A stretch of DNA of 63,985 nucleotides, counting the filler, from Streblomastix strix (Eukaryota): the NCBI GenBank assembly GCA_008636045.1. It is 3 parts of 3 records of this genome, joined end to end, with 100 filler letters (N's around TTAATTAATTAA, not from the genome) between each part and the next. Parts side by side here need not be neighbours in the genome. Positions count along the whole stretch, not along the records: positions 1 to 21,355 come from SNRW01000375.1; 2 more parts are not named here. One strand, 5' to 3'. The position numbers were made by a program, and so were the translations under genes. Of this stretch, positions 1 through 63,985 are shown in pieces. Position 1 is the stretch's first letter; the number at the start of each line of letters is the position of its first letter. The notes under the pieces are model-generated. The model was given only the letters and a program-made list of their open reading frames with translations. It did not search any database and was not told where the DNA came from.

Positions 1-1
1 T

Positions 2-433
2 CATAAAAAATATAACATAAATAAATATAAAGAAGTGGAACGCACCACCGCATAAGTTGAACCAGAAGAGGCTATATAAAAGCTTGCAGAAGAACAACCA
101 AGAAATATATATTTGTCTCATCCAAATTTAGAAGTTCAAAAGTTCGTGATTGATACGATTTGGCGCACCATTACCAAACGATAACGAGGCGATGATTTTG
201 TTTTCTCCTCTGATAACTTCATCAAATTTTGGGCACTAATTACTCAGAACGATGAAGATGATGTTGAAATAGTATTAGAGGAAGCCATTATTTAGCCGCA
301 TACTTGCATACCGAAAAAGCTAAAGAAGAAGGATTTGATTAGAGTATAGGATATTTTAATAAAAAACGTATCCGTTAAAGTTCTTGATAATGTGTTATTT
401 AATTCAATAGAAAAATTATATAGGGTAAATTGA
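2..433 (+). CDS. Hypothetical protein, 5'-truncated at contig edge
   Basis: Open frame with TAR=Gln from contig start to TGA 431-433 (...NSIEKLYRVN*). Confidence 0.65.
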
Positions 434-518
434 CATTTTATCCGTCTCAATGATACACCAGAGACTGAAATAAATGAAAATGATTTTTGAACGATAACAT
501 AAATTTATTTTTATATAA

Positions 519-1565
519 ATGGACTCCCCGATTTTAAGCGATTTATAAAATCTTGATGAGGATGATTTAGCATAAGAACAATAATAATTTCAACTATTGA
601 AATAATAATAGGACGAGTAAATGAAATAAATAAAATAAAAAAATCAATTAATGACAATCATTGATACGCAAACATTAAAATGGTTTTCTTATCTAGCTCA
701 ATTTTTTAAAAAAGCTGTTGGGTTCGTTAATCTTACCGCAAATTAAACTATTAAGGGAATCAAAACCTTTTTATCACCTATTTATGGAACTAAATTTATT
801 TTGACTGGTGGCACAAATAATTAAATTCTACTCGCTAATGGTGAAACATAAGATACAGGGGATTTTTTGCCTAGGGTAGCGCCTCATGCAATGCTTTAAA
901 TGATTATTGAACCCAATGATGATATACGCAACCAAGGCATAAGGATAATGAAAAATAAAGCGAATTGGGATAGTTTCGTATTGACGGTCTGCAACGCTGA
1001 CACCACAAATAAAGATGGAGTATGGAAAATGGGCTCAACGTCATCATAATTTAGGATATAAAAATAAGAAGATGATGCATATGATTATAAGGGGTTGATT
1101 ATTGATTTTGATTGCTCAACATTAAAATTCAACAACGAAGTTATAGCACCATTACCTATCCCACCTATCGAATATGCAATATATTAATCTATAGCCTATG
1201 GTATGTATGAATAATTAATTTGGGGCACTGTAAAATCATAAAAAGATCGAGTTTATATATCTGTGTAAATAACGCATTCAGATCCTAATACATTAACAGA
1301 ATCAGGATATACATTATTTTCTATCGTCAATAATGCCATAAAACCAAAATTTTCTGGCACTACGCATAATATACCCCTTAATGCTCTTATTTTTGTGGTA
1401 AAAGGTATTGGTTATCCAATTTTATGGAATGGTGCCGTTCCCATTGATTGCTTTATTAATCCCAACGGTAACGTAATAATAAATACAATGTGCCAGCTTC
1501 ATTTACCTGATGATTTTTGCGTATAAGTTTGCGATTCATACGCTGTTTATAATTAATCAGCTTGA
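519..1565 (+). CDS. Fibre-like structural protein (348 aa)
   Basis: ATG 519 to TGA 1563-1565 with TAR=Gln; N-terminal coiled coil, then VNLTANQTIKGIKTF...TGGTNNQILLANG motif resembling phage tail-fibre repeats and shared with 4861..6882. Confidence 0.7.
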
Positions 1566-1590
1566 AAAAATAATTTTTATTTTTAAATAA

Positions 1591-1716
1591 ATGGATGGCT
1601 TTATTGAGACAGTTATTTATGCCCTTGATTAATTAAATATAAATTGGCATGCTATATTTAAAACCATTTGGGAGGCAGCAATAAAATACGCATGCGAATC
1701 TAAAATTTGTAGGTGA
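1591..1716 (+). CDS. Small hypothetical protein (41 aa)
   Basis: MDGFIETVIYALDQLNINWHAIFKTIWEAAIKYACESKICR*; preceded by the element's TTTATTTTT...TAAATG motif. Confidence 0.5.
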
Positions 1717-1774
1717 AAATTAGGTGCTTTGCGGCTTTTTTTTGGCAAAAAAAAGTATTTTTATTTTTCTATAA

Positions 1775-1915
1775 ATGATTTTGGAAATAATAACCAGCAT
1801 ATCATTAATGATTATCGCTTGTAATAATTTGCTTGGGTGTATATTAATGATAGCATAAATAAAAATAAATAGTGAAGAAATTAGTGAAGAAGTTAGAAAT
1901 TCAATATATGGCTGA
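1775..1915 (+). CDS. Small hydrophobic protein (46 aa)
   Basis: MILEIITSISLMIIACNNLLGCILMIAQ...; preceded by TTTATTTTTCTATAAATG. Confidence 0.5.
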
Positions 1916-1931
1916 AAAATAATATTTTTAT

Positions 1932-3887
1932 TCATCCATTGCGGACCATTGAGCCACCCATCTCTCCAATCACCTCCAAACTAAGCACGTGCGGGTCGGG
2001 GTTATCATCAAACATTATCCTGACTATAGCATCACAAAGATAATGAGTAATCGGTGTCAGTCCAACCTCTACTGGATCAGGATATGCTCGTGTGCCGCTA
2101 AATTCGGCAAAAACGTTTTATTTTTATGTGGCGTTTATATCAGTGGTTTCGTTAATTTCTCGCACTAAATTACCATTTAAAATAACTTATATATTTGTTC
2201 TAGCACTAATTTTTGAAGAATTATAGCCTCGCATAAATGAATCATCAGTGGCGAGTTTCCACGCAAGCATAAATTTATTAGGGTATAATGTTTTAGTTTC
2301 TTTTGTCCCATGGTATAAAGTAGTTCGATAAAATATATTTGCTTACTTTGGATTGGCTACAGTTGCGCCGTTATATCCATAAAAGTATTTTTAATCGTCT
2401 GTATTAGCATTCTCGAAAGTAAGAGAATGATACAAATCAGAGGGGGCACTAACGACGTCCTAATCAACGAAACAATCAAACATTTAACCACATACGGCTT
2501 AAGTTAATGCTTCGTATGGTTATGGTATCACATGGCGCTAATCGATGACCAAATCGAAGTTGTGGAATAGGACAGGGAAAAACCACGTAGGATATTAAGG
2601 CATGGCGAAAGTCATAAACATAGCCTTTATGTTCGAGAATGACATAATACTTTATAGGCTGCCGCTTATGATACCAAAATTATTAAATGGAAAATTGGAA
2701 GATTACGACCTTATTACTTAAGTGAGGAAATTAATAATTTTTTGGTTTTGGATAAGTTAAATAATCGCGTCTTCATTTTCAATATTGAAACATACATTTT
2801 ATATCTCTAATTTTGTGAATGATGCATCTTTAATTTAGCTAATGGTGTTCTATGGAACTTTAGCATCAACAGCTGCACCTTATATATTAACAATTCGGGC
2901 GCTAAATTTACCATAACTATAAACATCCCCAGCTGTTGCAGCTTTTAATAAATAGATTATATCTGGCTTCTCTGGTGGAATCATTTAATAAGCCAAATGT
3001 CTATTTACTACTGTATCAGTTTTATTTAGCCATACAACCTTCAAATCTTGCAGGAAGTCCTACATCCAGAGCTATAAATATAATGATGCGTAATTTCTTG
3101 TCAAAACAGGAAATGAATTAAATATCGGGTTCAATTAATTTAAATCAAGAACACCACTAAAAACAATATCATCAGGAATTGGATAATACCATGCATTTGT
3201 TGCTGATCGTGTATTTATGTCGCTTAATGGCACGTCTATAAATACCCCACAATGACGCTTTCCCTATATGATGCTTTCTAGAGGTGAAACGCTGACAGAG
3301 TTATTAGTGCATAAATCACTTAATGAATTTGTACAAATTACGGCTTGCTCTCTTGCATAAATTGATGTATCCCATAATTTCGTGCTATCTTTACATATTG
3401 CAAATTAATTAAATGGGCCGCAAGTAGTGGAAAATCCTAACCAAAAACGCAAAACTTCAGTTAGTGCATAACCTTATGCCGCCTATGTCATATTGTCAGT
3501 TTGTTCAGCTGTGATTCCTACTTTTCCATTAAAATTAACAGCTGCACTTGCTGTTCCGTCGGTAGTAACGGCAGCCACAGGTACTTTATTCAATTATATT
3601 GCCAGTGTATTTTTAGGTATTTTTATAGTCCAATTTACCTAACAAGTTTAAACCATTGAACAAGTAGCCGATCCTCTTGCTGCTAGTGGAGCACGGGTAT
3701 ATTTTACTCCTCCAGATGTTAATTGAGTAAGCGGCTGGTCAAAAAATTCTTATTTTGATATGGTGAAAGATTACGGGTGAATGCTCATAGTTTTCAATAC
3801 CTCACCCATCGCCATATAGCCACTAATATAGTCCGAGTGTTGCATTTTCGCCAATTTACTTAAATAATCGCTTGCTGAGAATGACAT
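1932..3887 (-). CDS. Probable major capsid protein, double jelly-roll type (651 aa)
   Basis: Uninterrupted 652-codon frame (MSFSASDYLSKLAK...GGSMVRNG*) with TAR=Gln; beta-strand-like patterning, size and context near the packaging ATPase and fibres; function inferred. Confidence 0.65.
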
Positions 3888-3992
3888 TTTTAAATAAATA
3901 AAAATAAATAAAAAGCACTGGCAAGCATTCATTTTTATATTTTTATTTTAAACTAATTTTTTTTATTATTTATTTTTTTATCTGTCTATAAA

Positions 3993-4571
3993 ATGGCTGA
4001 ATAAATCAATGAAGTAAATTAATTTGTTCCATTAATTGTTGATACTAATTATGAAATATTGATTGAAGAGCCGCATACTATTAGACGCATACGAGATTAA
4101 TTTATACCTAAAATATTGTTTCATAAACCTTCTGGGTATTAACGGATAAAATTAAATGGATAAACACATTAATATCATCGAGTTATTGCAATATAATTTA
4201 TTCCAAATCCTGATGATTTGCCATAAATAGACCATATAAATTAAAACAAAGCAGATAATAGAATTGAAAATTTACGTTGGGCTTCTAGGTCATAAAATTA
4301 AATGAATAAATCAAGTTGCTAAAAAATTGAATATGAATATTTTGATGAGCTACCAGAAGCAACTTAACGGCTTGACTTATATAATGGGCATGATTTAGAA
4401 AATTATTGTTTTGATTAAGAATTCAATGTATATTTCAATAATGGGCTAAAATTTAGAAAATTAATTGTTCGCTTAAATGAAAATAAATATTTATATGTCA
4501 GTGCTTAAACTATTGAGCACAAAACAATTAGAGTTTATTTGGATAGATTACGAAATAATAATTATGAATGA
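3993..4571 (+). CDS. HNH endonuclease (192 aa)
   Basis: YHRVIAIQFIPNPDDLPQIDHINQNKADNRIENLRW matches the HNH homing-endonuclease pattern. Confidence 0.9.
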
Positions 4572-4605
4572 TTAGATGCTTTTTTATATTTTTATTATAA
4601 AGTAA

Positions 4606-4812
4606 ATGGGTTTTTTCTCAAAAATATCAAATTTCGGAAGCAAGATCCTAGGAGGCGTTACGAAAGCAGCCTAATGGATAGCGCCAACTCTCCATAAAGT
4701 ATTAAATACGGTGGCGGGCCCCGTCGGAATGATCCATCCGGGCATTGGGGCAGCGTTGGGCGCAGGTTCAAATCTTGCAGGGGCGGTAGATCGACTGGTA
4801 AATAAACGCTGA
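4606..4812 (+). CDS. Small amphipathic Gly/Ala-rich protein, candidate membrane-lytic virion peptide (68 aa)
   Basis: MGFFSKISNFGSKILGGVTKAAQWIAPTLHKVLNTVAGPVGMIHPGIGAALGAGSNLAGAVDRLVNKR*; GC-rich coding signal and TAAATG start. Confidence 0.7.
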
Positions 4813-4860
4813 CAAATTCATTTATGAATTGATTAATTAATTTATTTTTGTAGAAATAAA

Positions 4861-6882
4861 ATGCAAAGAAATAATCCCAGTCTTTCTTAATAATAGATCC
4901 GCGCAGTCCGTTAATTAATCACTAACGATATAGCTTATTATTTCCAATACTAGAAACGCGGCAGTTGTTCAGGTAGCGGGTAAATATAAAATGAAGATTA
5001 TTAATTATTTATAGATAATGATAACGCATTAGTTTATGCTGCCAATAATTAAATCATTGACGGCCAAGCTTCAGATTTTGCATTAATAATAGCCGCTGAT
5101 GGCTTGCTTACGGTAAAGAATTTAAAGGTTCTAAATTTTGATTTCGTCGCATAAATTAATCAATTAATTAATGAAGTAAATTAATTATAATCTACTGTCG
5201 GCACTATTGACTCTGATATTGTCGGGGTAAAAAATGGTATAATAGCCATTCAGTAAGAGCTTACACGATAATAGCATTTTAGAGGCTATTATTTATTGAA
5301 CACGGATATATAAACACTCCCTGATTCTGCTGATGGTGATTATGCATTCAGTGCCGAGAGTGGGACCGTATGGATGTATTCCGATAATTGGTATAATAGC
5401 GGCGATATTGTCCCTGATTAGGTAACGCCCGCAAGCGATACGGTGCTATTGGTTGATAGTGGCGCAGGTGTTGCAGGCATTAATACAGAATACGCTAGAG
5501 GGGACCATTAGCACCCCCTTTAAGTCAGCGAATAAATACCATCTAGAGATACAGGCACAGGAGCAGCGGGAACATCAACGGCATACTCTAGAGCCGACCA
5601 TTAGCATATTTTGAACACAGACCCAACTGTCGCAAATTTACCCCAAAAAGATACGGGAACAGGAAACAACGGAAATTTAGATTATTATGCTAGGTCAAAT
5701 CATGCGCATCCTCTTAATGTTGATCCAACTGTGGCAAATGTGCCACTGGTAAATGCTACTGCTACCGCTAATGGAACGAGTGATTTTTATAGTAGAAATG
5801 ACCATGTGCATCCTCAATAATTGACATATGACGGAAACATTACCGCAACCAAATTTATTAAGACTGGCGGATTAGCTGCCGAGGTGCTTTGTGCTAATGG
5901 AGATACAATAAACGGAGTGGTTGATTTAGCATCTAATTAAACCATTACAGGAATAAAAACATTTGATTCAATCAAAAAAACAAATGGAACGAATAATGAA
6001 ATTCTAATAGCTGATGGGACAACTAAAAAAGTAGTTTTAGCTTAACATAATTATTATGTATCAACTACAGAAAAATATATTAAATTATGTTAATTTATTC
6101 CATATAATTAATCAAATAATGTTTCGGTTGCATTTTACATTAATTGCAGATAGGCGTTTGGATTAATATAATTCAATTAAAATTATATCACTGATGGAAT
6201 TGGTCAATACACTTATCATTTTGAATCTAACACATTTTTAAAAAGAGCTTATATTTTATATTATGGGTCAGGAACTACAGGCTATGGTGAATTATGGTGT
6301 AATATGAACGCATGGAGTAATAGCGTTGATATACAATTAACGAGATAAAATACGTTTCCAGATTTGATATCAAATGTATTAAATAGTGATATGGTTGATG
6401 CTTTACCTACAGATTATACAACTAGGGTTTAATTATTTTCGAATATGTTTTAATCACCATTTTAAATTAATCCTTAAACTGGAAATTATAGTGAAGGTTT
6501 GCGAATTGCAAATACAACAAATAATTTATGCCTAATATCATTAGGATGTGATCCAAATACAACTTCTGGATACATAGATAAATAATGGTCAATATATAAA
6601 AAGGGTGATGGAACGCTAAATATTGTGCGAACAGCTGACTAAAATACATCTGGTAAAGGTTTATAAATATCTGCTGATGGAAATACATTAAGTTTCAACG
6701 GGTCAGTTATAGCTGGCGTAGGTGCTACGAATGGGGCTAGTAGTGGCTCAGTTTAATATTCAGCAGGAAATCCTATTTTATGGGGTGTAAATAGTGTAGG
6801 CACAGAAGGGGGATTTTATAGTAATGGAACTAATATATGCTGGCGTGCTCGTCCAATAACATTAGGGTCAGTTCCTCCGTGA
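4861..6882 (+). CDS. Tail-fibre-like protein with four HxH repeats (673 aa)
   Basis: 674-codon frame; repeats YARGDHQHP, YSRADHQHI, YARSNHAHP, YSRNDHVHP; NQTITGIKTF and NGTNNEILIADG motifs; includes ORF-track 5611..5820. Confidence 0.8.
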
Positions 6883-6908
6883 AAAGGATAATTTTATTTT
6901 TATATAAA

Positions 6909-7355
6909 ATGGATAAACCAATAAAACAGCTTTTTAATGAACTTGTTAAATGTCATTTTGAAAATGAGGATACGATAAGGGTAGCCATTGATGCACTAAA
7001 TAATTTACTTATCAAAGAAAGTAAAGAATAAATTCATCCACTTTTGAAAGAATTACAGAGGATAAATAAATAATTTCTAAATTTATAAAATAAATTGTAA
7101 AGCATAAAATAATATGTTGATGAGGAAGAATATAAAAACAAACTATTTAATGAACAGGAGAAATATTTTAAAAATAAATACAATTAAATAAAAAAATAAT
7201 TGGATTAAAATAATCAGCCACTATAAATAAAAAAATATATAATTTCCGAAGCTAATGAAACAGAGAAATAAATATACACTGACTTTATAAATGACGCATA
7301 AAATAGTAGCTTAGTCAATTATTACTAGCTTAATTTAACTTCATAAGCAAATTGA
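6909..7355 (+). CDS. Coiled-coil hypothetical protein (148 aa)
   Basis: MDKPIKQLFNELVK...LTSQAN*; TATAAAATG start context. Confidence 0.7.
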
Positions 7356-7563
7356 GATATTGAAAATATTTTATGATTTCATCGGTTTTATCACTTACGG
7401 GCTCAATGAATGTATAATGATTTTTGAATTGCTGATAGGTTTATTTTTCCTCATCAGTTAAAATATTTGGTTCAATTAATATCTCGAATATTTTAAATAT
7501 CTCGTAATCTGTTGCGTTATATTATAGGCCTATGTTTGTTGCTAATTAAAACAATTTATCCAT
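7315..7563 (-). CDS. Hypothetical protein (82 aa)
   Basis: MDKLFQLATNIGLQ...NQASNN*; TTTATTTTTATATAAATG start; 41-bp convergent overlap with 6909..7355. Confidence 0.6.
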
Positions 7564-7582
7564 TTATATAAAAATAAAATTT

Positions 7583-7945
7583 TCATATCCCGCATTATTC
7601 CTCTTCTGTTCTGGTTTCGTCAATATAGCTATTGATTGCTTCGCTGCTGGTTCCGTTGGCCTTCTTCTTATGATTCGATTATATGATTTGTTTTATGCTT
7701 ATTTTCTATTCATTATTATTTATGTCATTAACGAATATATACTTCTCGTTGTATTTCCCATATTATTTTAACTTCCTATAATATGTATAATCGGAATTTT
7801 TGGCTTTGGTTAATTAATAGAATTGCAGATTCCATAAACGGAGTTCATTAAATTATATGCCATTAATGGATTCGATTAGTTGCCCGTCTTTCTTTACTTG
7901 GTCTTGGCTAAGGTAGAATTCGAGTTTTTCAAATTGATTCGTCAT
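7583..7945 (-). CDS. Hypothetical protein (120 aa) resembling the C-terminal half of the HNH protein
   Basis: MTNQFEKLEFYLS...INGIQF...YRKL...YIFVNDINN...CGI*; TATAAAATG start. Confidence 0.65.
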
Positions 7946-7979
7946 TTTATATCAGATAAAAAAATAAAAAATAATAAAA

Positions 7980-8366
7980 TCAAACTTATTATTTATCTTG
8001 GGGCTAATTTAACATTTTCAAATATAATATATAACGGAAATGTTAAGCTAATTCAAAATCTTTATATGCTATTGCTTCGTTCAAAAATGCCTCAATTTAT
8101 TACTCCGTTAATTTATTCCAATGAATTATATTTTGTTTCTTATCCATTTTCCTTCTATAAAAAAATTATATTATATAAATTGTAATATTAAGGAGAACCA
8201 ATACTATATCCAAATACCCCCATAATTATTTGATTAAATTAACTGTATCCGTAAGCTTGTCAGGAATGGATACGGATAAAATAGATATAATAAAGTTGAA
8301 GCCATAAAACATATAATTCATCACTCCCATAATCAAATTCAAAATGTTGCATTAGCTTGGAAACAT
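7980..8366 (-). CDS. Putative membrane protein (128 aa)
   Basis: Two hydrophobic segments (ILNLIMGVMNYMFYGFNFIISILSV; LWGYLDIVLVLLNITIYIIQFFY) followed by RRK. Confidence 0.6.
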
Positions 8367-8382
8367 TTTAAACCTAATAAAA

Positions 8383-9399
8383 ATGACACTTTCAGATTTA
8401 CAAAATATATAATTTGCGAATTAGGATTTATTGAACGAATATAAAACACGGCCACTTACTAAAAATTCGTTGTTCCTCGTCAATGGAAACCATTATATTG
8501 TTGGAGCTGTTGGCTCAGGTAAAACAACGCTTATGTCTAAGCTGATTGTTATGTATAAAAAAATCATTGACCCCTATATTATTTATTTCTCTAATTTTGG
8601 AGCTGATGAAACTATGGCTTTAAATTTGAATAGTAAAGGAATATAAATAGTGAATATAACTTATGGCGAGGCTATGATTTTTTTGCCAGAGTTTGACGAG
8701 GTAAAATATAGCACTAAAGAAGTATATTCTTATTATAAGCTACGGGAATAAAATTTTGATTACAACAGCGATTTTATAAAGCGAATGAAAGAGAAATTAA
8801 TAGAAGCAAACCCAATAAAAAGAGATGAAAAACCATTAGTGTATATCGACCGAATGGCCGAACTATTTTAATCAACAATAATAGAGACCATAAATAAATA
8901 TTCATAACCTTTTGAAATATTGAGGTTCAAAGTTCCACCTATTATTTAGAATGTGAGCTATTAAAAGAAACTGAAAGTCATAGACGATAAATAAACAGCA
9001 GACATAAAAATATTAAAAATACCTATTCTAAAAGATGCCCAGCTATTGAATACTTTAATGCTTTTCGATGATATAGGATCCAACGCTGATATACAACGAT
9101 TTAGTAGTTCATTATCTAAGACCATCACCCATTTAGTCAGTGATTCACGCCATAGTAAAAATACAATATTTTTTATAGCTTAACGACCCAGTTATTTATT
9201 TAAGACAGCCCGCATACTATCGCACGTAATCGTAATTGGAGTTAATATAGGCGAGAGTGATTTAAAATAAGTTTATGAGGAGAATAGCGTATAAGGGTTG
9301 GATTTTGAAGAATTTTTATTATTATACGGCACATTAAATAAATATGAGTTTATGGTTTTAAACAAGTGGCTCGGTCTTTACGAAATACTTAGGAACTGA
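8383..9399 (+). CDS. A32/FtsK-HerA family viral DNA packaging ATPase (338 aa)
   Basis: Walker A GAVGSGKTT, Walker B MLFDD, arginine finger SRH, sensor FFIAQ (Q encoded by TAA 9181-9183); TGA 9397-9399. Confidence 0.92.
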
Positions 9400-9460
9400 G
9401 CCCACCAAAAAAATGGCAGGCTAATTGATGTAGGAAATTAATGAAGAAACCAATGCTTTT

Positions 9461-9646
9461 TGGGTCCGTGCTAAAAAGCTCGGGCTTAGTAATCAATGGT
9501 TTTTCATTTATGGTCTCCTATAGTAGGTCGAGGGTTGAATTGAAAATCGTAAAAAAATGGGTCCGCTCGAAATCGAGCGCACCGAGCAATCGATGGTTTT
9601 TCATTTATGGTCTCCTATAGTAGGTCGAGGGTTGAATTGAAAATCG
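9461..9646. repeat. Two direct repeats (97-bp period) with an identical 54-bp core and a variable palindromic segment
   Basis: atggtttttcatttatggtctcctatagtaggtcgagggttgaattgaaaatcg at 9496-9549 and 9593-9646, each preceded by tgggtccg plus a different hairpin; mirrored at 11710-11895. Confidence 0.9.
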
Positions 9647-9708
9647 ATGTCAAATAAAAATAAATAAACTTTATTTTTTTATTTTTTTACTTTTTATCTA
9701 ACTATAAA

Positions 9709-10518
9709 ATGGAACAAGTCAATACTACCGCCAAAATCTCAAACAACAATATTCGATTCATTGAAGGGTCTTATAATGGTTTAAAATTATTGATTAAAAC
9801 TGATGACCATTATATAAATGCAACGTTATTTTGTGAGTAGTATAATAAAAGATTTAGGAACTTATTAAGAAGTGAATTTTGGGCTAACTATTTAAAGGTC
9901 GAAACGAATGAATTGGAGCCCGCCCAATAAAAGGCATACTCATTAATGTATTAAATCAATAAAGGATTTGATAAGGAATATAAAGGCTATTATATCCATT
10001 AGAATCTAATTAATTATGTTGCTATGTGGGTTGAACCAAAATACGCTGTATATGTTCGTAAGATAATGGACAAAATAAACGAACGAGTTTAAGCAACATA
10101 TGACGAAACAGCAAGCATATAAGCATATGCAGAGGATACGATTAATTTGGTTATTGAAGAATTATAAGTAAAAAATAAATAGCTTTAATTTGAAAAATAA
10201 TAATTATAAAATCGAGTTGTTCCCCTTGATAAAGAAAACGATTATATTTTAGCGCTATAATTAATAGAAGAAAAAGAAGATAAAATTATATATAAGTTCC
10301 ACAGGAAACACAAAAACGGCTTCAAAGAAGATAAGACATACATAAAAATATATGATAATTTACCCGTGGCCGTTAGTGGAAACCATGAGATAATTAAATA
10401 AATTAGAACCAAATTTTAAAATATATCTATTCGTTATATTACTATGGAAGTTCAAAAGGAGGATAATGATAAGTTCTTAAATCAATTGGACGACCTAGTC
10501 AATACCTTATATAAATGA
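9709..10518 (+). CDS. KilA-N domain DNA-binding protein (269 aa)
   Basis: YINATLFCEQYNKRFRNLLRSEFW and KGYYIHQNLINYVAMWVEPKYAVYV match the KilA-N pattern; followed by a coiled coil. Confidence 0.9.
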
Positions 10519-10576
10519 ATTACTTTAATTTATTTTTGTAGGGGGTCGGCTCAAAAATGAGCTAACGGGTATAAAG

Positions 10577-10714
10577 TCAAAAATATCTACACAAAAGAAC
10601 GGCATTACTGGCGTCCATACTAAAGCAATTGTATTAAAAGACTAAAGCTGCTGTCCTTACATATTCGGTCTTAAAGCTAGTGATTATATAATTGACTCCG
10701 GTAATGATTATTGA
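10577..10714 (+). pseudogene. 3' end of a truncated gene, probably a Polinton-type family B DNA polymerase
   Basis: SKISTQKNGITGVHTKAIVLKDQSCCPYIFGLKASDYIIDSGNDY* with no start codon; resembles by eye the K..L....K..I......PY C-terminus of Polinton PolB. Confidence 0.55.
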
Positions 10715-10837
10715 GTGATACCGTCGGGCCATTCTAGCCCAGCCCCTTCAATTTGAAGGGACCCCTAGAATATTTTTGACTTTATACCCGTTAGCTCATT
10801 TTTGAGCCGACCCCCTACAAAAATAAATTAAAGTAAT

Positions 10838-11647
10838 TCATTTATATAAGGTATTGACTAGGTCGTCCAATTGATTTAAGAACTTATCATTATCCTCCTT
10901 TTGAACTTCCATAGTAATATAACGAATAGATATATTTTAAAATTTGGTTCTAATTTATTTAATTATCTCATGGTTTCCACTAACGGCCACGGGTAAATTA
11001 TCATATATTTTTATGTATGTCTTATCTTCTTTGAAGCCGTTTTTGTGTTTCCTGTGGAACTTATATATAATTTTATCTTCTTTTTCTTCTATTAATTATA
11101 GCGCTAAAATATAATCGTTTTCTTTATCAAGGGGAACAACTCGATTTTATAATTATTATTTTTCAAATTAAAGCTATTTATTTTTTACTTATAATTCTTC
11201 AATAACCAAATTAATCGTATCCTCTGCATATGCTTATATGCTTGCTGTTTCGTCATATGTTGCTTAAACTCGTTCGTTTATTTTGTCCATTATCTTACGA
11301 ACATATACAGCGTATTTTGGTTCAACCCACATAGCAACATAATTAATTAGATTCTAATGGATATAATAGCCTTTATATTCCTTATCAAATCCTTTATTGA
11401 TTTAATACATTAATGAGTATGCCTTTTATTGGGCGGGCTCCAATTCATTCGTTTCGACCTTTAAATAGTTAGCCCAAAATTCACTTCTTAATAAGTTCCT
11501 AAATCTTTTATTATACTACTCACAAAATAACGTTGCATTTATATAATGGTCATCAGTTTTAATCAATAATTTTAAACCATTATAAGACCCTTCAATGAAT
11601 CGAATATTGTTGTTTGAGATTTTGGCGGTAGTATTGACTTGTTCCAT
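10838..11647 (-). CDS. KilA-N protein (mirror of 9709..10518)
   Basis: Inverted copy. Confidence 0.88.
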
Positions 11648-11956
11648 TTTATAGTTAGATAAAAAGTAAAAAAATAAAAAAATAAAGTTTATTTATTTTT
11701 ATTTGACATCGATTTTCAATTCAACCCTCGACCTACTATAGGAGACCATAAATGAAAAACCATCGATTGCTCGGTGCGCTCGATTTCGAGCGGACCCATT
11801 TTTTTACGATTTTCAATTCAACCCTCGACCTACTATAGGAGACCATAAATGAAAAACCATTGATTACTAAGCCCGAGCTTTTTAGCACGGACCCAAAAAG
11901 CATTGGTTTCTTCATTAATTTCCTACATCAATTAGCCTGCCATTTTTTTGGTGGGC

Positions 11957-12973
11957 TCAGTTCCTAAGTATTTCGTAAAGACCGAGCCACTTGTTTAAAA
12001 CCATAAACTCATATTTATTTAATGTGCCGTATAATAATAAAAATTCTTCAAAATCCAACCCTTATACGCTATTCTCCTCATAAACTTATTTTAAATCACT
12101 CTCGCCTATATTAACTCCAATTACGATTACGTGCGATAGTATGCGGGCTGTCTTAAATAAATAACTGGGTCGTTAAGCTATAAAAAATATTGTATTTTTA
12201 CTATGGCGTGAATCACTGACTAAATGGGTGATGGTCTTAGATAATGAACTACTAAATCGTTGTATATCAGCGTTGGATCCTATATCATCGAAAAGCATTA
12301 AAGTATTCAATAGCTGGGCATCTTTTAGAATAGGTATTTTTAATATTTTTATGTCTGCTGTTTATTTATCGTCTATGACTTTCAGTTTCTTTTAATAGCT
12401 CACATTCTAAATAATAGGTGGAACTTTGAACCTCAATATTTCAAAAGGTTATGAATATTTATTTATGGTCTCTATTATTGTTGATTAAAATAGTTCGGCC
12501 ATTCGGTCGATATACACTAATGGTTTTTCATCTCTTTTTATTGGGTTTGCTTCTATTAATTTCTCTTTCATTCGCTTTATAAAATCGCTGTTGTAATCAA
12601 AATTTTATTCCCGTAGCTTATAATAAGAATATACTTCTTTAGTGCTATATTTTACCTCGTCAAACTCTGGCAAAAAAATCATAGCCTCGCCATAAGTTAT
12701 ATTCACTATTTATATTCCTTTACTATTCAAATTTAAAGCCATAGTTTCATCAGCTCCAAAATTAGAGAAATAAATAATATAGGGGTCAATGATTTTTTTA
12801 TACATAACAATCAGCTTAGACATAAGCGTTGTTTTACCTGAGCCAACAGCTCCAACAATATAATGGTTTCCATTGACGAGGAACAACGAATTTTTAGTAA
12901 GTGGCCGTGTTTTATATTCGTTCAATAAATCCTAATTCGCAAATTATATATTTTGTAAATCTGAAAGTGTCAT
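11957..12973 (-). CDS. Packaging ATPase (mirror of 8383..9399)
   Basis: Inverted copy; ORF-track 12710..12925 is identical to 8431..8646. Confidence 0.9.
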
Positions 12974-12989
12974 TTTTATTAGGTTTAAA

Positions 12990-13376
12990 ATGTTTCCAAG
13001 CTAATGCAACATTTTGAATTTGATTATGGGAGTGATGAATTATATGTTTTATGGCTTCAACTTTATTATATCTATTTTATCCGTATCCATTCCTGACAAG
13101 CTTACGGATACAGTTAATTTAATCAAATAATTATGGGGGTATTTGGATATAGTATTGGTTCTCCTTAATATTACAATTTATATAATATAATTTTTTTATA
13201 GAAGGAAAATGGATAAGAAACAAAATATAATTCATTGGAATAAATTAACGGAGTAATAAATTGAGGCATTTTTGAACGAAGCAATAGCATATAAAGATTT
13301 TGAATTAGCTTAACATTTCCGTTATATATTATATTTGAAAATGTTAAATTAGCCCCAAGATAAATAATAAGTTTGA
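12990..13376 (+). CDS. Putative membrane protein (mirror of 7980..8366)
   Basis: Inverted copy. Confidence 0.6.
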
Positions 13377-13410
13377 TTTTATTATTTTTTATTTTTTTAT
13401 CTGATATAAA

Positions 13411-13773
13411 ATGACGAATCAATTTGAAAAACTCGAATTCTACCTTAGCCAAGACCAAGTAAAGAAAGACGGGCAACTAATCGAATCCATTAATGGCATA
13501 TAATTTAATGAACTCCGTTTATGGAATCTGCAATTCTATTAATTAACCAAAGCCAAAAATTCCGATTATACATATTATAGGAAGTTAAAATAATATGGGA
13601 AATACAACGAGAAGTATATATTCGTTAATGACATAAATAATAATGAATAGAAAATAAGCATAAAACAAATCATATAATCGAATCATAAGAAGAAGGCCAA
13701 CGGAACCAGCAGCGAAGCAATCAATAGCTATATTGACGAAACCAGAACAGAAGAGGAATAATGCGGGATATGA
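13411..13773 (+). CDS. Hypothetical protein (mirror of 7583..7945)
   Basis: Inverted copy. Confidence 0.65.
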
Positions 13774-13792
13774 AAATTTTATTTTTATATAA

Positions 13793-14041
13793 ATGGATAA
13801 ATTGTTTTAATTAGCAACAAACATAGGCCTATAATATAACGCAACAGATTACGAGATATTTAAAATATTCGAGATATTAATTGAACCAAATATTTTAACT
13901 GATGAGGAAAAATAAACCTATCAGCAATTCAAAAATCATTATACATTCATTGAGCCCGTAAGTGATAAAACCGATGAAATCATAAAATATTTTCAATATC
14001 TCAATTTGCTTATGAAGTTAAATTAAGCTAGTAATAATTGA
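13793..14041 (+). CDS. Hypothetical protein (mirror of 7315..7563)
   Basis: Inverted copy. Confidence 0.6.
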
Positions 14042-14447
14042 CTAAGCTACTATTTTATGCGTCATTTATAAAGTCAGTGTATATTTATTTCTCTGTTTCA
14101 TTAGCTTCGGAAATTATATATTTTTTTATTTATAGTGGCTGATTATTTTAATCCAATTATTTTTTTATTTAATTGTATTTATTTTTAAAATATTTCTCCT
14201 GTTCATTAAATAGTTTGTTTTTATATTCTTCCTCATCAACATATTATTTTATGCTTTACAATTTATTTTATAAATTTAGAAATTATTTATTTATCCTCTG
14301 TAATTCTTTCAAAAGTGGATGAATTTATTCTTTACTTTCTTTGATAAGTAAATTATTTAGTGCATCAATGGCTACCCTTATCGTATCCTCATTTTCAAAA
14401 TGACATTTAACAAGTTCATTAAAAAGCTGTTTTATTGGTTTATCCAT
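14001..14447 (-). CDS. Coiled-coil protein (mirror of 6909..7355)
   Basis: Inverted copy. Confidence 0.68.
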
Positions 14448-14473
14448 TTTATATAAAAATAAAATTATCCTTT

Positions 14474-16495
14474 TCACGGAGGAACTGACCCTAATGTTAT
14501 TGGACGAGCACGCCAGCATATATTAGTTCCATTACTATAAAATCCCCCTTCTGTGCCTACACTATTTACACCCCATAAAATAGGATTTCCTGCTGAATAT
14601 TAAACTGAGCCACTACTAGCCCCATTCGTAGCACCTACGCCAGCTATAACTGACCCGTTGAAACTTAATGTATTTCCATCAGCAGATATTTATAAACCTT
14701 TACCAGATGTATTTTAGTCAGCTGTTCGCACAATATTTAGCGTTCCATCACCCTTTTTATATATTGACCATTATTTATCTATGTATCCAGAAGTTGTATT
14801 TGGATCACATCCTAATGATATTAGGCATAAATTATTTGTTGTATTTGCAATTCGCAAACCTTCACTATAATTTCCAGTTTAAGGATTAATTTAAAATGGT
14901 GATTAAAACATATTCGAAAATAATTAAACCCTAGTTGTATAATCTGTAGGTAAAGCATCAACCATATCACTATTTAATACATTTGATATCAAATCTGGAA
15001 ACGTATTTTATCTCGTTAATTGTATATCAACGCTATTACTCCATGCGTTCATATTACACCATAATTCACCATAGCCTGTAGTTCCTGACCCATAATATAA
15101 AATATAAGCTCTTTTTAAAAATGTGTTAGATTCAAAATGATAAGTGTATTGACCAATTCCATCAGTGATATAATTTTAATTGAATTATATTAATCCAAAC
15201 GCCTATCTGCAATTAATGTAAAATGCAACCGAAACATTATTTGATTAATTATATGGAATAAATTAACATAATTTAATATATTTTTCTGTAGTTGATACAT
15301 AATAATTATGTTAAGCTAAAACTACTTTTTTAGTTGTCCCATCAGCTATTAGAATTTCATTATTCGTTCCATTTGTTTTTTTGATTGAATCAAATGTTTT
15401 TATTCCTGTAATGGTTTAATTAGATGCTAAATCAACCACTCCGTTTATTGTATCTCCATTAGCACAAAGCACCTCGGCAGCTAATCCGCCAGTCTTAATA
15501 AATTTGGTTGCGGTAATGTTTCCGTCATATGTCAATTATTGAGGATGCACATGGTCATTTCTACTATAAAAATCACTCGTTCCATTAGCGGTAGCAGTAG
15601 CATTTACCAGTGGCACATTTGCCACAGTTGGATCAACATTAAGAGGATGCGCATGATTTGACCTAGCATAATAATCTAAATTTCCGTTGTTTCCTGTTCC
15701 CGTATCTTTTTGGGGTAAATTTGCGACAGTTGGGTCTGTGTTCAAAATATGCTAATGGTCGGCTCTAGAGTATGCCGTTGATGTTCCCGCTGCTCCTGTG
15801 CCTGTATCTCTAGATGGTATTTATTCGCTGACTTAAAGGGGGTGCTAATGGTCCCCTCTAGCGTATTCTGTATTAATGCCTGCAACACCTGCGCCACTAT
15901 CAACCAATAGCACCGTATCGCTTGCGGGCGTTACCTAATCAGGGACAATATCGCCGCTATTATACCAATTATCGGAATACATCCATACGGTCCCACTCTC
16001 GGCACTGAATGCATAATCACCATCAGCAGAATCAGGGAGTGTTTATATATCCGTGTTCAATAAATAATAGCCTCTAAAATGCTATTATCGTGTAAGCTCT
16101 TACTGAATGGCTATTATACCATTTTTTACCCCGACAATATCAGAGTCAATAGTGCCGACAGTAGATTATAATTAATTTACTTCATTAATTAATTGATTAA
16201 TTTATGCGACGAAATCAAAATTTAGAACCTTTAAATTCTTTACCGTAAGCAAGCCATCAGCGGCTATTATTAATGCAAAATCTGAAGCTTGGCCGTCAAT
16301 GATTTAATTATTGGCAGCATAAACTAATGCGTTATCATTATCTATAAATAATTAATAATCTTCATTTTATATTTACCCGCTACCTGAACAACTGCCGCGT
16401 TTCTAGTATTGGAAATAATAAGCTATATCGTTAGTGATTAATTAACGGACTGCGCGGATCTATTATTAAGAAAGACTGGGATTATTTCTTTGCAT
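14474..16495 (-). CDS. Tail-fibre-like HxH-repeat protein (mirror of 4861..6882)
   Basis: Inverted copy. Confidence 0.78.
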
Positions 16496-16543
16496 TTTAT
16501 TTCTACAAAAATAAATTAATTAATCAATTCATAAATGAATTTG

Positions 16544-16750
16544 TCAGCGTTTATTTACCAGTCGATCTACCGCCCCTGCAAGATTTGAACCTGCGCCCAA
16601 CGCTGCCCCAATGCCCGGATGGATCATTCCGACGGGGCCCGCCACCGTATTTAATACTTTATGGAGAGTTGGCGCTATCCATTAGGCTGCTTTCGTAACG
16701 CCTCCTAGGATCTTGCTTCCGAAATTTGATATTTTTGAGAAAAAACCCAT
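16544..16750 (-). CDS. Amphipathic peptide (mirror of 4606..4812)
   Basis: Inverted copy. Confidence 0.68.
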
Positions 16751-16784
16751 TTACTTTATAATAAAAATATAAAAAAGCATCTAA

Positions 16785-17363
16785 TCATTCATAATTATTA
16801 TTTCGTAATCTATCCAAATAAACTCTAATTGTTTTGTGCTCAATAGTTTAAGCACTGACATATAAATATTTATTTTCATTTAAGCGAACAATTAATTTTC
16901 TAAATTTTAGCCCATTATTGAAATATACATTGAATTCTTAATCAAAACAATAATTTTCTAAATCATGCCCATTATATAAGTCAAGCCGTTAAGTTGCTTC
17001 TGGTAGCTCATCAAAATATTCATATTCAATTTTTTAGCAACTTGATTTATTCATTTAATTTTATGACCTAGAAGCCCAACGTAAATTTTCAATTCTATTA
17101 TCTGCTTTGTTTTAATTTATATGGTCTATTTATGGCAAATCATCAGGATTTGGAATAAATTATATTGCAATAACTCGATGATATTAATGTGTTTATCCAT
17201 TTAATTTTATCCGTTAATACCCAGAAGGTTTATGAAACAATATTTTAGGTATAAATTAATCTCGTATGCGTCTAATAGTATGCGGCTCTTCAATCAATAT
17301 TTCATAATTAGTATCAACAATTAATGGAACAAATTAATTTACTTCATTGATTTATTCAGCCAT
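16785..17363 (-). CDS. HNH endonuclease (mirror of 3993..4571)
   Basis: Inverted copy. Confidence 0.88.
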
Positions 17364-17468
17364 TTTATAGACAGATAAAAAAATAAATAATAAAAAAAAT
17401 TAGTTTAAAATAAAAATATAAAAATGAATGCTTGCCAGTGCTTTTTATTTATTTTTATTTATTTAAAA

Positions 17469-19424
17469 ATGTCATTCTCAGCAAGCGATTATTTAAGTAA
17501 ATTGGCGAAAATGCAACACTCGGACTATATTAGTGGCTATATGGCGATGGGTGAGGTATTGAAAACTATGAGCATTCACCCGTAATCTTTCACCATATCA
17601 AAATAAGAATTTTTTGACCAGCCGCTTACTCAATTAACATCTGGAGGAGTAAAATATACCCGTGCTCCACTAGCAGCAAGAGGATCGGCTACTTGTTCAA
17701 TGGTTTAAACTTGTTAGGTAAATTGGACTATAAAAATACCTAAAAATACACTGGCAATATAATTGAATAAAGTACCTGTGGCTGCCGTTACTACCGACGG
17801 AACAGCAAGTGCAGCTGTTAATTTTAATGGAAAAGTAGGAATCACAGCTGAACAAACTGACAATATGACATAGGCGGCATAAGGTTATGCACTAACTGAA
17901 GTTTTGCGTTTTTGGTTAGGATTTTCCACTACTTGCGGCCCATTTAATTAATTTGCAATATGTAAAGATAGCACGAAATTATGGGATACATCAATTTATG
18001 CAAGAGAGCAAGCCGTAATTTGTACAAATTCATTAAGTGATTTATGCACTAATAACTCTGTCAGCGTTTCACCTCTAGAAAGCATCATATAGGGAAAGCG
18101 TCATTGTGGGGTATTTATAGACGTGCCATTAAGCGACATAAATACACGATCAGCAACAAATGCATGGTATTATCCAATTCCTGATGATATTGTTTTTAGT
18201 GGTGTTCTTGATTTAAATTAATTGAACCCGATATTTAATTCATTTCCTGTTTTGACAAGAAATTACGCATCATTATATTTATAGCTCTGGATGTAGGACT
18301 TCCTGCAAGATTTGAAGGTTGTATGGCTAAATAAAACTGATACAGTAGTAAATAGACATTTGGCTTATTAAATGATTCCACCAGAGAAGCCAGATATAAT
18401 CTATTTATTAAAAGCTGCAACAGCTGGGGATGTTTATAGTTATGGTAAATTTAGCGCCCGAATTGTTAATATATAAGGTGCAGCTGTTGATGCTAAAGTT
18501 CCATAGAACACCATTAGCTAAATTAAAGATGCATCATTCACAAAATTAGAGATATAAAATGTATGTTTCAATATTGAAAATGAAGACGCGATTATTTAAC
18601 TTATCCAAAACCAAAAAATTATTAATTTCCTCACTTAAGTAATAAGGTCGTAATCTTCCAATTTTCCATTTAATAATTTTGGTATCATAAGCGGCAGCCT
18701 ATAAAGTATTATGTCATTCTCGAACATAAAGGCTATGTTTATGACTTTCGCCATGCCTTAATATCCTACGTGGTTTTTCCCTGTCCTATTCCACAACTTC
18801 GATTTGGTCATCGATTAGCGCCATGTGATACCATAACCATACGAAGCATTAACTTAAGCCGTATGTGGTTAAATGTTTGATTGTTTCGTTGATTAGGACG
18901 TCGTTAGTGCCCCCTCTGATTTGTATCATTCTCTTACTTTCGAGAATGCTAATACAGACGATTAAAAATACTTTTATGGATATAACGGCGCAACTGTAGC
19001 CAATCCAAAGTAAGCAAATATATTTTATCGAACTACTTTATACCATGGGACAAAAGAAACTAAAACATTATACCCTAATAAATTTATGCTTGCGTGGAAA
19101 CTCGCCACTGATGATTCATTTATGCGAGGCTATAATTCTTCAAAAATTAGTGCTAGAACAAATATATAAGTTATTTTAAATGGTAATTTAGTGCGAGAAA
19201 TTAACGAAACCACTGATATAAACGCCACATAAAAATAAAACGTTTTTGCCGAATTTAGCGGCACACGAGCATATCCTGATCCAGTAGAGGTTGGACTGAC
19301 ACCGATTACTCATTATCTTTGTGATGCTATAGTCAGGATAATGTTTGATGATAACCCCGACCCGCACGTGCTTAGTTTGGAGGTGATTGGAGAGATGGGT
19401 GGCTCAATGGTCCGCAATGGATGA
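17469..19424 (+). CDS. Probable major capsid protein (mirror of 1932..3887)
   Basis: ATG 17469 to TGA 19422-19424, 652 codons. Confidence 0.65.
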
Positions 19425-19440
19425 ATAAAAATATTATTTT

Positions 19441-19581
19441 TCAGCCATATATTGAATTTCTAACTTCTTCACTAATTTCTTCACTATTTATTTTTATTTA
19501 TGCTATCATTAATATACACCCAAGCAAATTATTACAAGCGATAATCATTAATGATATGCTGGTTATTATTTCCAAAATCAT
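19441..19581 (-). CDS. Small hydrophobic protein (mirror of 1775..1915)
   Basis: Inverted copy. Confidence 0.5.
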
Positions 19582-19639
19582 TTATAGAAAAATAAAAATA
19601 CTTTTTTTTGCCAAAAAAAAGCCGCAAAGCACCTAATTT

Positions 19640-19765
19640 TCACCTACAAATTTTAGATTCGCATGCGTATTTTATTGCTGCCTCCCAAATGGTTTTAAAT
19701 ATAGCATGCCAATTTATATTTAATTAATCAAGGGCATAAATAACTGTCTCAATAAAGCCATCCAT
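19640..19765 (-). CDS. Small hypothetical protein (mirror of 1591..1716)
   Basis: Inverted copy. Confidence 0.5.
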
Positions 19766-19790
19766 TTATTTAAAAATAAAAATTATTTTT

Positions 19791-20837
19791 TCAAGCTGAT
19801 TAATTATAAACAGCGTATGAATCGCAAACTTATACGCAAAAATCATCAGGTAAATGAAGCTGGCACATTGTATTTATTATTACGTTACCGTTGGGATTAA
19901 TAAAGCAATCAATGGGAACGGCACCATTCCATAAAATTGGATAACCAATACCTTTTACCACAAAAATAAGAGCATTAAGGGGTATATTATGCGTAGTGCC
20001 AGAAAATTTTGGTTTTATGGCATTATTGACGATAGAAAATAATGTATATCCTGATTCTGTTAATGTATTAGGATCTGAATGCGTTATTTACACAGATATA
20101 TAAACTCGATCTTTTTATGATTTTACAGTGCCCCAAATTAATTATTCATACATACCATAGGCTATAGATTAATATATTGCATATTCGATAGGTGGGATAG
20201 GTAATGGTGCTATAACTTCGTTGTTGAATTTTAATGTTGAGCAATCAAAATCAATAATCAACCCCTTATAATCATATGCATCATCTTCTTATTTTTATAT
20301 CCTAAATTATGATGACGTTGAGCCCATTTTCCATACTCCATCTTTATTTGTGGTGTCAGCGTTGCAGACCGTCAATACGAAACTATCCCAATTCGCTTTA
20401 TTTTTCATTATCCTTATGCCTTGGTTGCGTATATCATCATTGGGTTCAATAATCATTTAAAGCATTGCATGAGGCGCTACCCTAGGCAAAAAATCCCCTG
20501 TATCTTATGTTTCACCATTAGCGAGTAGAATTTAATTATTTGTGCCACCAGTCAAAATAAATTTAGTTCCATAAATAGGTGATAAAAAGGTTTTGATTCC
20601 CTTAATAGTTTAATTTGCGGTAAGATTAACGAACCCAACAGCTTTTTTAAAAAATTGAGCTAGATAAGAAAACCATTTTAATGTTTGCGTATCAATGATT
20701 GTCATTAATTGATTTTTTTATTTTATTTATTTCATTTACTCGTCCTATTATTATTTCAATAGTTGAAATTATTATTGTTCTTATGCTAAATCATCCTCAT
20801 CAAGATTTTATAAATCGCTTAAAATCGGGGAGTCCAT
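19791..20837 (-). CDS. Fibre-like protein (mirror of 519..1565)
   Basis: Inverted copy. Confidence 0.68.
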
Positions 20838-20922
20838 TTATATAAAAATAAATTTATGTTATCGTTCAAAAATCATTTTCATTTATTTCAGTCTCTGGTG
20901 TATCATTGAGACGGATAAAATG

Positions 20923-21354
20923 TCAATTTACCCTATATAATTTTTCTATTGAATTAAATAACACATTATCAAGAACTTTAACGGATACGTTTTTTATTAA
21001 AATATCCTATACTCTAATCAAATCCTTCTTCTTTAGCTTTTTCGGTATGCAAGTATGCGGCTAAATAATGGCTTCCTCTAATACTATTTCAACATCATCT
21101 TCATCGTTCTGAGTAATTAGTGCCCAAAATTTGATGAAGTTATCAGAGGAGAAAACAAAATCATCGCCTCGTTATCGTTTGGTAATGGTGCGCCAAATCG
21201 TATCAATCACGAACTTTTGAACTTCTAAATTTGGATGAGACAAATATATATTTCTTGGTTGTTCTTCTGCAAGCTTTTATATAGCCTCTTCTGGTTCAAC
21301 TTATGCGGTGGTGCGTTCCACTTCTTTATATTTATTTATGTTATATTTTTTATG
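20923..21354 (-). CDS. Truncated hypothetical protein (mirror of 2..433)
   Basis: Inverted copy. Confidence 0.62.
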
Positions 21355-21355
21355 A

Positions 21356-21455
21356 NNNNNNNNNNNNNNNNNNNNNNNNNNNNNNNNNNNNNNNNNNNNT
21401 TAATTAATTAANNNNNNNNNNNNNNNNNNNNNNNNNNNNNNNNNNNNNNNNNNNN
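21356..21455. other. Artificial contig linker
   Basis: 100 bp of Ns containing TTAATTAATTAA. Confidence 0.98.
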
Positions 21456-22616
21456 TGCAATCATTTTATTTCAATTATATTATTCTCTTCTAAATATTTG
21501 TATTTATATTATTTTGCAACTATTCTGTTGATAGAGTTCAATCAGATGGACCGAAATAGTTGACGTTATGCGATTGCACAAGATGGACCATTATGTTTGA
21601 TTTTTAAAGAAGCAGTGCCGGATGGACTGAAAGCATAAAATTTTATTACTCAATTAGATGCATAAACGACTTTTGAAGCGATAATGAGTCACAGGATGAA
21701 TCATAGTGCTTGTTGTTAGATTGACGCATCGGATAAACCGAAGTGCATGACAATATATGTGTATTTCCACAAGAGATAAACCAAAGTACTTGATGATATT
21801 ATTATTACTGCAAAAAAACTGAAACGTTGTATATGACACACTAATGCTAATTTAAATATACACGTGCTCATATGATCAAAATTATAGCCATCATAGCTGA
21901 ATATACTTTCCACATCAAGTATAAATCTGTGCCCATCAATAAATATCTGTTCAACACATAAACAATAGATCCCTTATTACTCCAGGGTCAACCGATGAAG
22001 TAAATTTGGGTTATAAGAATATGATTATATAAACGTTCCTTTCACGAGTCTTCAATTTTCAGCCTTAATGCACTTCATTTTATTGCTTATTCTTCTTAAA
22101 CATAATCAAAAAAAGATAATTTGAAGACACAACAGGCATATTTGATTAGGCACTCTTTATTAAACTGTAGAGAGAAGTAAGCAAAAAAATAAAAAAATAT
22201 ATTAAAAAAAGTTGGAAAGTGAGAAGATAAAATTAAACATTAAAAATTAAGATAGCATCTCTTCACATGAAGCCGGTTCATAGAGATTGAGATATCTTAG
22301 TGTAGTTTGTTTAATAAAACTTCTCACTCATGTTCTGATTTTGTCACAAACCTGCACGTGTAGTGGCTCCTTCTCAATATTCGAGTCTTTTAAAGAATCT
22401 ATCATCAAATTGATGTTTTCCTCATTCCTAATGAAATATTTAATAGCTTTTGGAGAGTTTAGCTTGTTATAGAAGTCATCGACCATGCGAGATCGATAAG
22501 CATGGTCAGAGTGTTTTGTTCATCGCAGATACATGGCTGATTAAATTAGTCTTTGTGATATTTAACCCTCATTAACTAAAACACATTCTTAATTTTCCTT
22601 TTTGGTATGTAGAAAG

Positions 22617-24690
22617 TCATTGTTACCTCCATTGATTAAGTTTGGAAGTTCCAGCCTAGATATTGAAAGCATTTCTTCGGTATTGTTGCACATTTCGTAG
22701 GATAGAGTCGCTAGCCCAGATTTGAGAGAAGGGAAATGATTTCCGGAGTCGTCTGTCTGAGTTGTTACTTCGATTGGTGTATTAAAATTATTTTGTCCAT
22801 TAAGTTCTAAATTTTTACCTTCGTTTTCTCTCTTATTGCTCTGATAGCTATTGCTAAGGTCTTATTGAAGAGTAAAGTGCTTCATCCCCAACCGAAGGGT
22901 AGGTCAAGGCATGTATAGATCTTATTCTTGAACTAGAACCTTAAAAATAGCTGCAGGTTAGGAATGACATGCATGTGATGAAAAGTGTCCTTGATGTCCA
23001 GTATCGTGGCATAGTCTGATTCTTGTAAAATCTGTCTTAGTTTTTCTAGTCTATCCATTTAAAAATGCACGGGTTACGTTAGTAAATTAATCTTTCTGCA
23101 ATCTAATATCATTTAAAGTCGCCCGTCTTAACTTGAAACCAAGAATATTGGGTTATAAACTTGTATATTATCCATTTCTTTGACAACTCCACCGCTTAAT
23201 TCCTTTCTGGTTGATTCATGTATTCTTGCTCCAATTCTAAAGTCCCTCGAAACAGGTGTGGCTATTTCTGTGAATGAAGGAAGAGTGGTGCTGCTGGTGA
23301 TATACACTCCGGTTAGGCTCCTCTAATGATCGTTTGAGTACCGCCAATTTTGTCCCATTAGTCCAGCCTCGCCATTAATCTATCCGGAACCGATGTTTTT
23401 CTAAGATCCATGCTATATTTAGGCATTTTTATCTCCTTCTGTACCTCTTCCTAAATGAGGGTATGTTAATCATTTGCCTTTCTCTCTTTTGCCCTCAGAA
23501 TCTTTGGTTTTCTATTTTTCTTAGTAAATCTGAGGGTCAATTTTGCCTCGATTAGTTCTTGTTTTGACTATTGTATGGACTGTTGGTTCTATGGAGATGG
23601 TTAGTTCTACATGAGTATAGCAAATTATAACGGAAGTTAGTTCTGTTGCTGTTGATTTTAGAATTGTCTTTATTACTAGTTAGAGTTATTATTATTGTAT
23701 GGATATATATTTCCGAAGCGATCACGTTTATATGGGCCTTCACTGCCACGGCCCCATCCATGAAAACTGTTATAACTACCTTGATATTATTGTTAACTCG
23801 GTAGATTTGATGATTAAAAAGTAAATGGCTAAAGTAGCGGAAGAATTAATATCAATGGTTGAGCCTATTACTATACGGAAGGTGTGGTAGGATTTGACTA
23901 ACTTTCTTCAGCGGGTTGCACAGCAGGTATTGGGTTTATGGCGCTAATCTTCTTCGGGTGCTCAATTAATTTGGTTGTTTTAGCTTATACTTTTAGCTTT
24001 TCTTTTTGATATCTTACTAAATACATCTGATGCGAAAACATCTGGTCTCAACTGGCCCTGGAACAATTGAGAAGCCAAGGTTTGCTCCAAACGTTGTTGT
24101 GCCTTACCAGCTAAGACACGGGCCAGGTTATGAGATGTAAGTATCCATTCTGTTGCAGATTCTGCATCATTCGTAGCTGGACTTGCAATTGCCGCTGCAG
24201 ATGCTCTTTAACTGTCAACTGCGAGTTAACAAACATCAGCTTCAAATTTCAAGTCCAGATCGCTTGCTTTTTCAACAGCACCTTTCTTGTTGATTTTAAG
24301 TCCCAACGTTGCCTAAATTCGGTCTTCCATGGCTTCAAATTCATATTTGGTTGGGTGTTTCCCTGTAGGGTCATAATCAGCCACTTTCGCATCGTAGTAT
24401 TGCTCAATAAGAAGCTGCGCTGAGGCGACTTGTTGTTAGTGCTGCTATTCTTCTGGTGTACGTGCTGTTTAGTTAAGGAGATCTACATAAATGGGAGGAC
24501 GGTGTCACTCTTCGCAAGCTAATTTTCTGGCACAGGTAGCGGCTATCCAGCGTGCTAATCAAGCTGTTGGTTCTCCATCTCGACTATTATTGTGGGGGGA
24601 TCGAGTACGTTCATATGCGAAGCAAACAAACCTAGTTGTTAGTAGATTTTTGTCGGATCCAAACTATTTCAAGGTCCTACTGTATTCCAA
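22617..24690 (-). mobile_element. Degenerate, 3'-truncated DIRS-like retrotransposon (gag-like region plus reverse transcriptase); boundaries approximate
   Basis: Minus strand: RLMARLDQWDKIGG, NPIFLV, ILDCRKIN, HFQMD, LDIKDTFHH, LPFGWG* (in-frame TGA 22882-22884), catalytic motif decayed to LMDK, FQYLGW; no RNase H or tyrosine recombinase visible. Confidence 0.7.
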
Positions 24691-24712
24691 TAAACAATGG
24701 GGATTTATTATT

Positions 24713-25117
24713 AGTAGTTAATGAAAAAGGACGATGCCCGAGCATTGCCTAAATTCTATTCGTTTGTGAGGTTCAGAAATCAAATCAATTATTTTTATCA
24801 TTAACGCATATCATAAATTATATCAATTATTTTTATCATAAATGTATATCATAAATCATATCAATTATATATTTTTATTAACATATATCATAAATCAAAT
24901 CAATTATTTTTCATTAATAATGATATTCATAAATGTTATTGTTTATTACTTTATGTGTATTTCTTTATTAACATCAAATTTATTCTTTGATTTTCGGTTC
25001 TGGATAATCTGTTCGTTTTTCATATGTCAGCAATTCGTAATATCACTGGTTATTTCTGATGTGGACAAATCACTGCGTTTATCAATGTGAGGGCATCGTC
25101 CTTTTTCATTAACTACT
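24713..25117. mobile_element. 405-bp non-autonomous TIR element with Polinton/Maverick-type ends
   Basis: 27-bp perfect TIR AGTAGTTAATGAAAAAGGACGATGCCC (24713-24739 and 25091-25117); ATTATT on both flanks (24707-24712, 25118-25123); internal short tandem repeats. Confidence 0.85.
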
Positions 25118-25559
25118 ATTATTATATGATTGGGTTATATAAAACCCTGAATGTTAATGATTGGGTTTTGGAGTAATGAAAAATAAGACATACTTTTCGA
25201 AAGTGTATGAAGAATGCTGTTTCTCGAGTTGTATTTGGTAGATAATAAACTTGGCTCTCTATGAAAGTATTAACATAATTATCGATTCAAATAGTTGGAC
25301 TTCCGTTAGAATTTTACTGTGGGGAGTAATGGTTAAATAAGAAATAATTTTTTATTATCATTTAAAAATAACTATAATTAAAAAAGATTAAACATAAACA
25401 GCTTCCGAAACACAAATTTTAAAATTTACAAAATAAATTCTCAATTTTACATTGAATTATGGTTCAATTTTCCTTGTTTTATTTTTTAATTATGTTTAAA
25501 TCTACATTTAAGTATCATTATATTGTATTTTCTTATTAATTTATTTTTTATCATATTAG

Positions 25560-26761
25560 ATGAAAATTCTACATTTTTTTTCATTAATTTTATTTTTTCT
25601 TCGTTATTCGAATTTTCCACATAATGTCAACATATAGAGTGTAATATATAACTATTTGTATATTTTTTTCACTTCGTTGAGTATTATGGTTTTTGATTTA
25701 TTTTTGGAAATTTTAAGTAATAAATATTTTTGCATTATATTCAATATTATTCTCTCTATTTTTATATTAATTTCAGATTTATTTATTATTTTTTATGATT
25801 TGGCGTACTATTGAGATTTTTTTATACACACTTTAATTCACTTCATTAGGTATACAAAATTTTATCCTAGTTTAAACACATTTATAACAATTTTTTTATA
25901 TTTTTTTGAATAAATTCTTCAGTTCTCTATTTCCTTTCATTGGAATTTAAAATAAGATTTCTCACTTATATCACTAAGGCAACTCCTATCATATTACTTA
26001 TTCCACTTATACATACTGTTTGGCGAAGAGTATTAAGAGTATAAAGATCTGCATCAAAACATCTTCTATGTATATTAAATTTTCTATAACTAATTTTATA
26101 TTATTTTAATTGATTAATTTTTCTCTGTTAATCAACTGAAGGCTTTTACACATTAGGTATATTGCTCAATGCAATCGGTGATATATTTCTAATTCAAGAT
26201 ATATGGGAATCATCATATACAATAGGAACAATATTTTTCATAGGCGGATATATATCATACGCAACTGGATTCTATCCAAAAGGAGAAGGATATTAAACTG
26301 GATTGTTTATCCAAACATTTCTGATGATGCTCACCTGTTCAATATGCGTATTCTTAATTGTATATAGAGCAGTTATAGATTCGCTAGAAGATATTATTTC
26401 ATGCGCTGCTTATCTCCTCGTGCAATGCATCATTGTTCCTTCATATGTTGCACAACCAAATAACAACAGAATTCGATGCCAAAATTGTTAGAAAATGGGC
26501 ATTTACGGATCATTATTGGTCTGTCTATCAGATTATATGCTCATTATTGATGCAGGATATAAGAAATATGAAGCAAAATAAGGCCGAGATGGAACAATAC
26601 CAGCTTTCCCACTGCGAAACTATGTTGTTATGCTCACTTATTATTCTGCTTAGTTCATGATTGCTTGGAGTACTAGACAATGGAGCTGTGCAGAAAAGAA
26701 CAATTTATCATAAATTGAGGATAAAAAATATGAGTAAATAACGTAGGATTTTGAAGAATGA
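25560..26761 (+). CDS. YhhN/TMEM86 (lysoplasmalogenase-like) membrane protein, multi-exon; start uncertain
   Basis: TKATPII, GILLNAIGDIFL, GSLLVCLSDYML, VMLTYYSAQFMIA motifs; TGA 26759-26761. Confidence 0.7.
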
Positions 26762-26996
26762 CAGTAGAATAGAAATGTATTCAAAATGATAAGAATTTTT
26801 TATTTATAGGAATTAATTGTATAAAATTCATCAACAAGACTATTTCAGCCATATTTTAATTAAGTAAGCATCTATTTTTTTATTTATTTATAGTTCACTA
26901 ATATTAATATAAAAATATAAAATTAGAAGATTTTTATAATTCTTAACATAATTTCTTATTATAACTTTATTTTCCATTTTATTTGAATTAGCACTA

Positions 26997-28692
26997 TCAT
27001 TGTTCTTATATTTATACCATTTATATATTAATTAAATCTTCTAAATCCTTTTCAAATTCTTCATTAAACAAATAAGATATTTTTTCACTAAATTCTATTA
27101 TTTTGGTGCACATTAAAATAGTTATTTATTTGATATTTTGTAAATATAGTAGTATTTCTCAAACAAAATCCTTTAAATTTCTTTGAGTTATAAAGATTTG
27201 ACTCTATTTCTTCAATTCCTCCTCCTTCCTCTATTTAATAATCAACAGTTTTTCTAAGATCTTTGTGAAGAAGATATTAATCATATCCATAATTAAATTA
27301 TTGATAGATAAATTAAATGTTATACAAAGATGTTTATATGACATTATTATTCTCTTCTTTCATTCCTCCACAATTACTTATTCCTTCAATCTGTGTTTTT
27401 ATTAATTCATATTTTTCTATAATTAATTTTTTAATTTATTATGATTCTTAATCCCAAATCGTAAATATGCATCTATTGCTGTTCTCTCTTATTTATGAAG
27501 TATATGTATCAAAAATTATAATTTCTGTTCTTAACCGTTAATATCTTGTCAATTAAAATAGAGATGGCAAAAGATTTGGAAATTGTAGCACTAACTGACA
27601 CGCTGGGGAGTTATCAAAGATGAAGCATTATAAAAAATATATAATTCCATCATTTTCCAATTGTAATGAATATTCTTCATCAAATTAATTTGCATCAAAT
27701 AAGTCTGAATTGAGTATGAAAGAAGTTATAGTGCGACCTGGAATATTTAATGCAAAATGTATGATTTAAGGGGCAATATGATCTAAAATCTATTTACTAT
27801 CAAGGAGGTTCTATCGTCCGTCATCATCAATATTCACCAGTATCAGTCCGCCAACTGCTCTGAAAACAATTCCCTATAGATGGTGAATCATACGCGAATT
27901 TGGAAAATTTATGCGATAAGGGCAATTAATTGAATCTGGGCAATTGATATGAATTAAAGGAAAAATAGTTTCATGCATTTTCAGATCATCTATTAATGCG
28001 TGATTATTGTCAGATTCCGAAAGACAATAGACGGCTTATAATGAATTTATAATATCGCTAAATAAATCGGTAATATCATCATCATTTTCATTAATTTAAT
28101 ATTACTCAATTATTTTTTTAATCAGTTTTTTAATATGAAATTGCAGAATCTTTCCACATGAAATTAATATATCTTAATCAATATATTCGAATTTGTTGAT
28201 ATATGCATATGTTTGCGCAGTTTGAGCAGTGATTATTGAATAATCCTCGTCTTTTCTTTAGTTCTAATCATTACAAATTTCAGAATAAAGAATTTCTCTA
28301 ATCTTATTTCTTAATCCAGACTCATTCAAAATTGTGAAGAGTTTGTTTTCTTCATATTGTTGTAATGTTTCAGCATTGAGTCTTGCATACGAATTAACAA
28401 CCCTAAGTACTGCATTCTCAACTGCTGATTTTCCTTCTCCAATTTATTAAAGAAATTCTGTACATAATTCTCTGGAAATTTGAGAAAATGAACATCCTTT
28501 TTTAATTTTATTGATTTATTCATTCATTTGTTTTAGCTCCTCTAGTTTTGAAAGTTATGATTCTGTTTATGGAATGGATTTAAGTTGAATTAAAAGGTCA
28601 TCTGAAGATAATTATACATATGGTTATTTTAAATCGGAATTTTCTTTAATTAGATTTTCGAGCAACTGATGGTTTATTGAATTCGAAGACAT
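26997..28692 (-). CDS. Hypothetical helical protein (~560 aa)
   Basis: Long minus frame from MSSNSINHQLLENL to ...IQEQ*; span is not a multiple of 3, so an intron or frameshift is unresolved. Confidence 0.5.
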
Positions 28693-29170
28693 CTGTATTT
28701 AGTGAATAAAAATAATAAAATATAATTAAAACTCGGTAATAAATAGAAATAAAATCAGATTTTAAATAGCAAAAAAAATGAATTCTAAAGCAATAATTCA
28801 ATTAATACTAAAATTTGAATAATCTAAGTAATTTTAGTAAATGTATCAAAAAAATTTGAATTATTTTTATTTGGCAATTTAATCATTAACTGTCTCATAA
28901 AAAGTATTTTTGTGAAAAATAAATATTAAAGCATATCAATTACTTATTAATTAATAGAATATATTAAGAAAATTATATATATTTATGAAATGTTCTGATA
29001 AAGATATTATTAAAATTTCATATTGTATCATTAACATTTTAAGTTTATTAAATATATTGAAAAATATTTTAATTGCTTAAAATTTTAGTTGTTTAGTAGT
29101 TTTAATAGACCTTGAACATTTACTATTTTTGTTTATAATATTTATTTTTCACTGAACTGGAAGCATATTT

Positions 29171-31500
29171 ATGGCTGACTAAGCAATCACTTAAACACCA
29201 TCAACGAGTGATACAAATCTGCTATAAGATGGAAATGCTTGGGTGACTACTGATACACCAAGAGAGGTTTGATTTTTTCTCAATTTTCTGCTTTGATACA
29301 CTCACAATTAAATTTGTTTTAATTTTATATTATCTCAAAAATATATTTTTATTATTTTTTCAGGCTAACAGATAAGTTGAATAGCTCGCGATGAAACTTC
29401 GACAGCCAGAAATAGAGGAAGCAGAATAAATCGCAGCGCTACACCAACTCATCACATTCGCTATTAATAGTTTAGTCATTTGTTATATTGAGTATCATTT
29501 TACTATTATTTAATTTAACAGATAAGGATAGTCCAAGCGTTGTGGAAGAAGGCGGAGCTGTAGAAGTAGCCAAAGACCTTATGAATATAACTTAAAATAC
29601 TCGTGTAAAAGTATAATAAAGAATGATTTTTTATTTTTATTCGACTTTTATTCTTTCTCATTTCAGCAACTGTGTGGTGCAATTATTGGAGTTGTAGGAG
29701 ACAATTAAAAAGTCAAGCAATTGCAATAACAATTGAACGAAGAAATAAAGAAACGAATCGATTCCGATGAAAAATTCCATATTGCAGATTAGGTGAGATT
29801 GTAAGAATAGCAGAAAAGGATTGATATTGAGTCATAATTGAAGGAAGAGGAGAAAAAACGTAAAGACGCGGAAGAAAAAGCTAAATTAGCAGAATAAGAA
29901 AAAGAAGATCTAAAAAAGAGAGTTTCTGAATTGGAAATAAAATTGAAAGAAGAATAAGAAAAAATCCCAAATATTTAGCAGATATAATAAGAAAGTGAAA
30001 ATATAGGAGATGAAACAAAGCAGGAAATAAAAGAATAAGATGATCAATCAAAGATCGATGTGAATGAAAAAGAAAATGAAAAAGAGCAAAATAATGAAAA
30101 AGAAAAAGAAAAAGATTTGGACATTCAAAAAGACAAAGAATAAGAACAAAATAAAGATATAGAACAAAACAAAGAATAAGCACCACCAAAAGAAAAGATA
30201 AAAAAAGCATATATATCAACAACAATGAAGAAGAAGAAGAAGAAAGTCACCGAGGATTTTGAGATGCGAGCTGTTAAAGCAGAAATGTAATTGAAGGAAC
30301 TTGAATAGAAACTGAAGCAGATTGAACAAGAGAATGAAAGGAAAGAAGCTGATGAGATTAAAAAGATCACTGAATAAGCTTTGGAAAAGACTAAAGAGAA
30401 AGAAAAGGAAAAAGAATTGGAGAAATTGAAAGATAAAGAAGCTGAATAAACAAATTCCACTACTAGTACTTCTTCTGATACTGAAAATATACAAGATCAA
30501 AAAGATTCCACATCTGAAAAGACCATCATTGAACAGCAGTTATAACAATCAGAGGACAGGTACAAAGCGAAAGAGAAAGAGGAAGATGACACACTTGGTT
30601 TCATAAGCGCCAAGAAAGCCAATGAAAAGATCACAAAAGAAGATTGGGTATAAATGAAGGACGATCTTGAGTTGGATGAAGATGAAGGAACTGAAGAACA
30701 AATTTCTGCTGTCAGATAGAAGAAGATTCTTGTGTGTCAGAGGATTATCGCGTATTTCATTGGGAAACAGGACGTTGAAGGGAGGAAATTGTCCATCGAA
30801 GCCGGAGTTATCGACGCTCTCCTGAACTTGTTCTTGAATTCACCTCTTGAGCAAATCACCATCATCCACTTCTGGGCTTTCTACACACACACACACCCAG
30901 CAACATACGAAATACAGCAGCTCCTATTCGACCACTCGCCGTACGCTTCACTGCTGCGGTTACTCGACCATCCGAACGTGTTTGTCGTGAACCGAGCAGT
31001 CAACGCGATATTCAACATCCAAGTTGGAGCTGGAAACATCACACCAGAAGACAAACCGCACCCGCACTTCATGATCCTGTCTGCGTGTGGTGGGATTAAA
31101 AAGCTGTACGCGCTCTTCTGGAAGGACGTGAGCAAGTTCTCGAAGGATAGAGCGGCTATTTGTATAGGGCAGCTGTATCATGGGAAGGAGATTATAGACA
31201 GAGCGATGCGGAGGGAGGTTATTGCGCATCTGAAAACACTTCAGTAGGACCCCAATTCTGACTAGTGGACGAGGAACGCATCGAAATGGGCGATTATATT
31301 CCTGTCGATGAATAAATGTGTGATATGTTATATATGTTATGTTATTGTTTTATTAATGGATGTTACTTATTATGCTTCGAAATAAAAATAAAAATTTATT
31401 TCTTTATTTTTTTTAAATTTAAAATTATTTGTCTTATTTTACATATAATTCAGTCAACCTTGCCGAGATTGAGAAAGATGACTACAAAATCCCCAAATGA
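29171..31500 (+). CDS. Coiled-coil plus ARM-like repeat protein, multi-exon
   Basis: ATG 29171, GT-AG introns, E/K/Q-rich coil, helical-repeat block (ORF-track 30732..31247), last exon NLAEIEKDDYKIPK*. Confidence 0.75.
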
Positions 31501-31867
31501 ACATGAATCTGATTAACACTATTTAATTTAATATTTTTGTCACACACTTTTTAATAATATTTGAACATCGACTCTCTTTTAAATCATAATGACCTTTAAA
31601 CTATACAATATTTGTGCTTAACTAACAAACGTCTTTTTATGCTTTTTTAATTACAATTTAATCTGCGGATACTTCTCAGAGTTAAGTACAAGAGGTCCAT
31701 TAGTTTATTTATTGTAATGTCAATAATAAATATTTCATATCAAAACGAAAATTGGTTTTTGAGTTGAGTTTATTGAATTGTTGATGTTTTATAATTAATC
31801 AATATATAAAATTAATAAGATGAAATGCAATTATGAACTATTATTGTTTAAATAAAATACACGCTAC

Positions 31868-34800
31868 TCACAATCTGAAATCCGGCGTCGAAATACAAAA
31901 CAGACTTGAAACATGACCAGCTTTTTTCCCAATTAAATCATTCATATTCTAATTCCTTTATTAATCAGTATCTGCAGTTTCAGGAATTGAATTCCACATC
32001 TTTTCATTGATTTATCCATCTTTCCCTTCTTCAATTCCTTCTCCATCATCATCAATGGCATTTCCTCTCATTATTAAAACTCCTTTTTTTAAATCATTCA
32101 TAAATTTCTTCGTTTCTTCAGCATCTTTTATTTTATTGCTGGAATTGAGCTATTTCTCTTTTTGGGTTTAAAATTAACCTTTTGGTACCATTTTCTTTAA
32201 CACTTCATCATGTTTCAACTTCTATTCATTTGCTGCTCTTTAAGCCAATTCGTATTATTTCTGTTATTTGATTATTTTCATCTATTCTTCTCTCTGCTGT
32301 TTTTCTTCTTATGAACCAAGTTTCCTTACTCGATCTATCCATTAGTCTTCAGATGATTTATAATTTTCTCTATTAGAGTCTGAATTATATTATTATTCAT
32401 CTTCTTCTTCATCTTAATCTTCTTCTTATTCTTACTGTAGCTTCTTTTATTGTTTTCTTTTATGTTTACTTTTATCTTTATTATTATTTAAATTATTATT
32501 ATCTTCATTCATTTCTTATTCAGATCTTTTTAATGCTTAATAACCATCCAATTTTTCTCCTTTATTTTATCCTTTATTTATCCTTTATTACTAACTTCCT
32601 TATTGCAACCCATTATTGTCATTCATTTATCCTTACTAATTAATTTAATCTTATTAATTAATTTATTCTTATTCTTATTATTAATATCCTTATTCCTTCA
32701 TCAATTCCAATTCCATCTACATCTGATCCTACTAATCAATCTCATCAACTAACTTCTACCTCCTAATCATTTTCTTCTGATCCAAATCGCTCTATAGTTT
32801 CTTATCTCTGACCCAAACTGCAGCTCCATCTCCTTATCTTTTATTATTGGCCCAGAATCCATCATAAACTGACCCATCAGAAAACTCCATCCTTCCGCGG
32901 CCTTATTTTTTCCCCTTTTAAAATTGACCAATATATATTTCTCCGTTTGTGAGTCGTAATTCTCCGAAACCGTCCCATTTTCCGGATTTCCATTCGCCTT
33001 TGTACATTCCGCCTTATGAGCCGATGTCTTTGTTTATGATTGTTGGATTATTATTTATATTGGAATTTGAATTTGAATTTATATTTGAAATGGATTTTTA
33101 ATTGGTTTTTGTCTTTTGTGCTGAAATCTAACTATTATTATACGGTGAAGTCAGAAAAGTACTCGTAACACCATTCTATATATCAGGCGAAGATTAATTC
33201 AATTATAATTACTACTGCTAAATCAATTATTATTAATATTATTATTAACTCAGTTATTATTAATCCTAAGCAGCATATATACACACTCCATCTCCTTCTT
33301 CTTTCCCATTAATCCATTACCCTCTATATACATCACCGTTCCTTCTCTTTAATATACCAAATCCATTTGGAACTCCTCTACTAAACGATCCTTCGTAAAT
33401 ATCACCTAATTGTGATTCATAGATGCCTTCGCCTTCTATTGGAACTTCGGGGTAAGATTCGGCTCCGATTTAAATACTGGTGGTTTATTGCTTTAAATAG
33501 GAAGAAAATTGCTTTAGTGGGGAAAATGAATTTGTTTGGTGAGTTATTAAAGATTTTGTTTATTATTATTATGTTTATAATGATTATTATGAAATATTTA
33601 TTGATGCTTGTGATTTTAATTGTATTTTAGATGAAGATTAAGAAGATACAGGTTGAATTGGCGTTGAAGATGAAATAGGTCGTATTGGAGATTATGATGA
33701 TAAAGATGATGAAGATTATTGTGATTATAATTTTTTGGGAGTTCTGCTTAATGAATCTTTGGATTAAGATTTGAGATTTAATTTTGATGAAGAAGAAGAA
33801 GATGGAGAAGATTCTGTAAATGGTCTTTGTTTCAACTGAGAATTGCTATTATTTCTCTTTTCTAGTTATGATTTGCTTTTTAATTCTGATTTTGGAGTAT
33901 TGTTATCTTTTTCATCAGATAATACACCTTTTTTTATTTTAGAGAATTATTCCAATTCGTCAACTTCTTAATTTATATCCTATTCTAATTCTTCTTCACT
34001 ATCAAATAATTCATTTATTTACTAATTTTATTTCTTATCTTTCTTATCTTTAATTTATTTATTATCATTTAATTTCATTTTTTCATTTATTTTCATTTTT
34101 TCTCCTTATTTCTTCATTTAATTAATTTCTCTTTCTTTTTATCTTAATTTCCTCCTCTCCTTCAAAATCAAATCATCAACAAAAGGAAGATTAACCACAG
34201 CAAACTCACCAGTATAAGAATCACCATTAGAGAAGATTCTTTTCCCTCTTCGATTCCTTATTCCATATTCAAATTGGGCAAAATCAATGTCCCCGTTTTT
34301 GAAGCGGATAATTACATCACCATTTATCTTACCATGTTTCCAGACACCTTCGACTTAACATCCTTGACCTGTGAGATCTATATATTATAGTTGGAAGAGT
34401 GATTGTTGTTATTGTTGTTGTTATTATTATGATTGAGTTTATTTATTGTTATTATTATTTGATTATTATTATTATGGTGTAATGAAAAATTCATTATACT
34501 GACTTTAGTTCTGTTATGGAGATTATTCATTTTGCTTTGATTTGTTCTCCAATGAAGAATTCTATGGTGAAACAAACATCCAACTCCCGCGATTCTAACT
34601 TTTTTACCCACTTTACTAACCAGATTAATAATAATTAGCACTATTTATATTACTATTATTATTATTACTATTATAATAATTCTAAACTCTCACATCAATC
34701 TCATTCAGCTTCTTGTCCAGTATTCCAGCTCCTTCTCTAAAACCATCAATCCAGACACCTCTGAAACAATCTCCATTCTTATACCTCTGAATTCCTTCTC

Positions 34801-37562
34801 CGAATCTTCTGTTGTTTTTCCACATTCCTTCATAATAAAAACCAAATTGAATAATTTCGCCTGAATCATATGATGTGAGAGTTTATATGTAATTGGCGAG
34901 AATTGATTGTTGTTTCTGTAATGATTGAGATTATGTGGATGAGAATTAGTATTGTGATGATGAAGAAGAAGAAGAACTTGGAGAAGATTAAATTAATGAG
35001 AATGGAGATTATTATTATTGAAATTGATTTGATAGTTATTGTGAATGTATTGGAAATACAAAAGTAGATTAATTAATTTGAGTCGGCGTTTGACGAGGTG
35101 GTGATGGAATTGTTCCAGAAATAGAAAACATTTCCTTAAAATTATCATCTGATTTATCCTTAGAATCAAACCCTCTTATCAAATTTCCCTATTAATTCCC
35201 ACTTCCTATAAAATTTCCATTCATTATTTTCAATTCCCAAATCTCCCAATCTTTTGTGCTCATATCGCCAAACCAACATTTTCCTTCTCCCCATCGCATT
35301 CCTCCTCTGAAACGGCCTTCGTATCGGCCAGATTCATTAAGAAGGGAATTTATATTTATATTTTAATTGGAGTATTAATTTATATTGGATGATGAATTTT
35401 TATTGGAAATTTAGTTTTTATTGGAAGATGAAGGAGATTATGATTATTGTTATCGTTTCTTGCTTGTAATTGTCTGTTTGACTTTAATATCCTTTTTTGC
35501 ACTAACTATATTATTATCATTGCCATTATCATCATCAAATTCATTACCATTCAATTTATATTCATCATCATTATTGCTATCATTATCATTATAATTATTA
35601 TTATTGTTATTCATACCACAATATTTCATACATCCAATACCATGCGGTAGTCCATTGGCCCATTCTCCATCATAACTTCCTTGTTTATTAATTCTGAATT
35701 GATTTGTATTAGAATTAGAATTAGAATTTCCTAATAATAACTGTTGGTTTAGATGTTATTCTTTGATTTATTTTGTAATTTGGGAATTTTGTTGTTTTAT
35801 GTTGTTTGATAATGAAGAAGAAGAAGGTGATGATTATGATGAGAGAATTCTTGCGAAGTTTGAAAGAGAAGAATCTATATTAAAATATTTCAAATATAAA
35901 TAATATAATTATATATAAAAAAATCAGTAATTTAAATATTATAAAAAATAAATAATATTGAAAACTTATAAAATTAAAATAAAACCTTAATTCTCTTTTA
36001 CTATCTTACCAGAAAATATCAGCTTTCCTTTCCCTTAAATTCTGCCAAATACAAATTGACCTCTATTAAATAATATTTAAAGAAAGATTAAGGAGAAAAA
36101 TAAAAAATATAAAGTTTAAGGAGAAAAATTAATAATATAATGAAATAAATAAAAAAAAAGTTAATTATTTAAATATAATGTTTAACCTGAAGTAATCTCC
36201 ATTTACCAATAATAGTTCGCCAAATCCATGTCTTTATTCATTCACAAACGATCCTGATGATTTATACAATAAAATTATGAGCAAAAAATAGTAAAATTAA
36301 TAATTAAAATTTAAATATATAAAAAATAGTCAAAAAAAATAAAATAATTAATTTATTGTGATAAACCAGTGTATATATCTCCATTTGCATAAAGTAATCT
36401 ACCACTTCCATTGGCTCTTCTAAATTTAATAATATTGAATATTGAATAAAACAAAAGAAATTAAAGAAAAACAATTTAAATCAAAAAAATTTGTTAATAA
36501 TAATAATTATTATTTTTGCTCTATTTAATATAAAAATTCAATTATTTAATTATAATGTAAATAAAATTCAATAAATTATTATTAATTCAATCTTTCAATT
36601 ATAAATTATACTTATTATGCTCCCATTCACCATCAAATATGTCACCTTCTGAATAAACAGCAACTCCTTTTCCATGAATTTCATCACGAACCCATTGACC
36701 TATAATAATAAATATAAATAATAATGCCCATAATATTTATATAATAAATAATAATGCACATAATATTTATATAATAAATATGAAATGTAATTAATATTAT
36801 AAAATAAATTAATTATTATCGAAATTTATTATTATTATTTATTAATTAATTATAAAAGATTTTTTTTTATTCATTTATTTGTACCTTAATATCTCGATCC
36901 ACTTGTTAGAAACAGTGTACCAGTACCATGTCTTTAATCATAAGCCCATTCTCCTTCATATCTATATTATAATATAATATTATAATATATTAATAATTAA
37001 ATATATTTGATTTAAAAGGAAATGTTAAAATTTGTAAATAAATTCAAAAAAAAAATATTTATTTTAAAATATACCTGTTTCCATTCGCATAATCGCAGAT
37101 CCCACGACCATGTCGCTTATCAGACATCCATCCACCAACATAAACATCTGAAGGAGATTCATAATCAGTTGATAAAAAATTCCCAGCTCCTCCTGCTGGC
37201 GAATTTTTTGGTTGTTGTTTCCCTGCGCTATAATTTTAAAACCGTTGATTTTATCCTGATGAAGAACCAAACTCCCCAGTCGATGTAAACAGCATATAAG
37301 TTGATTATGCATCACGAGATGGAATCAACGAGCTTCCACTTACTCGAGAAAAACTATTGCTATTCTTAGTAAGAGGTGATTCTGGCAACCCACGTTGAGG
37401 AGCAAATGTCTATTTACTAAAGTCGATTCCAGACGAAGGGGCTACTGAACCTAGTGATGATTAAGTACGTCGCTGGCCAACAACACGTTCTCGTAGCTCT
37501 TGCAGCAGTCGAAACGACTCATCAATATTTAGTCCTATTTCCGATTTACTATTATTTGCCAT
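31868..37562 (-). CDS. MORN-repeat protein with low-complexity inserts, multi-exon
   Basis: Repeated YxGxW...GxG units (e.g. YVGGWMSDKRHGRGICDYANG, YKGEWKSGKWDGFGEL); ATG 37562, TGA 31868-31870. Confidence 0.85.
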
Positions 37563-38170
37563 TTTCAAAACCTAATTATTGCAGTGATAAACAAATTAAA
37601 ATTATGATTAAAATTTTATAAATAAAATAAAATAAATACGTAAATATAAATTCAAATATTCAAATTTATAATAATATTATTGACTAATAGATAACGCTGT
37701 TTCTCATTTTAACAAGCCAATATAAATGAATAAAATAAATTTTGACTAATATTAAAATGAAAAATATCTGTTATTGTAGAATAATTTATATAAATATAAA
37801 ATGGAGTTAGAACTAGCAAAAAAATCTATATTAACATAAATTAGCTTGAAATATTGCAATTATCTTGGCAAATATTTTAATTTATAAATATAATTTTAAG
37901 TGGACCTATTAAATATAAATAATATATTATAATTTGTTTTAAATTTATTTTTATTTTTTATTTACGAATTTCTCGAGGTAAGTTATTTATTATTAATATA
38001 TATTTAAAAATTTAAAATTAAATATTCTTAAATTTAAATTAATTTATACTAAATAAATCCATAATACACATTCTGTGCTGCAATTATTTTGTTTTATTTT
38101 TAATTTTTTTATCTTTGCTTTAATAAATATATTAACAATTTAAACTATTTTATTTTAATTTTTCAAGAAT

Positions 38171-39893
38171 ATGAGTATACAAGTTCTCAAGAAAACATCT
38201 GGTATGATAATTTAATGGTGAAAAATTATATTTTTTTGTGTTGATTATTAAAACAATAATAATTATGAATTATATATTATAAAAATTTTTATTGTTTTGT
38301 TTATTTACTTTCATTATAATATCAGAAGCACCAGTTGAAAAACAAGCAAAATCCGATCAGCTAACAGTTCCATTAGATGATAACACATCAGGAATATAGA
38401 CAATATTTGATTCAAAATCAATGAGTGATGAAGAAAAAGAAAAAAATATAAAACAACAATTCAAATTGATACTGATGACTGACAAGTAAGATATCTGGAA
38501 AAAATTCAGCATTGAAATGTTCAAATGTCTCCAAAATTACATCGGAAATTGCAACTCGGGTTTAGAGAAGTCACTTTTGGATTATGTTGCATTCGCTGCT
38601 GAAAAAGGATATGATGAGTCTCACACTCATGACTTATATTGGTCTGTTCGTGAATCTGGCCTTAAAACAAAGCTAGAACAACTGATTAAGCTAAAAGTAG
38701 AGGAAGAAGAAGAATAAGAGAAAAAATAGATTGAAAAGAGACAGTTCTCTGAAACTGTGCAGAAGCTTGTTTGTGCTTATCAATTGTTTATGAATAATAA
38801 TGATACAGAAAGAAATACGAATGAAATTTGCATGAAAGTGCTTCAAAAAGATCTTGAAATAATCCTCTCCAAATTTTAACAGAAAAAAGAAGCCACCTAA
38901 AAAGAGCTTTAATAAGCTGTAATTACAATGCAAACACCCGTCAAAATCAGAGATAAGTATGGTTTTTTTCACTACCAAATAAACAGTGATCTTGTATATG
39001 GAGGAATGATACCACTCTTTCACTTGAACTGTGACCCTCATATTGGTTGTCTGTAATGTATCACTGTCCATTAGCCAGGGACTCAGGAGTTTCATTCTGC
39101 TGTTATGGACAGCATTGGAGAAATTACTCTGAAAGATGTATAAAATAGTCGTTATTTCAGTTCTAATTTTCAACAAAATTTGACCAAAAACCACAAAATT
39201 ATTGATCATCTCAGCTTCCAGATCATCAATTTTGCAAATTCTAATCCTTTACAATCAAAACAGCACAAAGATGCAAATTCAACTCTAGAAAATCCATCTG
39301 TTTCCTATATTGCATCCGTCGTTAAGATGTTATTCAACATCTTAAATTAAAACGAATGGAATTGCTCCACAGCTCAAAACACTCCAAAGTTGCTTGAGTC
39401 AATCGGTAAGCTGGCTTAAATCAAGTTCCTAGAACCAACTATGAATGAAAAGGACATTGATTCTATATGCAGAATCAAATACAACTTCCTGAAATGCATG
39501 AGATAGATATAATAGTTTGGTGATGACAAAACATTAGAAAGACTTACAAACAACTTCTACGCGCACTCGCTTGTTCTTGCAATAGCCTCGTGTGGAGGTT
39601 CTTCGATTTAGAATAACGATGTGATCGAATAGGCAGCATTGAACACAGAGAAATTCTTCACTGAACTCTTCCTTGGCAGAAACAAAGCACATGAATTCTT
39701 TGGTTCGTAGAAATCGCTTGCAAAGATTTCGTTGGAGCAAAGTGAAGAAGAAGGAGGATATGAAGAGGTTGATGCTTGGTTAAAAGTTAAAAATAAGGAT
39801 TTTCAGACGAGAGCCAAATATGCAATTAACGCAATGTCAAATTTCTACGAGTATGGTAAGAGTTATTACGAGCCAGTTGAAGAAGATGATTGA
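38171..39893 (+). CDS. Hypothetical helical-repeat (ARM-like) protein, two exons
   Basis: ATG 38171, intron after 38201, long exon (ORF-track 38517..38717 in frame) ending ...EEEGGYEEVDAW...PVEEDD*. Confidence 0.7.
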
Positions 39894-40142
39894 TAATTGC
39901 CAATTGATTGAAGGTTGTTATTTTGATTAGTTACATTGCTTTTAATCGCTACATATTCAAATTCAACTCTGTCCAAAGAATAAATACAGTCATATTTATT
40001 TATTTGTTTATTTATTTGTAGTGAGCAAAATAAAATATAAAGTTTCATGAACATATTTTGTAAATATTTGTTGGTTTAAACTTCTAACTTGTATTATTAA
40101 ATATATTTTCTTTCAATCTAATTATTCATCATACAATTATAA

Positions 40143-41497
40143 TCATTAATCTTTGACATTTTCATTTGTTTTCTTTCCAATATTTCTAACAAACATAGAC
40201 CTGAAGATTCGAAGAATTGGAATGAAGATGTTTGAATCAATGAATTTTGATGTGAGCCTGTATATAATGGCTAGAAACATATAAATAAAGAAACAAATAA
40301 AGAAAGAAAGAAATAAATAAAAAACAATAATTAAATTTACTATAAAAAATTTATTCATTCTATTATTCATACATAAAATACCAGAGTCTACACATGTGAA
40401 TTTTCCAACAGCAGAAATCGCAAGGTCTGCAACTTTATCTGGATTCTGGTTGATCCATTCTAGATTTAAATAAATAAAACAGTTATAAAAAATAACAATT
40501 ATTTACTGACTAAAATGTATTAAATTGATTATTTTCATACTATTCGCAACATATGGATGTTTTGATGTTGGTAATCTCTCATCTATTCTGGTGTTGACTC
40601 CAGCTGGGTATATTGATACAACATCGACACCAAATACTATATTAAATCAATAAATTAAAGTTAATAGAAATATAATATTTTAAATTAATAGTATTAATAT
40701 TATTAATGTATGGCAAATATTATATATTAAACATTAATATATAACCAGCATCTACATAATAAACAAACCATCAGCCTCCGTAGCCAAACTTCCAGCGAGT
40801 TCACTGAAGTAGCTCTTCGTTGCAGCATAAACAGCCAAACCAGGAGGTTTGATAAACGAAGCAACAGAAGAAGTGAAGAGAATTGCACCTTTTTTACTTC
40901 CATTATTAATATCAATTTTCCTGGATGCCAATTTGGGATATAGAGTCTGAAATAGGTATTGATGTGAAACTGTGTTGATTCTGAATTGAAGCATCGAATC
41001 TTCAGACGGTTCGGAAGCATACTGTTTTAAATACATATACAATATTTATGATGAATGATTGGATGATTAAATAAATAGTATTTAATTAACATACTTCGAA
41101 TACATTAATGCCCGCATTGAAGAACAAGATGCTTATATCTTTACCTTCCAGTTATTTCACAATATAGTTTGTCAATTCTACAGGATCCCCAGATAAGTCA
41201 GCTTTAATGGTCAAAGTCTTGATTTCCGGATTTAAATCCTTTATCTCTTGTTCTATCTTATTTAACCGCTCTTCATTCTATCCAAGAATAGCAATATTAA
41301 ATCTCATTGCTGCTATTTTTTTTTGCAAATTATTCGCCAATTCCTGAGCTGCCCCCCGTGACGAAAGCCCAGCCGCCACCATATCTTCTCTTCAGATCCA
41401 ATGGTTTAGAGAAGTAAATGATGAGTTGGGGAATTATGTAGCCTAGGAAGCTTAATAAGGCAAGAGCTCCGATGACTTGAAGAAAAGTTCCAAACAT
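40143..41497 (-). CDS. SDR family oxidoreductase, very-long-chain 3-oxoacyl-CoA reductase / HSD17B12-like, multi-exon
   Basis: N-terminal TM, WAFVTGGSSGIG, FNAG, catalytic YAATK; TGA 40143-40145. Confidence 0.88.
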
Positions 41498-41691
41498 CTG
41501 AAATTTTATAATTTTAAATAAAAAAATGATTGTTTTCTTCATCGATCAATTCAAAGTTAAATTTTAAATGATGAATATTAAGTGGAAAATTACTCATCAT
41601 TAATAAATTTTAAAAGAATAAATCAATATTTTCCTTGTTGTAAGATTAGAAAAAATTGATTTTTCGGTTTTTCAAATTGTACGATTTTCAA

Positions 41692-42805
41692 ATGGAAAAA
41701 GAATCAGTAAAATCTTCTTCAACAGAAAATTTAAAATAGAAATAAGGAATTATAGCTTGGATTACTAGTGAGATACCGGGTGAGGTGTGTTGCTATTCGG
41801 GATATGTTTTTTGCGTTTATTTGGTGATGCATATATTGTCATTTTATTTATTTGTTATATTTAAATATTCCTAAAATATTTATAATCTTTAAATTTCCAA
41901 TTTTTATTTTTTTCGTTCTACTTACTCGTAAATCACACATTTTATTACAATTTTTTATTTTTTAAATATTCTTCTTCATATTATATACTTATCTAATATT
42001 AATTTTTCAATTTTGTTTAATTTATTATTTTTATTTATAATAGGCAAGCAAATAGATTGGGCAACTTGTGCTGAAGCTCCGACAAGCAGGATTAGATGAA
42101 AGTGAAACTGTAGCGGCATTGCAGTAAATCATCACATATTCCGTTAATTGTATGAGATTATTAAGTATTAATATGTTTTTATTATTTATTTTAAATTATT
42201 TTATAGCTCAAGAGGGCCCTGGTGTTGTACGGGAAAATGGAGCTGTTGAAGTAGTTAGCACGCTTTTGGCTCAGTCGCAAAGTATTAGAGTAAAAGTTTG
42301 CAATATAATTATTATTTGCATTTCATTTATTTATTTAAACTTATTTTTCAATACAGCAATTATGCGGAGCGGTTGTGGGAGTTGTTTTACAACTTAGTGC
42401 ATTGAGTGGAAATGATATTGACTGGACAAGTGTTTGTGCTCCACTTGCTGCGATGCTTTTTGTGTGTCATATTATTTAAATATTCATATTTATTATAAAT
42501 TTATCATTATTATGCCAATTTAGTCAACCGACGAAGGCTTATCCACAACAGGTAAAAATTCACTAACAATCTTAGCAGAAAGAAGTAAAAATGCGATTAG
42601 TGGAGTCATACAAGTTGGTCTTATTAACAGAGCAGCAGAAGCTTTGAATGATAATTCATCATCATCTTCTTCTTCATCATGTTCTTCTAACAACGAAAGT
42701 ACAGATTTCGATTTCCGCTTAATTTCCTTTGATATTCCTTCATTCTTCAGTTTTTCGAGCGAAACTCGAAGTTTTGACGAATTTGAGATCTTTTCTGCAG
42801 CTGTA
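41692..42805 (+). CDS. ARM-like protein, paralogue of the 29171 gene N-terminus; 3'-truncated by contig end
   Basis: AWITSE, LKLRQ, GAVEV, RVK|QLCGAVVGVV with the same first three intron positions as 29171..31500. Confidence 0.75.
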
Positions 42806-42905
42806 NNNNNNNNNNNNNNNNNNNNNNNNNNNNNNNNNNNNNNNNNNNNTTAATTAATTAANNNNNNNNNNNNNNNNNNNNNNNNNNNNNNNNNNNNNNN
42901 NNNNN
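42806..42905. other. Artificial contig linker
   Basis: 100 bp of Ns containing TTAATTAATTAA. Confidence 0.98.
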
Positions 42906-45900
42906 CTTTCAAACCTGGAGATGTCATCAAAGATCGATACACTCTTCTGAGACAAATTGGTGCAGGTACATATGGTGCAATATTCGCAGCATTGTACAGA
43001 GGTAACACAGTGACAAGGCTAGTTGCTATTAAGTTTGAGAAGGATATGCAGAAATACTCACTTTAATACAATGAAGTTTGCGTGATGAAAGCTCTTTCTG
43101 AAAGTTCTCATTTTGCTAAATTCTTTCGATGTGGAACTCACGAAGGATACAAATTTGTGTGCATGGAACTACTTGGCCCATCTCTAATGTATGAATTTGG
43201 CTATTTATTAATCATTTTAACACAAAATAATTAATTATTTTATATAATTTTTTTTATTTAATAGAAAATTAGTTAATCGAAAACGTCCTTATTCTTTGAC
43301 ACTGTTCCAAATGTTGAAATTTGGAGTTTAAGCGATAAAATCTCTTCAAGAACTTCATCAAGCAGGATTTATTCATCGAGATGTCAAACCAGTTTGATTT
43401 TATTAATTTATTTTGTATTTATACTTATAAAATATATTAATTATTTATTTATTGTTTTATTTATTTATTTATTTAAAACAGGAAAACTTTGTTATTGGTA
43501 ATTCTAAGAAGACAGCAGGTACAATATATCTGATTGACTTTGGATTATGCAAAAGACTTTCAATTCGAGATGGGAAGATTGTAAAGGTTATAATCAATAT
43601 ATTATTATATTATATTCAATCATATTCAGTCATATTTATATTTATATTTATATTTATATTTATATTGTATTATATTTATATTTATATTATAATTATAATT
43701 ATAATTGTTTATATTTATATTTATATTTAATTATATTTAATTTTAATTATATTTCATATATACAAAAAAATTAGCCAACTAAACCTGGATCATTTCGAGG
43801 TACATTGAGATATGCATCTCCGAATGGACATAAATTAATTGAACTTGGAAGACATGATGATTTAATTTCACTCTTATATATGATGGTTGAATATTACACT
43901 GGAGAATTACCTTGGAGTCATACTGATATTCCAGTTTATATTTTAATTTTTAAATTTTATCATTATATTTAAATTAAATCATTTATTTATTACATTAATT
44001 AATTATTTTTATTTTATAATTATTTATTTTATTTATTTATTTGTTTTAATTATTTTTTATTTATTTATTTATTTTAATCATTTAATCTATTTATTTATAT
44101 TTAGGATGAAATACTTCAATTGAAAGAACGTTATAAAGGACGTTTATTTTAATAATAAATGCCATTTCAATTCCAAGAATTTGAGAATCACATTTTCTCA
44201 CTTGATTATGAAGATGAACCGAATTATAAGAAATTAATTGGATTAATGTTCTTAATTGGATATAATAATAAATTTGATCTGAATAATTGTCCATTTGAAT
44301 GGGAATCTGAATTAAACCAATAAAGAACAAATATTTAACGAATTCATTAAATGAATCATCATCGATCAAAATCAAATATTTTAATTGGATAAAAAGGATA
44401 AATTATTTCATCTGATAAAGAATAATTGAAATCAATAAACTGTGATCAATCGTAACCTCCAATTCAATTATTGGATAATATAACTATTGAAGATTAATAT
44501 AATTATGAATAAACGAATATTAGTTTATTATAAGAAATATATAAATAAAATATGATAATTCAAAAACAATAACATTAATTAAAACATTAATAATAATTAT
44601 AAAAACAAAAACTACAATAATAATAATAAATTCAATCTTTAAAACCCATCAAGGCACGTAATAAATAATTTAATTAATAATAATATAAAATTCTTTATGA
44701 AATTCCTCCTTTTCGAAATAACTCAAAAATTAAATAATTTGATAAAACCAATAATTAAACATCAATATTAAATAAATAATAGAATGAATAATCAAATACA
44801 AAAGAATAAGATTAAATTCAATAATAAACAAATTAAGATAAGAAAATTGAATTAGATTCAAATATTACTCGTCAATAATAATAAATAAATAAACAATTAT
44901 TTGAAGATAAATAATAATCACTTCAATCTAATAATAATGAATAATCTTAAATTATTGATCCTCATATTAATACTCACACGCCTGAATTCATTAAATAAAT
45001 AAACAATAGAATTTTATTAAATAATAAACAAACTCAATTAAATTAAAATTAAAAATTAACAGAAATTAAATAATTCGATAAATCAAAAGAAATAAAATAA
45101 GATTCGGAATTATAATAATAATAAAATATCAAATAAAATTTACTATAAAAGAAATTTGCAATAGAAAATTTTCCATTAAAACGATCAATTTCTGAAATTT
45201 AATTTTCATCTCTAACATTGAACTAATAATAATAATTAGATAAATAACATAATAATGAAAATGAAATTAAATAAAATAATTAAATCTCCAATGTTTAGAA
45301 AACAATTCCTAAATAATCCTTATTATTAATTAATAAAAGAAATCATTCGCACAGACATTCAATTTCATAATATCAAATAGAAATTAAAGGATCTGATATT
45401 AATAACTATAATAGCAACAGCTTGAAATTTAAATAAGAATTTGAAAATGAAGTAATTTCTCCAAAATCTCGTCTTTTAATTGTTTAAAATGAATAATTTG
45501 AATTTGACGAATAAGAATAAATGAAGAAACCAGCTTTTTTAGATCAATCTTTCACTCTTGAATCTGCTCAATCAAAAATACAAAACTTTTCAAATTATTT
45601 AGGAACAGAATAAACATCATTAATTGGATCATAAAAATCTTCAATAAATTAATCACTCAAATTCTTAGATAGTTTTCATTCTCTTAATAATTTGCTTTAA
45701 TAATAACAACAACAATAATAATAATCATCAAATTCAAATCTAAATCAACATTATAAATCAATTGATTAAATTCAAGAAGTATAATTAAATATAAATAAAG
45801 ATAATAATAATGAAATGAAAAATTCAGAATTTGATTCTGATGAATTAATTTAATAATAATAAATTGATAATAATTAAAATATTGATTAATCAAATTCTTA

Positions 45901-47920
45901 TTCTTATTCTAATTCTAAATCAAACATAACTAATATTCAAAGATCATAATCCAACAATGATATGCAATCCATCAATCAAAATGATTTGAACACAAAAGTT
46001 CTTTCACCTTCTAAAAGACTTATTTTATACGATTCAAACATGCAACCAAAACCAATTGAAGTTAAAATGCGTGAAAGTTTGAATCTGAATAAATAACCAA
46101 GTTCATAAATACAAATATAAACATAAATACGAACAACATCACCACAAGGAAGTTAATAATCTCATATGAGTGTTGAAACTGAAACTAATTCTCCTTTTAG
46201 TACTAAATCTTCTCAGATTAGTTATCTATCTCCATTTTCTATCAATTAACAAGAAATAACTTAATTCAGAAGTCCTTCTCCTTAAACGAATGATAATAAT
46301 ATTAATTCCACTCAAAATAAAGATTATGATTAAGTATAAAGTTTGAATATTGATAATAATTAATAAAAAGAATAAAGTAAAGTATAAATAGATAAAACCC
46401 ATCTAAATTAAGAAGATATCGATAAAACTGTGAAATAAATCATTAATAAACAATAACCAAATTTAAATGAATAAATAAACCAGCATAATTCAATCTAAGA
46501 ATAAACTGCTACCCTGCAGACCCTCTAGATTCATAAATGCCCAATCTTTGCTTATAAAGGTTCTCTCCATCCAATAAAACAACTGAGTAACAACAAGTCA
46601 GCCATTCTTACATCTTCTTATTTTTCCCTGCTGTATGACACATCTCATTCACAAAAGAAGCGAATTCACAATCAGCACAAGTCATATCACTTGTCCTTGT
46701 CACCTCCGACTCTGCCTATTAATTAATAAGGGCTGTCTAGTTAATTAGATAGTAAAGCTAATAAGAGAGATTTCAAATAAGATGGATCTAGTTAATTAGT
46801 TAGTAAAGCTAATAAGAGAGATTTCAAATAAGATGGATCTAGTTAATTAGATAGTAATGCTAATAAGAGAGATTTCAAATAAGATGGATCTAGTTAATTA
46901 GATAGTAAAGCTAATAAGAGAGATTTCAAATAAGATGGATCGAATTAATTAGATAGTAAAGCTAATAAGAGAGATTTCAAATAAGATGGATCGAATTAAT
47001 TAGATAGAAAAGTTGATTAGTAGGACGTGAAATAAGATGGATCTAGTTAATTAGATAGAAAAGTTGATTAGTAGGACGTGAAATAAAATTCTTCTGATTA
47101 ATTAGATAGAAAAGTTAATTAATAGGACGTGAAATAAAATTCATCTGATTAATTAGTTGATTCAGTTAATTAATAAGAAATGAAATTGGATAGTTCGAAT
47201 TAATAAGCAAAAGGTGAATAATTTGATTTGAAACAAGATTCTTCTAATTAACATGTAATTCAAGCTGATTAATTTGATATAAAATAATAATCATCCTCCA
47301 AAGAGGGATAAATTTTGTTTTAAACGACTTTTCTTCAACATTTGGGCATTGAGCCACTTTTAGTTAGTGATGATGAAGAATAAATATCTTATTAGGTTAG
47401 TAAATAAGATTCAAAGACATTAGCTGAAATTTCATAGAAAGTTACAAAAGCTGAATAAATTGAATCTAATATAGATCAATAACAATTATCTAACTCACAT
47501 TTATTATCTTATAATAAAACTGATTCAACTCCTCAATCGTAGTTAGAATTACGAGATAATAATCTTCCAATTTAATAATTATAATCACAATCAAATAAAA
47601 TTTCTGATTCTGGTTAATTTTTAAATTCTAGTTTCATTGATCCAATTAAAATGATAATTGGAACTGATAATATTAATCGCTAGTTGATTACTCGGAAGAT
47701 ATCATCATCTTAATTATCTGAAATACCAGAATAGATGAATACTACTTCATAACTAATTCAATTGAATGAATTTAACAATGAAAATTTGATTAATAATCTA
47801 AATTAGAATGAAAATTTGATTGATTATCTAAATTTGAATGAAAATGGTGTTATTATTTAATAACAAAGAACTATTTAGTAAGATAAGGAAGAAGAAGATG
47901 ATGATGTATAATTTGAGTGA
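42906..47920 (+). CDS. CK1/tau-tubulin-kinase-like protein kinase with long low-complexity tail; 5'-truncated, multi-exon
   Basis: [48 protein letters not shown] 47918-47920. Confidence 0.9.
46725..47200 (+). repeat. Coding minisatellite, 51-bp unit ([17 protein letters not shown]), about 9 copies diverging toward the 3' end
   Basis: aaataagatggatctagttaattagatagtaaagctaataagagagatttc repeated in tandem. Confidence 0.9.
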
Positions 47921-48926
47921 TAAGGATATAAATTTGAAATAGGAAAAACTTCAAATTACATTTCAACATTAAATAATGAGGGTTTAAATTTTAATAATAC
48001 TTCAAATTAATTTATTTGAATTTTTTTAAATAAATTTGATATAATGATAGTTTCACTATTAAATATTTATTTTTTTACGCATTTTTAAATTTTTTTATGA
48101 ATTAAGATAATTTTCACTTTGAGATTTATTTATTTATAACCTAATATTAATCAATATTGTTTTTTTATCATTCTTAATTATCAATATATGCAATTCATTG
48201 TTATCTATTTCATCATTTATTAGCAATTTATATATGCAAATAATTATTTGAGATGTCACAAGTATTTTATATTTCATTTAACAAGTTTTGTAATATTTAA
48301 ATTTTTTTTTTAATTGTCGTATTTTAATTATAATTGTATTTTTGTTGTAATTGTCAAAGTAAAAGCACTCATTAATATTATATTATTATTGTCATTATTT
48401 AATTTTAGATCTTATATCAATAACCATTCTCATTTTTAATTTCAATCTTTGGTATAATAATTCTCTATAGGTCAAAGCAATTTTTATATTTCTATATCAA
48501 ACCACATTATTTCAAACTTCTTATCTATTTATCTTTCAAATTATCAAATTTAACATGTTTCAGTTTCATAATTTTTGCATACATAATTATTTTTAGTATA
48601 TCTTTTTACACTTACTAAATGATAAAATAAAGTTAGAAATAAAATTGATCAATAATTCATCATTTATTTCCAGATATTGACATTATATCAAAATGTAATA
48701 TAAAAAACTTTAATCAATAGATAGTCTTCATCAAAATATTTACAATAACTTTAATTTTCACATGTTATAAGTGGCGTTTAACTAAATAAAGACATAAAAG
48801 TCGAAAACAAACGCCATTTTAATCATTTTTTTTTGTTTAAAAAATTAATTCATACTAATTATTTTATTTCAGTTAAATTCAAATATTTATTTTTAAATTT
48901 TATTTTGTACTTCCAGAGAACAGCAG

Positions 48927-51900
48927 ATGATTGGAAAATCTAAACCAAATCCAGTTAATGTCGGCGATTAAATTGGTAACTATACAATTGAGAACATTAT
49001 TGCAACTGGCTTAAATTGCTTTATTTATTCTGGAAAACTGAAAAATACAATCACAACTTCAGTCGCCATTAAAACTGAGATTGACATTCCATCTCGAACT
49101 GCACTCAGCCGTGAGATTATAGTTCTTGAAGCAGTAAAAAGTTTATTCTTTTATTTGCAATCATATCTAATTAATATTTGTATTATTAATTTATCAAATT
49201 GCAGATTAAAAGCATTTTGCCAAAATTATAGAAACAGGAAATTACAAAGAATTCCGTTTTGTGGTTACCGATCTACTTGGACCTAATTTAAGGTTTGTTA
49301 ATAATTTATTATTACATGCTTTAATTAATTTATATTACTCAGAGACCTTGCACATCGAAAGGAACCTCATAGATTCGGTCTTTAAATTCTTCTGAAATTC
49401 GCTTATCAGGCGTTTGAAAGTCTACAAACACTTCACTAAGCAGGTTTTATACATCGCAATGTAGAGTCGGTGCGATTTTGTATTATATTTTTTAATTTTT
49501 ATATAACACTATATTTAATATATATTTTCAATTATATTTTAATAATAATTTTTTTTACTCATTAATTTTTTTTTTAATTCACATAATTTTTTTTTAATCA
49601 TTAATTTTTTTTAATCATTAATATTTTTTTAATTCCTAAATTTATTTATTTAATTCAATTAATAGAAAAACTTTGTTATTGGCTTTACTAAATAAACCGC
49701 TGGAATCTTTTATTTGATCGATTATAGCACTTGCAGAAAGTTTAATTTCAGTGATACATCACGAGGAAATTTATTAGAATAAACTAAAAAAAATTAATCA
49801 AAACCAACATTTTAATAGTAATAAAAATAAACAACTTTTTCAACATTTACGTCAATGAAAAGTGATTAATCTTATGAATAACTATAAATCGTATTAGAAT
49901 CAACACCAGAAGAAGATTTGATGAGAGTAATGAATATAATATCGGAATACTATACTGGAAAAGACTAAGTAGCTGAAATGATAAACAGAGTATGATTCAT
50001 ATAAAGTGTTTTATTATTATTTTTTGAATTAATATATTATAATATTCTTAATACAATATATTGTTAATTGTTATTATTTTATATTTTCAATTTAATTTTA
50101 ATACAAATTAATTATATATATATCAGATGAGCAAAGAACAGCGCGACCAAATCGACCAATCCCTCAAAATTCCAACTGAATTCCAAGAGTTGAATGAAGC
50201 AATAATTAATTACTAACCTGATAAGAATCCTGATTACAGCCATTTCCTTCAAATTATACAAAAAATCACAATGCAGAACCAGTTGGACTTAAATTAACCT
50301 TTTGACTGGGAAATCGAAATGGAGCACATGAGAGTTTCTGTTATAAAAAGTTACTATCAGAATTTGAGTAAGAATAATTCAATAATACAGATGGTATAAA
50401 ATAGTTAAGATAATCAAAAGAAAGAAGAAGAGAAGTTAAAGGACTAGTAAAATAGTCTCAAATCTACACTTCAGAGCTTGTTTTCTTCGCTTCCGTCTTT
50501 AGATAGTATTTAATATGAGTTATCATCAACAAATTTGCTTCAGGTTCCACCAAAATTGAACAAAGAAGTTCATATGCAAGAAATGATACGAAAATAACAA
50601 TTGAATATGCGAAATGCACCAAAATCGTCTCAAAACCTGAATTAAATGTAATCTAGTACACGAATGTTGCAAAGTTAGGATCAGTTCTCTTCATTTGACA
50701 TGATGTCCAGCACAAACACACTAAATTCAAATTCTTCTTTTTCGTCCATGCAATATTAGACTTTGAATAACCAAATGATGAATTACAATTCCAATAGCTA
50801 ATAAAATTTGAATCTAACTTAAAATAATCAATAACTAACAAGTCCTCCTTCCATTTAAAATAGAATGCCAATAAATCAAACTTTGTTAAAGCAGCTATCG
50901 ATAAACCAGCTTTAAATAAATCAATAATTAAGAAGTCCTTCTCAAATAAATTTTCAACAGCAGCAAAATTCAGATTAATTTAATTCTCTAATCAATTCTA
51001 GGCCAAGGTCGTTTTCTAATCCAAATTCGTTTTTACTCTAATAACCTTAGAACTTATAATTTACATCTGATAATAATAATAATAATAGTGCAAGGTCTGA
51101 ATCCGTAACAAATTAACTAAATATAAATGGCAATAATAATAATAATAATGAATTATTTGATTAATAAAAAGTTGAATATGATCCAAATCAAGTTAATTCA
51201 AAATTGAATTAGATGCAATAATAGTAATAATTATAAATATAATTTTAATTGGATTAAAAGTTCAAACCAACAAATTATTTATAACAACTTAAATTGTAAC
51301 AACAACAATAATTGCAATAATAATAACTTTTGTTTTTTTAATAACAACAATCAAATACGAAAGACAGTACATCATTGAATAATTCTTCACCTTCAGATCA
51401 AAAACTTAATTTTCCGCAAATTCCAATAAATATCAGCCCAGAAATAAGCATCTTAGCGAACAAACGCATCCAACTATAAAACAAATCCAAAAAATAAAAT
51501 CAAACTAAAAATCATACCTTAAACCAATTTTCACATATTATGCCAACTCTTTCAATGATCCCCTCTGAAACTGTTGATCCAGATGATATTCTGTAAGAAG
51601 GGAAAGAAGAATTCATGGATTCTTTCATAGATATCATCGATGAAAAAAATTTGAATGATTTGATTAGCAAACCTCAGAATGAAACTAATATAGAAAGCAA
51701 TATGGATGGTTAGGGAAGTATTAATATGAAAGATACAAATAAAGGAGAAGGAGGTCATTCTTATTCGAATTTAAAGTATAGTAGTTAATTATAAATGAAT
51801 GATAAGTAATAAGATAAATTAGTAGAAATAAAATAAGGAAAATAATAAGAAATACAAATAGAAAATTCGATAAATAATAATAATGCAAAGATGAACGAGA

Positions 51901-53770
51901 AAGAAAAAGAATAAAAATAATAAATCAATTAAAATCAAAACTAAGAGAAAGAAAAACTTGCAGTTAAAGGAGTTGTAAAGAAGAGAACAATTAAAAGTCA
52001 ATAAGTTAATATTTAATAAGAGAAAAATAGTAATAATTAATAAAGCCAAATTAATAAAGTATAGCTTTCTACTTAATAAAGTAATAATAATAATAATGTC
52101 AATTAAAACGTAAACATTAACATAAAACCTCCTGCATTTCAAACTTCAGTTCTTTTTACTTAACAATAATAACCGTTAGTTAAACAGGATATATCAAATA
52201 CAGAAATACCAAATTTAACATAAATATACAATAACTAACAATTGCAAAAACAAACACAATCAAATTTTGATCTTCCTTCAATATAAGTTAATTCACAAAT
52301 ATAAGATTTTTCTCCAAAATTAAATATTTCTCCAATTTAAACTTTTTCGCCAATTTAATCTTTTTCACCAATCCCAATTTAATCTTTTTCTCCAATCCCA
52401 ATTTAATCTTTTTCTCCAATCCCAATTTAATCTTTTTCTCCAATCCCAATTTAATCTTTTTCACCAATCCCATTAATTTCAGAATAATCATTACCAAATA
52501 TATAAGTCAATACTTCGCCACTAATTCCATTTGGGTCGAGTAATTCTGATCCAATTTAACTTCCTGTTCTAAAAACAAACAGTTAAACTACTAATGTCAG
52601 TAAACCATCAAGTCCTATAAAATCTCCAAAATTTTAAAAAAATGTTTAATCATAAAATCCTAAATTATTGAAGAATTTGACTTCATTTCAGCTCACTTTT
52701 TCTTCTTTATCTTCATCTTCTACTACTGCTTCAAACAATACTCGGTCTAAATAGTCATTAATTCCATAGTAATTATAATAGCAAGGAACATAAACATCAA
52801 CTTCATCTACTTCATCATCAACTTCTCCATCACCTTCAACATCATCATAAATGTCATAAATAACATTACCATAGCTCTAATTATAACCGCTCTAATCAAA
52901 ATCATTGCATAATTAATTACCATAACTATAGTAAACCCCTAATTATTAACCAGCTTCCAATTAACCAGCTTCCAATTAATCAACTTCCAATTAATCAACT
53001 CAATCCGCTCTATCTACAACATTCCAACTCAAGCCAATACAGATGAACTCAATTTATCCATCAATAATCTAATAATCCTCTTTATAACCTACATTTGTAT
53101 AGCATATCTCTTAGAATTCAAATACTGATCCACTTTTATCTCCATCTGTTCCTTTACATTCATCTCCGCTATCTGAAGCTTTCACCTCTTCGAGTCTAAT
53201 AGTTACTCCGCGTTCTCAGCTTAATTCTCCGTTTTAAGGAGGGTAGGACTTATCATTTATGAATAAGGCTAATTTAGATTTGCCGCAGTTCCACTTAGAT
53301 ATGAATTCATTAAACTAGTAGTCAAATTAATAGAGTTTGGACATTACTCCACATAAGAATTAATAAAAGTTTGATTTTAATATTTATAATAATAGTGCAT
53401 TTTCTTCTTAGTCTTATTTAAATTAATCTAATTAATAATAATTAAAGCCAAATGCAAATATATAATAATCATAAATTTAAATGTAAAAATAAAATCCATC
53501 TAACAATTTATCTACTCTTCCTACAATTTATGCTAATTAACCATTAGCAACTTCTGCTTAATTTACACTACCTTAGAAAACATCAGTGATTTAACAACAA
53601 AAGGTTTTTACTGGAAATTCAAATTAATTGGAGAGTGTTTAAACAAATGCATCTCCTTTCTAATTCCAATAATTTGAATTGAATTAATTGAATAGTAAAT
53701 AATAACAAATACGACAGTCACCTTAAAAAAACAGACAACTAAAGCTTGATTCATAGTAGTTATAATAATT

Positions 53771-53825
<55 letters not shown>

Positions 53826-53948
53826 TAACAACAACAACAACCTTAATAATAATTTTCTCTGACTGGATCAAATATACTGTCGCCTGGCATAAATATTAGT
53901 AAATCAGTTATTAACAGTCCTCCTCCTTTTAAGGATATTAAAGGATGA
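48927..53948 (+). CDS. CK1-family pseudokinase with very long Q/S/N-rich tail, multi-exon
   Basis: VAIK and DLLGPNL retained; Gly loop ATGLNC, HRNVES in place of HRDVKP, DYS in place of DFG; TGA 53946-53948. Confidence 0.8.
52320..52490 (+). repeat. Coding 24-bp tandem repeat (SPIPIQSF), about 6 copies
   Basis: tctccaatcccaatttaatctttt units. Confidence 0.85.
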
Positions 53949-54802
53949 GATAGATTGGATAAAATTTGAATTTATTTTAATTTTAATTTTTTATTTATTT
54001 TGGTTATATTGTTGGAAATTTAGATGAAATATTATTCGATAATAACACCTCTTTTCTTTTATTAATTCTTATAAAGTTGGTGGATGAAATTTTTATTTAT
54101 TGGAAATATTAACATTTACCATAAAACATCTAAATTAATTAATTTATTAATATATTTAATTATTTAATTATTTATTATTGCATATTTATTATTAATTTGT
54201 TTATTTACTTTTTATGCAATTTAACTAGTATAACTGTATCTCAAATTATTTAATAATATCAGTCCATAATAATTAATTTATTATAATCTCATATATTAAA
54301 TTATTTATTTGACATCTATATTAATTAATAATACACTTAATTGAACATAACTGATTTCGATTTAATTCACAAAATATACAAAATAATTCAAAAAATTGAT
54401 ATAAAATAAAAAATTGTTAAATATAAAATTAGAATAAAAATGCCTTTCGATTTAAGCGCTTTCAAATAAAAGAAAAATTAAAATAGTGAATTAGGAATAA
54501 TTATTAAGACCTGACAATAAGAAAGTGAATATTACAACGATACAAAACAATATTTGAAGTGAATTTAAACAAAAGAACAATAAGACTAATTAAATGGAAA
54601 ATAAATATAAGTTTTCAGGTGATAAAGTAAAAGTTTAATATTCAATGGTTATAGTAATTCTATAAATTATGACTAATAATAATAAATTTTCTATAATATT
54701 TATAGTGCTATTTGAATATAAATGGTTTCTATTTGAAAGTTTAAATAATATTAAATATATATAAAATAAAAAGTGAATTAAAAATAAATAAATAAAAATA
54801 TA

Positions 54803-59784
<4,982 letters not shown>

Positions 59785-60339
59785 TTGTAGTAATCTAAAG
59801 TTCAATGACAACAAAAATTAAATATAAATAAAAAATAATTTAATTGATTGAAAACACAAATTTAAAGAGTTAGAATTAGTTTTTTAAAAATATTTTTTAT
59901 ATTGATTAAATAAGCACGAAAGAGAGTTTAAATTGATTGAACTATATTAAATAATGTTAAAGTAATAAATAAATATAAAATTATAGTAATTAATTAAATT
60001 AAAAATTCTTGTGTTATGCAATGCACTTAAAATAAATCAAAAAAACCGAATGTTAATTTTGGAAGTTAAAAGAATGTATAATATGGAAAAAGTAATTTAA
60101 AAGAATAAATAAGCAACTATTAGTAAGAATTCATTGCTTAAAGTAAGGATTTAAGTTTAAGAAAATGGTAGAAGATAATGTTTAAAGTTATGTTTCAATT
60201 TTTCCTTTGAATTATGATTATAAAATATATCTATAATAATTAAATCTAAAATTAAGAGATATATAAAACTTACAGATATATAATCAATTATATTTACTGT
60301 GGACGATAAAAAAAGTAATTAACTCTAGAATCCTATATT

Positions 60340-63316
60340 TTATTATAGTTTTTTATTGGACAAAGTACGAACAATCTGGGCTCTTCTACAATCTTTTGAT
60401 GATGGTCATTTCATTAATCATTTCAGTAGTTCTTCGAAGTTATCTTGTAATTCTTCAATCTTTGTTTGATAGAACTTCTGGATATTTTCAAGGTATGCTC
60501 CATCTTCTTCTGTTGCTAAGTTCAGTGATCTCTCTAAGAATTTTTGTGAACTTGCAAAAAAAATTAAGCACTTGCATTTCATATAATTTTAGAACTAACT
60601 ATTTTGCTTTATTTCATTCTAAAACAAAACTGTCAACATCATTAATGTTTAATTCAAAGAATTCAATATTATCATTTTCATCATTTAAACTAAGTTTCTG
60701 ATCTTTGTTTCTTGAAATTCTGCGACCTTTTTCACTAAACCATCTCTTTGCAATTTCAAGAGCTCTTTATTTAGAGAGTACTACCCATCCATTCATCTTT
60801 ATATTCATTAAGTATTGGAGCATATTTGGACCTATCTTATTTCCTTGTGGGGTTTTAATGCGTTTCATTTGGGAAAACCCTCGCTCAGGCCAACAATTAT
60901 CTAATGGTAATGTTAATGATACACGTGACAAAAACTGAACTGATGGAAATGCGTCATAAGAGGATGAGTCTCGATTTGCAAGTTACAGACACACTTGATC
61001 TGGTTTCATTTACTTCAAATTTGTAGTTAGTTGCAACCTAAGTGCTCTCCATTCCAATTAGATATCATCTTCCGTTACATCAATTAGATATTTTTGATAA
61101 TGATTATATAAATTATTAATTTCATCTATACCATATTAATCATTATCTTCATTAAATTGTGCCAATTATGGATTAAATATAGCGAAATTTGAAATGAATT
61201 TCTGGTCATCTAGTCGCTAAGATATATGATTTATTGTTTAATCAATATAGATGTTTGATATTTTTATTTGCCATGCAATATCTTCATCATTCAATTTCCA
61301 TTATTATTCTTACTTATCTTTAAGTTATTATTATTTTATTTAATCTGATATTGTTTCGATTTTAATGTCAGTTTAAATTGTTCGTTTGGACCTATGCATT
61401 TCTTGATTTTGTAAATTTTCTGTTTTTGCGTACTTTTCCAATTCAATTTCGAATACATTCCAGTTTTCTTAAGTTTCTTTTATTATTAATTATTGATCTT
61501 TAATTCTTTATAATTCAGATTTGCAAGTTTAAATTGCTGCTGGAACTTAATTAAAAGTCAATTATCCTTACTAAAAGACGAGCGACAAACGACGAAGATG
61601 AAATAAAACTGCTTTTAGAATAAACAGTGATTGAATAAATTATTTCTTCTTAGTCTGATATAAAAGTCCACTCGCAGTTGAATTAAATCTTTCCTGCCAA
61701 ATCTTAGATAATGCCATCCATACAGCAGGTAATTCTTTTAAAGAAGCAGTAACAGCCTCAAAACACGAAAGTCATCAAATAGGAACAATTCATTTCAGTT
61801 TCACTTGCCCATCTTAAATTAATTTGTGTATATCCTCTAATATGGCAGCATGCAATGGAGATGTAACGAAAAAGTGCCAGAGTTACTATGTAATAACTTC
61901 AGCACTTCTTAGTGGTTGAAGTTCAGTTGCGGGAATTGAATCAAGTGATGCGAGATTGAGTCTATGAGCACAGCAGTGAACAATAGTTACTTATGGAAAT
62001 TATTGACGAATCATTTAAGTCATTGAATGTCTGCAACCAGTCATATTTGATGCCCCATCTACACAAATACCCATAAAATTTTTAAGATTCAATCCATGTT
62101 CCTGGCACATTTCATAGAATGTTGATAAAAGATTTTCTGCTGTTGCTCATTTGCTCGATAATGGACGTATATCAAGAAATGCAGTTTTAAGTTTATTGTC
62201 TTTGTCAATGAATCTTATGAATGTAGCAAATTAATTTAGTGAAGAAATGTCTGTGCTTTCATCAATACAAAGCCCGAAGTATTCTGCATTTTCAAATAAC
62301 ATCTGTATCTCTTCAGATATATAATCAGAAATGCATTTAATGAAATCATATGTTGATTCATAGGATGTATGATCAAAATCAGTCAGTTCATTTGATTGCA
62401 CAATAGATGCGATTAGTTTTTATAGTGAATCACATTTATCATTAGCATTTTAATTATATGCAATCCAATATATTGATTCTACTTAGTCAGCTGATATTTT
62501 TATCATTTTGTTTATCTCTTCTTATGCTTTTTGATAAATCGGAGAAGATTTTTGCAAATGTATCTTTTCAATTGCATACGCATGTGAATCTGTTCCTAAA
62601 TGATCTCGAAGTTAAAATTTCTGTGTCGGATTTCCAACAGTAATAATATATTTTTAATCTTTTATTAGAGCAACATCAGGGAATTATTCACAAATTTTGC
62701 ATTTTATTCCATTTTTGCTAGGATCAGAAAGTCGAAAAATTGGTTCATTATTTTCATATAAAAACTATTCTTCTCTTAACCAACTCAGTTTAAAATGATG
62801 AATTGATTCTTTTAGAGAGATTCGCAGTTTTTTATTTTACTCTTCGACCTAATCCATTTTTTATTCTACGTTATTATCGATCAACTTTTAATCATTATTA
62901 TTTTCATCGTTTTCTTTTTCATTTATCTTTAAATTAAGTTATTAGTCTTCTGCTTCTTAATTTATCATTTTATTGTAATTGCGCTTTATCGGAACTAGAA
63001 ATTAGAAAGATAAATTTAATTAAATAGATTTAGAAAAATTATTATATAGTAAATATATTTATTATTATAAAAATAAATTTAAACCAGGTTTTTATTTCAA
63101 AGAAAGTTAATGCTCTTTATCAGATAAGTCATTCTCTTCAGTCGGATTTTATTAATCCTTATGCATATTTCCTAATTTAGTCATATATAATTGCGTTTGT
63201 TCTAATTTTAATTAAATTATTTGAATTTGAAACAAACTAAATAATATTTAAATTATCAAAATATATTTAGAAATTACTTTAGGCTTATTCTTCATCTTCT
63301 GCTCGTTGTTTTTCAT
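60340..63316 (-). pseudogene. hAT-family transposase pseudogene; boundaries approximate
   Basis: FGLCIDESTDIS, GICVDGASNMTG, VHCCAHRLNLA and dimerisation motif TLPLDNCWPERGFSQMKRIKT; in-frame TGA at 62147-62149, 61790-61792 and 61772-61777. Confidence 0.85.
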
Positions 63317-63985
63317 ATTGATGAGTTATTCTTATTGTATCTATAATAAATATAATTAAAAGTTATATATATTTATATATTAAAATTTAACAATTAAAAA
63401 ATTCAAGTATTTTTAATTTTTAATTGTTTCTTTCGTAATAATTGCTTTATTAAAGATTTTAGTATTGAAAAAATGTCTAATGTTAGTAAAAAGTTTAAAT
63501 ATAACTGAAATTATTATTATTAAATATAAAATATTTCATAAAATGATTAAATAAGGAACAAATTATATAGTAATGAGCAATTGTTGTTAATGTTTGGAAT
63601 AAATTTCAATACTAATTATAAATTATAAATTTAATAAAAAATTATAATAAATTAGTATTAAATAATACAATAAAATTTTTTGAGTATCATGATAAATAAA
63701 CTCCAATAATTTTTTAGGTAAAAAATAAAATTTAATAACTATTTTCTATATTTTTTAGACTATTTTTAAATAAATAATTGAAATATTTCAAATTATTAAA
63801 GGTGAAATGTAGAAACATTTGCACAGATATGAAACCGTTAAAAATTTCAGAAAATTTTTTATTTTTAAATAAAATTTTATTTAATAAATCAAATTTAATG
63901 TTATTAATATTAATTTTTATATTTGAACATATTTTAAACGAACAATTCATGGTTTATAATATTAATTTTTTTTCCTTTTTTTCCT

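Follow-up and report, generated by a model that had tools for sequence, protein, structure and literature searches.

Which virus, if any, left the intron-free open reading frames (ORFs) at the start of contig SNRW01000375.1 from Streblomastix strix, in whose genetic code are they written, and do they sit in the genome of a host? We investigated these questions in a window of 63,985 nt, meaning the whole stretch of DNA analysed, whose first part is this contig. Our preferred answer, to which we give a probability of roughly 0.65, is a small DNA virus with a double jelly roll (DJR) capsid that reads TAA and TAG as glutamine, likely present as many integrated copies in S. strix or a relative, and probably representing a second capsid lineage there.

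Genes and genetic code

Read with table 6, positions 1-10586 hold 14 genes that occupy 9,523 of 10,586 nt (90%). Every gene contains at least one in-frame TAA or TAG (14/14), and all 14 terminate in TGA. Their 13 junctions comprise ten of 16-105 nt, one 41-nt overlap, and two gaps of 235 and 309 nt. The features are:

2..433, + strand: 5'-truncated ORF, 143 aa, cut by the contig end; no family match
519..1565, + strand: putative short fibre, 348 aa; partial paralogue of the 673-aa protein
1591..1716, + strand: 41-aa ORF with upstream motif; not transmembrane (maximum KD19 0.66)
1775..1915, + strand: predicted single-pass membrane protein, 46 aa (maximum KD19 2.21), with upstream motif
1932..3887, - strand: major capsid protein, 651 aa; predicted fold and homologues indicate a double jelly roll; 32 of 40 Gln codons are TAA/TAG
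3993..4571, + strand: HNH endonuclease, 192 aa (PF13392, E 2.9e-12)
4606..4812, + strand: basic amphipathic peptide, 68 aa, MG start, net charge +6; predicted membrane-lytic
4861..6882, + strand: putative long fibre, 673 aa; carries a QTITGIKTF motif and four repeats of the Y[AS]RxDHxH type
6909..7355, + strand: helical ORF, 148 aa, with upstream motif; sub-threshold matches only
7315..7563, - strand: 82-aa ORF, overlapping the 148-aa gene by 41 nt
7583..7945, - strand: 120-aa ORF, called from packing and upstream motif
7980..8147, - strand: 55-aa ORF, start picked by upstream motif
8383..9399, + strand: genome-packaging ATPase of the A32/FtsK type, 338 aa; matches PF04665 above its gathering score (E 2.5e-05)
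9461..9646, no strand: two 89-nt direct repeats, 85% alike, inside the 309-nt non-coding gap; candidate for an origin or a terminal-repeat element
9709..10518, + strand: KilA-N domain protein, 269 aa (PF04383, E 2e-19), in a region exactly common to many copies
10587..10769, no strand: unique fold-back centre, 183 nt, with two small hairpins towards its right end
10770..21355, - strand: 1-10586 again, reverse-complemented; likely a fold-back from amplification or assembly and not a second element

Under table 11, just seven ORFs of at least 60 aa overlap positions 1-12000, the longest of 101 aa, in agreement with a preliminary description of this DNA as 14 ORFs packed nearly end to end and readable only with TAA/TAG as glutamine. 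Glutamine is encoded by TAR at 172 of 221 codons (78%) in the virus and at 539 of 785 in six host ORFs. We estimated chance ORF counts from 200 Markov simulations under the one-stop code. With only one stop codon, short ORFs are uninformative by count (68 of at least 50 aa observed; simulated mean 84.6). Long ORFs exceed chance, with six of at least 300 aa against 1.4 simulated and two of at least 600 aa, a length reached by any ORF in 4 of the 200 simulations. This excess, together with the glutamines conserved at capsid TAA/TAG sites (see below), upholds the proposed adaptation to the host code. Rfam gave no match across 9300-10900.

Five small ORFs (41, 55, 82, 120 and 148 aa) rest only on packing and the shared upstream motif, while the 46-aa ORF draws support from hydropathy as well. 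The motif is marginal by count (9 matches; simulation mean 3.4, maximum 9), and all nine matches fall at listed gene starts, though small genes were partly picked by it. Differences between sister copies carry a signal of selection, with third codon positions making up 26 of 39 codon assignments among the 40 differences listed (capsid, 6/6; 143-aa ORF, 5/7 among those listed).

Two earlier statements about these ORFs need qualification. They contain no premature TGA, yet this is partly true by construction, since TGA defined the ORFs. Nor are such genes, said to escape standard ORF calling, missed by annotation: homologues are annotated in GenBank as S. strix genes, UniRef labels 12 of 120 listed homologues 'Major capsid protein', and host-code endogenous viruses of this species have been published (PMC10120064).

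Virion proteins

A first capsid model, based on closely related S. strix sequences (n = 40), scored poorly (pLDDT 50.7; Foldseek best E 1.6e-03; best Z 4.5) and was replaced by one from an alignment including 15 distant relatives (pLDDT 78.8, pTM 0.84). With this model, Foldseek returned 227 PDB matches at E ≤ 0.001 (best E 2e-12), and 24 of 24 among the matches listed were DJR capsids. Structural comparison gave DJR proteins in 50 of 50 rows among the matches listed, and the model aligned with the PBCV-1 capsid over 350 residues (Z 15.6, rmsd 4.3), confirming the double jelly roll expected for the 651-aa protein. The longest table-11 piece of the capsid gene is 61 aa. With 32 in-frame TAA/TAG codons in this gene, expression of the virus would be impossible in a host that uses the standard code. 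Across 10 distant relatives, glutamine was found in 55 of 289 cells (19%) at capsid TAA/TAG sites and in 13 of 65 cells (20%) at CAA/CAG sites, against 4% at other sites.

Walker A, Walker B, R256 and Q267 of the packaging ATPase are invariant in 6/6 aligned ATPases. The sensor Gln267 is encoded by TAA (9181-9183), as the preliminary description had it, and two of the six ATPases come from loci with TAA/TAG as stops, yet keep this residue. TAR positions of the ATPase hold glutamine in just 2 of 19 cells of relatives. All 39 of its homologues were from S. strix, and no sequence match was found in the PDB. PF04665 and the invariant motifs support an A32-type enzyme; grouping with cellular or bacterial ATPases was not apparent from sequence comparison.

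The 68-aa peptide has homologues in three metagenomic loci (two in L020, also L028 and L012; E 3e-10 to 5e-05), which supports a conserved basic amphipathic peptide of predicted lytic function. Pfam and PDB searches returned nothing significant for it (Cecropin at E 0.034 for one member), and we presume that it resembles protein VI. The 348-aa and 673-aa proteins have a common QTIxGIKTF / TGG..ILLANG module (E 2e-07), and motifs of the latter lie at aa 211, 242, 276, 310 and 359. The suggested phage-style character of the two putative fibres draws on these motifs and on fibres of relatives; neither candidate had a significant match in Pfam, PHROGs, NCBIfam, PDB or 50,697 phage records. Where several membrane proteins had been proposed, only one ORF, of 46 aa, has a transmembrane-grade segment.

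The HNH gene is likely a sporadic insertion. Its summed depth in run X1 was 122-181, compared to more than 1,300 in adjoining bins, and a homologue occurs in L020 (E 1.6e-06). Exact pieces of the KilA-N region reached depths of 827 and 952 in the same run. As to an intact-looking virion module, the capsid, ATPase and amphipathic peptide bear this out, but the module is incomplete, since neither a penton nor a replicase, integrase or TIR could be recognised in the window. The fragment is 10.8 kb long and cut at position 1.

Relatives, copies and host

All 120 capsid matches listed (best 120 of 187) were from S. strix. They showed 49-83% identity on contigs of up to 33 kb and were mostly partial or broken; 17 of the 120 listed were full-length with few gaps, and full-length members measure ~650 aa. 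The incomplete copies fit decay or, equally, misassembly, which has been described for this genome (Bellas et al. 2023, PMC10120064).

Outside S. strix, the closest relatives are standard-code metagenomic viruses (21-29% capsid identity; contigs of 20.0-23.0 kb), with which the S. strix element has capsid, ATPase and amphipathic peptide in common. Among 28 loci from a metagenome search, five were true relatives and 23 chance matches; a scan of bacterial and archaeal genomes gave 12 loci, none related, and IMG/VR scans found no relative. We analysed 17,666 of 22,996 nt of L017, 13,106 of 21,833 nt of L020 and 12,525 of 13,454 nt of L028. Neither PolB nor an rve-type integrase was found in the window or in the 22 proteins of these partial loci. 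PolB, named earlier as a partner, need not be presumed, since L020, the only relative in which a replication gene could be seen, has a primase-helicase; a word-limited search with that protein gave two matches, neither from S. strix. L017 and L028 proteins (1326 and 701 aa) have a common C-terminal stretch (E 5e-07) that, judging by its motifs, we take to be penton-like.

The best-surviving alternative, which we consider unlikely, is that the element is a divergent Maverick-Polinton of the Metamonada group, whose PolB and integrase lie in the missing part. Bellas et al. (PMC10120064) reported host-code endogenous viruses of S. strix in cluster MMPC_40 and, in the portions of that work consulted, 820 S. 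strix capsid hits, an estimated 10.8% of the assembly, all in one cluster; on this alternative our element is already among them. The host (here by homology), the TAA/TAG=Gln code, a DJR capsid and hundreds of copies are alike, and the PSI-BLAST used there for S. strix could have drawn in remote families. In the ESM Atlas, the clusters lying closest to a standard-code relative are from Parabasalia (583 aa, score 0.98) and Preaxostyla (547 aa, TM 0.61/0.72), so the capsid family is at least remote kin of that group. In contrast, eight family motifs and four locus tags had no occurrence in the part of the supplement compared (Table S5, rows preceding those of S. strix; first 400 letters per sequence). 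The reported capsid is DUF4106-type, whereas 0 of 36 members of our family matched capsid Pfam families including DUF4106 at E ≤ 1, in a run without a positive control for DUF4106. The reported representative is 562 aa long and ours ~650 aa, and the four S. strix representatives available from that study were absent among the matches listed (best 120 of 187 capsid hits). The single cluster holding all 820 hits, the nearest outside kin being metagenomic viruses and not Trichomonas Mavericks, and the primase-helicase of L020 also speak against membership.

Judged by sequence comparison, a lineage distinct from the DUF4106-type S. strix family may be the novelty here. We found no publication on this capsid family, and the name S. 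strix led to PMC10120064 and a Yaravirus preprint. More ambitiously, and at somewhat less than even odds, the element could belong to an undescribed family-level lineage of ~20-23 kb DJR viruses of anaerobic protists, with a primase-helicase and without PolB or a recognisable integrase, one branch of which was converted wholesale to the oxymonad code and colonised the S. strix genome, reaching hundreds of copies alongside the Maverick family known there.

The contig itself is a perfect fold-back, 10770..21355 being the exact reverse complement of 1-10586 (100.000% over 10,586 nt). Both genome amplification and graph assembly are known to generate perfect fold-backs. Because the arms are identical while sister copies differ at no fewer than 738 places, the mirror half is likely an artefact. 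The preliminary description did not mention the fold-back. A real structure, marking a hairpin-closed genome end or a tail-to-tail replication dimer, would be compatible with the other readings, and small hairpins occur in the 183-nt centre. An exact X1 piece (10642-10797) spans the junction at a depth of 210, higher than that of the host, but extends only 28 nt beyond it, below the 31-nt bar of the depth tool. Other joints fold elsewhere (10346/10769 in run X1, 10519/10695 in run X2), the centre is no near-perfect hairpin, and a short genuine inverted repeat would also account for the fold-back; we hold a hairpin-closed end or a replication dimer to be rather improbable.

In run X1, eight near-exact host pieces had depths of 7-46 and the exact capsid piece 15.5, and relatives of at least 90% identity summed to depths of 1,300-30,600 in 24 of 30 bins, sums that, as the depth tool warns, do not equal copy number. 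Relatives were present in 30/30 and 29/30 bins in runs X3 and X4, from two other studies. These depths are what one would expect of a single copy among a great many diverged sister copies, likely integrated in the genome of the oxymonad S. strix, a termite-gut protist, or of a close relative. We infer integration indirectly, since the window showed neither a junction of the element with host DNA nor a TIR, integrase, replicase or penton belonging to it. A free, non-integrating virus population in or on protist cells, assembled together with the host, would explain the missing junction, the absence of integrase families from the 14 window genes and 22 proteins of relatives, a third-position bias compatible with active viruses, and relatives that lie on stand-alone contigs of 20-23 kb. 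It would sit poorly with the host-like depth of the exact capsid piece and with partial or broken homologues at 49-83% identity on S. strix contigs as long as 33 kb, and we regard it as improbable. Bacterial phage or symbiont origin was ruled out by code, fold and host of the homologues, and an NCLDV fragment by gene set and size of relatives.

For an integrated, host-code virus, host enzymes would transcribe the intron-free genes from T-rich leaders that end in AAATG, and host ribosomes would decode TAA/TAG as glutamine, with TGA as their sole stop. An icosahedral shell would be built from capsid trimers and from a penton whose gene lies beyond the fragment, and the ATPase would fill it. The fibres would attach to the cell, and at entry the basic 68-aa peptide would breach a membrane. 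By analogy with L020, a genome of ~20-23 kb may be copied by a primase-helicase rather than PolB.

Comparison with known systems

Code adaptation (PMC10120064) and phage-like fibres in Polinton-like viruses (PLVs; PMC12220804) are already published and are not new here. Should this lineage prove distinct, the viral fraction published for the S. strix assembly (~11%, one capsid cluster) would be too low, and a named host could be given to a capsid family that is missing from Pfam, PHROGs and the IMG/VR scans. Recoded and standard-code members of one lineage, if such they are, would form a natural test of how viruses cross a genetic-code barrier, because 21 of 34 long ORFs of the relatives end in TAA/TAG, compared to TGA in 14/14 genes here.

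PLVs with primase-helicase replicases and phage-like fibres are known, for example, from cryptophytes (PMC12220804). Our element resembles them in its DJR capsid, packaging ATPase, HNH and putative fibre genes, in the AEP/SF3-type replicase of L020 and, judging by the contigs of its relatives, probably in the 14-40 kb size class, but is recoded, shows no capsid sequence match (none in IMG/VR scans or library families), and has no identified integrase or TIR. With Mavericks/Polintons sensu stricto it has in common the capsid and A32 ATPase module and multiple copies in a protist genome, whereas their defining PolB, rve-integrase and TIRs are unseen in the window and the analysed parts of relatives. 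Virophages (Maveriviricetes, with mavirus and Sputnik) match in fold (Z 12-13) and in the genome size of relatives, but no better in fold than NCLDV capsids; structural alignments show 7-10% identity, the 36 capsid members gave no match to the Sputnik/V20 capsid Pfam, and no protease was seen. With a DJR major capsid protein and an A32/FtsK-type ATPase, the element has two features of a Polinton-like virus in the broad sense.

A folded contig and its reassigned code

The three contigs are separated by N spacers (21356-21455 and 42806-42905), and contig 1 is a fold-back, in which positions 1-10586 are 100.000% identical to the reverse complement of 10770-21355 around a unique centre of 183 nt. 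Because the arms are perfectly identical while sister copies differ at hundreds of sites, we consider both arms to be one sequence read twice, and our virus findings refer to one arm plus the centre. An exact piece from the sequencing run X1 spans the fold-back junction at depth 210, but by 28 nt only, and other fold-back joints have different fold positions. The fold-back more likely came from amplification or assembly, to which a short inverted repeat truly present in the genome may have given rise, than from a hairpin genome end. At the junction itself, 10715-10769 contains two small hairpins and a closing CTAG, possibly a genome end; GGGTC...GCTC/GAGC motifs are repeated at 9461, 9558 and 10544. 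Contigs 2 and 3 carry host-type genes and transposon remnants.

Features of the window
1932..3887, minus strand: capsid, 651 aa
8383..9399, plus strand: packaging ATPase, 338 aa
9709..10518: KilA-N protein, 269 aa
22882-23358: fragment of a reverse transcriptase (RVT_1, E 6e-04)
about 24700-25130: host repeat present at high copy (depth per bin 5,808 in X1, 146 in X3)
42906-46376 and 56239-59750: kinase gene with introns, present as an inverted duplicate (88% identical) and presumably of casein/tau-tubulin kinase type by its motifs
46736-47295: degenerate coding tandem repeat, 51-nt unit
60614-63316: interrupted transposon, with pieces of a hAT transposase in two ORFs (DUF4371, E 3.1e-06; Dimer_Tnp_hAT, E 0.0019)

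Translation table 11 leaves seven ORFs of at least 60 aa overlapping 1-12000, the longest of 101 aa, whereas table 6 (TAA/TAG as Gln, TGA the sole stop) gives 14 genes covering 90% of the arm, each with 1-38 in-frame TAA/TAG codons. This bears out the preliminary description, in which the ORFs were readable only with TAA/TAG as Gln and the sensor Gln of the ATPase lay on a TAA (9181-9183); this codon is Gln267. Short table-6 ORFs were not enriched over simulations (68 vs 84.6; n = 200); long ones were (6 vs 1.4 at 300 aa). In ten distant capsid relatives, Gln fills 19% of the alignment cells facing TAA/TAG, 20% of those facing CAA/CAG and 4% of the rest. The code of the ten is judged indirectly: loci sharing 49-63% identity with three of these relatives stop at TAA/TAG. 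Comparison with these outside capsids supports the predicted decoding of TAA/TAG as Gln; the equivalent ATPase test is thin (Gln in 2/19 cells). TAA/TAG account for 172/221 Gln codons in the virus and 539/785 in six long host ORFs, parts of which may be intronic.

The N spacer, TTAATTAATTAA, gives no stop in table-6 frames, so the ORFs at 21055-21531 and 42512-43537, which cross the contig joins, are artefacts. Gene starts (519-9709) mostly follow a T-rich stretch that ends with [AT]AAATG, although the stretch is missing before the ATPase gene, and comparable leaders precede some genes of the metagenome loci L017, L012 and L028. This leader may resemble the poxvirus late TAAATG.

Capsid and accompanying proteins

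The capsid has no family match in Pfam, PHROG or NCBIfam. A model built from close homologues alone was poor; after addition of 15 distant relatives it reached pLDDT 78.8 and pTM 0.84. At E ≤ 0.001, Foldseek found 227 matches in the PDB, with 1.9e-12 as the lowest E-value; each of the 24 listed is a double jelly-roll (DJR) capsid (iridovirus, PBCV-1, EhV, mavirus, Sputnik, faustovirus). In VIA-align, all 50 matches listed were DJR proteins, with Z 15.6 to PBCV-1 (rmsd 4.3, 350 aligned) and 15.3 to faustovirus, and comparison with BFVD agrees, supporting the fold proposed for the 651-aa protein. Since identity was 5-11% in all structural comparisons, the fold gives no group placement. In UniRef, 12 of the 120 listed Streblomastix strix capsid matches are already named 'Major capsid protein'.

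The ATPase scores above the Pox_A32 gathering threshold and retains Walker A, Walker B, Arg256 and Gln267, as expected of the A32-type packaging enzyme it was said to be, and the HNH and KilA-N proteins have clear Pfam matches. Other parts of the proposed virion module held less completely. Three relatives encode homologues of the 68-aa basic peptide; its putative lytic role, which library searches did not support, would follow from a likeness to adenovirus protein VI. The two supposed phage-style fibres (348 and 673 aa) have one module in common, and the longer carries four HxH repeats, but the library searches gave no significant match for either. Phage tail families are matched by the fibres of relatives (L020, Gp10_C, E 1.2e-11; L028, phrog_7911, E 3.2e-05), yet these fibres do not match either candidate of the window significantly. 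The several membrane proteins reduce to one ORF of the 14 with a transmembrane-grade segment.

Probable copies in the host and relatives elsewhere

All 39 ATPase matches and all 120 capsid matches listed (of 187) are from S. strix. Identity of the capsid matches is 49-83%, their contigs are no longer than 33 kb, and 17 of the 120 are full length with few gaps. Part of the region occurs in five runs, four labelled termite gut metagenome, and relatives throughout it in X3 and X4, from two further studies. Eight host pieces, near-exact, stand at depth 7-46 in X1 and an exact capsid piece at 15.5; HNH bins lie at 122-181 and exact KilA-N pieces at 827 and 952. Contigs at least 90% identical sum to depth 1,300-30,600 in 24 of 30 bins. 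Such sums should not be read as copy numbers, and X1 is possibly the sample from which this DNA came; these depths point, suggestively only, to many copies. The KilA-N region (9709-10518) is letter-identical across copies, its depth in X1 exceeding that of individual host pieces ~20-130x, and may sit in a terminal repeat or move independently. Among 40 of 738 sister-copy differences listed, 26 of 39 codon assignments fell at third positions, which fits selection on proteins. No virus-host junction was seen in the data examined.

Searching 1.84 billion representatives with a profile yielded 215 matches, ten of them long (21-29% identity); three of the ten fall in clusters whose contigs measure 20-22 kb. 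Of 28 metagenome loci picked up by a motif scan, five are true relatives; five IMG/VR scans and bacterial genomes yielded no relatives. Capsid, ATPase and peptide are common to the window, L012, L020 and L028. A 942-aa protein of L020 matches DUF5906 (E 7.4e-09) and, weakly, P4 primase and a solved phage primase. In a 23-row capsid tree, midpoint-rooted without outside references, the window's capsid groups with 11 from S. strix in a clade supported at 100/100, at the end of a long branch.

Several features of these loci were also observed. Proteins of L017 (4582-8562, 1326 aa) and L028 (7338-9443, 701 aa), alike only near the C-terminus (E 5e-07), are candidate pentons with very large inserts. 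L020 has an amphipathic peptide gene in two tandem copies (16716-17196), and L028 three paralogous-looking tandem genes of 201-222 aa (5380-7293). Tandem repeats at or near contig ends (L017:13064-13106, 11 nt; L028:64-363, 73 nt; L020:1218-1335, 59 nt) resemble the window's 89-nt pair.

Lineage and known systems

The contig 1 arm is a real, well-preserved Polinton-like virus (PLV) fragment in the host's code. Its DJR capsid and A32 ATPase uphold the original PLV assignment, and in its workings it resembles a PLV. Nothing found here places it among Polintons proper: scans of 22 proteins from three partial relative loci returned neither a PolB nor an integrase family. More speculatively, at a probability of roughly 0.45 and so just short of even odds, it may belong to an undescribed family-level lineage of ~20-23 kb with a primase-helicase and no PolB, one recoded branch of which would live in S. 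strix.

Bellas et al. 2023 (PMC10120064) report 820 S. strix capsid matches in one cluster, seeded by a Trichomonas DUF4106 capsid. The window's virus is probably a second S. strix capsid lineage, with standard-code, primase-helicase relatives: none of 36 capsids of its family matched DUF4106 (a test run with no positive control, which counts against separation), they are longer than the DUF4106-type capsid, and the family's motifs and locus tags are absent from the searched portion of supplement 2 (PMC10120064). Also against a separate lineage, Parabasalia and Preaxostyla clusters rank first in the Atlas for one capsid relative; the Preaxostyla cluster could be either the reported family or the window's. 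We found no publication on the latter in the open-access literature.

PLVs with primase-helicase replicases, HNH genes and phage-like fibres are documented in PMC12220804. That endogenous viral elements of S. strix use the host's genetic code table is likewise already published (PMC10120064); what is probably new here is the second capsid lineage.
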